Positions 1-64,000 of a DNA stretch of 64,000 nt are shown here, piece after piece (the stretch's first letter is position 1; the number at the start of each line of letters is the position of its first letter). Under the pieces are notes generated by a model, which saw nothing but the letters and a program-made list of their open reading frames with translations, was not told the origin of the DNA and made no database searches. The position numbers and the translations under genes were made by a program. The stretch lies in assembly GCF_044704955.1 (NCBI RefSeq), contig NC_092003.1, positions 7,006,001-7,070,000 of the forward strand, in the 5' to 3' direction. The DNA comes from Pristiophorus japonicus (lineage: Eukaryota).

Positions 1-950
1 AGGGGCAGTACTGAGGGAGCACTGCACTGTCAGAAAGGCAGTGCAGAGGGAGCGCCGCACTGTCGAAGGGGCAGTACTGAGGGAGCGCCGCACTGTCGGA
101 GGGACAGTACTGAGGGAGCGCCACACTGTCGGAGGGGCAGTACTGAGGGAGCGCCGCACTTTCGGAGGGGCAGTACTGAGGGGGCGCCGCACTGTCGGAG
201 GGGTAGTACTGAGGGAGCGCCGCACTGTCGGAGGGATGTACTGAGGGAGCGCCGCACTGTCGGAGGGGCCAGTACTGAGGGAGTGCCGCACTGTCGGAGG
301 GGCAGTACTGAGGGAGCGCCGCACTGTCGGAGGGATGTACTGAGGGAGCGCCGCACTGTCGGAGGGGCCAGTACTGAGGGAGGGCCGTACTGTCGGAGGG
401 GCAGTACTGAGGGAGCGCCGCACTGTCGGAGGGGCAGTACTGAGGGAGTGCCGCACTGTCGGAGGGGCAGTACTGAGGGAGTGCCGCACTGCCGGAGGGG
501 CAGTACTGAGGGAACGCCGCACTGCCGGAGGGGCAGTACTGAGGGACGCTGGACTGTCGGAGGGGCAGTACTGAGGGAGCGCCGCACTGTTGGAGGGAGC
601 GCTGTGCTTTCAGAGGGGCGACACTGAGGGAGCGCTGCACTGTCGGAGCTGCCATCTTTCAGATGAGTCGTTAAACTGAGGTCTGCCCTCTCAGGTGGAT
701 GTAAAAGATCCCACGCATGCTATTTCTAACAGAAACAGCAGAGTTATCTCCGGTGTCCTCGGCCAATATTTATCCCTCAATCAACATCACCAAAATTGAT
801 GATCTGGGTCATTATCACTTTTCTTGTTTGTGGGAGCTCGCTGTGCGCAAATTGGTTGCTGCATTTCCAATATTAAAGCACTGACTGTGTCAAAAAGTAC
901 TTCATTGGATGTAAAGCGCTTTGGGACGTCTGGTGGCCATGGGAGGCGCT
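1..950 (+). mobile_element. Deu-domain SINE (SacSINE1/DeuSINE-like) with expanded internal 33-bp minisatellite (1-~650)
   Basis: Tandem GAGGGAGCGCCGCACTGTCGGAGGGGCAGTACT units, then the Deu-like core (CTTTCAGATGAG...GGTGGATGTAAAAGATCCC...CCGGTGTCCT.GGCCAATATTTATCCCTC) and tail (AAGCGCTTTGGGACG). The ORF-track proteins here are repeat read-throughs. Confidence 0.8.
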
Positions 951-2084
951 GTGTGAACAGCAAGAAAAAAAAATGACTGGGTGGGTGGGTGGGTTTGGTT
1001 GCAGCGTCCGACCAGTGGAAGAGTCCAAGTGCTGGACAGGATAAACTACGGGGGGCGGCGGGTGGATGGAATTTGAATACACTTGGGAGCTGGGCAGACA
1101 GGTGCAGTTCAATGTAGAAATACGCAAAGTGCTTCACATGGGGAGGGGGCAAGTAATCCAGGAAGGAAATATTACTCAAATGGAAAGAAAATAACCGGGA
1201 CAGAATACATGAGAGGCCTACGGGTCCTGTTTGAGAATGTGGGACCAAAAGTCCGGAATATCTCGCTTTCGGCGCCGTCTAAGATGACACATGCTGGGTT
1301 AGAAGCTTTTCTGATGAGCGTGGGTTGTAAATCGGGTCCGAGATGAAAGGAGAGCATGTCGCCACAGGAAAGCCAATCGAATGTGTCAATTTGGTCACCT
1401 GTGTATTTATCGTAGTAACATTCATGGCAAGAGTCCATTGCAGCAATAAACCAATTTCAGGACAGTTGAGTGGTCAGCTGTTTCATTTACATTGTCATTC
1501 TGTTAGTATTTGTATGTGCTTTTGATGCGCCGTGATTTATTGATAGTATGTAAGGAATGTAGAGTTCAAAGACCTGGTTTTGTGCAAGAGATGTGGCTGA
1601 ACACACGAGAATTGTGTCTCGAGAGCAGGGAGCACGCGCGGGTTTTGTGAAGTGTGTGTCTCAGTATCTTTCATACAGGTCTTTGTGTAGTCATGGAGGT
1701 TTAAATGAAGGTCTGATCCTGTCATTACTGCACACGAGCGCGTGTGTAATCTGACGATTAAAGCAACCAAACGAAAAAGACCCAAGAGAGCAGTCCGAAT
1801 ATACTGAAGCGATCGCAACAATGCTCGGTGGCAGCGAGAGAAAGAAATCAGGTGTATTGAAGGTGTCAACATTGAGGCGATCCCGCTGTGGGAGCGAAAT
1901 CCCGTATTTCTGAAATACTTGGTTATCGGTGCAGTCTGGAGATGACACGTGCTGGGTCAAAGGTGAAGCAGCTTTCTGATTGTAGCTTGCTCGATGATAT
2001 GGATGCTTGACGATATGGAGCCATTCAAATGTGTCAATCTGATCACCTGTGTGTTTCCCGTAATTCAGGGCAGGGGTCGACTGT

Positions 2085-2540
2085 GGCAATCAGACCTGAT
2101 CTCAGGACAGTAAGTCATTTGGAGAGCGACGTCAGCGAAGAGTGACGTCATCAATGTCCAGGTCGGTGATTGGAGCGTGGGCAGATACAGCAGGGGCGGC
2201 AAAGGACCATGGAGGGACGTGATCGGGGCCCAGGAGAGGCGGGAGTTCAGGGCCCAGGGGCAGCACGGGCTCAGCCCACACTGTGCGATATGTGCGCGCA
2301 CTAGGTCTGTGCAGCAGAGCTGGTCTCCAGTCGTCCTGGTTAACCCTTGCCACTGGACCGAGGCCTCGCTCTGTCAAGCCCGTGTGGTGGCTGGTGTGCA
2401 ACGGTCACCCCATGTTAAAAAAAATCCACACACAGGCATCTTCCACCCTTCAGGATGTAGTTCGGGACCTGGAATATTAGGTCCTTTTTGGCGTGGAAGC
2501 AAATCATCCTCGCTTCGAGGGACCGCCTATGATGATGATG
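2085..2540 (+). mobile_element. Non-autonomous RTE-related retroelement
   Basis: Near-identical copies at ~4345-4985 and ~38200-38627. Ends in GTGGAAGCAA..ATCCTCG..TCGAGGGACCGCCTATGATGATG, the same 3' tail as the RTE fragment at 22030-22345. Confidence 0.6.
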
Positions 2541-2840
2541 TCAATTATTTGTATGTACCATTGGTTGGAATCAAAGACTTATTTTGTATAAACTCCTGAT
2601 CACCTAGTTTGTGTACAGTAATTCATGACGCAGTTAAGACATGATTTCAGGACAATGGTCGTTTAGTCTACAACGTCTGTATGTTAATTATTTACATATA
2701 CCATTGATTCTATGGTTTGGTATAAGAGCGAGGAGAGACAATAGTTTGCAGACACTCAAGATTAGGTGTGTGCTTAGCACGCTGGCTAGCTTTGTGAAAT
2801 GTGTGTGTGTCTCAGTAACTTTCACGCTGGTTTTGTATAG

Positions 2841-3207
2841 TGCTTTATATGCAGACGATAGATATAATCTCTGTGTAGTCACTGTATAGTTGCATGAGAT
2901 GGAGACTTGTTATCTGATGTACTTTCAATAAGGTTTACACTGTGTATATACTATACTGGCACCACTAGAGGGCGCAACTGGTGGAGACCGGGGTTTCCTG
3001 CCCCTGTGGCAGAGGCTGTCCACCAGAGGGCACTGCGGTGGGAGACCTGAGGGTCACCTGCAGAGGTGTGCAGGGCCCAGTATAAAAGGCTGCCCCACCA
3101 TGCTTGTGCCTCACTCTGGAGTTACGAATAAAGGACCAAGGTCACTATAGTTTGAGTACAACACATTGCCTCGTGGAGTCATTCATAAGTGCATGACAGA
3201 CGTAACA
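2841..3207 (+). mobile_element. Solo LTR with two CTCF-like motifs
   Basis: TG...CA ends; 5-bp TSD TATAG (2836-2840 / 3208-3212); TATAAAA and AATAAA inside; CCACTAGAGGGCGC (2962) and CCACCAGAGGGCAC (3020). Confidence 0.8.
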
Positions 3208-3364
3208 TATAGTTTGAATGTTTAAATAAAAGATCTACTTCTGCCATTACTACAACTGAGTGTGTGTGTGTGCATAATTCCGATGTTTAAAGCAACAATG
3301 CAAAAAGAGCAAGAAAGCTGTTCAACACCTGCCACTTCATAAACCATTGACACGACTGCACTTA

Positions 3365-3935
3365 GAATCATTGAAACTTACGGCACAGGAGGCCATTCAG
3401 CCCATCGCATCCGCGCCGGCCGACAAAGAGCTATCCTGCCCAATCCCACTTTCCAGCTCTTGTTCAGTAGCCCTGTAGGTTACGGCACTTCAGGCGCACA
3501 TCCAAATACTTTTTAAATGCGATGAAGGTTTCTGCCTCTACCACCCTTTCAGACAGTGAGTTCCAGACCCCCACCCTCTGGGTGAAGACATTTCCCCTCC
3601 AAACCTCCCCCTAATGACTTTAAATCTATGCCCCCTGGTTGTTAACCCCTCTGCTAAGGGAAATAGGTCCTTCCTATCCACTCTCTCCAGGCCCCTCATA
3701 ATTTTATACACCTCAATCAGGTCTCCCCTCAGCCTCCTCTGTTCCAAAGAAAACAAACCCAGCCTATCCAATCTTTCCTCGTAGATAAAATTCTCCACTC
3801 CCGGCAACATCCTCGTAAATCTCCTTGCACCCTCTCTCCTGCAATCACATCTTTTCTGTAATGTGGTGACCAGACCTGCACGCAGTACTCCAGCTGTGGC
3901 CTAACCAGTGTTTTATACAGTTCAAGCATAACCTC
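3365..3935 (-). mobile_element. CR1 LINE 3' fragment
   Basis: Minus-strand translation LYKTLVRPQLEYCVQVWSP...ERLDRLGLFSLEQRRLRGDLIEVYK is typical of the CR1 ORF2 C-terminus. Confidence 0.85.
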
Positions 3936-4344
3936 CAGTGAGCGAATAGTCAACCAATTGGAACGGGCTCCCAGGGGACCCGGAGGAAGTAGATAGAACC
4001 GATTCATGGAAAATGCAAATTGGATAGATTTCATTCCGAAAGCAAACATTTTCAGATATAGTATACGAGTAATCTGAGGTGTGGTGTGGTTACGTGTAGC
4101 AGGCTTGGGAGGAACAGGTGACCTATGGTTTCCACTGTCGTTGTAACACGTGACTACCCAGGTTGGCAGGAGGAAAACTAGATGGACCTCGGTCTTTCTA
4201 CGTCCAGCAATTCGCATGTTCCAAAGTGCAGCCCCCTACAGTCAAATAGCCTATGTACACTCACCTTGTGGGCTTGTGCATTTGGGCAATTGCAGGGAGC
4301 AGCGCGTGTTAATGCTGCAGGAGGCGATGGTTGCAAAGCCAGCT

Positions 4345-4985
4345 CGCTGACTGCAGCGTGGGCAGGCACACAGCAGGAGGGGCGAAGGGGCGGTAAGAGT
4401 TTGTACAGGGACATGATCGGGGCCCGGGAGAGGCGCGAGATCGGGGCCCAGAAGAGGCGAGGGCCCAGGGGCAGCACAGGCCCAGCCCACACTGCGATAT
4501 GGTGATAGATTAGGAAAAGGGGGGGGGGTGCAACGAGACCTGGATGTCATGCTACATCAGTCATTGAAAGTTGGCATACGGCTAAAGGGATCAAGGGGTG
4601 TGGAGAGAAAGCAGGAATGGAGTACTGAAGTTGCATGATCAGCCATGATCATATTGAATGGTGGTGCAGGCTCGAAGGGCCGACTGGCCTACTCCTGCAC
4701 CTATTTTCTATGTGGGCGCACTGGGTCCGTGCAGCAGAGCAGGTCTCCAGTCGTCCTGGTTAACCCTTGCCCCTGGACCAAGACCTCGCTCTGTCAAGCC
4801 CCGTGTGGTGGCTGGTGTGCAACGGTCACCCCACGTTAAAAAAACCCACCCACAGGCGTCTTCCACCCTTCGGGATGGAGTTCGGGATCCGGAATATTAG
4901 GTCCTTCATTGAAACAACGGTGAACTCATCGCTTTTTGGCGTGGAAGCAATTCATCCTCGCTTCGAGGGGCCGCCTGTGATGACC
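4345..4985 (+). mobile_element. RTE-related non-autonomous element interrupted by a short CR1 3' piece (~4500-4712)
   Basis: Same sequence as 2085-2540, split at CTGCGATATG|TGTGGGCGCACT by a CR1 tail. Confidence 0.6.
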
Positions 4986-5435
4986 AGAAGCACGGAGCAC
5001 TGTCGCTTCCCCCTCCACTCTTTTTCTCCCCTGAAGGTGCAGTCTACTCTCGCTGGCAGCCAGTTCCATGGCTATTCTTCACGGTCCGAGTCCTGAGCAC
5101 TAGTGACAGGCTCGGCAGTCAGGGTGGCGGGGCAAGGCGTAGGTCACAGCCCAATTCACGGTACGAAAGCAACAAATTCATCTGTACAAAAGGCTTTGGC
5201 TCCAACAATGACTTTGCCTAGGTTTGGCCCTATTCCACTGTTAGACAGACGGCAGCCCTTATAAGCAGCAACGTCCCGATGTATGCTTTGTGATTGACCT
5301 ACCTTGCTGCTAATTGCGTTTTTTTTTTAAAAAGCCCTGACGTGTTACAGCTCCGCTCTAAAATGGGGCGGTGGTGATGTGGGTGTTTTAAGCCTCTTTG
5401 TTCCAACAAAAACGACACACACTCATGTGCCAGGG

Positions 5436-5870
5436 ACCACGGGTACGGTAGCACAGTGGTTATGTTACTGTAGCAGTGATCCAGAGGCCTGGACTAATGA
5501 TACGCGAGACCGGAGTTCAAATCCCGCCACGGCAGCTGGGGAATTTAATTTCAGTGAATTGACTGAAAAGCTTGCATCAGTAATGTTGACCGTGCAACTA
5601 TCTGGTTCACTTTAGGGAAGGAAATTTCCCGGTCTGGGCGATATGTGACTCCAGACCCACTCCCATGCGGTTGACTCTTAACTGCCCCTCTGAAACGGCC
5701 CGGCGAGCCCCTCAGTTGTACTAAACCATCTACGATAAGACAACAAGAATAAACACCACACGGGACTGCAGCGGTTCAAGAAGGCAACTCCTGGAGGGAC
5801 AATTGGGAATGGGCAATAAATACTGGGCCTTGTCGCCGGCGCCCACATCCCGGGAACGAATACCAAAAAA
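5436..5870 (+). mobile_element. tRNA-derived SINE
   Basis: A-box-like TAGCACAGTGG, B-box-like GAGTTCAAATCC, and a 3' end GGGCAATAAATACTGGGCC...CCACATCCCGGGAACGAAT followed by an A-run. Confidence 0.55.
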
Positions 5871-5989
5871 AAACCCTGAAAGGGGTGCCTGAAGTAAATT
5901 TTACTGGGAGATTTGAAAGTACAGAAAATTCGGTTGAACAATTCTGTCGTGACTTCTGCTTTTAATGTTCAAAACCTTCCTTTCTAGGA

Positions 5990-6250
5990 GATTACCCACA
6001 GGTCAAAACAAAATGGCAGCCGAGCGAGTTGGCACTTTTGAGTCATTTCATTGGCTCCCGCTATTGGCTGATGAGTAGGTTTTTTTTGTACCTCCTTAGT
6101 TTCTTGATTGGTGGGTTCCGTCCTACTTGCCACCTGCTGATTGGTCGGTTCCCTGGCAGTTCAGTTCTGTCTCGTCGCTGTTTGTACGAAGTACATTTGA
6201 GCCAGCCAATCGGATGGCAGCGCGACACATCATGTGACGGACGTGTGCCA
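5990..6250 (-). promoter_or_regulatory. Putative CCAAT/YY1 promoter with a possible non-coding first exon, for a leftward transcript
   Basis: Four ATTGG and one CCAAT within ~6050-6212; CAAAATGGC (YY1-like) at ~6009; minus-strand donor-like TGG|GTAATC at 5995. Confidence 0.4.
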
Positions 6251-6609
6251 GTTACAAGGCATCGAGGTATATGGACATAAAATACACCGTCACTCCAAGG
6301 CCAAATGACCAGTCCTGTTGTAAAGGCACTGCGCAGCATTAATATATATAAAAAAATAGACCATAGGATGTGGAGTTAGATACCTGGCCTGTGTTTAGTT
6401 AGCCAGGACATTACAGTTGGCCTGAACACCCTTGAAGCACAGATTGGATAAAGCATAGACTCTCCCATCGTGCCTGTGCCAGCTCTTTGAAAGAGCGATC
6501 CCATTAGTCCCACTCCCCCTGCTGTTCCCCTATAGGCCGCAATTTCATTCTCCTTTTGAGTAAATTGGCCAGGGACCAGGCTCCTGGTCGTTAGCCACTG
6601 ACCTGTGGC

Positions 6610-7200
6610 AGTCTCGCCTCTAAGTGTTTGTGGGATCAAGTCCCACTCCAGCGACTTGAGCACGTAAATCTAGGCGGACACTCCAGTGCGGTGCTGAGGG
6701 AGCGCCGCACTGTCGGAGGGGCGGTGCTGAGGGAGCGCCGCACTGTCGGAGGGGCGGTGCTGAGGGAGCGCCGCACTGTCGGAGGGGCGGTGCTGAGGGA
6801 GCGCCGCACTGTCGGAGGGGCGGTGCTGAGGGAGCGCCGCACTGTCGGAGGGGCGGTGCTGAGGGAGCGCCGTACTGTCGGAGGTGCTGTCTTTCGGATG
6901 AGACAGTAAACCGAGGCCCCTCATGTGGACACAAAAGATCCCACGGCCATTATTTCGAAGACGAGTTCTCCCCGGTGTCCTGGGGCCAATACTGATCCCT
7001 CGATCAACATCTAAAACAAATGATCTGGGTCTTTATCACATTGCTGTCTGTGGGAGCTTGCTGTGTGCAAATTGGCTGCTGCGTTTCCTGCAGTACAACA
7101 GTGGCCACACTTCAAAAAGTACTTCATTGGCTGTAAGGCGCTTTGGGACGTCCGGTGGTCGTGAAAGGCGTTACGTAAATGCAAGTCTGTCCTTCTTTTC
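6610..7200 (+). mobile_element. Deu-domain SINE with ~6 x 33-bp internal repeat
   Basis: Head remnant, array at 6690-6885, Deu core and tail. Confidence 0.8.
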
Positions 7201-7209
7201 TCTGCTGGA

Positions 7210-7868
7210 AAGCACCTGTGCATATGCAGGTACAGCAAGCAGTTAGGAAAGCAAATGGTATGTTGGCCTTTATTACAGGGGGATTTGAGTATAAGAGTAA
7301 AGACGTCTTACTGCAATTATACAGGGCCCTGGTGAGACCGCACCGGGAGTACTGTGTACAGTTCTGGTCTCCTTCCCTAAGGGAGGATATACTTGCCATT
7401 GAGGGAGTTCCTGGGATGGGGGGATTGTCCTATGAGGAGACATTGAGCAGACTAGGCCGATATTCTCTGGAGTTTAGAAGAATGAGAGGTGATCTCATTG
7501 AAACACACACAATTCTTACAGATCTCGACAGGGTAGATACAGGGAGGGTGTTTCCCCCCCGGGGCTGGGGAGTCTAGAACCAGGGGTCTCACAGTCTCAG
7601 GATAAGGGGTCGGCCATTTAGGACTGAGATGAGGAGGAATTTCTTCACTCAGAGGGGGGTGAATCGTTGGAATTCTCTGCCCCAGAGGGCTGTGGAGCCT
7701 CAGTCTTTTGAGTATATTAAAGGCTGAGATCGACAGATTTTTGGATATTAAGGGAATCGAGGGATCGGGCGGGAAAGTGGAGTTGAGGTCGAAGATCAGC
7801 CGTGATCTCATTGGATGGCGGAGCGGGCTCGAGGGGCCCAATGGACCGCTCCTGCTCCTAATTCTTAG
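7210..7868 (+). mobile_element. CR1 LINE 3' fragment
   Basis: MQVQQAVRKANGMLAFI...LYRALVRPH.EYCVQFWSP...RRMRGDLIE, followed by the CR1 3' UTR. Confidence 0.85.
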
Positions 7869-8629
7869 GCTGTCACAAAGAACGTCACTTGGGCGAGGTA
7901 GTGGATGGAAGAGCACCTTGCCTGGAGTTGTACCCCCATTCCATCGGAGAGGAGGGGGGCCGGGGGGAGAGAGCGTGCCAACCGCTCATTCTTTTGCAGA
8001 ACGCCGATGAAATGAATCGGGACTTATTGCGTACGTTACTCAATCAGCGGATTCCAACGTAGCCGCGAGAGGCCTCAGGCCTGGCTTCCCAGGTGCGGAG
8101 AATGGTCGTGACACACGCGCGTGCCGGCGGCTATCTCCTAGCGACGGCCGTCTGCCCGCAGTTATCGGCGGTTAAAGGGAAAGCTCTGCACAGCAGCCTG
8201 GTGGGCAATCGGTGCGAGCCATTCTGGCCGAGACTCTCTGCCTTTGCCGCGAGTTTCCTCGACTCCCCTACCCCGCAGCATGCTACCCCGCCAGCATCTC
8301 GGCAAAACCCCAGCCCTGCCTGCGCGAGGTGGGAAAAAGGCCGGCCGGCAGCTCAAGAACAACAAGGCATCGGGAGCGGCTGGAACCACCCCCCACCCCG
8401 CTGAGGCGCTAAAGCATGGCGGAGAGGCACGGTTGGCACGCGTGCATGGAAGGAGCAGAGCATACTGGGAGATCTCAGAGATGCCGTAATCGTGACCCTC
8501 TTTTAAAAAAAAAGGGGACAAGTCTGACTGCGGCAGTGCGGAGGAATCTCCCTGTTGTCGGCCACTGGGAAAGTCATCGCTAGAATCTTCCTCGACCGTC
8601 ACATCACAGGAAGGGTGTGACTGCACGCA

Positions 8630-10700
8630 AAAGTGGTGCAGGCTCGAAGGGTCGAATGGCCTATTCCTGCACCTATTTTCTATGAGAGGGTGCAGAGGAG
8701 ATTTACCAGGACAGGAGAATTTTAGCGGCGAGGAAAGATTGGATAGGCTGGGGTTGTTTTCTTTGGAACAGAGGAGGCTGAGGGGAGACCTGATTGAGGT
8801 GTATAAAATGATGAGGGGGCCTGGATAGAGTGGATAGGACGAACCGGTTTCCCTTGGCAGAGGGGTCAACAACCAGGGGGACATAGATTTAAAGTAATTG
8901 GGGGGAGGTTTAGAGGGGATCTGAGGGGAAATGTTTTCACCCAGAGGGTGGTGGGGGTCTGGGGCGGAACTCACTGCCTGAAAGGGTGGTAGAGGCAGAA
9001 ACCCTCACCACATTTAAACAGTACTTGGGATGTGCACTTGTAACCGACAGGGCTACGGACCGAGAGCGGGAAAGTGGGATTAGGCCAGACAGCTTTTTGT
9101 TGGCCGGCACGGGCACGATGGGCCAAATGGCCTCCTTCTGTGCCATAAATGTCTATGACTGATATTGCCCATTGACCAGATCCACCCGGATGTAACAAGA
9201 GAGAATCTGGACTGTACACGAACGTATTATTCCAACTCCCGCCCCCTAACCCCCTGCTCACAAGCAATGCAGATTTTCAGAGACATCGCTGTGAGAGCGA
9301 CTGCCTGTCCCCGTTAGCATTGTGCTGCTAGCCTGCCGGGCAAATGCAATACTCCAGACCGCTGACGCCAATCCATTCCCGCTGCAGCTTTGTTGATAAG
9401 GGCTGGGTGTGTAACCATGTTGAAGCACTTCAGAGGGTCCCACGGGTGGTTTCAGGTCTGTGTTGAGTTAGCTCATTCCAGTGGAGGCTTTACAATCCGC
9501 ATCGATGCCTCGGGCAAAGGAAGGGAGGAAATTGTCCCACGTTCCTGTCCCCGTTTACACGGAATGTACGGCACAGAGACAGGCCATTCGGCCCCACTGC
9601 TCCGTGCCGGTGTTTATGATGCACACGAGCCCCCTCCCTCCCCTCTCCATCTCACCATGTCCTTCTATTCCCTTCTCCCTCGTGTGTTTATCCAGCTTCC
9701 CCTTAAATGCATCGATACTATTCGCCTCAACCCCTCCCTGTGGCAGCGAGTTCCACATTCTCACCCCTCTCTGGGTGAAGGCGTTTCTCCTGAATTCCCC
9801 GATTGGATTGAACATAAGAATAATTAGGAACAGGAGTAGGCCATCTAGCCCCTCGAGCCTGCTCCGCCACTCAACAAGATCATGGCTGATCTGGCCGTGG
9901 ACTCAGCTCCACTTACCCGCCCGCTCCCCGTAACCCTTAATTCCCTTATTGGTTAAAAATCTATCTATCTGTGACTTGAATACATTCAATGAGCTAGCCT
10001 CAACTGCTTCCTTGGGCAGAGAATTCCACAGATTCACAACCCTCTGGGAGAAGAAATTACTTCTCAACTCGGTTTTAATTGGCTCCCCCGTATTTTGAGG
10101 CTGTGCCCCCTAGTTCTAGTCTCCCCGACCAGTGGAAACAACCTCTCTGCCTCTATCCCTTTCATTATTTTAAATGTTTCTATAAGATCACCCCTCATCC
10201 TTCTGAACTCCAACGAGTAAAGACCCAGTCTACTCAATCTATCATCATCAGGTAACCCCCTCATCTCCGGAATCAGCCTCGTGAATCGTCTCTGTACCCC
10301 CTCCAAAGCCAGTATATCCTTCCTTAAGTAAGGTGACCAAAACTGCACGCAGTACTCCAGGTGCGGCCTCACCAATACCCTGTACAGTTGCAGCAGGACC
10401 TCCCTGCTTTTGTACTCCATCCCTCCATTGATTACTGACCCTCTTACAGTTATAGAATCGTAGAATGGTTACAGAGCAGGAGGCCGCCATTCGGCCCATC
10501 GAGCCCGTGCCGGCTCTCTGCAAGAGCACCTCAGCCAGTCCCACTCCCCCGCCCTTTCCCCGGAGCCCTGCAAATCTATTTCCTTCAGCTACTTATCCAA
10601 CTCCCTTTTGAAAGCCATGATTGAGTCTGCCTCCACCAGCCTCTCAGTCAGCGCATTCCAGATCCCAGCCACTCGTCGCCCCCTACTGAACCCTTTCCCC
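8630..10700. mobile_element. Cluster of CR1 3' fragments (+ ~8630-9150; - ~9495-9800, ~9810-10430, ~10450-10680)
   Basis: CR1 ORF2 C-terminal motifs (e.g. ORF 10064-10420) and the conserved 3' UTR GGCCATTCGGCCC/CTCGAGCCTGCTCCGCC. Confidence 0.75.
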
Positions 10701-10769
10701 GATTTTAAAGACCTCTATCACATCACTTTTCAGTCGTCTCTGAGAGAAAACCTTTCCTGATAGGTAAAA

Positions 10770-11878
10770 TGACTTGGATTTATATAGCGCCTTTCACGAC
10801 CACCAGATGTCTCAAAGCGCTTTACAGCCAATGAAGTACTTTTGGAGTGTAGTCACTGTTGTAATGTGGGAAATGCGACAGCCATTTTGCGCACAGCAAG
10901 CTCCCACACACAGCGATATGTTAACGAGCATAAAGTTTTCGTTATGTTGAATGAGGGATAAATATTGGCCAGGACAGCGGGGAGAACTCCCCTGCTCTTC
11001 TTCGAAATAGTGCCGTGCGATCTTTTACGTCCACCTGAGAGCAGACAGGACCTCGGTTTAACGTCTCATCCGAAAGACAGCCCCTCCAACAGTGTGGCAC
11101 TCCCTCAGCACTGCCCCTCCGACAATGCAGCCGTCCTTCAATACTGCCCCTCCGACAGTGCGGCACTCCCTCAGTACTGCCCCTCCGACAGTGCGGCGCT
11201 CCCTCAGTACTGCCCCTCCGACAGTGCGGCGCTCCCTCAGTACTGCCCCTCCGACAGTGCGGCACTCCCTCAGCATCAGCCCCCCGACAGTGCGGCACTC
11301 CCTCAGTACTGCCCCTCCGACAGCGCAGTACGGCGCTCCCTCAGTACTGCCCCTCCGACAGCGCAGTACGGCGCTCCCTCAGTACTGCCCCTCCGACAGC
11401 GCAGTACGGCGCTCCCTCAGTACTGCCCCTCCGACAGCGCAGTACGGCGCTCCCTCAGCACTGCCCCTCCAGACAGCGCAGTACGGCGCTCCCTCAGCAC
11501 TGCCCCTCCGACAGCGCAGTACGGCGCTCCCTCAGCACTGCCCCTCCAGACAGCGCAGTACGGCGCTCCCTCAGTACTGCCCCTCCGACAGCGCAGTACG
11601 GCGCTCCCTCAGTACTGCCCCTCCGACAGCGCAGTACGGCGCTCCCTCAGTACTGCCCCTCCGACAGCGCAGTACGGCGCTCCCTCAGTACTGCCCCTCC
11701 GACAGCGCAGTACGGCGCTCCCTCAGTACTGCCCCTCTGACAGCGCAGTACGGCGCTCCCTCAGTACTGCCCCTCCCTCTGGGAGCGGCAGCCTAGGTTT
11801 ATGTGCTCGAGTCCCTGGAGTGGGATGTGAACTCTCAACCTCGTGACTCAGAGGCTGTCCACTGAGCCACAGCTGACT
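10770..11878 (-). mobile_element. Deu-domain SINE with 33-bp and variant 38-bp internal arrays
   Basis: Reverse complement of the full SINE: tail at 10770, core, array at 11080-11780, tRNA head ending GAGCCACAGCTGAC at ~11878. Confidence 0.8.
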
Positions 11879-12589
11879 TTATACCTCTCAGTGCCGGTAT
11901 CATCCTTGTAAATCTTCTGCACTGCCTCTGTCAATTTTTGTATTTCGGGGCGGCCAGAACCACGGGCATTATCAGAGACCAGAGCCGCGCTCAGTATGCA
12001 GTGACCCTTGGCTGCGGAAAGCCCCACCAATAGCCGGCTGAGGTTGCGCGTCGGTTAACGTATGAGGAACGAGCGTTTGGAACCGGAGGCCAAGCAGGCA
12101 GTACCCTCGCACGGGAGGGTCAGAGCAGAAATGTGTGTGTGCAAATATGTTCACGAGAGAAAACGTACGAATGGGGGGGGGGGGGCTGGAGAAAAATAAA
12201 TAAAAGTTTTTTTTTTAAATTGTATTTCAATGTCAGCTTTAGCGATTGTTTCTAAAAGCAAGACTCATTGTGCAGTGAACCGCGTCAACGTATACAGGCA
12301 GCTTTACTGTGGCCAAGTCAGTGCTGCCATTGCCCCGGGAGGACAGAAGTGCTTTATCATTTACTTCACAATGTGCTATTCTGTCGGCAAGCTGCAGCTG
12401 CAGACCCGGTTTGATTGTGAAGCAAGGAGAAGACTCGGGTCATCCAGAGATTAATTGCTTTTTTTGTGGTGCCCCCGCCACTGTGCGAACCTGGTGGGTT
12501 TCAGGTGGAGCGCGGGAGCAGGCAGCGTTTTAAGATTGTGTGGAACTTCGGACAAAGTGTGCATTATGTCCGCGCGCATACCACCGTTG

Positions 12590-12985
12590 TGAATGAGCGG
12601 CGATCTCATTGAAACATGCTAAATTCTTACGGGGCTGGACAGGGTAGCTGCAGGGAGGATGTTTCCCCCGGGGCTGGGGAGTCTAGAACCAGGGCTCACG
12701 CAGTCTCAAAATAAGGGGTCGCCCATTTAGGACTGAGATGAGGAGGAATTTCTTCACTCAGAGGGTGGTGAATCTCTGGAATTCTCTGCCCTAGAGGGCA
12801 GTGGAGGCTCAGTCTTTTGAGTATATTCGAGACAGAGATCGATAGATTTTTGGATATTAAGGGAATCGAGGGATATGGGGACAGTGCAGGAAAGTGGAGT
12901 TGAGGTCGAAGATCAGCCGTGATCTCATTGAACGGCAGAGCAGGCTCGAGGGGCCGAATGGCCGACTCCTGCTCCTAATTGTTAT
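12590..12985 (+). mobile_element. CR1 LINE 3' fragment
   Basis: Matches the 3' half of the 7210-7868 copy. Confidence 0.75.
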
Positions 12986-14149
12986 TATCGCCTGAGGGAG
13001 TCGGAGTGAATTCCTCAGCTTTTAAATCCCCCGAAATTGGCCGGGGGTTTCTTAAGCCGGGTTTTCGCCACTCCCAGGAGATCACATGGCTCAGGGTGGG
13101 GTGGAGAGTGGTTATATCGTAACTCTCAGGGCATCGCAGTGTGGGACCAGGCTGAATGGAGCCAGAAGATCTTTATATTTTTGGATATTCAGGGAAATCG
13201 AGGAGCGTGCGGACAGTGCAGGAAAGTGAAGCTCAGGGAGAATATCAGAGTTGGAGCAGGCTCGAGGGGCTGAATGGCCTCCTCCTGCTCCTAGTACTTA
13301 CGCCATCAATCCCGATTGTCTTTAAGTCAACACAGGCTCAAAGTTTGGTCAGAGTTGCATTGTCTGCTTGGCGATTTTTGTAGATGGAAAAAAAATGTGT
13401 CAACTTCAGGCTGTGGGTCAACATTTAAGAGTGTGATGGCTGTGTGTTGGAATAGCATTTGTTTAATACACATGAACACGTATTCAATGGCGGCGCTCAC
13501 ACAAGTCGAACCAGATGCCATTTTACAAGGACAGGGTTGTTATACTGAGTAATACAGAAGGTAATTATCCTATAGGCAAAGCGGTGCCACGTCCCCTGAC
13601 AACTGCCAGCCTAAGTGTTGTTAAGTAAACTCAGACTCGGGGACAATCAGAGTTCAATTGCAAATTGGAATGTGCTGATCAGTTTCCGGTTGTGGCCAGG
13701 AACTGCAGATCAACTTGAAACGGCTGTGCATCTGGATCGTGTGCAGGCAGACTCACCATTTTGAGTATGTCGCGTGTGGACGTGTAGGAATATTTTAATA
13801 CCGTGCGCAAGTTCGAATTTGCTGGAACGCGTGGTGGGGGGGGGGGGGGGGGGGGGGGGCGGGGGCGTGGGGAAAACTGAACACTTCCTTCCTGGCCCCT
13901 TTGGGATTTGAAATGGTTATCTTCCCGAGGCCAAAATGATGCACAGGAACCAACTCTTCAGAAAGAAGTGCAGGATCACGCCACGTCTTGTCGAAGAGAG
14001 AATAGAGGAGGGAGCATAGGTGTTACGGCCAACAGTGTTCCCATTTAATTTGAAAAGTTTATCCTTTTGAGGGGGCTCCTTATGTTAAATTGATAGCTAA
14101 TAGATCTTAATTGGCAATTAAGAATACTGCTTCCATAGAGATGAGCACT

Positions 14150-15155
14150 ATCCCCCTGGGATTGGGGGGGGAGGGGGGAAATTCTTCTATGAGGAGAGAT
14201 TGAGCAGACTAGGCCTATATTCTCTAGAGTTTCGAAGAGTGAGAGGTGATCTCATTGAAACATACACAATTATTACATAGAAACATAGAAAATAGGTGCA
14301 GGAGCAGGCCATTGGGCCCTTCGAGCCTGCACCGCCATTCAATATGATCAGGGCTGATCATGCAACTTCAGTACCCCATTCCTGCTTTCTCTCCATACCC
14401 CCTGATCCCTTTAGCCGTAAGGGCCACATCGAACTCCCTTTTGAATATATCTAACGAACTGGCCTCAACAACTTTCTGTGGTAGAGAATTCCACAGGCTC
14501 ACAATTCTCTGAGTGAAGAAGTTGCTCCTCATCTCGGTCCCAAAAGGCTTACCCCTTATCCTTGAACCAGGGGTCACAGGCTAAGGATAAGGGGTAAGCC
14601 ATTTAGGATTGAGATGAGGAGAAACTTCTTCACTCAGGAGGGCAGGGAATCTTTGAAATTCTCTAGCCCAGAGGGCTGTGGATAGATTTTTGGACATTAA
14701 GGGAATCAAGGGGTATGGGGATAGTGCGGGAAAGTGGAGTTGAGGTCGAAGATCAGCCATGATCTTACTAAATGGCGGAGCAGGCTCGAGGGGGCCTTGT
14801 GGCCTCCTCCTGCTCCTATTTCTTGTCCTTATGTAGATCGGGCCTGTTCTCATTGGAGTTTAGAAGAATGAGAGGTGGTCTTGTTGAAACGCAGAAGATT
14901 CCGAAGGGGCTCGACAGGATCGATGCAGATAGAATCTAGAACTAGGAGGCATGGTATCAGAATAAGGGGTCGCTCATTTAAAAATGGAGATGAGGAGGAA
15001 TTTCTTCTGAGGGTGGTGAATCTGTGGAATTCTCTGCCCCAGAGAGCTGTGGAGGCTGGGTCACTGAATATATTTAAGGCGGAGATACAGATTTTTGAAT
15101 GGTGGAGCAGGCTCGAGGGGCCAAATGGCCTCCTCCTGCTCCTATTGCTTATGTC
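14150..15155. mobile_element. Nested CR1 3' fragments (+ with a - insert at ~14275-14562)
   Basis: CR1 C-terminal coding motifs and 3' UTRs in both orientations. Confidence 0.7.
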
Positions 15156-15455
15156 AAGTACCTCGTGGTGGGCATTGGGAGAGGAGAGGATCGGGTCCGG
15201 GGCTGTCATACTCCCCGCGGTGGGACAGACCCCACCCCCCACCCTGCCCTCAGCGCAGGCGAGTGGTGCTGGCTGCCACAGTCTAAGCACGGGGAACTGT
15301 GGCGGAGCCTTGCGCGTGAGGAGCGGCCTCGATAAGGACGGACGTCGGTCGTACGAGAGAAAAGGAGAGAGAGAGAGAGAGAGAGAAAGTGGAAATAACG
15401 AACCAGCAGAAAGGCGTGCAAATGTCACTGTGAATGGGGAGGGCAAAAACATATC

Positions 15456-15461
15456 TTTATT
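15456..15461 (-). other. Candidate polyadenylation signal of the - strand RBM paralog
   Basis: TTTATT on + (AATAAA on -), ~185 nt downstream of the TAA stop at 15646. Confidence 0.45.
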
Positions 15462-15645
15462 TCTAACCAGGACCAGTTTTCATGTGGTATGTAAATGTAA
15501 CAGGCTTGGTGTGACGAAAAAAAAACAGCGGAGGTTCCAAAACAGCATTGTAGCATATATATACGAGAGTTGGAAAATCGACACATGCTCCTCAAAGCCA
15601 CAGAAGTGGGGACAAGCAAGACACTGCTGTTAATTAGGATTCATG

Positions 15646-18443
15646 TTACACCATAGAGGCGCAGAAGCTGGCATCTTGCTTGGGAGGTACGTAGTAGCGT
15701 GGGGCACGACTGAGCAAGTGCATCTGAATGTTCGCCTCTGGCCGAACAGCCGGAGAGAGAGAGGGCATGCGCGACAGACCAAATCGGGCACCCTGTCCAA
15801 GGCCGGGTGTATGTAGCAGAGCGGACTGAACGCTTCCTCTTGCCGCGGGTGTGTGCAACAGAGAGAGGCGGCCCCGGTCTTGCACGGCGGGCGGGGTTAA
15901 CAAACCGGAGCGGGCGCCTTCCGCCAGGGCATGCTTATTTAACAGAGCCAACTGGGCGATCTCGGCCATGCCGGGTGTGTTTAACAGTCTGGATCGGGAA
16001 CGTTCCCCTGGGACGGGCGTGCTTAACAGTCCGGATCGGGAATGTTCCCTCGGGATGGGTGTGTTGAACAGAGTGGATTGGGTATGTTCCCCCATGCCTG
16101 GTGTGCTTAACAGTCCGGATTGGACATGTCCTCCCATGGCCGGCGTATTTAACAGCCCCCACAGCGGACGCTCTCCCAGGATGGGTGTGTTCAACAGACC
16201 AGACCGGACACTCTCTCCCGGGGTGGATTTATATAAAAGAGTTGATCGGGCATTCTCTCCCAGGGCCTGTTTATCGGATAGACCAGATCGGACAATCTCT
16301 CCCGGAGTGGGTTTATTCAACAGACCAGATGGGACATGTCCTCCCATGCCGGGTGGATCTAGCAGTCCGGATCGGGGACTATCGCCCCTGCTGGGTGTAT
16401 TTAACAGTCTGGATCGCCCATGTCCTCCCAGGGCTTGTGTATTTAACAGACCAGATCGGACAATCTCTCCCGCGGTGGGTTTATTTAACAGTCCGGATCG
16501 GGGACCATCGCCCATGCCGGGTGTATTTAACAGTCCGGATCGGGCATGTCCTCCCAGGGTGGGTGGGTTTAACAGTCCGGTCCGGACACGCTCCCCCAGG
16601 GTGGGTGGGTTTAACAGGCCAGATTGGGCATGTCCTCCCAGGGTGGGTGGGTTTAACAGTCCGGTCCGGACACACTCCCACAGGGTGGGTGGGTTTAACA
16701 GGCCGGATTGGGCATGTCCTCCCAGGGCAGGTGGGTTTAACAGTCCGGATCGGGGACCATCGCCCATGCCGGGTGTATTTAACAGTCCGGATCGGGCATG
16801 TCCTCCCAGGGCGGGTGGGTTTAACAGAGCTGATCGGGCATGTTCCCCCAGGGCAGGTGTATTTAGAAGTCCGGATCGGACGTGCTGTGCCAGGGTGGAT
16901 GTTTTTGGCAGTCCGGATTGAGCATGTTCCTCTAGGCCGGGTGTATTTAACAGAGCAGATCGGGCATGTTGTCCCAGGGCGGGTGTATGTAGCAGTCCAG
17001 ATCGGGCATGTGCTCCCAGGGCGGGTGTATGTAGCAGAGCGGATTGAACACTTCCTCTCGCCGCAGCTGTGTGCAACAGAGCAAGGCGGCCCCTGTCTTG
17101 CACGGTGGGCGGGTTTAACAAACCGGAGCGGGCGCCTTCCCCCAGGGCGTGCTTATTTAACAGAGCCAACTGGGCGCTCTCTGCCATGCCGGGTGTGTTT
17201 AACAGTCCGCTTCGGGAATGTTCTCCCATGCCGGGGGCGTTTAACAGTCCGGATCGGGAGCCCTCCCCTAGGGTGGGAGAGTTCAACAAACCGGATCGGG
17301 AACCATCTCCCAGGATGGGCGAGTTTAACAGTCCGGATCGAGAACTTCCCCCCATGCCAGGTATGTTTAACAATCCGGATCGGGAACCTCCCCCCATGCC
17401 AGGATTGTTCAACAGTCCGGATCGGGAACCTCCCCCCGTGCCAGGATTGTTCAACAGTCCGGATCGGGAACCTCCCCCCGTGCCAGGATTGTTCAACAGT
17501 CCGGATCGGGAACCTCCCCCCGTGCCAGGATTGTTCAACAGTCCGGATCGGGAAACTCCCCCCGTGCCAGGATTGTTCAACAGTCCGGATCGGGAAACTC
17601 CACCCGTGCCAGGATTGTTCAACAGTCCGGATCGGGAACCTCCCCCCATGCCAGGTATGTTTAACAATCCGGATCGGGAACCTCCCCCCATGCCAGGTAT
17701 GTTTAACAAACTGGATTGTGGATGCTCCCCCAGGATGGATGTGCTTAACAATCCGGATCGGGAATGTTCTCCCAGGGTGGGTGTATTTAATAGTCCGGAT
17801 TGTGGATGTTCCCCTAGGAGGGATGTGTTTAACAGTCCGGATCGGGAATGTTCCCCCAGGGCGGGCGTGTTTAACAATCCAGGTCGGGCCCTTTTGTCGA
17901 CGGCGTGATTATCCTGCGCCATTTTTCTCTTGACAGGTATTCGGTTTTCCAGCTTGGGTGCAGGAGACGGCGAGAGGCGCTGGCGACGGTACAGGGACGT
18001 GCTTTTGGAGAGGCCTGGCGGCAAGCGACGGTGGGGCGGGCTGCTCGTGTACGGGTTGCGGGCGGATTCGGGCCGAGGGCAAAGCGGAGGCTGGGGCCTG
18101 CGCCGGAGTGCAAGCTGAGGCTGGAGCGGTAACTGCTCGTAATGATCGACATACTGCTCGGTCGCACTGGCAGGTTTATAATGCGGGCGGCAGAGAGGGT
18201 AACTCGAAGCTGCGGGGCCATACCTATCGAGGGAACCGTATGGAGCCCAGAAGCATTCGGCTGCCTGGTGGCCGGGTCTTCCGCAGCGCTGGCAATTTCC
18301 CACAGGACCGCCGGCCGATTGTGGCTTGGTGCTTTTCCCGGATAGCTGGTCCCCAATCTTCCTTGCCTTGACGTCAGTGGACTCCGTCTTGCTAATGGCT
18401 TTCAGCGCTTCCTCCTTGTGCTCCACGTGTACAAAGGCAGAGT
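15646..18443 (-). CDS. Exon 2 (terminal coding exon) of a diverged RBM4/RBM14-family paralog: half-RRM remnant, CCHC zinc knuckle, ~50 x 14-aa repeat
   Basis: Acceptor TCTCCTCTCTCAACAG|AC TCT GCC TTT gives (D)SAFVHVEHKEEALKAI, aligning to (D)YAFVHMEREEDAVTAI of the + gene in the same phase 1. CQRCGRPGHQAAEC at 18294-18253; LYRRQRLSP vs LYERTRLSP; 2798 nt open to TAA. Confidence 0.8.
15770..17886 (-). repeat. Coding 42-bp tandem repeat (~50 units; 14-aa consensus RSGLLNTPG/xM/LGE/GH/G)
   Basis: 42-nt periodicity (e.g. AGGATTGTTCAACAGTCCGGATCGGGAACCTCCCCCCGTGCC); frame maintained throughout. Confidence 0.9.
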
Positions 18444-18514
18444 CTGTTGAGAGAGGAGAAGCAGAATGAAGCAAGTGGGCACAAAGTGCGCGTGGTACGG
18501 AGCCAAAGTTTGAT

Positions 18515-19162
18515 CCGGAGGGGCAGTGCTGAGGGGTGCCGCGCTGTCGGAGGGGCAGTACCGAGGGAGTGCCGCACTGTCGGAGGGGCAGTACTGAGGG
18601 AGTGCCGTACTGTCGGAGGGGCAGTGCTGAGGGAGCGCCGTACTGTCGGAGGGGCAGTACTGAGGGAGCGCCGCACTGTCGGAGGGGCAGTACCGAGGGA
18701 GCGCCGCACTGTCGGAGGGGCAGTACTGAGGGAGCCCCGCACTGTCGGAGGGGCAGTACTGAGGGAGTGCCGCACTGTCGGAGGGGCAGTACCGAGGGAG
18801 CGCCGCACTGTCGGAGGGGCCGTACTGTCGGAGGGGCCGTACTGTCGGAGGGGCCGTACTGAGGGAGCGCCGCACTGTCGGAGGGGCAGTACCGAGGGAG
18901 TGCCGCACTGTCGGAGGGGCGGTATTGAGGGAGCGCCGCACTGTCGGAGGGGCAGTACTGAGGGAGCGCCGCACTGTCGGAGGGGCAGTACTGAGGGAGT
19001 GCCGCACTGTCGGAGGGGCGGTACTGAGGGAGCCCCGCACTGTCGGAGGGGCAGTACTGAGGGAGCGCCGCACTGTCGGAGGGGCCATCTCTCTGATGAG
19101 ACGTTAAATCGAGGCGCCATCTGCTCTCTCAGGTGGACGTAAATGGCCCCCATGGCACTATG
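18515..19162 (+). mobile_element. Deu-domain SINE fragment with 33-bp array, filling the paralog's intron
   Basis: Array at 18515-19085, then Deu core start GATGAGACGTTAAATCGAGG...AGGTGGACGTAAA...CATGGCACTA. Confidence 0.8.
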
Positions 19163-19267
19163 ACCTTGTTGCTATGGACACGAGGGGCCCGGTTGCCATG
19201 AAGCAATAGCGGCCGCCCGTGACGTCACCAGAAAGCCCTCACCGGGCGGGGCCGGTCGACCTCTCAC

Positions 19268-19496
19268 CTTTGGCGTCGGCGCAGTCGGTCGCGGGGCCGG
19301 AGTGGGCCTGCGGCTCCTGGCTGCCGCCTGGCGCCACGCTGTCGGCGCAGAGCGGCGCGGCGGCCTCGGGTCGGCCCTGCAGCTCGCTGCGACGCGGCGT
19401 CTCCTCCGTGGGCGTCAAGCCGTCGTGCTTGACCGCGCCGCAGGCTTCCGAGGTGTCGGCGGCGGCGGCGGCGGCGGCGGAGGAGGAGGCCGACAT
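19268..19496 (-). CDS. Exon 1 of the diverged RBM paralog (collapsed RRM1/RRM2 remnant)
   Basis: ATG at 19496; 229 nt (phase 1) ending GCC AAA G|GTGAGA. Residual similarity: SELQGR ~ YELHGQ, SVAPGGSQE ~ NLAPGCSNQE, DCADAK| ~ ECDIVK|. Splices in frame to 18443. Confidence 0.7.
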
Positions 19497-20113
19497 GTTT
19501 GTTCTGTCTCTCTCTCTCTCTTCGCGCGAAACACCTTCGCTCCCCTTCGGGCTTCGCGAGAGAGAAAAAAAGGAAACGCGCCCTCCTCACAAAATGGCCG
19601 CTTTTGGGGAGCGACAGCCGGCTCCACCAATCACATCCGCGCGGCGCAATAGCGCCATCCAATCAGGGGCCGCCTTCCGCCGGGGGCTTTCGGAGTGCCG
19701 CCTTTCCCAATTCCCAACCGCGTCCGCCGCCGGAGCGACAGCCGGCTGCACCAATCGCGGCGGCAAAGGCGCCATCCAATCGGGAGCCGTTGCGCGTGGT
19801 CGGAGAAGTCCCGCCTCCCTCGGAGGGGGGGGGGCCGGCAAGTCGATGGGGCGGGGCTCCGCGCGCGGGGGGGATAGGGGGATACGTGCGTGGCGATTGG
19901 CTGTACGTGATGAGCGGGGGGGCGGGAGCACGGCGCTGATTGGCCGGTGGCGCTGTCATTTAAAGGAAGAGAGCAAGGGGGCGCCCCGCCTCTTCATCTC
20001 GGCTGGCCGAACGAGGGGGAAGCGACGGGCGCCATTTTGTGAAGCGGGAGGAAAAAAGAAAAAGCAGCGCGGAGCGGGAGCGGGAAAAACGACCCAAGGA
20101 AAAGGACAGGACG
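19497..20113. promoter_or_regulatory. Bidirectional CpG-island promoter between the two RBM-family genes
   Basis: 617 bp between divergent ATGs; CCAAT at ~19627, 19659, 19707, 19751, 19776; ATTGG at ~19896, 19939; GC box GGGGCGGGG at ~19847; outward-facing YY1-like motifs AAAATGGCCG (~19590) and CGCCATTTT (~20030). Confidence 0.75.
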
Positions 20114-20444
20114 ATGAAGATCTTCGTGGGCAACATCGCGACGGAGGGCACGGCGGACGAGCTGCGCACGCTGTTCGAGTATTACGGCGCGGTGCGCGAG
20201 TGCGACATCATCCGCCATTACGGCTTCGTGCACATGGACAGCGCCGAGGAGGCGGGCCGCGCCATCCAGGCGCTGCACCAGTACGAGCTGCACGGCCAGA
20301 AGCTGAACGTGGCCGAGTCGCGGGCCCGGCCGGCCGCCGTCACCAAGGTCTACGTCGGCAACCTGGCGCCCGGCTGCAGCAACCAGGAGCTGCGCGCCAA
20401 GTTCGAGGAGCACGGCCGGGTGGTGGAGTGCGACATCGTCAAAG
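20114..20444 (+). CDS. RBM4: RNA-binding protein 4/14 family, coding exon 1 (RRM1 and N-half of RRM2)
   Basis: MKIFVGNI...ECDIIRHYGFVHM...TKVYVGNLAPGCSNQELRAKFEEHGRVVECDIVK, donor G|GTGTGT. The RRMs are RBM4-like; the start and intron position are RBM14-like, so the symbol is provisional. Confidence 0.9.
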
Positions 20445-21460
20445 GTGTGTGTGTGTGTGTGGGGAGAATGGGTGCCCCCGTGTGTGTGTGGTGGGTGGGG
20501 GGGGGGGGGGGTTGTGTGTGGGTGCCCCCGTGTGTGGGGGGGGAGAATGGGTGCCCCCGTGTGTGTGTGGTGGGGGGGGGGGGTTTGTGTGTGGGTGCCC
20601 CCGTGTGTGTGTGGTGGGGGGGGGGGGTTTGTGTGTGGGTGCCCCCGTGTGTGTGTGGTGGGGGGGGGGGGTTTGTGTGTGGGTGCCCCCGTGTGTGGGG
20701 GGGGAGAATGGGTGCCCCCGTGTGTGTGTGGTGGGGGGGGGTTTGTGTGTGGGTGCCCCCGTGTGTGGGGGGGGAGAATGGGTGCCCCCGTGTGTGGGGG
20801 GGAGAATGGGTGCCCCCGTGTGGGGGGGGGGGGAGAATGGGTGCCCCCGTGTGTGTGTATGGGGGGGGGGAATGGTTACCCCCGTGTGTGTGTATGGGGG
20901 GGGGAATGGTTACCCCCGTGTGTGTGTATGGGGGGGGGAATGGTTACCCCCGTGTGTGTGTATGGGGGGGGGGATGGGTACCCCCGTGTGTGTATATGGG
21001 GGGGGGGATGGGTACCCCCGTGTGTGTATATGGGGGGGGGGATGGGTACCCCTGTGTGTGTATGGGGGGGGGAATGGGTACCCCCGTGTGTGTATATGGG
21101 GGGGGGGGAATGGGTACCCCTGTGCGTGTGTGGGGGGGGTGAATGGGTACACCCGTGCGTGTATGGGGGGGGGGAATGGGTGCCCCCATGTGTGTGGGGG
21201 GGAGAATGGGTACACCCGTGCGTGTATGGGGGGGGGGGGGGATGGGTGCCCCCGTGAGTGTGGGGGGGGGTGGATGGGTTCCCCCGTGAGTGTGGGGTGG
21301 GGGGGTTAGGTGCCCCCGTGTGTGTGGGGGGGAGAATGGGTGCCCCCGTGTGTGTGGGGGGGGAGATGGGTGCCCCCGTGTGTGTGGGGGGGGAGATGGG
21401 TGCCCCCGTGCGTGTGGGGGGGGAGGTGAGTGCCCCCGTGTGTGTGGGGGGTGGGGTCCT
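20445..21460 (+). repeat. G/T-rich ~30-45-bp minisatellite at the start of RBM intron 1
   Basis: Repeats of ATGGGTGCCCCCGTGTGTGT(G)n; G-runs of 7-16 nt. Confidence 0.9.
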
Positions 21461-22029
21461 ACAGTAGCCCATTCAGCCCCTCTAGTCTGTTCTGTATAGT
21501 GACAGGATGCCATTCAGACCCTCTCGCCTTGTTTTTGAGGCTTCCTGTGTTTGAGTCCAGTGATGTAGTTTCACTTCCATACATTCTGGGCTTAATAGTT
21601 CTCTATTGTTCTGGTAACTCAATCACTGATTGAGGAGGTCACTTTGCCTGACAATGGGCTCCATTAGCCCACCTCCTGTTGGCCATTGTCATTCCACACT
21701 CCCTGCCCATCGTTCTAAGTCCAACATGGAGCCGCACCTGGGCCCCTCACACAAACAGCTTCCAGCTTTCTTTGGTGAGAAAAATATTAAACTCAATGTC
21801 CAATAAATCCTTGGGGGTCTGATGCTTCCAGTCCTTACACAGCATCAGGATGAAGTAATCGGGGTTTTCCCCAAGTCAGTCAGGTGATGTTCTTGGGGGG
21901 CCAATGGAAGAAAGGCAGATTTCGTTTCTGCGTAGTGCTAACGCGCTGAAAATTGGTCTATACCCGTGTGGTGCAGACAGAAGACATTTTCCCCCCCCCC
22001 TCGGAAGGTTTATGAGCGCTGTATAATCA

Positions 22030-22345
22030 TTATCATAGGCAGTCCCTCGAAATCGAGGAACACTTGCTTCCACTCTAAAAGTGAGTCCTTAGCTGACTGA
22101 ACAGCCAATACGAGAGCCACAGTCCCTGTCACAGGTGGGACAGACAGTGGTCGAGGGAAGGGGAGGGTGGGACTGGTTTGCCACACGCCCCTTCCGCTGC
22201 CTGCGCTTGGTTTCTGCACGCTCTCGGCGACGAGACTCGAGGAGCTCAGCGCCCTCCCGGATGCATTTCCTCCACTTGGGGCGGACTGGTCTTTGGCCAG
22301 GGACTCCCAGGTGTCGGTGGGGAATATTGCACTTTTTCAGGGAGG
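22030..22345 (-). mobile_element. RTE-clade LINE 3' fragment
   Basis: Minus strand encodes WRKCIREGAE.LESRRRERAETKR...VCPTCDRDCGSRIG.. (C-terminal zinc-finger region), then the tail CGAGGGACTGCCTATGATAATG. Confidence 0.7.
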
Positions 22346-22470
22346 GGTGTCCCTTGTAATGTTTCCTCTGCCCACCTTTTGGCTCGTTTGCCGTGGTATT
22401 GGGTATTTTTTAAGTGTGGCTTTGGTTAACGTGAGATGTAAACTCTACCATTCTCCCCCACCCCTTGCAG

Positions 22471-22969
22471 ACTACGCCTTTGTGCACATGGAGAGAGAGG
22501 AGGACGCGGTGACCGCCATCGCCAACCTGGACGACAAGGAATTCAACGGCAACCGCATCCGGGTGCAGCTCTCCCGCTCCACCTACGGCAAGTCCTCTGG
22601 GCAGCGGGAGGTGTGCCAGCGCTGCGGGCGACAGGGCCACCAGGCACGCGACTGCCACTCGGCGCGGCACAACCAGTACAGCCAGTACCAGTTGCCCTCG
22701 CAGTACTACCCCTCCTACTACTCCTACTGCGAGTACGACTACGGCCACAGCTCCTACTACGACTATTACGACGACTACCAGCAGGCCGGCGCCGCCGTCG
22801 GCTACGCGCCGCTCGACTACGCCCGCGAGAGGAGCCCCAACCGCCTGAGCGCGCCCGCTGCAGCTGCCGCCGGCGCCAACAGCGGCACCCTGTACGAGCG
22901 CACCCGCCTCTCGCCGCTCTCCGTGCCAAAGTATCAAAACGAGAAATTCATAGACGATAGCATCAGTAG
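22471..22969 (+). CDS. RBM4: RNA-binding protein 4/14 family, coding exon 2 (C-half of RRM2, CCHC knuckle, Tyr-rich low-complexity region)
   Basis: Acceptor CCCCTTGCAG|AC TAC GCC gives (D)YAFVHMEREEDAV; CQRCGRQGHQARDC at 22614-22655; RERSP and YERTRLSP; donor AG|GTATGT (phase 2). Confidence 0.9.
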
Positions 22970-23639
22970 GTATGTATCCGTTACAAACACGCGGGAAGCG
23001 GTGGGGGGGGGGGGAGGGGATTGAGGGGGGAGGGTGCTGCCTTCATTTAACATTTGCCCATTGAGGACTCTTCCCGCGGGAGAGCCCTGCCTCCAGAGCA
23101 GTCGCTCCGCCTCCGGCATCCCGTGGGGCTCCGCAGTAAGTACCGCAGATCCTATTGCTGCCGTGCGGCGTGTCGGAAGCAGTTAAAAGTCATAACGGAT
23201 TTGTCCTGTCGCCGGTGGGTGTCTTGCTTTTGCCTTCTGGTTGTTTTCTACTCAGTGGTCCTTTGTTGACTGTGCAGTTCGGGAATGCCTGCCCCGTTGT
23301 TGCTTGGAGTTGGTGGAAATAATGGCGGGCAGGTTGAATTTGTCATATTGGACCACGCGAAGCGCGTTGAAATATCCAGCAGCGTTTCTCAAAGTTGTGT
23401 CTGGAGAGAGAGAGAGTATTGTGAGCTGTGTAATGGAAGGGCAGTGCTTCTGCGGGCGTGCGAGTTTTGATACTTTTCCAGAGGACTCTTTTCGTAGGAG
23501 TTGCTCGACTGGAAAAGGTCACTGTCCATCCAGTCCGCCGCCTCCCATCCTGGTTGTGGCATGTTGCAACAATAAGAGTTGTTGATTAATCCTAGCTATC
23601 GGTCCCTGTCAATTCGTCTACAGACGTGACGTGAGGAAA

Positions 23640-24595
23640 CTCCCCAGTGGAGTAGCAGAGAGCTTTGAGACGTTAAGCCCTTGGAGAAGGCGCAGGGGAT
23701 ATTTACTCGAATGCTAGCCAGGGGTGAAAGACTTCAGTTACGTGACGAGACTAGAGAAACTGGGGTGGTTTCCCTTCGAGCGAAGATGGTCATGGGGAGA
23801 TTTGATAGAGGTCTTCAACATCCCGGAGGGTTTTACATAAAAACATAGAAACTAGGTGCAGGAGTAGGTCATTCGGCCCTTCGAGCCTTCAGTACCCCAT
23901 TCCTGCTTTCTCTCCATACCCCCTGATCCCTTTAGCCATAAGAGCCACATCTAACTCCCTTTTGAATATATCTAACGAACTGTCCTCAACAACTTTCTGT
24001 GGTAGAGAATTCCACAGGTTCACAATTCTCTGAGTGAAGAAGTTTCTCCTCATCTCGGTCCTAAATGGCTTACCCCTTATCCTTAGACTGTGACCCCTGG
24101 TTCTGGACTTTCCCCAACATCAGGAACATTCTTCCTGCATCTAACCTGTCCAATCCTGTCAGAATTTTATATGTTTCTATGAGATCCCCTCTCATCCTTC
24201 TAAATTCCAGTGAATATAAGCCTAGTCAATCCAGTCTTTCTTCATATGTCAGTCAGTTTTGATAGTGTAAATGGAGAGAGACTGTTTCCAGTGGCAGGAG
24301 GGTCAGTAACCAGAGGCCACAGATTTAAAATAATTGGCATAAGAACCAGAGGGAAGAGAAGTGTTTTTTTTTTTAAAAACAGTGAGTTATGATCTGGAAT
24401 GCCCTGCCTGAAGGGGCGATGGAAGCAGATTCAATAGTAACTTTCAAAAGGGGGATTGGATGAATACTTCAAAATGGAAAAATCTGCAGGGCTATGGGGA
24501 AAGAGCTGGGGGGGAGTAGGACTGATTGCTCTTTCAGAGAGCCAGCATGGGCAGATGGGCCGAATGGTCTCCCTCTGCTGGGTGATTCTACAATA
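23640..24595. mobile_element. CR1 3' fragment (+) with nested - strand CR1 (~23835-24254)
   Basis: CR1 C-terminal motifs in both orientations. Confidence 0.7.
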
Positions 24596-24829
24596 CCGTG
24601 GTCATTACATAACACGTCCTGAGCCTGTGCGCCTCGTCAGTGAGCTTTGCTTCGGTGAATACGGACTTGCAGTATGAAGGGCAGGACATTCAGACACCCC
24701 GTCCGCTCTGATCAAAAACACTTCTTTTAATTCGCAGCTGCACGAGGGATTTTGCGGGATCAGATACCGTATGTTCATAATTCCAGAATTCATTCGTGCT
24801 TCACCTAGTTTACTGCCCTCTGTTACCTC

Positions 24830-25722
24830 CAGACTTGACTATTCCAACGCACTCCTGGCCGGCCTCCCACCTTTTGCCCGGCGTAAATTAGAGGTGATCC
24901 AAAACTCGGCTGCCTCTGTGTCCTAACTCACACCGAGTCCCGCTCACCCATCACCCCCTGTGCTCACTGCCCCCGTGTCCTAACTCGCACCGAGTCCCAC
25001 TCACCCATCACCCCCTGTGCTCACTGCCCCCGTGTCCTAACTCACACCGAGTCCCGCTCACCCATCACCCCCTGTGCTCACTGCCCCCGTGTCCTAACTC
25101 GCACCGAGTCCCGCTCACCCATCACCCCCTGTGCTCACTGCCCCCGTGTCCTAACTCGCACCGAGTCCCGCTCACCCATCACCCCCTGTGCTCACTGCCC
25201 CCGTGTCCTAACTCACACCGAGTCCCACTCACCCATCACCCCCTGTGCTCACTGCCCCCGTGTCCTAACTCACACCGAGTCCCACTCACCCATCACCCCC
25301 TGTGCTCGCTAACCTACATTGGTTCCGGTTAAACTGCCTCGATTTCAAAATTTTCATCCTTGTTTACAAATCCCTCCATGGCCCTCGCCCCTCCCTATCT
25401 CTGTAATCTCCTCCAGCCCCATAACCCCCCGAGATCTCTGCGCTCCTCTAATTCTGGCCCCCTGAGCATCCCTGATTATAATCGCTCCACCATCGGTGGC
25501 CGTGCCTTCTGTTGCCTGGGCCCCAAGCTCTGGAACTCCCTCCCTAAACCTCTCCGCCTCTCTCTCCTCCTTCAAGACGCTCCTTAAAACCTACCTCTGC
25601 TTTTGGTCACCTGCCCTAATTTCTCCTTCTGTGGCTCGGTGTCAGTTTTTGTTAATGTAACGCTCCTGTGAAGCGCCGTTGGATGTTCTCTGTTAAAGGT
25701 GCTATATAAATACAGGTTGTTA
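24830..25722 (+). mobile_element. L2-type LINE 3' end with internal 57-bp minisatellite (~24915-25310)
   Basis: RLDYSNALLAGLP...LEVIQNSAA [RVLTRTESRSPITP]n ...LHW...FKI.ILVYKSLHG.APPYLCNLL, and tail GCTATATAAATACA.GTTGTT. Confidence 0.75.
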
Positions 25723-26239
25723 GAGGGCACCACCTCCACAACCCATGACTCTCTTCTGATAACCCAAAACTAATAACCTTGTGAGATGATACCAAGTTTC
25801 AGAAGTCCTGTTCGACTTTAAAGTTAAGGGAATTCTCACAAACATAACCGTTGTGATTGTTGGATAAGTGGATTGCTACAGTATCATTTGCCATTCCTGC
25901 GGTTGTCAGTGATAAACGCCATTCGCAGAGCCCTAGATCGTCAGACAGCAGCGCTCTCCCGACACGACCGGTGAGAGTATGACATGTTTTGCACTTGAAC
26001 TGTATAAAATGCCCAGGAGTGCAATTCTAGACGGCCTTTCCCAAGTTGGGTGAAAAGACAAGATCCCTTGGTGGGACCCCCTCATTAATTCTGGAAGGCC
26101 AAAGCCCAACCCAGTGCCCTACCCTATGCCGTTGCTCATGTCTGAAACACGCGCCTGCCTCACAGAATCTCGTACACACTGTATTACAGCTGCACTATAT
26201 CTGGGTGGGTCAATCCTCAACACAGGCCTCATTGAAAAG

Positions 26240-27200
26240 TTCCTGGTGTCATTTGATCCTGAAATGAGCTTCCAGCCACATGTCTGCAGCATAACTAAGA
26301 CCGCCTATTTCCACCAAAGTAACATCACCCTGTCTCTGCTCCTGCCCCAGCTTATCCGCTGCTGAAACTCTCATCCGTGCTTTTGTTACTTCTAGACTTG
26401 ACTATTCCAACACACTCCTGGCTGGCCTCTCGCATTCTACCCTCCGTAACCTAGAGGTGATCCAAAACTTGACTGCCATGTGTCCTAACTAGCACCGAGT
26501 CCTGCTCACCCATCACCCACTGCGCTTGCTGCCCCGTGTCCTAACTAGCACCGAGTCCTGCTCACCCATCACCCACTGCGCTTGCTGCCCCGTGTCCTAA
26601 CTCTCACCCAGTCCCGCTCACCCATCACCCACTGCGCTTGCTGCCCCGTGTCCTAACTCGCACCGAGTCCCGCTCACCCATCACCCCCTGTGCTCGCTGC
26701 CCCCGGGCCCTAACTCGCACCCAGTCCCGCTCACCCATCACCCCCTGTGCTCGCTGCCCCGTGTCCTAACTCTCGCCCATCACCCCCCTGTGCTCACTGA
26801 CCTACATTGGCTCCCTGTTAAACACCACCTCGATTTCAAAATTCTCATCCTTGTTCACAAATCCCTCCATGGCCCTCGCTCCCCCCTATCTCTGTAATCT
26901 CCTCCAGCCCCACAACCCCCCCGAGATGTCTGCGCTCCTCTAATTCTGCCCCCTTGAGCATCCCTGACTATAGTCGCTCCACCATCAGTGGCCATGCCTT
27001 CTGTTGCCTGGGCCCCAAGCTCTAGAACTCCTTCCTTAAACCTCTCCGCCTCTTTCCTCCAAGATGCTCCTTAAAAATTTATGGTCACCTACCCTAATTT
27101 CTCCTTATGTGGCTTGATGTCAACTGTCTTGTCTCATGAATCTCCTGTGAAGCGCCTTGGGGTGTTTCTCCATGTTAAAGGCGCTATATAAATACAAGTT
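26240..27200 (+). mobile_element. L2-type LINE 3' end with internal 56/57-bp minisatellite
   Basis: FDPEMSFQPHVCSITKTAYFH...RLDYSN..., same structure as 24830-25722. Confidence 0.75.
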
Positions 27201-27841
27201 GGCGCTTTTGTCTTCCCATTGACCCTTTTCCAAGTACCGCAAATGATAAAAGGAAGTGATCACGTCAGAGCTTTGATCGGGGGGGGGGGGGGGAGGGGTT
27301 ACTAAAGCGGGAATGAGGAGCGAGATCTCTGGGGGCAGATACGTTCCTTTACCATGATGCGAGGAAGCTCCTATGTCCTTGGTGAAGATTCAGCAGCTGA
27401 TGGGTGTGCGGCATTTGGGAGCAGCGTGACTTTCCTTCGCGGTTACGCTTCGCAAGACGAAGGAACGTAACCCTCAAGTGAACCCTGTGTCTGTATTTGG
27501 TGCAGTGTGGGGTTTAAACCCTCCTGGGGCTCGGTGTGACGATTGTTGGTCCACTGTTCCATTAATATCTTTTATGATGGCTGCTTCTTTCTTTCCACCC
27601 CCCCCAATCTCCCAGTTGGGTTTGGTGTGTTGAGTCCGGCTGCCCACTTCGAGATGTTGCAGCCTCGTATTCTGCGAGATAAAACCGTTCACGAGCGAAG
27701 CTGCTTGCTTTGTTATCCTCCCTTTCCCCACTGACTCCGCCCACAAAGCAAATTCTGTTTTGTTCTCTGGAGAAGTTTCACGCAAAGTGTATGGATAATA
27801 AAACAGGGGAACTACCCATGGGCTGTATTTATCCCCATTTC

Positions 27842-28515
27842 AGAAGAAATAGGAGCAGGAGTAGGCCAAAAGGCCACTCGAGCCTGCTCCGCCATTTGAT
27901 ACGATCATGGCTGATCCGATCATGGACTCAGCTCCACTTCCCTGCCCGCTCCCTTATTCCCTTATCGTTTAAGAAACTATCTATTTCTGTCTTAAATGTA
28001 TTCAATGTCCCGGCTTCCACAGCTCTCTGAGGCAGCGAATTCCACAGATTTATAACCCTCTGAGAAGAAATTCCTCCTCATCTCAGTTTTAAATGGGCGG
28101 CCCCTTATTCTAAGACCATGCCCCCTAGTTCTAGTCTCCCCCATCAGTGGAAACATCCTCTCTGCATCCACCTTGTCAAGCCCCCTCATAATCTTATACG
28201 TTTCAACAAGATCACCTCTCATTCTTCTGAATTCCAATGAGTAGAGGCCCAACCTCCTCAACCTTTCCTCATAAGTCAATCCCCTCATCCCCGGAATCAA
28301 CTGAGTGAACCTTCTCTGAACTGAACAAAGCAAGTCTATCCTTTCGTAAAAATGGAAACCAAAACTGCACGCAGTACTCCAGGTGTGGCCTCACCAATAC
28401 CCTGTATAACTGTAGCAAGACTTCCCTGCTTTTATACTCCATCCCCCTTTGCAATAAAGGCCAAGATTCCATTGGCCTTCCTGATCACTTGCTGGACCTG
28501 CACACTAACCTTTTT
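27842..28515 (-). mobile_element. CR1 LINE 3' fragment
   Basis: ORFs 27992-28333 and 28269-28472 carry CR1 ORF2 C-terminal motifs. Confidence 0.85.
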
Positions 28516-28955
28516 CTGTGACTACACTGCGAAAAAAGTTCCTGTTTAAACTCTTTTACGACATTCTTGGTGGGTGCAAGAGTCGTGCGTGATTTTTCCT
28601 ATTTAAAAATCGGCGGCTCGTTGGTCTGTGAGCAGGTTGAGGGACGAAGAGTCGTTGGATAGATTATCTATTCGAAAAGAATAGGACTTTCGGGTGATAT
28701 GGGGGGGGGGGGGGCAGAACACAAGGGCTCGGGTACACGCACATAACCCGGTCAAATTCCCGCGGTAAGATTTTTTCGTTTCGGTGGCGGGGGTGCACAT
28801 GGAGAGCATAAATCCCTCCCCTCCCCCCCCCCCCCCCTCCGTCGTTTTAAGCCCCGCGTGCGTTTGATTCCGGCCTGGCTCCCACTCGGTGAATGCGCGG
28901 GCATCGTTCCGTGCTGCCCTTCCCTGTATTGATATGATGTGCTTTTTCCCCTCAG

Positions 28956-29007
28956 GTATGATCAGTTCGACTACGATAATTCCACCGAAACCCGCTATGC
29001 CCAATGA
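28956..29007 (+). CDS. RBM4: RNA-binding protein 4/14 family, terminal coding exon 3
   Basis: Acceptor GCTTTTTCCCCTCAG|G completes the phase-2 Arg codon, giving (R)YDQFDYDNSTETRYAQ*. Tyr/Asp composition matches exon 2. Total CDS 882 nt (293 aa). Confidence 0.7.
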
Positions 29008-29445
29008 ACCGACGAATTCCAACCACCTCCACCTCCTCCTCCGCCGCCGTCCGACCAGAAGTTTGCTCTCTCCAGACGAATGCGCGACCCCCACCATCGT
29101 GGCCAAACAGCGTTTAAACAAAATATATCTCTATCTATCTCTCTCTCTCTCTCTCTCTCTCGCTCTCAAAAATATAATCTCTGCAGCTCAGCCTTGTGAT
29201 CCGCGGGTTCTGTAAAACCCTCCCAACGCTATCGTTCCCACTGATGATTTGTGATCAGATGCAACTCGCCAGGGTTTTATTTTGCTGGGGAGGGTGGGGT
29301 TTGTTTTCCGAACACTTTCCTCCCCGTTTCTCCCCCCACCCCCCCTCCTCGATCTCCTTAAAAACCCAACGAACCTCCCCTCGTACAAATCCTGCTAATC
29401 GCCTCCCCGAATGCAAGTGCTTCTCTCTGTGTGGCGAAGGCCGCC

Positions 29446-29645
29446 NNNNNNNNNNNNNNNNNNNNNNNNNNNNNNNNNNNNNNNNNNNNNNNNNNNNNNN
29501 NNNNNNNNNNNNNNNNNNNNNNNNNNNNNNNNNNNNNNNNNNNNNNNNNNNNNNNNNNNNNNNNNNNNNNNNNNNNNNNNNNNNNNNNNNNNNNNNNNNN
29601 NNNNNNNNNNNNNNNNNNNNNNNNNNNNNNNNNNNNNNNNNNNNN
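29446..29645. other. Assembly gap (200 N)
   Basis: Run of n characters. Confidence 1.
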
Positions 29646-31241
29646 CTTGTTCCCACTTCCGCCCCCCCCCCCCCCCCCGCGATCTCCGGCCGTCCCTCGC
29701 GGCTGGAGTGCGGCCGTTTTGTGCGAGGTATCCGGGGGTTCGCTGCGGGTGCACGGGATCCGCCACTGAAGCTCAAGTCCGCAAACACAGTTACCGTAGG
29801 GGGAGGGGAGGGATCGGGGCGTTTGCCTGCTGCCGTGCCCCCACCCCCCCCACGCTCGTTTCCGCTCCGGGCGCCTGCCCGCAAACCGGCGGCTCTCGAG
29901 GCGCCGGGGGGTGGCTGAGGTGCGCGGCACAGCTTTGGGGCGGAGAACTGACTTCCAGCCCCCTCTTAAATGATCCTCGCCCTTTTAACTGTACCGCTGG
30001 TGCGAATAATAAGATTTAAAAAAATAAAAGGCTGCTTCTCCGTCTTCCCTGCCTCGGGCAGGGTGCTGTACTCCTACACCTCCTCGACAACGCTGTTCCC
30101 ACGCCGACTGCCGAGCGACGCACACGGAACGCCGATCCTCCTGTTGGTTGTACTTTTCTTTTGTCTTCCTGCAGCTCGGGGGGTGGTGGGTGGGGGAGGC
30201 GGTGTTGGAGGGCGGTTGCAAGTGCGTACGGCCGAATGTTACCGGGTCGAGGCTTACGGATACCGTTCGGACCTCCGACTTCCCCGAGGGAAAAGGTTCA
30301 CGCCCTTTTGCCCAGCTCCGGAAAAACGAGGTGCCGCTGTCTGATCGATGCCGCTGGCACAAACTGGAAAGCCGGGGGGGCAGGGGGGGGGGGTTCGATT
30401 GCCGACGCGTGCGTGGTTTGCTCAGCCGGCACGGAAGAGATGGCCGGGATGAGAATTGGCCGACTTTTTTTGCAATATTTCCGTGTGGCTGTCGGACTTG
30501 TTTGCGAGAGGACCGGCTGAGTGAGTGAGCGAGTGGGAGTGTGCCTTTCTACAGCTGCGACAGTAATACTCTTGAGCAAAGCTGCATTCTCTGGCAGGTA
30601 GGGGGCATGGCGAGTGTGCGCGCGCGCCTCTGTCGTGTTCAAGGGGTGCCCCCCCCCAACCCCGTGGTCTCTTGGAGGGAGCCGTAATGTGCAAATGGGC
30701 AGCTTTCCCCCTCCGCTGGTCCGGTGCGTAAACATGCCGTGCAGAGACCGAGCAGAAGGTTCCGCGTACATCCCCCCCCTGGTCCAGGCTGAGTCCTCTG
30801 GGGAGGGGTACCTCATTTGACTGCATCCTTGCCTGGTGTGTGTGTGTGGGGGCGGGGTGAAGTTTTGGCAGAGATCCTGTGCCCAACGGTTAGCCGGTGA
30901 CTCCTACCGAAGCGCGTGCGTTATGCGGACATTTGTGGTCGACACCGACTACCCCGCGCGTCATGACTACCCGGCATGAGGTGGGTTATTGGTGGTGAGA
31001 GAGAAGCTTTTGGGGGGGGTTGGGGGAGAGGTAGGAGTGGAATGGGATCCAGGGTGGTGCGTTTATACGTCCTGTCTGGTGTTAACTAAAATAAAAATGA
31101 GGCGCATTTAATTTACTTCCAGCATGACATGATTTAGTAGTTTATGTAATAATTGCCTACACTAGAGAACCAGTGTCTGAATTGAAGGAGTTGGAAGGGT
31201 GGGTAGGTAGGGGTGTTTTGTAACGTGTAGCTCTAAGATTC

Positions 31242-31247
31242 AATAAA
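31242..31247 (+). other. Candidate polyadenylation signal of the + RBM gene
   Basis: AATAAA followed ~20 nt later by a U/GU-rich tract (TTTTTTGCGTGTGTTTTG), ending a repeat-free stretch after the stop. Alternative AATAAA at ~30023 and ~31090. Confidence 0.45.
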
Positions 31248-31437
31248 ACGAAATCTGAAATACCTTTTTTGCGTGTGTTTTGACTTCAAATGTTTCTGCC
31301 GTGCTGTGTCACACACACCTCTGCTGCCCACTCTCAGGGGCCCAGGCAAACTGACCTTTAATCCTGTTTTTTTTTTTAAACTCGCTGGTTTGAGTTGCGT
31401 GCGTCTGGAGGTTTGATCTTGGTGCTGTTGTGGCCAC

Positions 31438-31685
31438 AGTGTCAGCTGTGGCTCAGTGGGCAGCACACGCACCTGAGTCAGTAGGTCGAGACCCACTCCA
31501 AAGAATTGAGCACAAAAATCCAGGCCGACACTCCCAGTGCAGTACCGGGGGCAGCGCTGCACTGTCGGAGGTGCCGTCTTTTGGATGAGGCTCCGACTGC
31601 CCCCTCGGGTGGATGTAAAAGATCACGCTGTCACCTAATGGAAGAAGAGCAGGGGGGTTCTCCCCGGTGTCCAGCCCAATATTTC
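31438..31685 (+). mobile_element. Deu-domain SINE 5' part with unexpanded (single-unit) internal repeat
   Basis: tRNA head GTCAGCTGTGGCTCAGTGG, one copy of the 33-bp unit, then the Deu core. A matching SINE tail lies at ~32690-32895. Confidence 0.7.
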
Positions 31686-31919
31686 TCGGAGCAACTGTGT
31701 GCACGAAGTCTCCCTTCTGCAGACGCATGCGCAGAAGCGAGAGTTGGGACAGATATCTCCGACTTTGCCCCATCCCCCAGCACAATTCCCACGGACCCTC
31801 TTCGGTGCCGGCGTCCTCCTCGACGCTCCATCCGGAACCGACACCACACGTTGCCTCCACTGTCTCTGATCCATTAGCTGCCCCGGGCCTCCGATCAGGC
31901 AGCTGGTGGCCAGGGTCAG

Positions 31920-32290
31920 TTTTGGGGGGGGAGGGGGAGAAGAGGGAGAGCGCGAGCTCTTGCGGGGGGGAGAAAGTGAGAGAGAGCAGGGGGGGGGTAG
32001 AAGAGAGAGCGGGGGAAAGAGCAAGTTGGGAGGGGGGGTCGAGGAGAGCGCGGGCTGGGGGGGGGGGAGGAGAGCGCGGGCTGAGGGGGGGAGGAGAGAG
32101 CGGGCTGGGGGGGGGGGGGGAGGAGAGAGCGGGCTGGGGAGGAGAGAGAGCGGGCTGGGAGGGGGGGGTGGGAGAGGAGAGAGAGCAAGAAAGCGGGCTG
32201 GGGGGGGGGGGAAGAAGAGAATGAACGAGCTGGAGGGGTGGAGGAGAGGGGGGGCGGTGGAGGGAGGGAGAGAGCTTGAGGGGGGATGGA
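31920..32290 (+). repeat. Polypurine G-rich low-complexity repeat
   Basis: GAGAGAGCGGGCTG(G)n units. Confidence 0.8.
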
Positions 32291-33384
32291 GCTCTGAGAA
32301 GTTGGATCACGTTCTTCCAACCCCTCTGGTGCATGAAAGCTTGGTGTGCATGTTACAGCGGACATGGTTAAGAGTGGATGAAATCCAAAAGTCACAACAC
32401 TGTCAGTATTCACTTCATACCCAATAAACCTGTTGACAATCCCACACAATGCCCCGTCTGAGGGGTTATGGTCTAGTGCTTGGGTAAGGGTCTTCAGCTG
32501 GCGGAGGATGCACTTACGCTGGGGCAATGGATCAAATTACAAAAGTAGTTCCGTACTTGGGCTGGGCTGTTCCGGTTACACATTCCAGAGGAACTCCAGG
32601 GTGTGTCTTATCCTCCAAGGGGACCAATCGGCAAGAGTTCCGGAGATCCAATCAGAGAGAAAGCTGCATTTCAGTTAGCACAAATAGATGTATCCAATAT
32701 TTATCCCTCAGTCAACATCATTAAAGAGATGATCTGGGTCATTATCACATTGTGTGTGGGAGCTTGCTTTGTGCAAATTGGCTGTTACGTTTCCCACATT
32801 ACAACAGTGACTACTCCTCAAAGGTACTTCATTTGGTGTGAAGCGCTTTGGGACGGCGAGAGGACTTGAAAGGCGCTATGGAAGTGCAAGACTTTTTTGT
32901 TAATCTCATAGAAAATAGGTGCAGGAGTAGGCCATTCAGCCCTTCTGCCACCATTCAATATGATTGTGGCTGATCATTCCCTCAGTGCCCCTTTCCTGCT
33001 TACTCTCCATACCCCTTCATCCCTTTAGCCCTAAGGGCCATATCTAACTCCCTCTTGAATATATCCAATGAACTGGCATCAATAACTGTCGGCGGTAGAG
33101 AATTCCACAGGTTAACAACTCTCTGAGTGAAGAAGTTTCTCCTCATCTCAGTCCTAAATGGTTTACCCCTTATCCTTAGATTATGTCCCCTGCTTCTGGT
33201 GAATCACTCCCAAACGAGATTCCCAGTCTATGGGTAGCAGCAACAGATTTAACTTGTATCCATATATACCTCTGCGGCATACAAAGACAACAACCGATGA
33301 CACGCCCGGAGTGGTAGGGTTTGGACTGCTGCGTGCAGATCTCAGTGGGAGCGGCACTACGCTGGGTCGGCGTCCTTGGGCCAT

Positions 33385-36300
33385 GAGCAAAAAGGGAGGG
33401 TGAACAGCCAGTTGTCGTGGTGCACATTGGTACCAACGATATAGGTTAAAAAAGGGATGAGGTCCTACAAGACGAATTTAAGGAGCTAGGAGCTAAATTA
33501 AAACGTAGGACCTCAAAAGTAGTAATCTCAGGATTGCTTCCAGTGCCACGTGCTAGTCAGAGTAGGAATCGCAGGATAGCTCAGATGAATACGTGGTGCA
33601 GCAGGGAGGGATTCAAATTCCTGGGGCATTGGAACCGGTTCTGGGGGAGGTGGGACCAGTACAAACCGGATGGTCTTCACCAAGGCAGGACCGGAACCAA
33701 TGTCCTAGGGGGAAGTGTTTGCTAGTGCTGTTGGGGAGGAGTTAAACTAATATGGCAGGGGGATGGGAACCAATGCAGGGAGACAGAGGGAAACAAAAAG
33801 GAGACAAAAGCAAAAGACAGCAAGGAGATGAGTAAAAGTGGAGGGCAGAGAAACCCAAGGCAAAAAAAGGGCCACTGAATATAAAGGGGCTGCAGGAGGG
33901 ATCAAAACTAAAAATCATGGTTTAAAAACTAGTATTAAAACACTCTACCTAAACGCACGCAGCATTCAAATAAAGTAAATGAGTTGATGGCACAAATCAT
34001 TACAAATGGGTATGATTTGGTGGCCATTACAGAAACGTGGTTGCAGGGTGGCCAAGACTGGGAATTAAACATACAGGGGTATCTGACGATTCGGAAAGAT
34101 AGACAAGAAGGGAAAGGAGGTGGGGTAGCTCTGTTAATAAAGGATGATATCAGGGCAGTTGTGAGAGATGATATTGGCTCTAATGAACAAAATGTTCAAT
34201 CATTGTGGGTGGAGATTAGAGATAGTAAGGGGAAAAAGTCACTGGTGGGTGTAGTTTATAGGCCCCCAAATAATAACTTCACGGTGGGGAGGGCAATAAT
34301 CAAGGGAATAATGGAGGCATGTGAAAAAGGAACGGCAGTAATCATGGGGGATTTTAACCTACATATCGATTGGTCAAATCAAATCGCAAGGGGTAGCCTT
34401 GAGGAGGAATTCATAGAATGCATACAGGATTGTTTCTTAGAACAGTATGTTACAGAACCTACAAGGGAGCAAGCTATCTTAGATCTGGTCCTGTGTAATG
34501 AGACAGGAATAATAAACGATCTCCTAGTAAAAGATCCTCTCGGAATGAGTGATCACAGTATGGTTGAATTTGTAATACAGATTGAGGGTGAGGAAGTAGT
34601 GTCTCAAACGAGCGTACTATGCTTAAACAAAGGGGACTACAGTGAGATGAGGGCAGAGTTGGCTAAAGTAGACTGGAAACACAGACTAAACGGTGGCACA
34701 ATTGAGGAACAGTGGAGGACTTTTAAGGAGCTCTTTCATAGTGCTCAACAAAAATATATTCCAGTGAAAAAGAAGGGCGGTAAGAGAAGGGATAACCAGC
34801 CGTGGATAACCAAGGAAATAAAGGAGAGTATCAAATTAAAAACTAATGCGTATAAGATGGCCAAGGTTAGTAGGAAAATAGAAGATTGGGAAAATTTTAA
34901 ACAACAGCAAAGAATGACTAAGAAAGCAATAAAGAAAGGAAAGATAGAATACGAAAGTAAACTTGCGCAAAACATAAAAACGGATAGTAAAAGCTTTTAC
35001 AGATATATAAAACGGAAAAGAGTGACTAAAGTAAATGTTGGTCCCTTAGAAGATGAGAAGGGGGATTTAATAATGGGAAATGTGGAAATGGCTGAGACCT
35101 TAAACAATTATTTTGCTTCGGTCTTCACAGTGGAAGACACAAAAACCATGCCAAAAATTGCTGGTCACAGGAATGTGGGAAGGGAGGACCTTGAGACAAT
35201 CACTATCACTAGTGGGGTAGTGCTGGACAGGCTAATGGGACTCAAGGTAGACAAGTCCCCTGGTCCCGATGAAATGCATCCCAGGGTATTAAGAGATGGC
35301 GGAAGTTATAGCAGATGCATTCGTTATAATCTACCAAAATTCTCTGGACTCTGGAGAGGTACCAGCGGATTGGAAAGCAGCTAATGTAACGCCTCTGTTT
35401 AAAAAAGGGGGCAGACAAAAGATAGGTAACTATAGGCCGGTTAGTTTAACATCTGTAGTGGGGAAAATGCTTGAAACTATCATTAAGGAAGAAATAGCGG
35501 GACATCTAGATAGGAATAGTGCAATCAAGCAGACACAGCATGGATTCATGAAGAGGAAATCATGTTTAACTAATTTACTGGAATTCTTTGAGGATATAAC
35601 GAGTATGGTGGATAGAGGTGTACCGATGGATGTGGTGTATTTAGATTTTCAAAAGGCATTCGATAAGGTGCCATACAAAAGGTTACTGCAGAAGATAAAG
35701 GTACGCGGAGTCAGAGGAAATGTATTAGCATGGATCGAGAATTGGCTGGCGAACAAAAAGCAGAGAGTCGGGATAAATGGGTCCTTTTCGGGTTGGAAAT
35801 CGGTGGTTAGTGGTGTGCCACAGGGATCGGTGCTGGGACCACAACTGTTTACAGTATACATAGATGACCTGGAAGAGGGGACAGAGTGTAGTGTAACAAA
35901 ATTTGCAGATGACACAAAGATTAGTGGAAAAGCGGGTTGTGTAGAGGACACAGAGAGGCTGCAAAGAGATTTAGATAGGTTAAGCGAATGGCTAACGTTT
36001 GGCAGACGGAATACAATGTCGGAAAGTGTAAAGTCATCCACCTTGGGGGAAAAAAACAGTAAAAGGGAATATTATTTGAATGGGGATAAATTACAACATG
36101 CTGCGGTGCAGAGGGACCTGGGAGTCCTTGTGAATGAAACTCTTTATCCCAAAAAGTTAGTTTGCAGGTACAGCAGGTAATCAGGAAGGCGAATGGAATG
36201 TTGGCCTTCATTGCGAGAGGGATGGAGTACAAAAGCAGGGAGGTCCTGCTGCAACTGTACAGGGTATTGGTGAGGCCGCACCTGGAGTACTGCGTGCAGT

Positions 36301-36838
36301 TTTGGTCACCTTTCTTAAGGAAGGATATACTGGCTTTGGAGGGGGTACAGAGACGATTCACGAGGCTGATTCCGGAGATAAGGGGGTTACCTTATGATAG
36401 ATTGAGTACACTGGGTCTTTACTCGTTGGAGTTCAGAAGAATGAGGGGTGATCTTACAGAAACATTTAAAATAATGAAAGGGATAGACAAGATAGAGGCA
36501 GAGAGGTTGTTTCCACTGGTCAGGGAGACTAGAACTCGGGGGCACAGCCTCAAAATACGGGGGAGCCAATTTAAAACCGAGTTGAGAAGGAATTTCTTCT
36601 CCCAGAGGGTTGTGAATCTGTGGAATTCTCTGCCCAAGGAAGCAGTTGAGGCTAGCTCATTGAATGTATTCAAGTCACAGATAGATAGATTTTTAACCAA
36701 TAAGGGAATTAAGGGTTACGGGGAGCGGGCGGGTAAGTGGAGCTGAGTCCACGGCCAGATCAGCCATGATCTTGTTGAATGGCGGAGCAGGCTCGAGGGG
36801 CTAGATGGCCTGCTCCTGTTCCGAATTCTTATGTTCCT
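33385..36838 (+). mobile_element. Near-full-length, 5'-truncated CR1 LINE (ORF1 esterase remnant + frameshifted ORF2 + 3' UTR)
   Basis: ORF1 SGNH-like VVVHIGTNDIG at ~33410; APE endonuclease motifs (AITETW, GVVYRPP, MGDFN, ILDLVL, SDH); RT motifs (YLDFQKAFDKV, GVPQGSVLGP, KFADD); frameshifts near 35290 and 36000-36160. Confidence 0.93.
33984..36746 (+). pseudogene. CR1 ORF2 (endonuclease-reverse transcriptase), disrupted into three ORFs
   Basis: ORFs 33984-35384, 35296-36180 and 36162-36746 are consecutive pieces of one pol protein in different frames. Confidence 0.88.
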
Positions 36839-36929
36839 GTCAAGGTGACAATTGGGGACGTTCGGGGAGGATGAGATCGGACGCAGTGTCACTCGGGCGT
36901 GGCGCTCAGCAACGGTGGCAACAGTTCCA

Positions 36930-38175
36930 CGTAGAATCGTAGAAATTTACAGCACGGAAGGAGGCCATCTCGGCCCATCGTGTCCCCGCCGGCCACATGC
37001 GTCAGCCTCTTTGCAAAAGGAGTGGAGCAAGTTGCATTGATATAAAAATGTGAAGTGATACATTTTGGCAGAAAGAATGAGGAGATACGATATAAATTAA
37101 CGGGTACAATTCTAAAGCAGGTGCACAAACAAGAGAGGCCTGGGGGTATATGTGTACACATCGTTGAAGGTGACAGGACAGGTTGAGGAAGTGGTTTTAG
37201 CAAAAAAAAAGCATATGGGATCCTGGACTAAATAAATAGTACAAAAGCAAGGAAGTTGTGATGAATCTTTATAACACAACTGGAGTATTGTGTCCAATTC
37301 TGGGCACCGCACTTTAGGATATACTTGCTTTGGAGGCAGTTCAGAGAAGGTTCACTCGGTTGATTCCGGGGATGAGGGGGTTGACTTCTGAGGGAAGGTT
37401 GAGCAGGTTGGGCCTCTACTCATTGGAATTCAGAAGAAACATAGAAAATAGGTGCAGGAGTAGGCCATTCGGCCCTTCGAGCCTGCACCACCATTCAATA
37501 TGATCATGGCTGATCATGCAACTTCAGTACCCCATTCCCGCTTTCTCTCCATACCCCTTGATTCCTTTAGCCGTAAGGGCCACATCTAACTCCCTTTTGA
37601 ATATATCTAACGAACTGGCCTCAACAACCTTCTGTGGTAGAGAATTCCACAGGTTCACAATTCTCTGAGTGAAGAATGAGAGGTGATCTTATTGAAGCGT
37701 ATAAGATTATGAGGGGGCTCGACAAGATGGATGCAGAGAGGATGTTTCCACTGATGGGGGAGACTAGAACTAGAGGGCATGATCTTCGAATAAGGGGCTG
37801 CCCATTTAAAACTGAGATGAGAAGAAATTTCTTCTCTCAGAGAGTTGTAGATCTGTGGAATTCGCTGCCTCAGAGAGCTGTGGAAGCCGGGACATTGAAT
37901 AAATTTAAGACCGAAATAGACAGTTCCTCTCCGACCCATCCAGGCGATCGACACTAGTCCAGGAGATCACCCTGGCCGTATTCGATTCCCGGCAGTGCTT
38001 TACTATCGTATCTGCGCCGTCCAACAAAAGGTCATCCAGTCTAATCCCAATTACCGGCTCTAGGTCCGTAACCCTGCACTTCAGGTGCCCATCCAAGCAC
38101 CTTTTAAATGTGGCGAGGGTTTCTGCATCTCTTGTAGAGAGCTGGCACAGGCTCTGAGCCGAATGGCCTCCTACT
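36930..38175. mobile_element. Cluster of nested CR1 fragments
   Basis: + CR1 (37025-37922) interrupted by a - CR1 tail (~37437-37675, flanked by AGAA); further short 3' UTR pieces on either side. Confidence 0.7.
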
Positions 38176-38199
38176 GTGCTCGAGCCATTCTATGGTCCT

Positions 38200-38627
38200 A
38201 TACCGTGGGCCGCCCCGACCTGTGTGAGGACACCACCGCAGGTCGGGGCTATCAATAGAGCTGGAGCGCTGGGCCCTGGAACATCATGGTGGAGGTACGG
38301 GGCCCAGAAGAGGCCAGGGGCCCAGGGGCAGCACGGGCCCAGCCCCACACTGTGTGCGATACGTGCGCGCACTGGGTCCGTGCAGCAGAGCTGGTCTCCG
38401 GTCGTCCTGGTTAACCCTTGCCCCTGGACCAAGACCTCGCTCTGTCAAGCCCCGTGTGGTGGCTGGTGTGCAACGGTCACCCCACGTTAAAAAAATCCAC
38501 CCACAGGCACCTTCCACCCTTCAGGATGTAGTTCGGGATCCGGAATATTAGCTCCTTCATTGAAACATCAGTGAACTCTCGTGGAAGCAAGTCATCCTCG
38601 ATCGAGGGCCGGCCTAAGATGATGATG
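38200..38627 (+). mobile_element. RTE-related non-autonomous element
   Basis: Same family as 2085-2540. Confidence 0.6.
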
Positions 38628-38909
38628 GTTCGATACCGCCTTTAAAGTAGTAAAACGTCCCATGGTGCATCACAGCAGCATAATCGGGCAAGACTTGACA
38701 GCGAACCAAAGAAGGAGATATTAGGACAAGTGACTCAAAGTCGAGTGTGGTATGTTTTAAGCAGCATCTTAAATGAGGAATGAGATGATTAGGGCATGAA
38801 TTCCAGAGCTTGAAACTTAGATGGCAGAAGGCACGGCCACCAATGGTGGAGCGAGGGAATGCAGGATGCACAAGAGGCCAGAGTTGGAGGAACGCAGAGA
38901 TCCAGTAAA

Positions 38910-39393
38910 GAAAGAAAAATTTGCATTTATATAGCGCCTTTCACGATCACCAGACGTCTCAAAGCGCTTTACAGCCAATTAAGTACTTTTGGAGTGTGGT
39001 CACTGCTGTAATGTGGGAAACACCAATTTGCGCACAGCAAGCTCCCACACACAGCACTGTGATAATGACCCGGATCATCTGTTTTTTTGTTACATTGATT
39101 GAGGGATAAATATTGGTCCCAGGACACCGGGGAGAACTCCCCCTGCTCTTCTTCGAAATAGTGGCCGTGGGATCTTTTACGTTCACCTGAGAGGGCAGAC
39201 GGGACCTCGGTTTAACGTCTCATTTGAAAGACAGCCCATCCGACAGTGCGGCGCTCCCTCAGTACTGCCCCTCTGACAGTGCGGCGTTCCCTCAGTACTA
39301 CCTCTCCGACAGTGCCCTGCTCCCTCAGTACTGCCCCTCCGACAGTGCAGCGCTCCCTCAGTACTGCCCCTCCGACAGTGCGGCACTCCCTCA
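38910..39393 (-). mobile_element. Deu-domain SINE with ~5 x 33-bp repeat, inserted in an L2 3' fragment
   Basis: Reverse-complement tail, core and array; - strand L2 tail sequence on both sides (~38635-38900, 39394-39480). Confidence 0.75.
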
Positions 39394-39586
39394 GGGGTGG
39401 AGGAGGTTACAGAGATGGGAAGGAACGAGGCTACAGATGGACTTGAGCAAGAGGATGCAAATTTTAGGATTGCAGTTTTGGGGGTGGGGGGTAGCGGAGG
39501 GTGCAGTTCATACATTAATTCCCAACAGCAGCAAGGAAGGAAAGGGCTTTTTTTTTAAACACCTGAAAGCTAATGCTCACAAAAAA

Positions 39587-41064
39587 CTACTGAGGGAGCG
39601 CCGCACTGTCGGAGGGGCGGTACTGAGGGAGTGCCGCACTGTCGGAGGGGCAGTACTGAGGGAGTGCCGCACTGTCGGAGGGGCAGTACTGAGGGAGTGC
39701 CGCACTGTCGGAGGGGCAGTACTGAGGGAGCGCCGCACTGTCGGAGGGGCGGTACTGAGGGAGTGCCGCACTGTCGGAGGGGCAGTACTGAGGGAGCACC
39801 GCACTGTCAGAGGGGCGGTACTGAGGGAGCGCCGCACTGTCGGAGGGGCAGTACTGAGGGAGCGCCGCACTGTCGGAGGGGCGGTACTGAGGGAGTGCCG
39901 CACTGTCGGAGGGGCAGTACTGAGGGAGCGGCGCACTGTCGGAGGGTCAGTACTGAGGGAGCGCCGCACTGTCGGAGGGGCAGTACTGAGGGAGCGCCGC
40001 ACTGTCGGAGGGACAGTACTGAGGGAGCGCCGCACTGTCGGAGGGGCGGTGCTGAGGGAGTGCCGCACTGTCGGAGGGGCGGTGCTGAGGGAGTGCCGCA
40101 CTGTCGGAGGGGCAGTACTGAGGGAGCACCGCACTGTCGGAGGGGCGGTACTGAGGGAGCGCCGCACTGTCGGAGGGGCAGTACTGAGGGAGCGCCGCAC
40201 TGTCGGAGGGACAGTACTGAGGGAGCGCCGCACTGTCGGAGGGGCGGTGCTGAGGGAGTGCCGCACTGTCGGAGGGGCGGTGCTGAGGGAGTGCCGCACT
40301 GTCGGAGGGGCAGTACTGAGGGAGCACCGCACTGTCGGAGGGGCGGTACTAAGGGAGCGCCGCACTGTCGGAGGGACGGTACTGAGGGAGTGCCGCACTG
40401 TCGGAGGGATGTACTGAGGGAGCGCCGCACTGTCGGAGGGGCAGTACTGAGGGAGCACCGCACTGTCGGAGGGGCGGTACTGAGGGAGCGCCGCACTGTC
40501 GGAGGGACAGTACTGAGGGAGCACCGCACTGTCGGAGGGGCAGTACTGAGGGAGCGCCGCACTGTCAGAGGGACAGTACTGAGGGAGCGCCGCACTGTCG
40601 GAGGGGCGGTGCTGAGGGAGTGCCGCACTGTCGGAGGGGCGGTGCTGAGGGAGTGCCGCACTGTCGGAGGGGCAGTACTGAGGGAGCACCGCACTGTCGG
40701 AGGGGCGGTACTGAGGGAGCGCCGCACTGTCGGAGGGACGGTACTGAGGGAGTGCCGCACTGTCGGAGGGATGTACTGAGGGAGCGCCGCACTGTCGGAG
40801 GGGCAGTACTGAGGGAGCGCCGCACTGTCGGAGGGGCGGTGCTGAGGGAGTGCTGCACTGTCGGAGGGGCAGTACTGAGGGAGCACCGCACTGTCGGAGG
40901 GGCAGTACTGAGGGAGCGCCGCACTGTCGGAGGGGCGGTACTGAGGGAGCACCGCACTGTCGGAGGGGCAATACTGAGGGAGCGCCGCACTGTCGGAGGG
41001 GCGGTACTGAGGGAGCACCGTACTGTCAGAGGGGCGGTACTGAGGGAGCGCCGCATTGTCGGAG
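39587..41064 (+). repeat. SINE-derived 33-bp minisatellite (~45 units)
   Basis: Tandem GAGGGAGYGCCGCACTGTCGGAGGGGCRGTACT. Confidence 0.95.
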
Positions 41065-41189
41065 GTGCCGTCTCCCAGGTGACACATTAATCTGAGGTCC
41101 TCTCGGATGGATGTAAAAAGATCCCTTGGCCACTATTGGAAGAAGACCAGAGAGAGGTGTGCTGGGCCAATATTTATCCCTCCACCAAG

Positions 41190-41392
41190 TGTCGTGTGTG
41201 TACATGCTGTTTGTAGCCACCAGATGGCGTCATTGTTGGAGGCCACTGAACAGCACGCACGTGCTGCTGCTCTGGTATAAAAGGCCAGCGATTTGGTGAG
41301 TCAGGCACTTTGGGTCGTAATAAAGCAGAGCCAAGGGTGTACCTTGTTCAGTTAAACAGCACTCAGTTTGAACCTTTATTGCGTACATAACA
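41190..41392 (+). mobile_element. Solo LTR with CTCF-like motif, inserted in a Deu SINE (further copies start at 43642, 45230, 47158)
   Basis: TGTCGTG...CATAACA ends; imperfect TSD CCAAG/CCAAC; TATAAAA and AATAAA; CCACCAGATGGCGTC at 41217. Confidence 0.7.
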
Positions 41393-41840
41393 CCAACATC
41401 GCTAAAACAGATGATGCATTCTCATTATCACAGGGCTGTTTGTGGGAGCTTGCTGTGCGCAAATTGGCCGCCGCCTTTCCTACATTACAACAGCGACGAC
41501 ACTTAAGTACTTGATCACTTTGGGACACCATGAAACGGGCTAATTAAAGCAAAACCTTTTACATTAAAAAAAATCTCAATTGTACCTTATATATAAACTA
41601 ACATTGAATGCCGACCGTACAAATATAAAATGACACTTCAACAGTTTATGCTGTTGTGTTTCAGTAGTAATATATATATATATATATATATGCACCCGGG
41701 GGTGAAATAAATTGCTTGGCAGTGGGTGGGGATAATGTCGCTTTAAAAATGGTCTTCAATTAAAGGCAAACTGAGAGACAAGAGCTGGAAGGGTTTCGGT
41801 TCCGGGTTAGCTGGGGGAAAGTTCAATTCGCTGATTAAAC

Positions 41841-41879
41841 ATGGCAGCTACAAGGAGCCCAGATAGCAGCAGCAGTAAG
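41841..41879 (+). CDS. CCS: Putative CCS coding exon 1, copy 1 (MAATRSPDSSSSK)
   Basis: AAACATGG Kozak context; 39 nt, phase 0; donor AAG|GTATGG; in frame with exon 2; same coding length as I recall for mammalian CCS exon 1. Confidence 0.55.
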
Positions 41880-44288
41880 GTATGGGCTATCCTCGGGCAC
41901 GATAAAGTGCTTATCTGTATCCCTTGCTGCATAGTTTACAATGCATGTGCTTTTGCAAACAGGAAAGTACAATTAAAAGCACATTCCGTGTTTGATCGAG
42001 TCTAGAATTGAATTGCTTGCTCTTTGTCACTTTCTGTTTCTGCTGTGCCTCTGTTTTCAACACAATCGGCCTCTTGTCTCTCGAGTTCCTTTTTGTTTTC
42101 ATTACCGTGGTTTTAGCAAGGTAGAAAAACAATTTCAAGCCCCATATCTGCCACCGGGGCAGCCGGTTGTTACTCAGTCGTTGGGCTTTTCTGTGAAATT
42201 CTGGGGCTTTCGAATGTTTTCTGTGGAATTGTGACGAGTCATGGTTTGCACAAGGTGGCCCAGCTGATACGGATACAGCCAGCTCGTGTTAACAGACTTG
42301 AGCGCGATAATCCAGGCCGACACGTCCCACTGCAGTGCTGAGGGAGCGCCACACTGTCGGAGGGGCAGTACTGAGGGAGGGCCACACTGTCAGAAGGGCG
42401 GTACTGAGGGAGTGCCGCACTGTCGGAGGGGCAGTACTGAGGGAGTGCCGCACTGTCGGAGGGGCAGTACTGAGGGAGGGCCACACTGTCGGAGGGGCGG
42501 TACTGAGGGAGCGCCGCACTGTCGGAGGGGCAGTACTGAGGGAGTGCCGCACTGTCGGAGGGGCAGTACTGAGGGAGTGCCGCACTGTCGGAGGGGCGGT
42601 ACTGAGGGAGCACCGCACTGTCGGAGGGGCGGTACTGCGGGAGCGCCGCACTGTCGGAGGGGCGGTACTGAGGGAGCGCCGCACTGTCGGAGGTGCGGTA
42701 CTGAGGGAGCGCCGCACTGTCGGAGGGGCGGTACTGAGGGAGCGCCGCACTGTCGGAGGGGCAGTACTGAGGGAGCGCCGCACTGTCGGAGGGACAGTAC
42801 TGAGGGAGTGCCGCACTGTCGGAGGGGCAGTACTGAGGGAGCGGCGCACTGTCGGAGGGACAGTACTGAGGGAGCACCGCACTGTCGGAGGGGCAGTACT
42901 GAGGGAGCGCCGCACTGTCGGAGGGGCGGTACTGAGGGAGCGCCGCACTGTCGGAGGGACAGTACTGAGGGAGCACCGCACTGTCGGAGGGGCAGTACTG
43001 AGGGAGCGCCGCACTGTCAGAGGGACAGTACTGAGGGAGCGCCGCACTGTCGGAGGGGCGGTGCTGAGGGAGTGCCGCACTGTCGGAGGGGCGGTGCTGA
43101 GGGAGTGCCGCACTGTCGGAGGGGCAGTACTGAGGGAGCACCGCACTGTCGGAGGGGCGGTACTGAGGGAGCGCCGCACTGTCGGAGGGACGGTACTGAG
43201 GGAGTGCCGCACTGTCGGAGGGATGTACTGAGGGAGCGCCGCACTGTCGGAGGGGCGGTACTGAGGGAGCGCCGCACTGTCGGAGGGGCGGTGCTGAGGG
43301 AGTGCTGCACTGTCGGAGGGGCAGTACTGAGGGAGCACCGCACTGTCGGAGGGGCAGTACTGAGGGAGCGCCGCACTGTCGGAGGGGCGGTACTGAGGGA
43401 GCACCGCACTGTCGGAGGGGCAATACTGAGGGAGCGCCGCACTGTCGGAGGGGCGGTACTGAGGGAGCACCGTACTGTCAGAGGGGCGGTACTGAGGGAG
43501 CGCCGCATTGTCGGAGGTGCCGTCTCCCAGGTGACACATTAATCTGAGGTCCTCTCGGATGGATGTAAAAAGATCCCTTGGCCACTATTGGAAGAAGACC
43601 AGAGAGAGGTGTGCTGGGCCAATATTTATCCCTCCACCAAGTGTCGTGTGTGTACATGCTGTTTGTAGCCACCAGATGGCGTCATTGTTGGAGGCCACTG
43701 AACAGCACGCACGTGCTGCTGCTCTGGTATAAAAGGCCAGCGATTTGGTGAGTCAGGCACTTTGGGTCGTAATAAAGCAGAGCCAAGGGTGTACCTTGTT
43801 CAGTTAAACAGCACTCAGTTTGAACCTTTATTGCGTACATAACACCAACATCGCTAAAACAGATGATGCATTCTCATTATCACAGGGCTGTTTGTGGGAG
43901 CTTGCTGTGCGCAAATTGGCCGCCGCCTTTCCTACATTACAACAGCGACGACACTTAAGTACTTGATCACTTTGGGACACCATGAAACGGGCTAATTAAA
44001 GCAAAACCTTTTACATTAAAAAAAATTTCAATTGTACCTTATATATAAACTAACATTGAATGCCGACCGTACAAATATAAAATGACACTTCAACATTTTA
44101 TACTGTTGTGTTTCAGTAGTAATATATATATATATATATGCACCCGGGGGAGAAATAAATTGCTTGGCAGTGGGTGGGGATAATGTCGCTTTAAAAATGG
44201 TCTTCAATTAAAGGCAAACTGAGAGACAAGAGCTGGAAGGGTTTCGGTTCCGGGTTAGCTGGGGGAAAGTTCAATTCGCTGATTAAAC

Positions 44289-44327
44289 ATGGCAGCTACA
44301 AGGAGCCCAGATAGCAGCAGCAGTAAG
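44289..44327 (+). CDS. CCS: Putative CCS coding exon 1, copy 2
   Basis: Identical 39 nt and donor. Confidence 0.55.
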
Positions 44328-45882
44328 GTATGGGCTATCCTCGGGCACGATAAAGTGCTTATCTGTATCCCTTGCTGCATAGTTTACAATGCATGTGCTT
44401 TTGCAAACAGGAAAGTACAATTAAAAGCACATTCCGTGTTTGATCGAGTCTAGAATTGAATTGCTTGCTCTTTGTCACTTTCTGCTTCTGCTGTGCCTCT
44501 GTTTTCAACACAATCGGCCTCTTGTCTCTCGAGTTCCTTTTTGCTTTCATTACCGTGGTTTTAGCAAGGTAGATAAACAATTTCAAGCCCCATATCTGCC
44601 ACCGGGGCAGCCGGTTGTTACTCAGTCGTTGGGCTTTTCTGTGAAATTCTGGGGCTTTCGAATGTTTTCTGTGGAATTGTGACGAGTCATGGTTTGCACA
44701 AGGTGGCCCAGCTGATACGGATACAGCCAGCTCGTGTTAACAGACTTGAGCGCGATAATCCAGGCCGACACGCCCCACTGCAGTGCTGAGGGAGCGCCAC
44801 ACTGTCGGAGGGGCAGTACTGAGGGAGCGCCGCACTGTCGGAGGGATGTACTGAGGGAGGGCCACACTGTCGGAGGGGCGGTACTGCGGGAGCGCCGTAC
44901 TGTCGGAGGGATGTACTGAGGGAGCGCCGCACTGTCGGAGGGGCGGTACTGAGGGAGTGCCGCACTGTCGGAGGGATGTACTGAGGGAGCGCCGCACTGT
45001 CGGAGGGGCAGTACTGAGGGAGCGCCGCACTGTCGGAGGGGCGGTACTGAGGGAGCGCCGCACTGTCGGAGGGACGGTACTGAGGGAGTGCCGCACTGTT
45101 GGAGGTGCCGTCTACCAGGTGACACGTTAATCTGAGGCCCTCTCGGATGGATGTAAAACGATCCCTTGGCCACTATTGGAAGAAGACCAGAGAGAGGTGT
45201 GCTGGGCCAATATTTATCCCTCCACCAAGTGTCGTGTGTGTACATGCTGTTTGTAGCCACCAGATGGCGTCATTGTTGGAGGCCACTGAACAGCACGCAC
45301 ATGCTGCTGCTCTGGTATAAAAGGCCAGCGATTTGGTGAGTCAGGCACTTTGGGTCGTAATAAAGCAGAGCCAAGGGTGTACCTTGTTCAGTTATACAGC
45401 ACTCAGTTTGAACCTTTATTGCGTACATAACACCAACATCGCTAAAACAGATGATGCATTCTCATTATCACAGGGCTGTTTGTGGGAGCTTGCTGTGCGC
45501 AAATTGGCCGCCGCCTTTCCTACATTACAACAGCGACGACACTTAAGTACTTGATCACTTTGGGACACCATGAAACGGGGTAATTAAAGCAAAACCTTTT
45601 ACATTAAAAAAAATCTCAATTGTACCTTATATATAAACTAACATTGAATGCCGACCGTACAAATATAAAATGACACTTCAACATTTTATACTGTTGTGTT
45701 TCAGTAGTAATATATATATATATATATATATATGCACCCGGGGGAGAAATAAATTGCTTGGCAGTGGGTGGGGATAATGTCGCTTTAAAAATGGTCTTCA
45801 ATTAAAGGCAAACTGAGAGACAAGAGCTGGAAGGGTTTCGGTTCCGGGTTAGCTGGGGGAAAGTTCAATTCGCTGATTAAAC

Positions 45883-45921
45883 ATGGCAGCTACAAGGAGC
45901 CCAGATAGCAGCAGCAGTAAG
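45883..45921 (+). CDS. CCS: Putative CCS coding exon 1, copy 3
   Basis: Identical 39 nt and donor. Confidence 0.55.
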
Positions 45922-47806
45922 GTATGGGCTATCCTCGGGCACGATAAAGTGCTTATCTGTATCCCTTGCTGCATAGTTTACAATGCATGTGCTTTTGCAA
46001 ACAGGAAAGTACAATTAAAAGCACATTCCGTGTTTGATCGAGTCTAGAATTGAATTGCTTGCTCTTTGTCACTTTCTGCTTCTGCTGTGCCTCTGTTTTC
46101 AACACAATCGGCCTCTTGTCTCTCGAGTTCCTTTTTGCTTTCATTACCGTGGTTTTAGCAAGGTAGAAAAACAATTTCAAGCCCCATATCTGCCACCGGG
46201 GCAGCCGGTTGTTACTCAGTCGTTGGGCTTTTCTGTGAAATTCTGGGGCTTTCGAATGTTTTCTGTGGAATTGTGACGAGTCATGGTTTGCACAAGGTGG
46301 CCCAGCTGATACGGATACAGCCAGCTCGTGTTAACAGACTTGAGCGCGATAATCCAGGCCGACACGCCCCACTGCAGTGCTGAGGGAGCGCCGCACTGTC
46401 GGAGGGGCAGTACTGAGGGAGCGCCACACTGTCGGAGGGATGTACTGAGGGAGCGCCGCACTGTCGGAGGGGCAGTACTGAGGGAGCGCCGCACTGTCGG
46501 AGGGGCAGTACTGAGGGAGGGCCACACTGTCGGAGGGACGGTACTGCGGGAGAGCCGTACTGTCGGAGGGATGTACTGAGGGAGCGCCGCACTGTCGGAG
46601 GGGCAGTACTGAGGGAGGGCCACACTGTCGGAGGGGCGGTACTGCGGGAGCGCCGCACTGTCGGAGGGGCAGTACTGAGGGAGGGCCACACTGTCGGAGG
46701 GGCGGTACTGCGGGAGAGCCGTACTGTCGGAGGGATGTACTGAGGGAGCGCCGCACTGTCGGAGGGACGGTACTGAGGGAGTGCCGCACTGTCGGAGGGA
46801 TGTACTGAGGGAGCGCCGCACTGTCGGAGGGGCAGTACTGAGGGAGCGCCGCACTGTCGGAGGGGCGGTGCTGAGGGAGTGCCGCACTGTCGGAGGGGCG
46901 GTGCTGAGGGAGTGCTGCACTGTCGGAGGGGCAGTACTGAGGGAGCACCGCACTGTCGGAGGGGCAGTACTGAGGGAGCACCGCACTGTCGGAGGGGCGG
47001 TACTGAGGGAGCGCCGCACTGTCGGAGGGACGGTGCCGTCTACCAGGTGACACGTTAATCTGAGGCCCTCTCGGATGGATGTAAAAAGATCCCTTGGCCA
47101 CTATTGGAAGAAGACCAGAGAGAGGTGTGCTGGACCAATATTTATCCCTCCACCAAGTGTCGTGTGTGTACATGCTGTTTGTAGCCACCAGATGGCGTCA
47201 TTGTTGGAGGCCACTGAACAGCACGCACGTGCTGCTGCTCTGGTATAAAACGCCAGCGATTTGGTGAGTCAGGCACTTTGGGTCGTAATAAAGCAGAGCC
47301 AAGGGTGTACCTTGTTCAGTTATACAGCACTCAGTTTGAACCTTTATTGCGTACATAACACCAACATCGCTAAAACAGATGATGCATTCTCATTATCACA
47401 GGGCTGTTTGTGGGAGCTTGCTGTGCGCAAATTGGCCGCCGCCTTTCCTACATTACAACAGCGACGACACTTAAGTACTTGATCACTTTGGGACACCATG
47501 AAACGGGGTAATTAAAGCAAAACCTTTTACATAAAAAAAAATCTCAATTGTACCTTATATATAAACTAACACTGAATGCCGACCGTACAAATATAAAATG
47601 ACACTTCAACATTTTATACTGTTGTGTTTCAGTAGTAATATATATATATATATATATGCACCCGGGGGAGAAATAAATTGCTTGGCAGTGGGTGGGGATA
47701 ATGTCGCTTTAAAAATGGTCTTCAATTAAAGGCAAACTGAGAGACAAGAGCTGGAAGGGTTTCGGTTCCGGGTTAGCTGGGGGAAAGTTCAATTCGCTGA
47801 TTAAAC

Positions 47807-47845
47807 ATGGCAGCTACAAGGAGCCCAGATAGCAGCAGCAGTAAG
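47807..47845 (+). CDS. CCS: Putative CCS coding exon 1, copy 4 (closest to exon 2)
   Basis: Identical 39 nt and donor; 1265-nt intron to exon 2. Confidence 0.65.
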
Positions 47846-48254
47846 GTATGGGCTATCCTCGGGCACGATAAAGTGCTTATCTGTATCCCTTGCTGCATAG
47901 TTTACAATGCATGTGCTTTTGCAAACAGGAAAGTACAATTAAAAGCACATTCCGTGTTTGATCGAGTCTAGAATTGAATTGCTTGCTCTTTGTCACTTTC
48001 TGTTTCTGCTGTGCCTCTGTTTTCAACACAATCGGCCTCTTGTCTCTCGAGTTCCTTTTTGTTTTCATTACCGTGGTTTTAGCAAGGTAGAAAAACAATT
48101 TCAAGCCCCATATCTGCCACCGGGGCAGCCGGTTGTTACTCAGTCGTTGGGCTTTTCTGTGAAATTCTGGGGCTTTCGAATGTTTTCTGTGGAATTGTGA
48201 CGAGTCATGGTTTGCACAAGGTGGACCAGCTGATACGGATACAGCCAGCTCGTG

Positions 48255-49000
48255 TAAACAGACTTGAGCGCGATAATCCAGGCCGACACGCCCCACTGCA
48301 GTGCTGAGGGAGCGCCGCACTGTCGGAGGGGCGGTACTGCGGGAGCACCGTACTGTCGGAGGGATGTACTGAGGGAGCGCCGCACTGTCGGAGGGACGGT
48401 ACTGAGGGAGCGCCGCACTGTCGGAGGGGCAGTACTGAGGGAGCGCCGCACTGTCGGAGGGGCAGTACTGAGGGAGCGCCGCACTGTCGGAGGGGCAGTA
48501 CTGAGGGAGCGCCGCACTGTCGGAGGGGCAGTACTGAGGGAGCGCCGCACTGTCGGAGGGGCAGTACTGAGGGAGCGCCGCACTGTCGGAGGGGCAGTAC
48601 TGAGGGAGCGCCGCACTGTCGGAGGGGCAGTACTGAGGGAGCGCCGCACTGTCGGAGGTGCCGTCTTTCAGATGAGACATTAAACCGAGGCCCCGTCTGC
48701 CCTCATAAAAAATCCCACGGCACTATTTGAAGAAGAGCCGGGGGAGTTCTCCCCGGTGTATTGGGGGCAATATTTATTCCTCAGTCAATATAACCTTAAA
48801 AAAACAGATGATCCGGGTCATTATCACATTGCTGTTTGTGGGAGCTTGCTGTGCGCAAATTGGCTGCCGGGTTTCTCACCAGATGGGTTTTCACAACAAT
48901 TGGGTAGTTTCATAGTCACCATTACCCTCCAAAAGTACCTCATTGGCTGTAAAGCCCTTTGGGAGGTCGTGAAAGGTGCTTTATAAATGGAAGTCTTTGT
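48255..49000 (+). mobile_element. Deu-domain SINE with ~11 x 33-bp repeat (CCS intron 1)
   Basis: Head remnant, array at 48301-48660, and its own Deu core/tail, distinct from the one in the duplicated blocks. Confidence 0.8.
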
Positions 49001-49110
49001 GTGGTTCGGTGTCAAATTCTTTTTGTCTGATAATCGCTCCTGTGAAACGCCTTTGGACGTTTCACGAGATTAAAGGGGCCACCTAAATGCAAGTTCTTGT
49101 TTGGTTTCAG

Positions 49111-49183
49111 TTGGAGTTTGCGGTGCAGATGACCTGTGAGAGCTGTGCCAATGCTGTCCGAAACGCCCTGACTGGAGTTGATG
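49111..49183 (+). CDS. CCS: Copper chaperone for superoxide dismutase, exon 2 (HMA/Atx1-like domain, MXCXXC)
   Basis: TTGGTTTCAG|LEFAVQMTCESCANAVRNALTGVD G|GTAGGT; 73 nt. Confidence 0.92.
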
Positions 49184-49329
49184 GTAGGTCCCGACCTGAG
49201 ATTGTTCACCCTCTCTCTCTGTGAGCCGATTTAAAAAAAGCTCGCTTCATCTCCCCTGCACTGAGCCCTTACTGGGAGTCAGGTCACGGTGGCACCCACT
49301 GCCCTTGGTCCCCTCACAAGAGCACAAAA

Positions 49330-52300
49330 CAATCGGAGCAGGAGTCGGCCATTTGGCCCCTCGAGCCATGCAGAAGCCGGGACCTTGAATAAATTTAAGG
49401 CAACAGATAGACAGTTTCTTAACCGATAAGGGTATATGGGCATCAGGCGGGGAAGTGGACCTGAGTCCATGATCAGATCAGCCATGATCGTATTAAATGG
49501 CGGAGCAGGCCCGAGGGGCCGTATGGCTTACTCCTGCTCCTATTTCTTGTGTTCTTATGGCTGATCTGATCATGGGCTCAGCTCCACTTCCCCGCCCGCT
49601 CCCCATAACCCTTCACTCCCTTCTCGCTCAAAAATCTGTCGACATCTCCGCCTTGAATATATTCAATGACCCGGCCTCCACAGCTCTCTGGGGCAGAGAA
49701 TTCCACAGATTTACAACCCTCTGAGAGAAGAAATTCCTCCTCATCTCAGTTTTAAATGGACGGCCCTTTATTCTGAGACTATGTCCCCTAGTTTTAGTTT
49801 CCCCTATGAGTGGAAATATCCTCTCTGCATCCACCTTGTCCAGCCCCCTCATTATCTTATATGTTTCGATAAGATCACCTCTCTCTCATCTGAATTCCAA
49901 TGAGTAGAGGCCCAACCTACTCAACTCATCTTCATAAGTCAACCCCCTCATCCCCGGAACCAACCTAGTGAACCTTCTCTGAACAGCCTCCAATGCGAGT
50001 ATATCCTTAAATACGGAGACCAAAACTGTACGCAGTACTCCAGGTGTAGCCTCACCTATACCCTGTACAGTTGTAGCAGGACTTCTCTGCTTTTATATTC
50101 TATCCCCCTTGCAATAAAGGCCAACATTCCATTTGCCTTCCTGATCACTTGCTGTACCTGCATACTAACTTTTTGTGTTTCATACACAAGGACCCCCAGG
50201 TCCCTCTGTACTGCAGCACTTTGCAATTTCTCTCCATTTAAGTAATAATTTTCTTTTCTATTTTTTCTGCCAAAGTGGATAACCTCACATTTTCCCACAT
50301 TATACTCCATCTGTCAAATTTTTGCCCACTCACTTAGCCTGTCTGTATCCCTTTTTTTGTGTCCTCCTCACAATTTGCTTTTCCTCCCATCTTTGTATCA
50401 TCAGCAAACTTGGCTACAATACACTCGGTCCCTTCATCCAAGTCATTAATATAGATTGTAAATAGTTGGGGTCCCAGCACTGATCCCTGCGGCACCCCAC
50501 TAGTTACTGTTTGCCAACCTGAGAATGAACCATTTATCCCGACTCTCTGTTTTCTGTTAGTTAGCCAATCCGCTATCCATGCTAATATATTACCCCCAAC
50601 CCCGTGAACTTTTATCTTGTGCAGTAACCTTTTATGTGGCAGATGAAGTATAATGTGGATAAATGTGAGGTTATCCACTTTGGTGGTAAAAACAGAGAGA
50701 CAGACTATTATCTGAATGGTGACAGATTAGGAAAAGGGGAGGTGCAACAAGACCTGGTTGTCATGCTACATCAGTCATTGAAGGTTGGCATGCAGGTACA
50801 GCAGGCGGTTAAGAAAGCAAATGGCATGTTGGCCTTCATAGCGAGGGGATTTGAGTACAGGGGCAGGGAGGTGTTGCTACAGTTGTACAGGGCCTTGGTG
50901 AGGCCACACCTGGAGTATTGTGTACAGTTTTGGTCTCCTAATTTGAGGAAGGACATTCTTGCTATTGAGGGAGCGCAGCGAAGGTTCACCAGACTGATTC
51001 CCGGGATGGTGGGACTGACCTATCAAGAAAGACTGGATCAACTGGGCTTGTATTCACTGGAGTTCAGAAGAATGAGAGGGGACCTCATAGAAACGTTTAA
51101 AATTCGGACGGGTTTAGACAGGTTAGATGCAGGAAGAATGTTCCCAATGTTGGGGAAGTCCAGAACCAGGGGTCACAGTCTGAGGATAAGGGGTAAGCCA
51201 TTTAGGACCGAGATGAGGAGAAACTTCTTCACCCAGAGAGTGGTGAACCTGTGGAATTCTCTACCACAGAAAGTTGTTGAGGCCAATTCACTAAATATAT
51301 TCAAAAAGGAGTTAGATGAAGTCCTTACTACTAGGGGGATCAAGGGGTATGGCGAGAAAGCAGGAATGGGGTACTGAAGTTGCATGTTCAGTCATGAACT
51401 CATTGAATGGCGGTGCAGGCTAGAAGGGCCGAATGGCCTACTCCTGCACCTATTTTCTATGTTTCTATGTTTTTCTATGTTATCAAATGCTTTCTGGAAA
51501 TCCAAATACACCACATCCACTGGTTCCCCCTTATCCACCCTGTTCATTACATCCTCAAAGAACTCCAGCAAATTTGTCAAACGTGATTACCCTTTCATAA
51601 AACCGTGCTGACTCTGCTTGATTGAATCATGCTTTTCCAAGTGTCCTGCTACTGCTTCCTTAATAATGAACTCCAACATTTTCCCAATGACAGTTGTTAG
51701 GCTAACTGGTCTATAGTTACCTGCTTTCTGTCTGCCTCCTTTTTTAAATAGGGGCGTTACATTTGCAGTTTTTCAAATCCAGGGAATTTTGGTAAATTCT
51801 CTGCAGACACTTCTTTTTAAGACCTGTGGTGACCGAGGCGTGGACTGAGTGATATACAAGGTCGACACTCAAGTAGAGTCGACAGACTTCGCGATGTGGT
51901 TCAAAACGGTTTATTCGCAGGCCTGGGAAGAGAGCGATCGAGACCCGTTCTCGGACTCTCAACTTCGCAGTTAAATCTAAGTGACAGCATTATATACCTT
52001 TTTAGTACAAGCTTATCTCGCAGGCAAAGCCTGCATCTCATCATTTGTTTGAACGAAAGCATTGTGTGTCTTGAACATTCTTTTCGAGTTACATTTTATC
52101 TTGTACAGATGGTAACCGTGTCCTTCTCAAGGCCTTACCTGCTCGAATGTTTCGCGATTATTATATCACTGCTAGTTTTGTTGCTTTTGGTTTTAGTTTT
52201 TGCAAGTTAGCATAATTATTATGAGGATTGATACAGTGCTTTCTCCAGCCCAGCTTCCAGACATAGGTTTAAATGATCCCAGGCTATGCACCTTACTTTG

Positions 52301-53070
52301 GGGCTTTTTAGGGGTACTTCAAGACCCTAGGATGTAAGCCATCAGGTCCAAGGGACCGATCCGCCTTTAGTCCGATTACTTTACCAAGTACTACTTCTTT
52401 ACTGATTGTCTAAAGTTTCTCTCTCCCTATAGCCCACTATTGGGATGTTTTTAGTGTCTTCTACCGTGAAGATCGATACAAAATATTTGTTCAACGTCTC
52501 TGCCATTTCCCTGTTCCCCATTATTAATTCCTCAGTCTCATCCTCCAACATTTCCTTTAGCCGCACTTTTCCTTTTTATGTACCGGTAAACACTCTTATT
52601 ATCTGTTTTTATATTTCGTGCTAGTTTACTTTCATAATCTATCTTCCCTCTTTTTTTTTATCATTTTTTTTCAGTTGTTGGCTTTTAAACATTTCTCAAT
52701 CCTCTGGCCTCCCACTAGTCTTAGGCAACATCCCTTAGTTTCTCAGTTAGCCACGGATGGTTATCCCTTCTCTTACAGTCTTTCCTTCTCATTGGGATAT
52801 ATTTTTGTTGCGAGTTATTAAATATCTCCTTAAATGTCTGCCAGTGCTCATCAGCCGGCCCATACTTTAATCTATTTTCCCAGTCCACTTTAGCCAGCGC
52901 AGCCTTCATACCTTTGTAGTTCTCCCTTATTTAAGCTTAGGACACTGGTTTGAGATCCAACTTTCTCACCCTCCAACTGCATTTGAAATTCAACCATGTT
53001 CTGGTCACGCATGCCTAGAGGATCCTTTACTATGAGCTTGTTTGTCTCATTACACAGTACCAGATCTAAG
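49330..53070 (-). mobile_element. Fragmented - strand CR1 LINE in CCS intron 2 (interrupted by a + CR1 and other sequence)
   Basis: RT motifs on - (GVPQGSVLGP, KFADD, YLDFQKAFD) and endonuclease/tether pieces at 52200-53070. Confidence 0.8.
50636..51480 (+). mobile_element. Young CR1 3' fragment nested in the - strand CR1
   Basis: Intact 247-aa ORF2 C-terminus, 3' UTR and (TTTCTATG)n tail; splits the host RT at KAFD|..PHKRLL. Confidence 0.88.
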
Positions 53071-53578
53071 AGAGAGCGTGTGCGCGCGAGAGCGAGAGAG
53101 CGCGCGCGAGAGTGCGAGAGTGCGAGCGAGAGTGCGCGCGCGAGAGAGCGAGAGTGCGCACGCGAGAGAGCGAGAGTGCGCGCGCGAGAGAGCGAGAGTG
53201 CGCGCGAGAGAGCGTGCGTGAGAGAGCGAGAGAGCGTGCGCGAGAGAGCGAGAGTGGGCGCGCGTGCGCGAGAGAGCGAGAGTGCGCGCGCGTGCGTGAG
53301 AGAGCGAGAGTGCGTGCGCGAGAGAGCGAGAGCGTGTGTGTGTGTGCGCGGCGCGCGCGAGAGAGCGAGAGCGTGTGTGTGTGCGCGGCGCGCGCGAGAG
53401 AGCGAGAGCGTGTGTGTGTGTGCGCGGCGCACGCGAGAGAGCGTGCGTGAGAGAGCGAGAGTGCGCGTGCGAGAGAGCGAGAGTGCGCGCGAGAGAGCGT
53501 GCGCGAGAGAGCGAGAGCGTGTGTGTGTGTGCGCGGCGCGCGCGAGAGAGCAAGAGCGTGTTTGTGAGAGGGAGAGAG
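53070..53578. repeat. Compound (GA)/(GC)/(GT) microsatellite
   Basis: GAGAGAGCGAGAGTGCGCGC-type units. Confidence 0.9.
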
Positions 53579-53791
53579 TGTTATGTATTTAACCCCTTGC
53601 AACCTGTATCACACCACCACCAGAGGGCCGACCTGTTGGAGTCTCAAGGGATCCCAGCATCCCTTGGGAGCACGGTATATAAGCAGGCCACCCAGGCGGG
53701 ACCTGCACTCTGGAGTCTTATTAAAGGAGCTGAGCTCACACTTGCTCACTGTTCAACGTACTCCGTTTCATCCTTTATTATGAACGCATCA
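53579..53791 (+). mobile_element. Solo LTR
   Basis: TGTTATG...CATCA ends; TSD GAGAG on both sides; TATATAA and ATTAAA; CCACCAGAGGGC motif; same family as 60579-60786. Confidence 0.75.
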
Positions 53792-54019
53792 GAGAGAGAA
53801 ATCGATCTCTGCCTATCCCAGCTCACCCGCAGCCTGTTTGGGTGAGTTACGAGCGAGGCAATTGCTGTGTGGCGCCGTGTGCCCGACTGAATCGGCACCT
53901 TCGGGGGAGGATGAGAGGTATACTAACAACTGCGGCATCTCCACCCCCCCCATCAGGAGTTAGTACGGCCGGGTGCAAAGATGACTGTTCTTGCTGACCT
54001 GCCTCCACTTGATTTGCAG

Positions 54020-54157
54020 GAATCCAGTCGGTGGATATAAATCTGAGCACGGAGCAAGTTCTCGTCGACACCACGCTGACGTCGGGGCAAGTGCAAGCAC
54101 TGATCGAGAACACGGGGAGACGGGCTGTGCTTAAAGGGATGGGCCCGGCCTCTCTCA
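54020..54157 (+). CDS. CCS: Copper chaperone for superoxide dismutase, exon 3
   Basis: TTTGCAG|(G)IQSVDINLSTEQVLVDTTLTSGQVQALIENTGRRAVLKGMGPASL A|GTAAGT; 138 nt, phase 1-1. Confidence 0.92.
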
Positions 54158-54203
54158 GTAAGTACAACAGCCTGTACCTGCCCTGGGAGTGTTTGATGGG
54201 ACA

Positions 54204-55637
54204 TAGAAAGATAGAAAATAGGTGCAGGAGTAGGCCATTCAGCCCTTCTAGCCTGCACCGCCATTCAATGAGTTCATGGCTGAACATGCAACTTCAGTAC
54301 CCCATTCCTGCTTTCTCACCATACCCCTTGATCCCCCGAGTAGTAAGGACTTCATCTAACTCCCTTTTGAATATATTTAGTGAATTGGCCTCAACTACTT
54401 TCTGTGGTAGAGAATTCCACAGGTTCACCACTCTCTGGGTGAAGAAGTTTCTCCTCATCTCGGTCCTAAATGGCTTACCCCTTATCCTTAGACTGTGACC
54501 CCTGGTTCTGGACTTCCCCAACATTGGGAACATTCTTCCTGCATCTAACCTGTCTAAACCCGTCCGAATTTTAAACGTTTCTATGAGGTCCCCTCTCATT
54601 CTTCTGAACTCCAGTGAATACAAGCCCAGTTGATCCAGTCTTTCTTGATAGGTCAGTCCCGCCATCCCGGGAATCAGTCTGGTGAATCTTCGCTGCACTC
54701 CCTCAATAGCAAGAATGTCCTTCCTCAAGTTAGGAGACCAAAACTGTATACAATACTCCAGGTCTGGCCTCACCAAGGCCCTGTACAACTGTAGCAACAC
54801 CTCCCTGCCCCTGTACTCAAATCCCCTCGCTATGAAGGCCAACATGCCATTTGCTTTCTTAACCACCTGCTGTACCTGCATGCCAACCTTCAATGACTGA
54901 TGAACCATGACACCCAGGTCTCGTTGCACCTTCCCTTTTCCTAATCTGTCACCATTCAGATAATAGTCTGTCTCTCTGTTTTTACCACCAAAGTGGATAA
55001 CCTCACATTTATCCACATTATACTTCATCTGCCACGCATTTGCCCACTCACCTAACCTATCCAAGTCACTCTGCAGCCTCATAGCATCCTCCTCGCAGCT
55101 CACACTGCCACCCAACTTAGTGTCATCCGCAAATTTGGAGATACTACATTTAATCCCCTCGTCTAAATCATTAATTTACAGTGTAAACAGCTGGGGCCCC
55201 AGCACAGAACCTTGCGGTACCCCACTAGTCACTGCCTGCCATTCTGAAAAGTACCCATTTACTCCAACTCTTTGCTTCCTGTCTGACAACCAGTTCTCAA
55301 TCCATGTCAGCACACTACCCCCAATCCCATGTGCTTTAACTTTGCACATTAATCTCTTGTGTGGGACCTTGTCGAAAGCCTTCTGAAAGTCCAAATATAC
55401 CACATCAACTGGTTCTCCCTTGTCCACTCTACTGGTAACATCCTCAAAAAATTCCAGAAGATTTGTCAAGCATGATTTCCCTTTCACAAATCCATGCTGA
55501 CTTGGACCTATCATGTCACCATTTTCCAAATGCGCTGCTATGACATCCTTAATAATTGATTCCATCATTTTACCCACTACTGAGGTCAGGCTGACCGGTC
55601 TATAATTCCCTGTTTTCTCTCTCCCTCCTTTTTTAAA
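54204..55637 (-). mobile_element. Young CR1 LINE 3' 1.4 kb, inserted into the 68-bp satellite
   Basis: ORFs 55176-55577 and 54294-55115 (RT and C-terminus); flanking duplication ATGGGACA at 54196-54203 / 55638-55645. Confidence 0.9.
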
Positions 55638-57741
55638 ATGGGACAGAGTAGAGGGAGATTTACTCTGTAACTAACCCCGTGCTGTACCTGCCCTGGGAGT
55701 GTTTGATGGGACAGTGTAGAGGGAGCTTTACTCTGTATCTAACCCCGTGCTGTACCTGCCCTGGGAGTGTTTGATGGGACAGTATGGAGGGAGCTTTACT
55801 CTGTATCTAACCCCGTGCTGTACCTGCCCTGGGAGAGTGTGATGGGACAGTGTAGAGGGAGCTTTACTCTGTATCTAACCCCGTGCTGTACCTGCCCTGG
55901 GAGTGTCTGATGGGACAGTGTAGAGGGAGCTTTACTCTGTATCTAACCCCCTATACCTGCCCTGGGAGTGTTTGATGGGACGGTGTAGAGGGAGCTTTAC
56001 TCTGTATCTAACCCCCTGTACCTGCCCTGGGAGTGTTTGATGGGACAGTGTCGAGGGAGATTTACTCTGTATCTAACCCCGTGCTGTACCTGGCCTGGGA
56101 GTGTTTGATGGGACAGTGTAGAGGGAGCTTTACTCTGTATCTAACCCCGTGCTGTACCTGCCCTGGGAGTGTTTGATGGGACAGTGTAGAGGGAGCTTTA
56201 CTCTGTATCTAAACCCATGCTGTACCTGCCCTGGGAGTGTTTGATGGGACAGTGTAGAGGGAGCTTTACTCTGTATCTAACCCCCTGTACCTGCCCTGGG
56301 AGTGTTTGATGGGACAGTGTAGAGGGAGCTTTACTCTGTATCTAAACCCATGCTGTACCTGCCCTGGGAGTGTTTGATGGGACAGTGTAGAGGGAGCTTT
56401 ACTCTGTATCTAACCCCGTGCTGTACCTGCCCTGGGAGAGTGTGATGGAACAGTGTAGAGGGAGCTTTACTCTGTATCTAACCCCGTGCTGTACCTGCCC
56501 TGGGAGTGTGTGATGGGACAGTGTAGAGGGAGCTTTACTCTGTATCCAACCCCCTGTACCTGCCCTGGAGTGTTTGATGGGCAGTGTAGAGGGAGCTTTA
56601 CTCTGTATCTAACCCCCTGTACCTGCCCTGGGAGTGTTTGATGGGACAGTGTAGAGGGAGCTTTACTCTGTATCTAACCCCCTGTACCTGCCCTGGGAGT
56701 GTGTGATGGGACAGTGTAGAGGGAGCTTTACTATGTATCTAACCCCCTGTACCTGCCTTGGGAGTGTTTGATGGGACAGTGTAGAGGGAGCTTTACTCTG
56801 TATCTAACCCCGTGCTGCACCTGCCCTGGGAGTGTTTGATGGGATAGTGTAGAGGGAGCTTTACTCTATATCTAACCCCGTGCTGTACCTGCCCTCGGAG
56901 TGTTTGATGGGACAGTGTAGAGGGAGCTTTACTCTGTATCTAACCCCCTGTACCTGCCCTGGGTGTGTGTGATGGGACAGTGTAGAGGGAGCTTTACTCT
57001 GTATCTAACCCCGTGCTATATCTGCCCTGGGAGTGTTTGATGGGACAGTGTAGAGGGAGCTTTACTCTGTATCTAACCCCGTGCTGTACCTGCCCTGGGA
57101 GTGTGTGATGGGACAGTGTAGAGGGAGCTTTACTCTGTATCTAACCCCCTGTACCTGCCCTGGGGTGTGTGATGGGACAGTGTAGAGGGAGCTTTATTCT
57201 GTATCTAACCCCCTGTACCTGCCCTGGGAGTGTGTGATGGGACAGTGTAGAGGGAGCTTTACTCTGTATCTAACCCCGTGCTGTACCTGCCCTGGGAGTG
57301 TGTGATGGGACAGTGTAGAGGGAGCTTTACTCTGTATCTAACCCCCTGTACCTGCCCTGGGGTGTGTGATGGGACAGTGTAGAGGGAGCTTTATTCTGTA
57401 TCTAACCCCCTGTACCTGCCCTGGGAGTGTGTGATGGGACAGTGTAGAGGGAGCTTTACTCTGTATCTAACCCCGTGCTGTACCTGCCCTGGGGGTGTTT
57501 GATGGGACAGTGTAGAGGGAGCTTTACTCTGTATCTAACCCCGTGCTGTACCTGCCTGGGAGTGTTTGATGGGACAGTGTAGAGGGAGCTTTACTCTGTA
57601 TCTAACCCCGTGCTGTACCTGCCCTGGGGGTGTTTGATGGGACAGTGTAGAGGGAGCTTTACTCTGTATCTAACCCCCTGTACCTGCCCTGGGAGTGTGT
57701 GATGGGACAGTGTCGAGGGAGCTTTACTCTCTATCTAACCC
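55638..57741 (+). repeat. 68/65-bp minisatellite (~31 units) filling CCS intron 3
   Basis: GGGACAGTGTAGAGGGAGCTTTACTCTGTATCTAACCCC(GTG)CTGTACCTGCCCTGGGAGTGTTTGAT; a partial unit also at 54172-54203. Confidence 0.95.
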
Positions 57742-57760
57742 ACGTGCCATTTCCCTGTAG

Positions 57761-57938
57761 AGGACCTGGGGGTCGCCGTGGCGATGCTCGGCCCAGAAGG
57801 CCTCATCAAGGGCGCGGTGCGCTTCCTGCAGCTGTCGGAGCGGCAGTGTATCATCGAGGGGACGATCGACGGATTGGACCCTGGCCTGCACGGTTTGCAT
57901 GTGCACGAGTTCGGGGACCTCACCCGCTCCTGCCTCAG
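57761..57938 (+). CDS. CCS: Copper chaperone for superoxide dismutase, exon 4 (SOD1-like domain)
   Basis: TTCCCTGTAG|(K)DLGVAVAMLGPEGLIKGAVRFLQLSERQCIIEGTIDGLDPGLHGLHVHEFGDLTRSCL AG|GTAATC; 178 nt. No further CCS exon found before the window ends. Confidence 0.93.
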
Positions 57939-58645
57939 GTAATCTGTTGCCGCGAGCGTGCGAGGGATGTGGGGTGCCCCGACCGTTGGGTGGGAAATTG
58001 GGGAGCGGCCGGCTTCCCCATTGGCGGAGGGGGGGGGGGGGGGCGACAGGACCAACATGGCCGACTTTCAGTGCCTCGTCTGATTCCCGGGCCCCGGCTG
58101 ACTATTTGGCTACAGCAGGAATCACAAGAGCGCCTCATTGGCTGTAAAGCGCCTTGGGACCTCCTGATTCGGTGATAGGCCCTATATAAGGACATCAGAA
58201 ATAGGAGCAGGAGTCGGCCATTCGGCCCCTCGAGCCTGCTCCGCCATTCAATACGATCATGGCTGATCTGATCATGGACTCGGGTCCACTTCCCCACTTC
58301 CCCTATCGGTTAAGAAACTGTCTATTTCCGTCTTAAATTTATTCAATGTCCCGGCTTCCACAGCTCTCTGAGGCAGCGAATTCCACAGATTTACAACCCT
58401 CTGAGAGAAGAAATTCCTCCTCATCTCAGTTTTAAATGGGCGGCCATTTAAGATATAAATCCAAGTCTTTTTATTCCACTTGCCGTCTCACATCTATCAA
58501 TACATCGGATAATGATCAATAGCGGCATCGTTGGTGAGTTTGCCCACAAGCCAAGCTGCTGCTCCGACTGACTGACCCATCCCGCGAGATCCGTCGGCCC
58601 GCGTTCTAGTCCTCTTCAACTGGGATTAACCAGCGTAATCCCACA

Positions 58646-60115
58646 GTCCCGGGTCCTCCCTGATAAAGTGCAACATTCCCCACCGACACCTGGGAGTCCC
58701 TGGGCCAAAGACCAGTCCGCCCCTAAGTGGAGGAAGTGCATCCGGGAGGGCGCTGAGCACCTCGAGTCTCGTCGCCGAGAGCGTGCAGAGACCAAGCGCA
58801 GGCAGCGGAAGGAGCGTGCGGCAAACCAGTCCCACCCTCCCCTTCCCTCAACGACTCGCTGCCCCCGTGTCCTAACTCGCACCGAGTCCCGCTCACCCAT
58901 CACCCCCTGTGTTCGCTGCCCCCGCGTCCTAACTCGCACCGAGTCCCGCTCACCCATCACCCCCTGTGCCCCGTGTCCTAACTCGCACCGAGTCCCGCTC
59001 ACCCATCACCCCCTGTGTTCGCTGCCCCCGTGTCCTAACTCGCACCGAGTCCCGCTCACCCATCACCCCGTGCTCGCTGCACACGTGTCCTAACTCGCAC
59101 CGAGTCCCGCTCACCCATCACCCCCTGTGCTCGCTGCCCCCGTGTCCTAACTCGCACCGAGTCCCGCTCACCCATCACCCCCTGTGCTCGCTGCCCCCGT
59201 GTCCTAACTCGCACCGAGTCCCGCTCACCCATCACCCCCTGTGCTCGCTGCCCCCGCGTCCTAACTCGCACCGAGTCCCACTCACCCATCACCCCCTGTG
59301 CTCGCTGCCCCCGTGTCCTAACTCGCACCCAGTCCCGCTCACCCATCACCCCCTGTGTTCGCTGCCCCCAGTGTCCTAACTCGCACCGAGTCCCGCTCAC
59401 CCATCACCCCCTGTGCTCGCTGCCCCCGTGTCCTAACTCGCATCGAGTCCCACTCACCCATCACCCCCTGTGCTCGCTGCCCCCCGTGTCCTAACTCGCA
59501 CTGAGTCCCGCTCACCCATCACCCCCTGTGCTCGCTGCACACGTGTCCTAACTCACACCGAGTCCCGCTCACCCATCACCCCCTGTGCTCACTGCCCCGT
59601 GTCCTAACTCGCACCGAGTCCCGCTCACCCATCACCCACTGTGCTCGCTGCCCCCGTGTCCTAACTCACACCCAGTCCCGCTCACCCATCACCCCCTGTG
59701 CTCACTGACCTAAATTGGCTCCCGGTTAAGCAACGCCTCGATTTCAAAATTCTCATCCCTATTTTCAAATCCCTCCGTGGCCCTCGCCCCTCCCTATCTC
59801 TGTAATCTCCTCCAGCCCCACAGCCCCCCGAGATGTCTGCACTCCTCTAATTCTGCCCTCCTGAGCATCCCTGATTATAATCGCTCCACCGTCGGTGGCC
59901 GTGCCTTCTGTTGCCTGGGCCCCAAGCTCTGGAACTCCCTCCCTAAACCTCTCCGCCTCTCTCTCCTCCTTCCAGACGCTCCTTAAAACCGACCTCTGAC
60001 CCAGCTTTTGGTCGCTAATTTCTCCTTATGCGGCTCGGTGTCAAATTTTTCATCTCCTAAAGCCTTGAGATGTTTCACTACATGGAAGGAGCTATATTAA
60101 TACTTGTTGTTGTTG
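58646..60115 (+). mobile_element. RTE 3' fragment (58646-58855) joined to an L2 3' end with 57-bp minisatellite (58856-59708)
   Basis: WRKCIREGAEHLESRRRERAETKRRQRKERAA, then [RVLTRTESRSPITP]n and the L2 tail. Confidence 0.7.
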
Positions 60116-60357
60116 GCAGTCGCTGTATAGAAGGATAATGGAGTTGTTGACCAATCACAGCAATCGATCTCTTTATCAATGCGACTGCAACAGACCCAGA
60201 CACGGGGCGAGGAACTTGGGGAAACCACTGCTCCAGAGTGTCCTGTTCCCTCCCAAACTCGCCACGCTCCCCACACGTCACATCTCCCATTACCTTTATG
60301 GTGCCTCTGCAAAATGTAGTTATCTGAAAGAAATCGACCCGATACGTGTTTCAGTGA

Positions 60358-61110
60358 ATCATAAGAATTGGGAGCAGGAGGAGGCCATTGGGCCCCTCGA
60401 GCCCGCTCCGCCATTCACTGAGATCTTGGCTGACCTTCGACCTCAAGTCCACTTTCCCGCCCGATCCCCAAATCCCTTAATATCCAAAAATCTGTCGATC
60501 TCGGCCTTGCATATGCTCAACGCCTGAACCTCCACAGCCCCCCCGGGGCAGAGAATTCCAAAGATTCACCCCCCCTCAGTCATACGTATTTAACCCCTTG
60601 TAACCTGCATCACATCTGAACACCAGAGGGCCTACCTACTGGAGTCCCAAGGGATCCCAGCACCCCTCGGGAGCACGGTATATAAGCAGGCCAACCACCA
60701 GGTACCTGAACCTGAATAAAGGAGCTAAGGTCTCACTTGCTCATTGCACACAGTAATCAGTCTGACCGTTTATTATGAGTGTAACTCTCTGAGTGAAGAA
60801 ATTCCTCCTCATCTCAGTCCTAAATGGCCAACCCCTTCTCCTGAGACTGTGTGACCCCTGGTTCTAGACTCCCCAGCCCCGGGGGGAAACACCCTCCCTG
60901 TATCTACCCTGCCAAGCCCCTGTAAGAATTGTGTGTGTTTCAATGAGATCACTTCTCATTCTTCTAAACTCCAGAGAATATCGGCCCAGTCTGCTCAATC
61001 TCTCCTCATAGGACAATCCCCCCATCCCAGGAATCACACTGGTGAACCTTCGTTGCACTCCCTCAATGGCAAGTATATCCTTCCTTGGTAAGGAGACCAA
61101 AACTGTACAC
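60358..61110 (-). mobile_element. CR1 3' fragment containing a solo LTR (~60579-60786, +)
   Basis: CR1 C-terminal motifs; the insert aligns to the LTR at 53579-53791. Confidence 0.7.
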
Positions 61111-61229
61111 AATGAATCAATTCTTTCTGCTTCCTCTGGGGAGTCTGCCAACTCGCTCACTCAATCATTCCGCAGGTTCGTTATTGAATTTATCCCCAAG
61201 TGTAGGTCACGTCCTCTGGCTCGAGTGTT

Positions 61230-62190
61230 CTGGAGATGTTTGCCGTCTCACTGGCAGCAGCCTAATTGCGCATGGCAAGATCCCACATACTGCAATGACC
61301 AGATTATGGTTTTTTTTTTAGTGATGTTGGTTGAAGGTTTAAATATTGGCCCGGAATTCCGAGGGCTACTCCCCCTGCTCTTTTCCCAACGGGACCTTTG
61401 ACATCTGCCTGAGAGGGCAGACGGGGACCTCGGTTCTCTTCCGAAGGACGGCCCCTCCGACAGTGCGGCGCTCCCTCAGTACCGCCCCTCCAACAGTGCG
61501 GCGCTCCCTCAGTACTGCCCCTCCGACAGCGCGGCGCTCCCTCAGTACTGCCCCTCCGACAGTGCGGCTCTCCCTCAGTACCGCCCCTCCGACAGTGCGG
61601 CGCTCCCTCAGTACCGCCCCTCCGACAGTGCGGCGCTCCCTCAGTACCGCCCCTCCGACAGTGCGGCGCTCCCTCAGTACCGCCCCTCCGACAGTGCGGC
61701 GCTCCCTCAGTACCGCCCCTCCGACAGTGCGGCGCTCCCTCAGTACCGCCCCTCCGACAGTGCGGCGCTCCCTCAGTACTGCCCCTCCGACAGTGCTGCA
61801 CTCCCTCAGTACTGCCCCTCCGACAGTGCGCGCTCCCTCAGTACTGCTCTGGGAGCGTCGGCCTGGATTTTGATACGTCCTTACTACACAGTATAAATGC
61901 ACACGAGGCCCATGCTTGAGAGAAGGTCAGTCTGTGACCTGTCCTTTATTCCTTGGCACTCAAGTGATGAAGGTGGGTGGAGCTTCCCCTTTTATACCTG
62001 AAGGCCCAGGTTAGGAGTGTCTCTCACCTAGTGGTCAGTGTTCTCACAGTGTACAACTTAGGTCAGTTTATACATGGGTTACAATGCTGGTTGAATACAT
62101 GACAGATTTTGTGCTCAAGTCCCTGGAGTGGGACTCGAACCCACAACCTTCTGACTCAGAGACTGGAGTGCTGCCCACTGAACCATGACT
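61230..62190 (-). mobile_element. Deu-domain SINE with ~12 x 33-bp repeat, interrupted by a solo LTR
   Basis: Core at 61230-61450, array at 61450-61850, tRNA head at 62105-62190. Confidence 0.78.
61871..62104 (-). mobile_element. Solo LTR
   Basis: TG...CA ends; perfect TSD GATTT (61866-61870 / 62105-62109); TATAAAA and AATAAA on the - strand. Confidence 0.78.
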
Positions 62191-62364
62191 GAAGCTCCTT
62201 TGTGATGTCATCACCAAGGATTAAGGCTGACGTGTGATTGTTCCACAGTTGTGGAGACCACTACAACCCAGGCAACAACCGACATGGTGGGCGCCAGGAT
62301 ACCGAGAGGGTAAGGGAGGTTCATGTTGCTCAGAACCCATCTAGTGCAGCACAGAGAGGGCGAC

Positions 62365-63925
62365 TCCGTGTCCATCTCCACCCCTGCCTCCCCTTGTCTG
62401 CTGCTGAAGCCCTCATCCATGCCTCTGTTACTTCCAGACTTGACGACTCCAACGCACTCCTGGCCGGCTTCCCATTCTACCCTGCGTAAACTAGAGGTGA
62501 TCCAAAACTCGGCTGCCCCGTGTCCTAACTCGCCCCGAGTCCCGCTCACCCATCAACCCCTGTGCTCGCTGCCCCCGTGTCCTAACTCGCACCGAGTCCC
62601 GCTCACCCATCACCCCCTGTGCTCGCTGCCCCCGTGTCCTAACTCGCACCCAGTCCCACTCACCCATCACCCCCTGTGCTCGCTGCCCCGTGTCCTAACT
62701 CGCACCGAGTCCCGCTCACCCATCACCCCCTGTGCTCGCTGCCCCCGTGTCCTAACTCGCACCCAGTCCCACTCACCCATCACCCCCTGTGCTCGCTGCC
62801 CCGTGTCCTAACTCGCACCGAGTCCCGCTCACCCATCACCCCCTGTGCTCGCTGCCCCCGTGTCCTAACTCGCACCCAGTCCCACTCACCCATCACCCCC
62901 TGTGCTCGCTGCCCCGTGTCCTAACTCGCACCGAGTCCCGCTCACCCATCAACCCCTGTGCTCGCTGCCCCCGTGTCCTAACTCGCACCGAGTCCCGCTC
63001 ACCCATCAACCCCTGTGCTCACTGCCCCCGTGTCCTAACTCGCACCAAGTCCCGCTCACCCGTCACCCCCTGTGCTCGCTGCCCCCGTGTCCTAACTCGC
63101 ACCCAGTCCCACTCACCCATCACCCCCTGTGCTCGCTGCCCCGTGTCCTAACTCGCACCGAGTCCCGCTCACCCATCAACCCCTGTGCTCGCTGCCCCCG
63201 TGTCCTAACTCGCACCGAGTCCTGCTCACCCATCACCCCCTGTGCTCGCTGCCCCCGTGTCCTAACTCGCACCGAGTCCCACTCACCCATCACCCCCTGT
63301 GCTCACTGCCCCCGTGTCCTAACTCGCACCGAGTCCCGCTCACCCATCACCCACTGTGCTCGCTGACCTACATTGGCTCCCAGTTAAGCCACGCCTCAAT
63401 TTCAAAATTCAACTCCTTGTTTACAAATCCCTCCATGGCCCTCGCCCCTCTCCCTATCTCTGTAATCTCCTCCAGCCCCACAACCCCCCGAGATGTCTGC
63501 GCTCCTCTAATTCTGCCCTCCTGAGCATCCCTGATTATAATCGTGCGCCTGTTTGCACAAGGGCCCCATTAAGTAAGGAGGAAAAGTTATTGGTGCAATA
63601 TAGTAACCGTTGGAGAGAAGTTACAGGAGTAACTGACTTCAGTCAATTTTTCTGACTCAACCGATCATAACTGCTCAATCATTGGTGGCCGTGCCTTCTG
63701 TTGCCTGGGCCCCAAGCTCTGGAACTCCGTCCCTAAACCTCTCCGCCTCTCTCTCTCCTCCTTCAAGACGCTCCTTAAAACCGACCTCTTTGACCCAGCT
63801 TTTGGTCACCTGCCCTAATTTCTACTTATGCGGCTCGGTGTCCAATTTCTTAGCTCATAATACTCCCGTGACGCGCCTTGCGACATTTCACTACGATAAA
63901 GGCGCTATATAAATACAATTGGTTG
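62365..63925 (+). mobile_element. L2-type LINE 3' end with ~15 x 57-bp minisatellite (62512-63365)
   Basis: AEALIHASVTSRLDDSNALLAG...LEVIQNSAA [repeat] LADLHWLPVKPRLNFKI, and the L2 tail. Confidence 0.78.
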
Positions 63926-64000
63926 TACATCCTACCCGCTATACTCCAAGCTCCTCCAAATGCCCCTTCCTTCACACTCTGACTCCGACCCCCCCCCCCC

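Follow-up and report, generated by a model that had tools for sequence, protein, structure and literature searches.

A probable shark-lineage duplicate of an RBM4/14-type gene with eroded RRMs and an array of fifty 14-residue Leu-Leu repeats

DAZ and RBMY, like the shark gene described here, arose in particular lineages by duplication of RNA-binding genes and carry amplified tandem protein repeats of variable number; they differ from it in keeping a working RRM and in repeat sequences that are unrelated. Closer relatives are the RBM4/RBM4B/fish rbm4.x (Lark) proteins, which are resembled by the neighbouring gene and by the ortholog in the sevengill shark Heptranchias, with two RRMs and a CCHC knuckle, whereas the protein of this locus has no scoring RRM and carries a 700-aa array in place of the short C-terminal domain. 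The first exon of RBM14/CoAA stops halfway through the second RRM, so that one and a half RRMs are encoded there (PMC4267627, PMC1874587). The shark gene shares with RBM14/CoAA an RBM4/14 origin, this division of exon 1, repeats in a large exon 2 and an internal exon-2 donor that yields a repeat-less short form like the CoAM of human RBM14. However, its repeats are SGLLNTP 14-mers and not Tyr/Gln motifs (one Tyr in the 700-aa array), it possesses a knuckle, it lies head-to-head and not in tandem with its neighbour, and RRMs were lost in two shark lineages, whereas both are essential for CoAA. With the PRI motifs of Raver1/Raver2 and the SHI motif of SETD2, the repeat unit has in common a Leu pair with a Pro three residues on and its place in a disordered region of a protein that itself binds RNA weakly or not at all. 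Raver1 contains four such motifs and SETD2 one, compared with about 45 here, where the Leu pair is followed by Asn and not by Gly or Pro.

The gene lies on the minus strand of the window, a 64,000-nucleotide stretch of the genome of the saw shark Pristiophorus japonicus (Table 1). A sequence-only reading had predicted a two-exon CDS from an ATG at 19496 to a stop ending at 15646 (3027 nt, 1008 aa), and this model was confirmed: the donor AAAG/GTGAGA after 19268 and the acceptor CAG/AC at 18443 are the sole GT-AG pair among 70 donor/acceptor offsets, and the splice joint 19268 to 18443, for which a search of junction reads had been proposed, is present in contigs of 3/3 runs from one study. The library kind is absent from the record of these runs, which are taken to be transcript-derived because the contigs are spliced and lack the intron. 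The contigs join 217–221 letters of exon 1 to exon 2, cover the exon 2 stretch 17700–18445 and continue into repeat units 1–5 in all three runs, and contig cover is absent from intron positions 18456–18510. A single-exon reading, with a 1160-codon open frame through the intron, is ruled out by the spliced contigs. The junction K/DSAFVHVE coincides with K/DYAFVHME of the neighbour, both in phase 1, and the knuckle, the LYRRQRLSP stretch in the exon 2 protein and an AATAAA (at 15461, 185 nt past the stop) were likewise found as described.

Table 1. Features of the repeat gene and its surroundings (positions are those of the window)
Feature	Position	Strand	Remark
Exon 1, coding part, 229 nt	19268..19496	-	Remnant RRM1 and first half of RRM2
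GT-AG intron, 824 nt	18444..19267	-	Largely 33-bp minisatellite (18516-19085)
Exon 2, coding part, 2798 nt	15646..18443	-	RRM2 remnant, knuckle, linker, array, C-terminal cap, stop
CCHC zinc knuckle CQRCGRPGHQAAEC	18253..18294	-	Pfam zf-CCHC
Internal alternative donor GATAG/GTATGG	18218..18226	-	Last exonic base 18224; drops whole array
Conserved basic linker LYRRQRLSP..PKLENRIPVKRK	17923..17994	-	Aligns to neighbour's LYERTRLSP..PKYQN
Repeat array, 50 x 42-bp coding units	15793..17892	-	Majority unit HSRSGLLNTPGLGE
C-terminal cap (..EANIQMHLLSRAPR..) and stop	15646..15792	-	
AATAAA	15456..15461	-	Candidate polyadenylation signal for long isoform
Alternative last exon, coding part	6290..6314	-	Isoform P0003, ending RTGHLALE
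Second alternative last exon	G000:C29:6946230		Beyond the window, ~78 kb from donor
CpG-island spacer, 617 bp	19497..20113	.	Head-to-head between copy and neighbour
Parent-like neighbour, RBM4/14 family	20114..22969	+	Exons 1 and 2
Neighbour exon 1	20114-20444	+	One and a half RRMs
Neighbour exon 2	22471-22969	+	Remaining RRM2, knuckle, Tyr-rich tail
Neighbour's probable last coding exon	from 28956	+	

Two forms are made from this gene, a long one with the repeats and a short one without them. A loose contig end at 18224 in 3/3 runs of the same study shows that the internal donor, which had been missed in the sequence-only reading, is used; GSLD is also the point past which the UniRef isoforms P0003 and P0115, as well as P0005 of Heptranchias, diverge, and the tails of the short isoforms are unrelated. 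Contig depths of 329, 342 and 290 were obtained for read-through versus 89, 23 and 51 for the internal donor, figures that do not rank the isoforms. The gene had been called cryptic, which does not hold: its short isoforms are already present in UniRef under the annotations RBM4B-like and RBM4.1-like. A published description of the gene was not found in the literature on RBM4/RBM14 and sharks, and the gene is seen only in sharks.

The best explanation of the locus is that the gene is an old shark-lineage duplicate of an RBM4/14-type gene beside CCS, inverted head-to-head with its parent; the proposal of a spliced, inverted duplicate of the RBM4/14-like neighbour is thus supported. Descent from RBM4/RBM14 is indicated by homology between copy and neighbour (blastp E 2e-22, 70/211 identical) and by their shared phase-1 intron. 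The RRMs of the neighbour match the solved RRMs of RBM4B (E 7e-23 and 2e-20) better than those of RBM14 (9e-15), and with respect to orthology with tetrapod RBM14 the placement in a tree was weak (28/5), with no named RBM14 protein among the sequences. The copy would have acquired the 14-aa repeat domain at the point where exon 2 of the parent stops. The spacer (GC 0.65, CpG o/e 1.11) contains 7 CCAAT boxes and one GCCATTTT motif ahead of each start (19591 and 20031), motifs that we take to be NF-Y/YY1 sites, and may function as a shared promoter.

The description of the protein as one with eroded RRMs and an intact knuckle applies to this lineage and fails elsewhere. The RNP motifs are deleted or changed, as claimed, a Pfam search of exon 1 gave no match, and RRM_1 reached 14 bits (cut-off 20.7), while the knuckle scores as zf-CCHC with 22.2 bits in isoform P0003 (cut-off 20.8) and 18.2 bits in P0001. 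The Heptranchias ortholog, compared as isoform P0005, retains the knuckle and both RRMs (87 bits, 2 stretches); the two proteins are identical at 92/150 positions and grouped at 100/100, with a branch length of 0.78 for the saw shark protein versus 0 for Heptranchias. A grouping with the carpet sharks in a second tree (86/86), contrary to the expected species order, was treated as long-branch attraction and given no weight. Four carpet-shark orthologs, uncharacterized in databases, retain the repeats, at about 15 units each, but the first two cysteines of the knuckle are gone in 4/4 of them, so that conservation of function does not lie in the knuckle. Since Heptranchias is intact and the carpet sharks have kept repeats without a knuckle, the sequence comparison shows the repeats, seen in the saw shark and the carpet sharks, as the part common to lineages and the RNA-binding modules as having decayed separately in two of them. 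The 14-aa Leu-Leu spacing and the linker LYRRQRLSP..PKLENRIPVKRK, which is probably NLS-like and is the most invariant block across the 5 orthologs, are common to the saw shark and all four carpet-shark proteins, and the cap EANIQMHLLSRAPR matches KANLKKHLLSLAPR in 3/4 of the latter. One gene in three states (RRMs plus knuckle, knuckle only, neither) forms a natural series that makes directly testable how an RNA-binding regulator turns into an RNA-independent scaffold and what motif valency contributes.

Destroyed RRMs here, a destroyed knuckle in carpet sharks and the long branch are also what would be expected of a paralog in slow decay, with passenger transcription from the shared promoter and an array that is merely open, and the unrelated tails of the short isoforms and the near-neutral rate of the spacer columns agree with this. 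We regard decay as quite improbable, however, because the deletions in exon 1 all preserve one frame (tblastn with Heptranchias P0005: one frame, E 1.6e-7), a replacement start codon is present, its Met standing for the Ile of RNP2 (G-N-I-S-A-S in the ortholog, N-M-S-A-S here), the linker, repeats and cap are retained in two distant shark lineages, and the array combines residue-specific constraint on the Leu pair with the absence of any indel in 2100 nt.

The array had been described as about 50 repeats of 14 aa without frameshift or stop, and comprises exactly 50 in-register units (aa 261–960); this number is valid for the present gene and not as a general state, the smaller arrays of the orthologs marking it as a lineage-specific expansion. 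The first Leu of the core is found in 50/50 units and the second in 47/50. In 4000 neutral simulations along the minimum spanning tree of the units, a mean of 10.6 stops was expected and 0/4000 simulations were stop-free, compared with no stop in the array; the tree-based figure is quoted because a star-model version overstates the expectation. Along the same tree the Leu pair underwent 19 synonymous versus 3 amino-acid changes (simulated mean 24.6, minimum 12 in 4000), and core and spacer changes differ (Fisher p 5e-5). Unit-to-unit dN/dS is 0.26 for SGLLNTP, 0.02 for each Leu and 1.18 for the other seven columns. With mostly synonymous changes in the Leu pair and no stop where about 11 were expected, selection at the protein level is supported, and the array is very probably coding and under selection. 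That the 42-bp unit derives from a satellite or transposon was rejected, as a DNA search hit this locus alone; the best outside protein match to the array is another minisatellite, adjoining a LINE.

Database searches returned few relatives. HMMER over representatives gave 113 hits, and among 9 examined, 4 were relatives (P0002, P0003, P0005 and P0024) and 5 unrelated repeat proteins. In word-index searches of proteins, none of 8000 candidates scored with the exon-2 protein as query (512–1630 aa) and none of 7999 with the Stegostoma ortholog, for which longer proteins were sought; neither a full-length record of 1008 aa nor a long, repeat-bearing Heptranchias isoform came up, which does not imply absence. 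The ESM Atlas yielded a single lead that fell short of the threshold ('putative RNA-binding protein 14', 0.77) and no usable match for the array, and a search of the genome with Pfam RRM_8 was as silent as its controls.

AlphaFold2 found no fold in the protein (mean pLDDT 32, from an alignment of 5 sequences), and a solenoid fold was discarded for want of model confidence; the repeats probably form a disordered multivalent motif array. The multivalent scaffold suggested by the sequence-only reading would gain a concrete, testable form from the selected Leu-Leu core. Such an array might act as a self-associating low-complexity domain, with Leu stickers and Gly/Ser/Arg spacers, in a nuclear or germ-cell condensate without a single folded partner. 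The layout is that of RBM14, with repeats in a large exon 2 that an internal donor removes (PMC1874587), and in RBM14 the repeats are what drives targeting to paraspeckles and hydrogels (PMC4539981); 393/700 array residues are Gly, Leu, Ser or Pro, no fold is seen and arrays range from about 15 to 50 units. Yet only 4 of the 700 residues are aromatic, unlike the Tyr stickers of RBM14, and a Leu pair strictly kept every 14 aa, between spacers that are free to change, resembles a bound motif more than a generic sticker; we consider self-association rather unlikely.

The leading candidate for the mechanism, at not quite even chances, is docking onto RRM2 of hnRNP L/PTB proteins. Both SETD2 on hnRNP L RRM2 and Raver1 on PTB RRM2 depend on a Leu pair as their essential anchor (PMC8575775, PMC3420021). 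LLxxP occurs 40 times in the array and 5–7 times in each ortholog, and the hnRNP L of this genome keeps the pocket, with 31/32 residues identical to those of 7EVR chain A in the exon that carries Leu251, Ile256, Tyr257 and Leu263. A complex prediction for units 25–27 with fish hnRNP L RRM2 scored 0.45 versus 0.02 for the best of 3 controls and weakly favours docking, the tool not being calibrated on peptides or disordered chains, the partner being a fish stand-in and a pass possibly reflecting memory of similar solved complexes. Runs agreed in at least 58% of contacts, and partner pLDDT was 47 or higher. Among solved pairs 51/78 reached the mark and among mismatched pairs 2/108, but the score falls in a band that holds only 5/78 solved pairs and all 4 passing mismatches (of 180). 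Also against docking, no unit has LLPTP (LLNTP occurs 11 times), the consensus has Asn where PRI needs Gly, and the unit lacks the Lys −2 and Asn −5 on which SETD2 binding also relies, with flanks deciding specificity. The consensus unit fails the PRI pattern [S/G][I/L]LGxxP, to which the array has 2 strict, off-register matches (SLLGEHP and SILGEHP) with His at position 6, a residue linked to low affinity in PMC3420021; the high-affinity form [S/G][I/L]LGx[AVP]P has 0 matches in the array, and strict PRI 0 in 4/4 orthologs.

This failure of both known RRM2-binding patterns would also fit a Leu-Leu/Thr-Pro unit aimed at another folded partner, such as proline-directed kinases and readers of phospho-Thr-Pro, or else an adaptor of the WD40 or another type. 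The protein would then be a multivalent scaffold that is tuned by phosphorylation and has nothing to do with hnRNP L/PTB. The array holds 24 Ser/Thr-Pro sites, and Pro in unit column 10 has a dN/dS of 0.27; the Thr column, however, is unconstrained (Thr in 23/50 units, dN/dS 0.99), and this alternative appears unlikely.

Under hnRNP L/PTB docking, the long form would be a nuclear disordered chain in which about 45 Leu-Leu motifs (SGLLNTP) on free spacers each weakly dock onto RRM2 of hnRNP L/LL or a PTB-family protein, on the helical back face to which SETD2 (KVLLPTP) and Raver1 (PRI) also bind. Ancestrally, RRMs and knuckle would carry these factors to RNA, as in a Raver1-like co-regulator, and in RRM-less lineages the protein would become an RNA-independent scaffold or sponge for them; use of the internal donor would turn the array off, like the CoAA/CoAM switch in RBM14. 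It is possible but doubtful that the protein, having shed its RNA-binding domains independently in two lineages, became a purely motif-based device in which up to about 45 motifs gather or sequester hnRNP L/PTB, with a valency that depends on the number of repeats (about 15 to 50) and that the internal donor can abolish. If true, the gene would provide a natural high-valency sponge for a surface for which the papers cited describe one to four motifs per protein, and binding to hnRNP L/PTB would widen the RRM2 ligand code to Asn after the Leu pair. The array itself offers 50 naturally varied units that show which positions of the Leu-Leu motif matter.

The candidate is a real, expressed gene, and the two-exon model proposed in the sequence-only reading is confirmed exactly: the ATG opens a 229-nt exon 1, which an 824-nt GT-AG intron separates from exon 2, for a protein of 1008 aa. 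The long in-frame repeat tract was likewise recovered: residues 261–960 consist of 50 consecutive 14-aa units, with the register kept throughout. Contigs from three runs of one study (at most three samples, run kind absent from the record) were examined over 17700–18510; in 3/3 runs one contig joins the end of exon 1 to exon 2 as predicted, and the intron has no contig cover. One contig passes the internal donor in exon 2 and reaches 17700, spanning array units 1–5, and one departs at that donor to the last exon ~78 kb off, again in 3/3 runs. The gene had been called cryptic, but it is already in the automatic annotation: UniRef holds two short Pristiophorus japonicus isoforms, labelled RBM4B-like isoform X3 and RBM4.1-like isoform X2. 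Both are identical to the candidate over residues 1–149, splice junction included, and diverge from it at the internal donor. The long/short pair resembles CoAA and CoAM, described as products of competing donors in RBM14 exon 2 (PMC1874587). The intron also holds a 33-bp minisatellite without stops and in frame with exon 2, and the open frame through it could mislead gene callers. An exon that is FAM89-like by eye, without a Pfam match, lies ~9 kb from the distant last exon, and a PALP-domain exon (serine racemase-like by eye) is found further left, in locus L033.

Features of the candidate gene, its surroundings and related loci (window positions unless another locus, L, or a contig of this assembly, G000, is named)
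Feature	Position	Strand	Remark
Candidate exon 1	19496–19268	-	from ATG
Candidate exon 2	18443–15646	-	to stop
Internal donor	18224	-	last exonic base
Array	17892–15793	-	50 units
Open frame through intron	15649–19128	-	1160 codons
Last exon, one short isoform	6314		
Last exon, other short isoform	L022:1530; G000:C29:6946230	-	~78 kb off
FAM89-like exon	L030:1032–1319	+	
Assembly gap	~29447–29646		200 N
LINE-like frames	33939–36743	+	three pieces
CCS-like gene	54013–57957	+	HMA exon 54013, Sod_Cu exon 57805
RBM4/14-like gene	L007:1363–2295; G000:C29:16976858	+	both RRMs in single exon
RRM_5 clusters	G000:C28:13341343, 13395453		~54 kb apart

The candidate belongs by descent to the RBM4/14 family. 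Its suggested origin as an inverted duplicate of the neighbour holds: that gene encodes two RRMs, a knuckle and a Tyr-rich tail, its start lies on the opposite strand at a distance of 617 bp from the candidate's, and the two align over 211 residues (E 2e-22) with a phase-1 intron in common. Genome matches to the N-terminal part of exon 2 are the candidate and neighbour loci only, and the array begins just beyond the position matching the end of the neighbour's exon 2. Since four other family loci have their exon break at (E/D)FKG, unlike these two genes, the adjacent gene is the parent type. The neighbour's exon 1 encodes one and a half RRMs, an arrangement described for CoAA/RBM14 (PMC4267627; PMC1874587), whereas the neighbour's RRM sequences are nearer to the solved RBM4B RRMs. 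The candidate differs from a working RBM4 in lacking intact RRMs and from RBM14 in lacking Tyr/Gln repeats. RNA-binding gene duplicates with amplified repeats are a known kind, of which RBM14 is an example. DAZ and RBMY are also duplicated RNA-binding genes with amplified repeats. Open-access full text yielded no literature on the candidate gene or its motif.

Human RBM14 and RBM4 adjoin CCS, and a CCS-like gene lies in the window, its introns containing a LINE fragment and a 68-bp minisatellite. Minisatellite arrays of 33, 57 and 68 bp are scattered over the window, which also has long LINE-like endonuclease/reverse-transcriptase frames in one place. The assembly gap directly follows the neighbour's probable last coding exon and precedes a GC-rich stretch. 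Elsewhere in the genome, the L007 gene has a Ser/Gly insertion within RRM2, a Pro-rich tail and a long tree branch (1.42). Four more RBM4-type loci on C19 and C29 (L004, L005, L006 and L008) differ in exon layout; of these, L008 has diverged furthest, with its second RNP1 altered.

The candidate gene has been seen in sharks only. Its four carpet-shark orthologs (Stegostoma XP_048380948.1, Chiloscyllium plagiosum XP_043538587.1, C. punctatum XP_072407138.1 and Hemiscyllium XP_060711762.1), annotated as 'uncharacterized', are 382–397 aa long at 41–46% identity, share its linker and carry ~15 unit lengths with 9–12 Leu pairs, spaced mostly by 14 or 28; the C-terminal cap recurs in three. Heptranchias XP_067831709.1, which is a short isoform and terminates at the same internal donor, groups with the candidate in the tree (100/100; branch lengths 0.78 for the candidate vs 0). 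The erosion of the RRMs reported earlier is seen in the candidate, where exon 1 lacks the first six codons of the Heptranchias ortholog, carries deletions that keep a single frame throughout and has its start Met where RNP2 would have Ile, but not in Heptranchias, which retains both RRMs (87 bits). The knuckle described as intact keeps its pattern in Heptranchias, whereas its first two cysteines are gone in 4/4 carpet-shark orthologs, whose annotated start is in each case a Met within RRM2. Sawshark and carpet sharks do not show the same damage, so the RNA-binding parts probably decayed independently in the two, given the branching order of the species tree.

The array grew stepwise: units 6 and 13, 8 and 9, 10 and 11, and 27 and 33 are identical in DNA and units 17–21 match units 46–50 at 187/210 bases. 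A DNA search skipping common words found the 42-bp unit at no other site in the 5.9-Gb assembly. The candidate is under motif-level selection, and that it is a paralog in slow decay is very improbable. Between units, dN/dS is 0.26 in SGLLNTP vs 1.18 in the seven remaining columns; 50/50 units have the first Leu, with four codons used, and the second in 47/50. When the units were joined in a minimum spanning tree (329 substitutions; 4000 simulations), changes at the Leu pair numbered 19 synonymous and 3 amino-acid (simulated mean 24.6, minimum 12 in 4000), and the array has 0 stops vs a simulated mean of 10.6. AlphaFold2 gives the array no fold (mean pLDDT 32, 5-sequence alignment), and Pfam has no family for it. 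What selection acts on is therefore a short hydrophobic motif, with a spacer that is free to vary. That the array is a self-associating Leu-sticker domain, for which the RBM14 prion-like domain is the model (PMC4539981), is rather unlikely.

We tentatively propose that the array may dock on RRM2 of hnRNP L/PTB proteins, its Leu pairs serving as anchors in a disordered region. Such pairs anchor SETD2 (KVLLPTP) on the helical face of hnRNP L RRM2 (PMC8575775) and the Raver1 PRIs on PTB RRM2 (PMC3420021). LLNTP of the array differs from LLPTP of SETD2 at one position. Several findings weigh against this docking: the upstream contacts of SETD2 are unmatched in the unit, the array contains neither LLPTP nor a high-affinity PRI, its two weak-type PRI matches are off-register, and the four carpet-shark orthologs have no PRI match. 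Docking on another folded partner is a doubtful reading. For the putative hnRNP L/PTB partner, hnRNP L of this genome retains the pocket residues (numbering mapped by spacing). Its RRM2 is divided among three exons, so complex prediction used a stand-in partner, the hnRNP L RRM2 of a fish, taken from a metagenome contig; here array units 25–27 scored 0.45 vs 0.02 for the best control (contact agreement at least 58%, partner pLDDT at least 47), graded as weak support. The mark used was reached by 51/78 solved and 2/108 mismatched pairs, but scores of at most 0.60 stem from only 5/78 solved pairs and from all 4 mismatches that passed, and structures of similar complexes already exist. One of the two RRM_5 clusters on C28 is hnRNP L, and the two are possibly a tandem hnRNP L-family pair. 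Fish hnRNP L (L054, L056) carries LLGDHP in the linker after RRM2, near-identical to the candidate's off-register SLLGEHP and SILGEHP.

Follow-up and report, generated by a model that had tools for sequence, protein, structure and literature searches.

PRI-like heptapeptides in the 14-residue repeat of a shark RBM4 paralog are probably incidental to selection on another leucine pair

The PTB-Raver1-interaction (PRI) motif is defined by its binding to the dorsal face of PTB RRM2, which depends on Leu3 and Tyr247. Its original consensus of 2006, [S/G][I/L]LGxxP, was later refined to [S/G][I/L]LGx-Phi-P, in which position 6 is Pro, Val or Ala (Joshi et al., PMC3420021). According to that paper, the Pro6Ser substitution weakens binding 7-fold, a polar residue at position 6 is detrimental, an hnRNP L PRI with His6 is named as a low-affinity site, and weak PRI sites may contribute avidity, as raised in its discussion. 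Docking of leucines on the back of an RRM has also been described for SETD2. In that report, the two leucines of the SETD2 LLPTP motif fill pockets at the back of RRM2 in hnRNP L, the residues after the leucine pair wrap two tyrosines, binding uses a Pro located four residues past the first Leu, and no detectable binding of the LL peptide to PTB RRM2 is recorded (bioRxiv 2021.05.22.445248). Among the matches listed in searches of the full-text literature, SETD2 was the only described case of a GLL/LLxTP motif. RBM4, a vertebrate protein with two RRMs and a CCHC knuckle, has been reported as a PTB antagonist (PMC3087008), apparently via splicing and not by means of a docking motif of this kind.

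In a 64-kb window of the Pristiophorus japonicus genome (the whole stretch of DNA analysed here), a first-pass annotation had described two exact PRI motifs, SLLGEHP and SILGEHP, together with a near-match, PILGERP, in a repeat array that it regarded as a possible amplified PRI-like docking surface. All three heptapeptides were re-located at the positions claimed for them (Table 1), in a minus-strand frame uninterrupted from 18441 as far as its stop codon at 15646, and SLLGEHP and SILGEHP were the only matches to [SG][IL]LGxxP in the six frames of the window. The word "exact" holds for the 2006 consensus, with these two matches, but not for the refined consensus [SG][IL]LGx[AVP]P, to which the protein contains no match; His occupies position 6 in both heptapeptides and is the commonest residue of that column (19/50 units). 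Reading the xLGE register as an amplified form of the PRI was not upheld, as 46 of the 50 units depart from the loose consensus in that register at three or more positions.

Table 1. Positions of the features of the paralog, its neighbours and the surrounding repeats in the window
Feature	Position	Strand	Basis or remark
Exon 1, coding part (229 nt), decayed RRM1 and first half of RRM2, in frame	19268..19496	-	tblastn
Intron 1, GT..AG, holds 33-bp satellite at 18516-19085	18444..19267	-	RNA-like contigs join across
Exon 2 start, decayed second half of RRM2 and linker	18298..18443	-	homology to RBM4 exon 2
CCHC zinc knuckle, all four ligands	18253..18297	-	PF00098, 20.8 bits, at cut-off
Alternative 5' splice site (GT donor) in exon 2; use removes whole array	18222..18224	-	contigs, records
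SLYRRQRLSP...KLENR stretch, like end of RBM4 exon 2	17941..17997	-	invariant columns; RBM4 likeness by eye
KRK-x9-KRxRP, basic, just before array	17881..17931	-	basic clusters kept in 4/4 orthologs
Repeat array, 50 in-register units of 42 bp/14 aa with core (S)GLLNxP	15787..17886	-	TRF and register alignment
SLLGEHP	17803..17823	-	unit 2, columns 8-14; fits the loose PRI consensus, His6; outside refined consensus
SILGEHP	17719..17739	-	unit 4, columns 8-14; closest to unit 2
PILGERP	16165..16185	-	unit 41; positions 1 and 6 off consensus; best match to aligned zebra shark unit
C-terminal tail with HLLSxAPR, and stop	15646..15786	-	HLLSxAPR kept in 3/4 orthologs
AATAAA, ~185 nt past stop	15456..15461	-	sequence
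Downstream exon coding end, used by short isoform record P0003	6290..6314	-	record alignment
Intact RBM4, coding exons 20114-20444 and 22471-22967	20114..22967	+	head-to-head with paralog
Exon like copper chaperone CCS	54013-54150	-	sequence likeness
33-bp satellite family, arrays	1-597, 6688-6884, 11096-11776, 18516-19085, 39234-48658, 61451-61844		TRF
57-bp arrays	24910-25307, 26468-26772, 58855-59707, 62512-63365		TRF
68-bp array	55638-57747		TRF
Open frames, presumably LINE endonuclease/reverse transcriptase pieces	33939-36746, 50628-51377	+	
Open frame, presumably LINE endonuclease/reverse transcriptase piece	54294-55670	-	
N gap, 200 bases	29446-29645		

TRF counted 45.7 copies of the 42-bp repeat, and the block of units 17-20 appears again at 46-49. 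Leu occupies column 4 in 50/50 units and column 5 in 47/50, encoded by four and three synonymous codons, respectively, and Pro occupies column 8 in 41/50. Over all pairwise comparisons of the 46 distinct units, pN/pS was 0.09 at the leucine pair, 0.32 across the SGLLNxP columns and 1.12 across columns 9-14. On a 45-edge minimum spanning tree of the units, which reduces double counting of changes, the ratio was 0.08 at the leucine pair (22.5 synonymous and 3.5 non-synonymous changes; Fisher p 1.6e-8), 0.28 at the flanking S, G, N and P columns of SGLLNxP, 0.80 in columns 8-14, which hold the PRI register (p 0.12), and 0.93 in columns 9-14 (p 0.69); column 11, corresponding to PRI Gly4, is fairly constrained (pN 0.10, pS 0.38), and a column-averaged pN/pS is blind to selection on two particular units. 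Of the 46 distinct units, 43 keep the leucine pair. Neutral simulation (5000 runs) left the pair in 19 units on average and never in more than 32, a crude comparison in that a star phylogeny is assumed; none of these runs (0/5000) yielded a stop-free array, and the 46 real units contain no stop. Judged from these sequence patterns, purifying selection acts strongly on the GLLxxP register and the array is a selected protein feature. Its functional unit would be the first half of the repeat and not the PRI-bearing half, because the leucine pair is conserved (0.08 on the tree) and the PRI-bearing half shows no detectable constraint (pN/pS 0.8-1.1).

Four array-bearing orthologs were recovered (P0002, P0116, P0117 and P0118, all uncharacterized proteins); all are from carpet sharks and thus effectively represent one lineage, across the squalomorph/galeomorph split from the window species. 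Conservation of the two motifs, which the first-pass annotation had named as a check, was not found, since neither a loose nor a strict PRI match occurs in any of the four (0/4), and the unit aligned with the motif reads PILGGRF in three of them and HILAGRP in the other. The homolog searches returned no array-bearing squalomorph ortholog, the Heptranchias perlo record (P0005) being a short isoform. Because the orthologs are one lineage and no closer array-bearing form was at hand, recent selection on the motifs within the lineage of the window species is possible. A 931-aa exon-2 protein query found no homolog among 7999 candidates of 512-1630 aa, and the 10 of 113 matches examined in one homolog search comprised three of this paralog, one RBM4 and six unrelated repeat proteins. 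In the protein searches performed here, homologs of the paralog were found only in sharks.

The origin of the two matches can be followed within the array. Units 2 and 4 differ at 5/42 nt, every other unit being at least 8 nt from unit 2 and at least 10 nt from unit 4; three of the five differences are synonymous, the Leu/Ile change stays inside the consensus, and the block of units 1-2 is nearest to the block of units 3-4. As no other unit lies closer to either member of the pair, the matches of units 2 and 4 count as one event, and treatment of them as two independent events was rejected on the same ground. The probability of at least one loose match was 10.6% when residues were shuffled, 1.7% when columns were shuffled, 0.36% when columns were resampled without units 2 and 4, and ~1% under neutral mutation of the consensus unit. 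Under the nulls that keep the register, one loose match is an uncommon outcome and cannot be called trivial; these nulls disregard both the pre-existing xIL[GA]xRP unit type and the choice of one motif among many known. PILGERP of unit 41 is of this type, and one Pro-to-Ser change would give it the position 1 residue. The best-scoring partners of the aligned zebra shark unit are units 41, 4 and 2. Of the 50 units, 4 have Ser in place of Pro at column 8, each time encoded by TCC, a single substitution away from the common CCC. The unit type is old in part, as Ile-Leu is present in 4/4 aligned ortholog units, Gly in three and the final Pro in one. An older xILGxRP-type unit probably gained Ser at position 1 and was then duplicated once to leave two His6 copies, which would be at most weak PTB RRM2 binders.

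The reading preferred here, to which a probability of about 0.72 is assigned, is the joint claim that drift within the repeat produced the PRI matches incidentally and that selection acts on the other leucine pair. The register-keeping nulls stand against its incidental part, as they give only 0.4-1.7% for one loose match. The same values would favor units 2 and 4 being functional PRIs that recruit or sequester PTBP1/2 via RRM2, as would the twofold fit to the loose consensus, Glu5 as in PRI3 of Raver1 (PMC3420021), the constancy of both heptapeptides in three of three RNA-like samples and, weakly, the lack of a predicted fold around them. Set against this are His6, the lack of any strict match, their absence from all four array-bearing orthologs, descent from a single duplicated event, and no significant constraint on columns 8-14, so that functional PRIs appear very improbable. 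Units 2 and 4 should not be filed as PRIs, because two defining features, the refined consensus and ortholog conservation, were tested and neither was found; neither dedicated PTB-binding motifs nor conserved functional PRIs are supported. By itself, a PRI match of this kind has low value, as the consensus is short and the match fails both the published refinement and conservation.

By sequence, intron position and zinc knuckle, the gene that carries the array is a paralog of RBM4 with decayed RRMs. In tblastn, exon 1 showed 36% identity to the Heptranchias ortholog over 85 aa (E 5e-5) with in-frame deletions, and it ends in a phase-1 GT donor at a codon position identical to that of RBM4; the start of exon 2 showed 41% identity to RBM4 exon 2 over 73 aa (E 1e-14). 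Pfam RRM_1 had no match in either exon of the paralog, whereas RBM4 exon 2 has one. Descent from RBM4 is evident in these comparisons, but two intact RRMs were not found, as deletions and substitutions are present relative to P0005 and P0024, and the earlier suggestion of a paralog without RRMs of its own was borne out. The long protein is predicted to have 1008 aa. In the ESM Atlas, only leads below 0.9 pointed to RBM14/RBM4 clusters, with no usable match for residues 165-560. The KRK-x9-KRxRP stretch is taken here to be bipartite NLS-like, with a presumed function, and the AATAAA past the stop is likely, from its sequence context, to mark the end of the array-bearing mRNA. The intact RBM4 next to the paralog is the likely source of the duplicate; the start codons of the paralog (19496) and RBM4 (20114) are 618 bp apart, and the genes face away from each other. 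The interval between them (19497-20113) is GC-rich and holds several CCAAT-like words, which is likely a shared bidirectional promoter. No description of the paralog gene was found among the matches listed from the open full-text literature.

Three sequencing runs, representing three samples of one study, were taken as RNA-like because their contigs join across intron 1 and have no depth within it; a fourth run showed depth in just 4/30 bins. In all three RNA-like runs, a contig joins 18445 to exon 1, and contigs cover both heptapeptides with no other letters. Since the junction contig and the motif contig overlap by 30 bases, the contig graph is the basis for inferring that exon 1 runs on into the array. 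A loose contig end lies at 18224 in each of the three runs, and the records P0003, P0115 and P0005 all leave the exon 2 frame at this donor. Two of these, P0003 (RBM4B-like X3) and P0115 (RBM4.1-like X2), are short isoforms of Pristiophorus japonicus in which the array is skipped; P0003 agrees with the window in exon 1, in the shortened exon 2 and in the exon at 6314. The protein searches did not return the long, array-bearing form of the window gene. By contig depth, which is a rough measure, the skip junction reached 51 and 23 in the two runs that list both contigs, against 290 and 342 on the array side. At least two downstream exons are joined to the 18224 donor, namely the exon at 6314 and another outside the window (X2-type junction). 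The window gene and the Heptranchias record P0005 have this donor in common.

The array, the NLS-like motif and the tail are common to squalomorph and galeomorph sharks, with roughly 15 units in carpet sharks compared with 50 here. Both RRMs and the knuckle are intact in Heptranchias (P0005), whereas the window gene has decayed RRMs and a kept knuckle. In carpet sharks, the knuckle cysteines are lost and the records begin inside RRM2, through either loss or annotation. The RBM4 duplicate, found here only in sharks, thus lost different domains in each lineage and kept the leucine pair of its repeat. Domain decay of this kind, the satellite-rich surroundings and the array-skipping isoform records of Pristiophorus japonicus could be accommodated if the array were a minisatellite that merely happens to be read in frame within a degenerating gene copy and has no role as protein. 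This explanation is scarcely credible in view of the 46 distinct units without a stop, the low pN/pS at the leucine pair, the sharing of array, NLS-like motif and tail across both shark groups, and the greater depth of the array-side contigs than of the skip junction. A non-coding minisatellite was rejected because of the selection on the leucine pair, the stop-free units and the sharing across lineages.

For the selected leucine pair, a docking mechanism can be proposed. LLxxP occurs 40 times in the 50 units here and 7, 7, 5 and 5 times in the four orthologs; LLxTP occurs 17 times and LLNTP 11 times in the array, Asn follows the pair in 37/50 units, the residues before it are mostly R/Q-S-G, and exact LLPTP is absent from the array. 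AlphaFold2 returned a mean pLDDT of 42 with no helix or strand elements, a weak result as only five sequences were aligned; the residue composition of the array is compatible with disorder. The array may be a disordered nuclear scaffold that shows ~40 (S/G)LLxxP short motifs, each of which would lodge its two leucines in a shallow hydrophobic pocket on a partner, so that avidity could offset weak single sites, and the alternative donor at 18224 would switch the array off. The chances that the array works through a specific motif-partner mechanism are judged to be even. Of the earlier proposal of an amplified docking surface, the part that survives is the GLLxxP register and not the PRI-type xLGE half: because this register is under purifying selection in a paralog with decayed RRMs, a docking surface for some RRM protein is possible.

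As to the partner, the back face of hnRNP L/LL RRM2 is put forward tentatively, on the analogy with SETD2, and is itself rather unlikely; some other partner or generic self-association is about as likely. PTBP RRM2 ranks lower and is an improbable partner: hnRNP L/LL is the better candidate because the Gly-less LLPTP of SETD2 binds hnRNP L and not PTB RRM2. The corresponding PTB version, in which weak binding of PTBP RRM2 at many GLLxxP sites makes the array a sponge by avidity, would draw on the strong selection on the register, on the 37/50 units that depart from the loose consensus at just two positions when read as GLLNxP, and on the PRI positions 1, 2 and 3 and Pro6 that GLLNxP supplies, the last being a residue important for affinity (PMC3420021). 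However, no unit (0/50) matches the loose consensus in this register, Gly4 being mostly Asn with no Pro7. Moreover, the SETD2 LL peptide, which also lacks Gly4, gave no detectable PTB RRM2 binding (bioRxiv 2021.05.22.445248), and a leucine pair alone is described as insufficient for high affinity (PMC3420021). The sponge is accordingly improbable.

The leucine pairs could also act as hydrophobic stickers of a generic kind, which, in a disordered tail rich in Gly, Ser and Pro, would promote self-association or entry into condensates with no specific RRM partner. The array composition (G 18%, L 18%, S 11%, P 9%, with a net +24 over 700 residues), the range from roughly 15 to 50 units and, weakly, the lack of a predicted fold agree with such stickers, but the constraint on the flanking S, G, N and P columns and the invariance of Leu at column 4 would be better explained by a shaped pocket, and this alternative appears unlikely, though possible. 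In the fullest form of the docking proposal, a shark RBM4 duplicate turned from an RNA-binding into a protein-binding regulator: its RRMs were shed in at least one lineage, an array of up to ~40 selected LLxxP motifs would titrate or cluster hnRNP L/LL (or PTB-family) RRM2, and a donor shared with Heptranchias would switch the array on and off. This whole scenario is offered tentatively, as one that is unlikely to hold in all its parts. If it were true, the protein would serve naturally as a multivalent decoy, or as a scaffold, for a docking site of the SETD2/Raver1 type, and an array that docks on RRM back faces would provide a high-valency reagent for the LLxxP preferences of hnRNP L, hnRNP LL and PTB.

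Two further sequences touch on the repeat and the locus. The protein record P0026, at residues ~480-555, has a 14-residue repeat of its own with GLLAPPT and is otherwise unrelated, a possible convergence on a 14-aa GLLxxP unit; from its RFxV-like motifs, we presume it to resemble a WNK kinase tail. In mammals, the RBM14/RBM4 neighbourhood includes CCS, and the CCS-like exon of the window, which we presume to be CCS, would fit such a neighbourhood.

In comparison with vertebrate RBM4 (RRM-RRM-CCHC), the paralog has in common the intron position and phase, the CCHC knuckle and the stretch at the end of exon 2, and it differs in its decayed RRMs and in the 14-aa array, which RBM4 does not have. 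Its likeness to the PRIs of Raver1/Raver2 and Matrin3, as described in PMC3420021 and PMC4365034, consists of the two fits to [SG][IL]LGxxP and a nuclear RNA-processing context, in addition to the Glu5 of Raver1 PRI3. In contrast, high-affinity PRIs have Pro, Val or Ala at position 6, where the shark heptapeptides have His, as in the low-affinity hnRNP L PRI (PMC3420021); Matrin3 GILGPPP is reported to be invariant in 84 species (PMC4365034), whereas the shark motifs are not conserved; and the PRIs of Raver1/2 lie ~135 residues apart, whereas the shark pair lies 28 apart and is a repeat duplicate. The selected half of the unit is closer in form to the SETD2 SHI peptide, with which it has in common a leucine pair, a Pro four residues after the first Leu, often a Thr before that Pro, and no Gly after the pair (PMC8575775), the sequence xTP/xxP following the leucine pair in the array. 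Nevertheless, this likeness would span only a few residues: SETD2 has one site with Pro after the leucine pair and needs upstream residues, whereas the array has tens of copies with Asn after the pair and Ser-Gly before it, and the upstream Asn/Lys contacts and extended N-terminal segment of SETD2 (NAGKV before LL) are absent from its units.

Follow-up and report, generated by a model that had tools for sequence, protein, structure and literature searches.

Tandem amplification of a CCS 5′ module with coding exon 1 between SINE-like minisatellites in Pristiophorus japonicus

We confirm that the 5′ module of CCS, including coding exon 1, has undergone a real local tandem amplification in the reference genome of Pristiophorus japonicus. 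In the window, the 64,000-nucleotide stretch of DNA that was analyzed, a repeat unit of 1.6-2.4 kb that carries a coding exon is present four times (n=4), upstream of a single gene body. The structure of the locus, the identity of exon 1, the position of the junctions and the mosaicism of the copies were all observed directly. Recombination by-product explains this structure without any function; four working promoters, or a copy-number "dial" for CCS expression, are unsupported by the sequence features described below.

Four copies of CCS exon 1 upstream of one gene body

According to the original prediction, an identical 39-nt ATG exon with a GTATGG donor occurs four times in near-identical blocks of ~1.27 kb, all of them upstream of one exon 2. 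These elements were found again at 41841, 44289, 45883 and 47807, in four blocks (n=4) of ~99% identity, with exon 2 at 49111-49183 downstream of all four; exons 2-5 each map once, their single-copy status being defined within the window.

Block 1, 41065..42331, + strand: SINE-a 3′ body, LTR-like insert, unique upstream sequence, exon 1, intron 1 start, SINE-b 5′ part
Block 2, 43517..44779, + strand: mosaic block
Block 3, 45105..46373, + strand
Block 4, 47033..48297, + strand
CCS coding exon 1 copy 1, 41841..41879, + strand: 13 codons, phase 0; exon 2 follows after 7231 nt
CCS coding exon 1 copy 2, 44289..44327, + strand: exon 2 follows after 4783 nt
CCS coding exon 1 copy 3, 45883..45921, + strand: exon 2 follows after 3189 nt
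CCS coding exon 1 copy 4, 47807..47845, + strand: exon 2 follows after 1265 nt
CCS exon 2, 49111..49183, + strand: 73 nt, single copy; encodes MTCESC of the HMA domain
CCS exon 3, 54020..54157, + strand: 138 nt
CCS exon 4, 57761..57938, + strand: 178 nt, SOD-like domain start
CCS exon 5, 62249..62309, + strand: 61 nt

Because the blocks share 1.27 kb at about 99% identity, chance similarity is excluded. The only N run in the window lies at 29446-29645, 11 kb from the blocks, and there are no gaps from block to block. All four exons, their ATG contexts and their donors are intact, and the same N-terminus would be encoded by each of the identical exons, in phase with exon 2, as had been proposed. 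The introns running from the upstream copies measure 3.2-7.2 kb, of the same order as introns 2-4 (4.8, 3.6 and 4.3 kb).

The gene body has the features of CCS. MTCESC in exon 2 is the MxCxxC of the N-terminal HMA domain; PF00403 (HMA) matches exons 2 and 3, each under the whole-protein cut-off because the domain is split, and PF00080 marks SOD-like domain II on exon 4 (E=4e-10). The annotated P. japonicus CCS protein, P0001, stops at residue 224 without the C-terminal CXC domain III, that part lying beyond the window. Residues 1-13 of P0001 match the repeated exon exactly, at 4 places, and MAA...SK precedes LEFAVQ in 6 of 7 other elasmobranch (shark and ray) CCS models, the seventh beginning in exon 2. 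The repeated exon is orthologous, true CCS coding exon 1, and the earlier assignment stands. A scan for first-exon candidates (ATG-to-donor, phase 0, 29646-49110) returned 10, and the 6 outside the copies were rejected, none being like shark CCS N-termini. Between the in-frame sequence upstream of exon 1 and the extended N-terminus of the Mustelus model there is only a weak resemblance (PG background, 9%).

It is very unlikely that CCS starts further upstream, for example with a non-coding exon in the CpG-rich island at 29.65-30.95 kb, and that the repeated exon is internal, entered via an acceptor 172 nt before the ATG; added stop-containing exons would then tend to lower CCS. That island has a GC content of 0.62, an o/e of 0.87 and donor-like sites at 29725 and 30595, whereas no CpG island was found at the blocks (o/e 0.60 around exon 1, as high in 58 of 139 background windows); moreover, the -172 acceptor is comparable to those of exons 3 and 4, with pyrimidines at 12 of 17 positions. 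However, the -172 exon would contain three upstream ATGs and, if spliced after another copy, would begin with two stops. The island comes after a gap and the end of another gene, and may not be that of CCS. The TTCCGG 41 nt before the ATG, which we take to be an ETS-like motif, also argues against a distant start.

Minisatellites, mosaic blocks and the origin of the copies

The 33-bp arrays between and around the blocks are expansions within a dispersed SINE-like element.

Array A0, 39588..41064, + strand: ~45 x 33-bp units, interior, in expanded form, of the upstream SINE-like copy "a", which lacks its 5′ head
Junction array A1, 42332..43516, + strand: ~36 units
Junction array A2, 44780..45104, + strand: ~10 units
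Junction array A3, 46374..47032, + strand: ~20 units
Array A4, 48298..48658, + strand: ~11 units, interior of intronic SINE-like copy "b"
SINE-b 3′ body, 48659..49000, + strand: present once; 74% identity with the SINE-a body of the blocks

Arrays of this family are found at 11 places in the 64 kb, of which 6 are not part of the repeat, and an unexpanded copy of the dispersed element lies at 31441-31690. The start of the block matches the 3′ body of the element, and its end matches the 5′ part. One body copy follows A0-A3 and another follows A4; these two are 74% identical, whereas for the 106 full-length array units the mean identity to the modal unit is 96%, so that long shared homology exists in the arrays alone. 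In intact copies, A- and B-box-like motifs were seen by eye. ARAGORN detected no tRNA genes, and no Rfam matches were obtained in 39000-49500. The element may correspond to SacSINE1, a shark DeuSINE.

Exon 1 is flanked by two different SINE-like copies in the same orientation, and every junction lies inside an array, an arrangement that points to unequal crossing-over. Its hallmarks, direct homologous repeats at both ends with junctions inside them, are present on the one haplotype at hand. We infer the crossover mechanism, as well as the polymorphism, activity and neutrality of the copies. In the ancestral gene, a single exon 1 would have been flanked by two SINE-like insertions in the same orientation, both carrying an internally expanded 33-bp minisatellite. 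The two arrays would then have misaligned, and unequal crossing-over would have doubled the whole interval that they enclose. Four mosaic copies would have arisen through subsequent exchange or gene conversion, with a copy number that probably varies among chromosomes.

Differences among the copies had been noted. Across the 1263 ungapped columns of the block alignment, substitutions occur at 21 sites (0.63-1.19% between pairs), the only indel among the blocks being the (TA)n tract, and the arrays hold ~45, 36, 10, 20 and 11 units. Private SNPs number 4, 2, 3 and 5, and 7 SNPs are shared 2:2 with conflicting partitions: 5 sites, all 5′, group block 1 with block 2 and block 3 with block 4, and 2 sites, both 3′, group block 1 with block 4 and block 2 with block 3. 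Accordingly, the 5′ part of block 2 is like block 1 (1 difference) and its 3′ part is like block 3 (1 difference). The blocks are thus mosaics of each other, which indicates that exchange occurred more than once.

These differences are also unlike a plain assembly echo, in agreement with the original prediction. Four gap-free, distinct block sequences cannot derive from one diploid single-copy locus, although the exact count is putative; as they exceed two alleles, at least one haplotype has two or more blocks. It is quite unlikely that the assembly has inflated the count, for instance by joining two haplotypes (blocks 1 and 2) inside an array on a chromosome with two or three blocks. No other pair of blocks is as close as blocks 1 and 2 (0.63%), the last 607 bp of A1 differ from the end of A0 by 1 mismatch, and even assemblies built from long reads are described as retaining false heterotype duplications, which mostly share a scaffold (PMC9516828). 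However, according to the same account such duplications are most often separated by gaps, whereas the block copies are gap-free; moreover, four distinct sequences with 7 SNPs shared 2:2 exceed two alleles, and 0 of 7 homopolymer runs carry an indel among blocks.

A divergence of 0.6-1.2% corresponds to 3-6 or 20-37 Myr by two rates (from the account in PMC5499810), and to 4.5-8.5 million generations by the rate in PMC10587355. If such rates apply beside a minisatellite, the array may be millions of years old, and long persistence of an unstable array fits strict neutrality poorly.

Putative promoter features and expected output

A putative promoter is placed, by inference, within each block. 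Three constraint tests were fixed beforehand, and all were null: exon 1 plus donor (P(no SNP)=0.47, not significant), -150..+50 (1 SNP vs 3.3 expected, p=0.13), and repeat-derived vs unique block sequence (p=0.38). A 333-bp SNP-free stretch spans the ATG (p about 0.013, for an interval set after the fact and with SNPs that are non-independent), which hints at constraint or recent conversion. No SNP falls within exon 1 or the 137 nt preceding it; upstream, SNPs occur at -138 and beyond, and on the intron side at +196, +255, +285, +418, +449 and +484. Substitutions were found at 2 of 88 CpG positions in the blocks vs 6 of 30 in a LINE pair (Fisher p=0.003), this single control pair having a non-CpG divergence equal to that of the blocks. 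Unmethylated, promoter-like DNA should show just such a lack of CpG hypermutation, but errors would likewise produce a spectrum with no CpG excess.

Each block also contains an LTR-like insert.

Solo-LTR-like insert, 41190..41392, + strand: 203 bp in SINE-a; TG...CA, 4-bp flanking duplication
LTR-like insert, other block copies: 43642-43844, 45230-45432, 47158-47360

The 203-bp insert has the structure of a solo LTR, with TG...CA ends, a target-site duplication of 4 bp (the fifth base differs), and a TATA box followed by a poly(A) signal (in block 1, TATAAAA at 41276, then AATAAA at 41319). This layout recurs in 4 other elements within the window. A scan for the layout misses LTR-like copy 4 owing to a single substitution after TATAAAA. 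The LTR TATA box was rejected as a productive CCS start, unless spliced, with 9 upstream ATGs before the CCS ATG. The motif CCACCAGATGG in the insert resembles a CTCF site; a protocadherin-like reading of it was dropped because the motif recurs in other LTR-like elements.

We consider it doubtful that the array acts as a functional dosage dial, in which four copies would fire about additively, the level of CCS would follow copy number and selection would keep the array. The intact exons, ATG contexts and donors, the 333-bp SNP-free core, the absence of CpG hypermutation, the possible age of the array and the reported link of a CYP19A1 promoter-only tandem duplication to aromatase excess (PMC4162655) would fit such a dial. 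However, intact 39-nt exons are expected by chance at such divergence (P=0.47), the constraint tests were null, and read-through can repress promoters lying downstream, as is described from a human cell system for every such promoter tested (PMC6994850). Tandem promoters often interfere.

A single productive copy seems similarly improbable, whether copy 4, with copies 1-3 cut short at the AATAAA of the next block, or copy 1 occluding the rest. The sense AATAAA of the next LTR-like insert, at 43771, 45359 and 47287, lies 1.0-1.9 kb past donors 1-3; each downstream block has two AATAAA, and the stretch from donor 4 to exon 2 has none. For a tandem construct in human cells, initiation was reported at the proximal promoter only (PMC3463601). 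On the other hand, CCS introns 2 and 4 hold sense LTR-like elements with A(A/T)TAAA (53676, 60679) and are nonetheless spanned by the annotated CCS protein, and in shortened tandem constructs both promoters are described as firing (PMC3463601).

To the overall account, repeat-driven tandem amplification that is tolerated, near-neutral, probably copy-variable, with the same protein and a less than additive effect, we give about an even chance. Any initiating copy would splice its phase-0 donor to the single exon 2 and give the same protein, so that the duplication would be tolerated; several copies probably fire, with read-through and intronic poly(A) signals keeping the total below four-fold. 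Nothing requires selection. A broader possibility, which we regard as unlikely, is that SINE minisatellites are a genome-wide engine multiplying promoter/first-exon modules, with CCS a copy-variable, multi-start gene whose output scales with copies. Since 64 kb already contain 11 such arrays, this mechanism may operate commonly across the genome; were the engine reading true, CCS would represent the earliest stage of a variable-first-exon cluster, before exon divergence. Through its copy-specific SNPs, the locus is a natural experiment on whether native promoters in tandem act additively, interfere with one another or become silent. Any consequence of the duplication for CCS/SOD1 biology is hypothetical.

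Comparison with known systems

SacSINE1 is described as an abundant shark DeuSINE of ~400-460 bp with a tRNA-like head, and the portions of these sources available make no mention of an internal 33-bp expansion (PMC5499810, PMC4824008). PMC2796648 and the Squalomix preprint bear on the locus only through general repeat richness. The A-/B-box-like motifs of intact copies in the window are a possible likeness to SacSINE1.

In non-allelic homologous recombination between dispersed repeats (Alu-type), homologous repeats in direct orientation flank the unit. The CCS unit is likewise flanked by direct homologous repeats, and its junctions are chimeric. Unlike the Alu-type case, the CCS SINE bodies are too diverged (74%), and it is the minisatellite expanded within both of them that supplies the homology.

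The CYP19A1 duplication involves non-coding first exons and spans tens of kb. As in that case, the 5′ region of CCS is multiplied and the gene body is single (exons 2-5 once in the window). The CYP19A1 arrangement in aromatase excess syndrome, in which the promoter alone is tandemly duplicated and for which a regulated but higher output was proposed, is described as a rare two-copy disease allele (PMC4162655), whereas CCS has four units in the reference genome.

Tandem exon duplication-derived N-terminal substitutions, a group that includes PLEC-type, protocadherin and UGT variable first exons, number 39 in the human list of PMC8373072. Like these, CCS has tandem homologous 5′ coding exons in the same phase before shared exons. 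In the cases described there, the exons have diverged, the N-termini differ and most are old, whereas the four CCS exons are identical, species-recent and do not give different N-termini; moreover, each CCS exon 1 sits within a repeat-bounded module, and its alternative use is putative. The CCS locus illustrates a way in which first-exon duplication can start out, the exons being still identical and the repeats having grown inside two ordinary SINE copies. Taken together, the architecture is already known from duplicated first exons and the CYP19A1 promoter duplication; what is new is the identical exons and the repeat-driven origin.

Four copies of the CCS first coding exon

Four near-identical blocks (B1-B4) were found at the 5′ end of the predicted CCS gene, each containing the 39-nt first coding exon. 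Re-mapping bore out the positions in the original prediction, both for exon 2 and for each first exon with its donor.

41065-42331, block 1 (B1)
43517-44779, block 2 (B2)
45105-46373, block 3 (B3)
47033-48297, block 4 (B4)

Across 1263 ungapped columns, the blocks show 21 substitution sites and pairwise differences of 0.63-1.19%; a (TA)n tract is the sole indel. The ATG-to-ATG periods (2448, 1594, and 1924 bp) are unequal because the 33-bp-unit arrays between blocks vary in length.

CCS is described as the protein that matures SOD1 (PMC6383938). When exon 3 was compared with longer proteins, 19 of 46 candidates matched, the top match being CCS isoform X1 of Pristiophorus japonicus (100% identity); the alignment took in 11 of the 19, all named. 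In the P. japonicus CCS model, the N-terminal 13 residues are those of the repeated exon and are followed by exon 2; residues 1-163 are covered by five exons, of which exon 1 has four matches and exons 2-5 one apiece. Because this model may come from the same assembly as the window, independent support for exon 1 was taken from orthologs: a short MAA...SK segment precedes LEFAVQ in six of seven other elasmobranch models, and the seventh begins in exon 2. Moreover, Pfam placed HMA on exons 2-3 and a SOD-like domain on exon 4. Beyond the end of the window, the annotated P. japonicus model (P0001) stops at residue 224 and has no C-terminal CXC domain, which all ten other models in the alignment have; this reflects either an assembly gap or a real loss.

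An RBM4-like gene lies upstream of CCS in the window, and RBM4 is also a neighbor of human CCS. Two genes stand head-to-head in the region 15646-29000: the RBM4-like gene (plus strand, ATG 20114), which encodes two RRMs and a zinc knuckle, and a minus-strand gene (probable ATG 19437) with a zinc knuckle and a 42-bp coding repeat iterated ~46 times (15972-17889).

Assembly, anatomy, and origin of the repeat

False duplications are described as mostly representing two haplotypes, usually separated by a gap and with lower depth (PMC9516828). The only N run in the window lies 11 kb upstream of the repeat. There is no gap between the blocks, which occur in four distinct versions with seven shared SNPs and have no indel in their 7 homopolymer runs; together, these features make the presence of at least two block copies on one chromosome robust. 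B1 and B2 could be two haplotypes joined, and we regard an inflated block count as quite unlikely.

Each block starts with the 3′ body of SINE-a, one of two same-orientation SINE-like copies (SINE-a and SINE-b) flanking exon 1. This body is broken by an insert of 203 bp that has TG...CA ends and a 4-bp flanking duplication and contains TATAAAA and AATAAA; four further LTR-like elements of the window show the same arrangement. Downstream are 284 bp of unique sequence and then exon 1; ~400 bp of intron, also unique, separate this exon from the 5′ part of SINE-b. The SINE-b body is present once, after the last array, with only 74% identity to that of SINE-a. The window has 11 arrays of the 33-bp family; the 6 outside the repeat sit within a dispersed SINE-like element of ~400-450 bp, which has an unexpanded copy at 31441-31690. 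We take this element to resemble the shark DeuSINE SacSINE1; a SacSINE1 consensus for comparison was not found in the available parts of PMC5499810, PMC4824008, and PMC5804259.

Small LTR-like elements at 3081, 53676, 60679 (+), and 61996 (-) have in common a CCACCAGAGGG-type word, a TATA box, and a poly(A) signal; that at 61996 is also within a SINE-like copy. Another SINE-like copy (38915-39394), with a short array and in inverted orientation, lies ~190 bp before A0, the array preceding B1. A second minisatellite (56-57 bp) is expanded at 24910, 26468, 58855, and 62512, dispersed sites with similar flanks, which suggests that the same in-element expansion may occur within another repeat family.

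In the simplest ancestor, an array and then the SINE-a body would have preceded exon 1, and the SINE-b head, a second array, and the SINE-b body would have followed in that order before exon 2. Apart from the arrays there is no long homology of high identity (over 106 full-length units, identity to the modal unit averages 96%), and three of three new junctions fall within arrays, a pattern that, by established mechanism, points to unequal crossing-over. Five shared SNPs pair B1 with B2 in the 5′ half, and two pair B2 with B3 in the 3′ half; B2 differs at 1 site from B1 in its 5′ part and at 1 site from B3 in its 3′ part. Also, the final 607 bp of A1, the array after B1, match the end of A0 with 1 mismatch. 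This pattern requires more than one exchange or conversion, so the copy number of the blocks probably varies. We conclude that the repeat is a real structure whose origin is well explained.

Promoter status, selection, and age

CpG hypermutation was absent in the blocks (2/88 vs 6/30 in one control LINE pair matched for non-CpG divergence; p=0.003), which argues for their predicted promoter status, as does an ETS-like word 41 nt before the ATG. The control is an inverted LINE-like pair (50636-51470 and 54201-55035; 835 bp, 97.6% identity) flanking exon 3. Counting against promoter status, the CpG o/e near exon 1 (0.60) was equalled by 58 of 139 background windows, and an unassigned CpG-rich island (29650-30950; GC 0.62, o/e 0.87) with donor-like sites at 29725 and 30595 lies directly after a 200-N gap, ~11 kb upstream of exon 1. 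A CCS start far upstream is judged highly improbable.

A 333-bp SNP-free stretch spans the ATG (p ~0.013, the interval having been set after the fact) and counts for selection; three pre-set tests for constraint on the blocks were null and count against it. A selected promoter dial, in which the copies are kept to set CCS dosage, is judged unlikely.

By two substitution rates quoted in PMC5499810, block divergence corresponds to 3-6 or 20-37 Myr, and by the epaulette shark rate (7e-10 per generation; PMC10587355) to 4.5-8.5 million generations; these figures are rough, and the rates may fail beside a minisatellite. The array need not be recent.

Possible output of the four copies, and known systems

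From any of the four copies, an in-frame splice to exon 2 would be possible, across a predicted intron of 1.3-7.2 kb. Transcripts from upstream copies would pass two AATAAA signals per downstream block; introns 2 and 4 of CCS already contain similar sense elements. In human cells, tandem promoters are described as sometimes silent when distal (PMC3463601) or repressed by read-through (PMC6994850). We consider it improbable that just one copy is productive. On the promoter, selection, splicing, AATAAA, and tandem-promoter evidence together, we favor a tolerated duplication with a predicted less-than-additive effect, to which we give an even chance. Further downstream, copies of a 68-bp unit form a 2.1-kb array (55638-57747) that stops 13 nt short of the acceptor of exon 4; the branch point region must therefore lie within this array or at its edge.

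Searches of the open-access literature (species, shark CCS duplication, and promoter-plus-first-exon duplication; partly best matches only) found no published report of this locus. Tandem duplicates of 5′ coding exons served by alternative promoters already form a recognized class, in which 39 N-terminal cases are listed for human (PMC8373072); the CCS repeat is like this class in layout, but its N-termini are identical, not different. It is also like the promoter-only tandem duplication described for CYP19A1 (PMC4162655), a likeness of layout, the dosage feature being that of CYP19A1.
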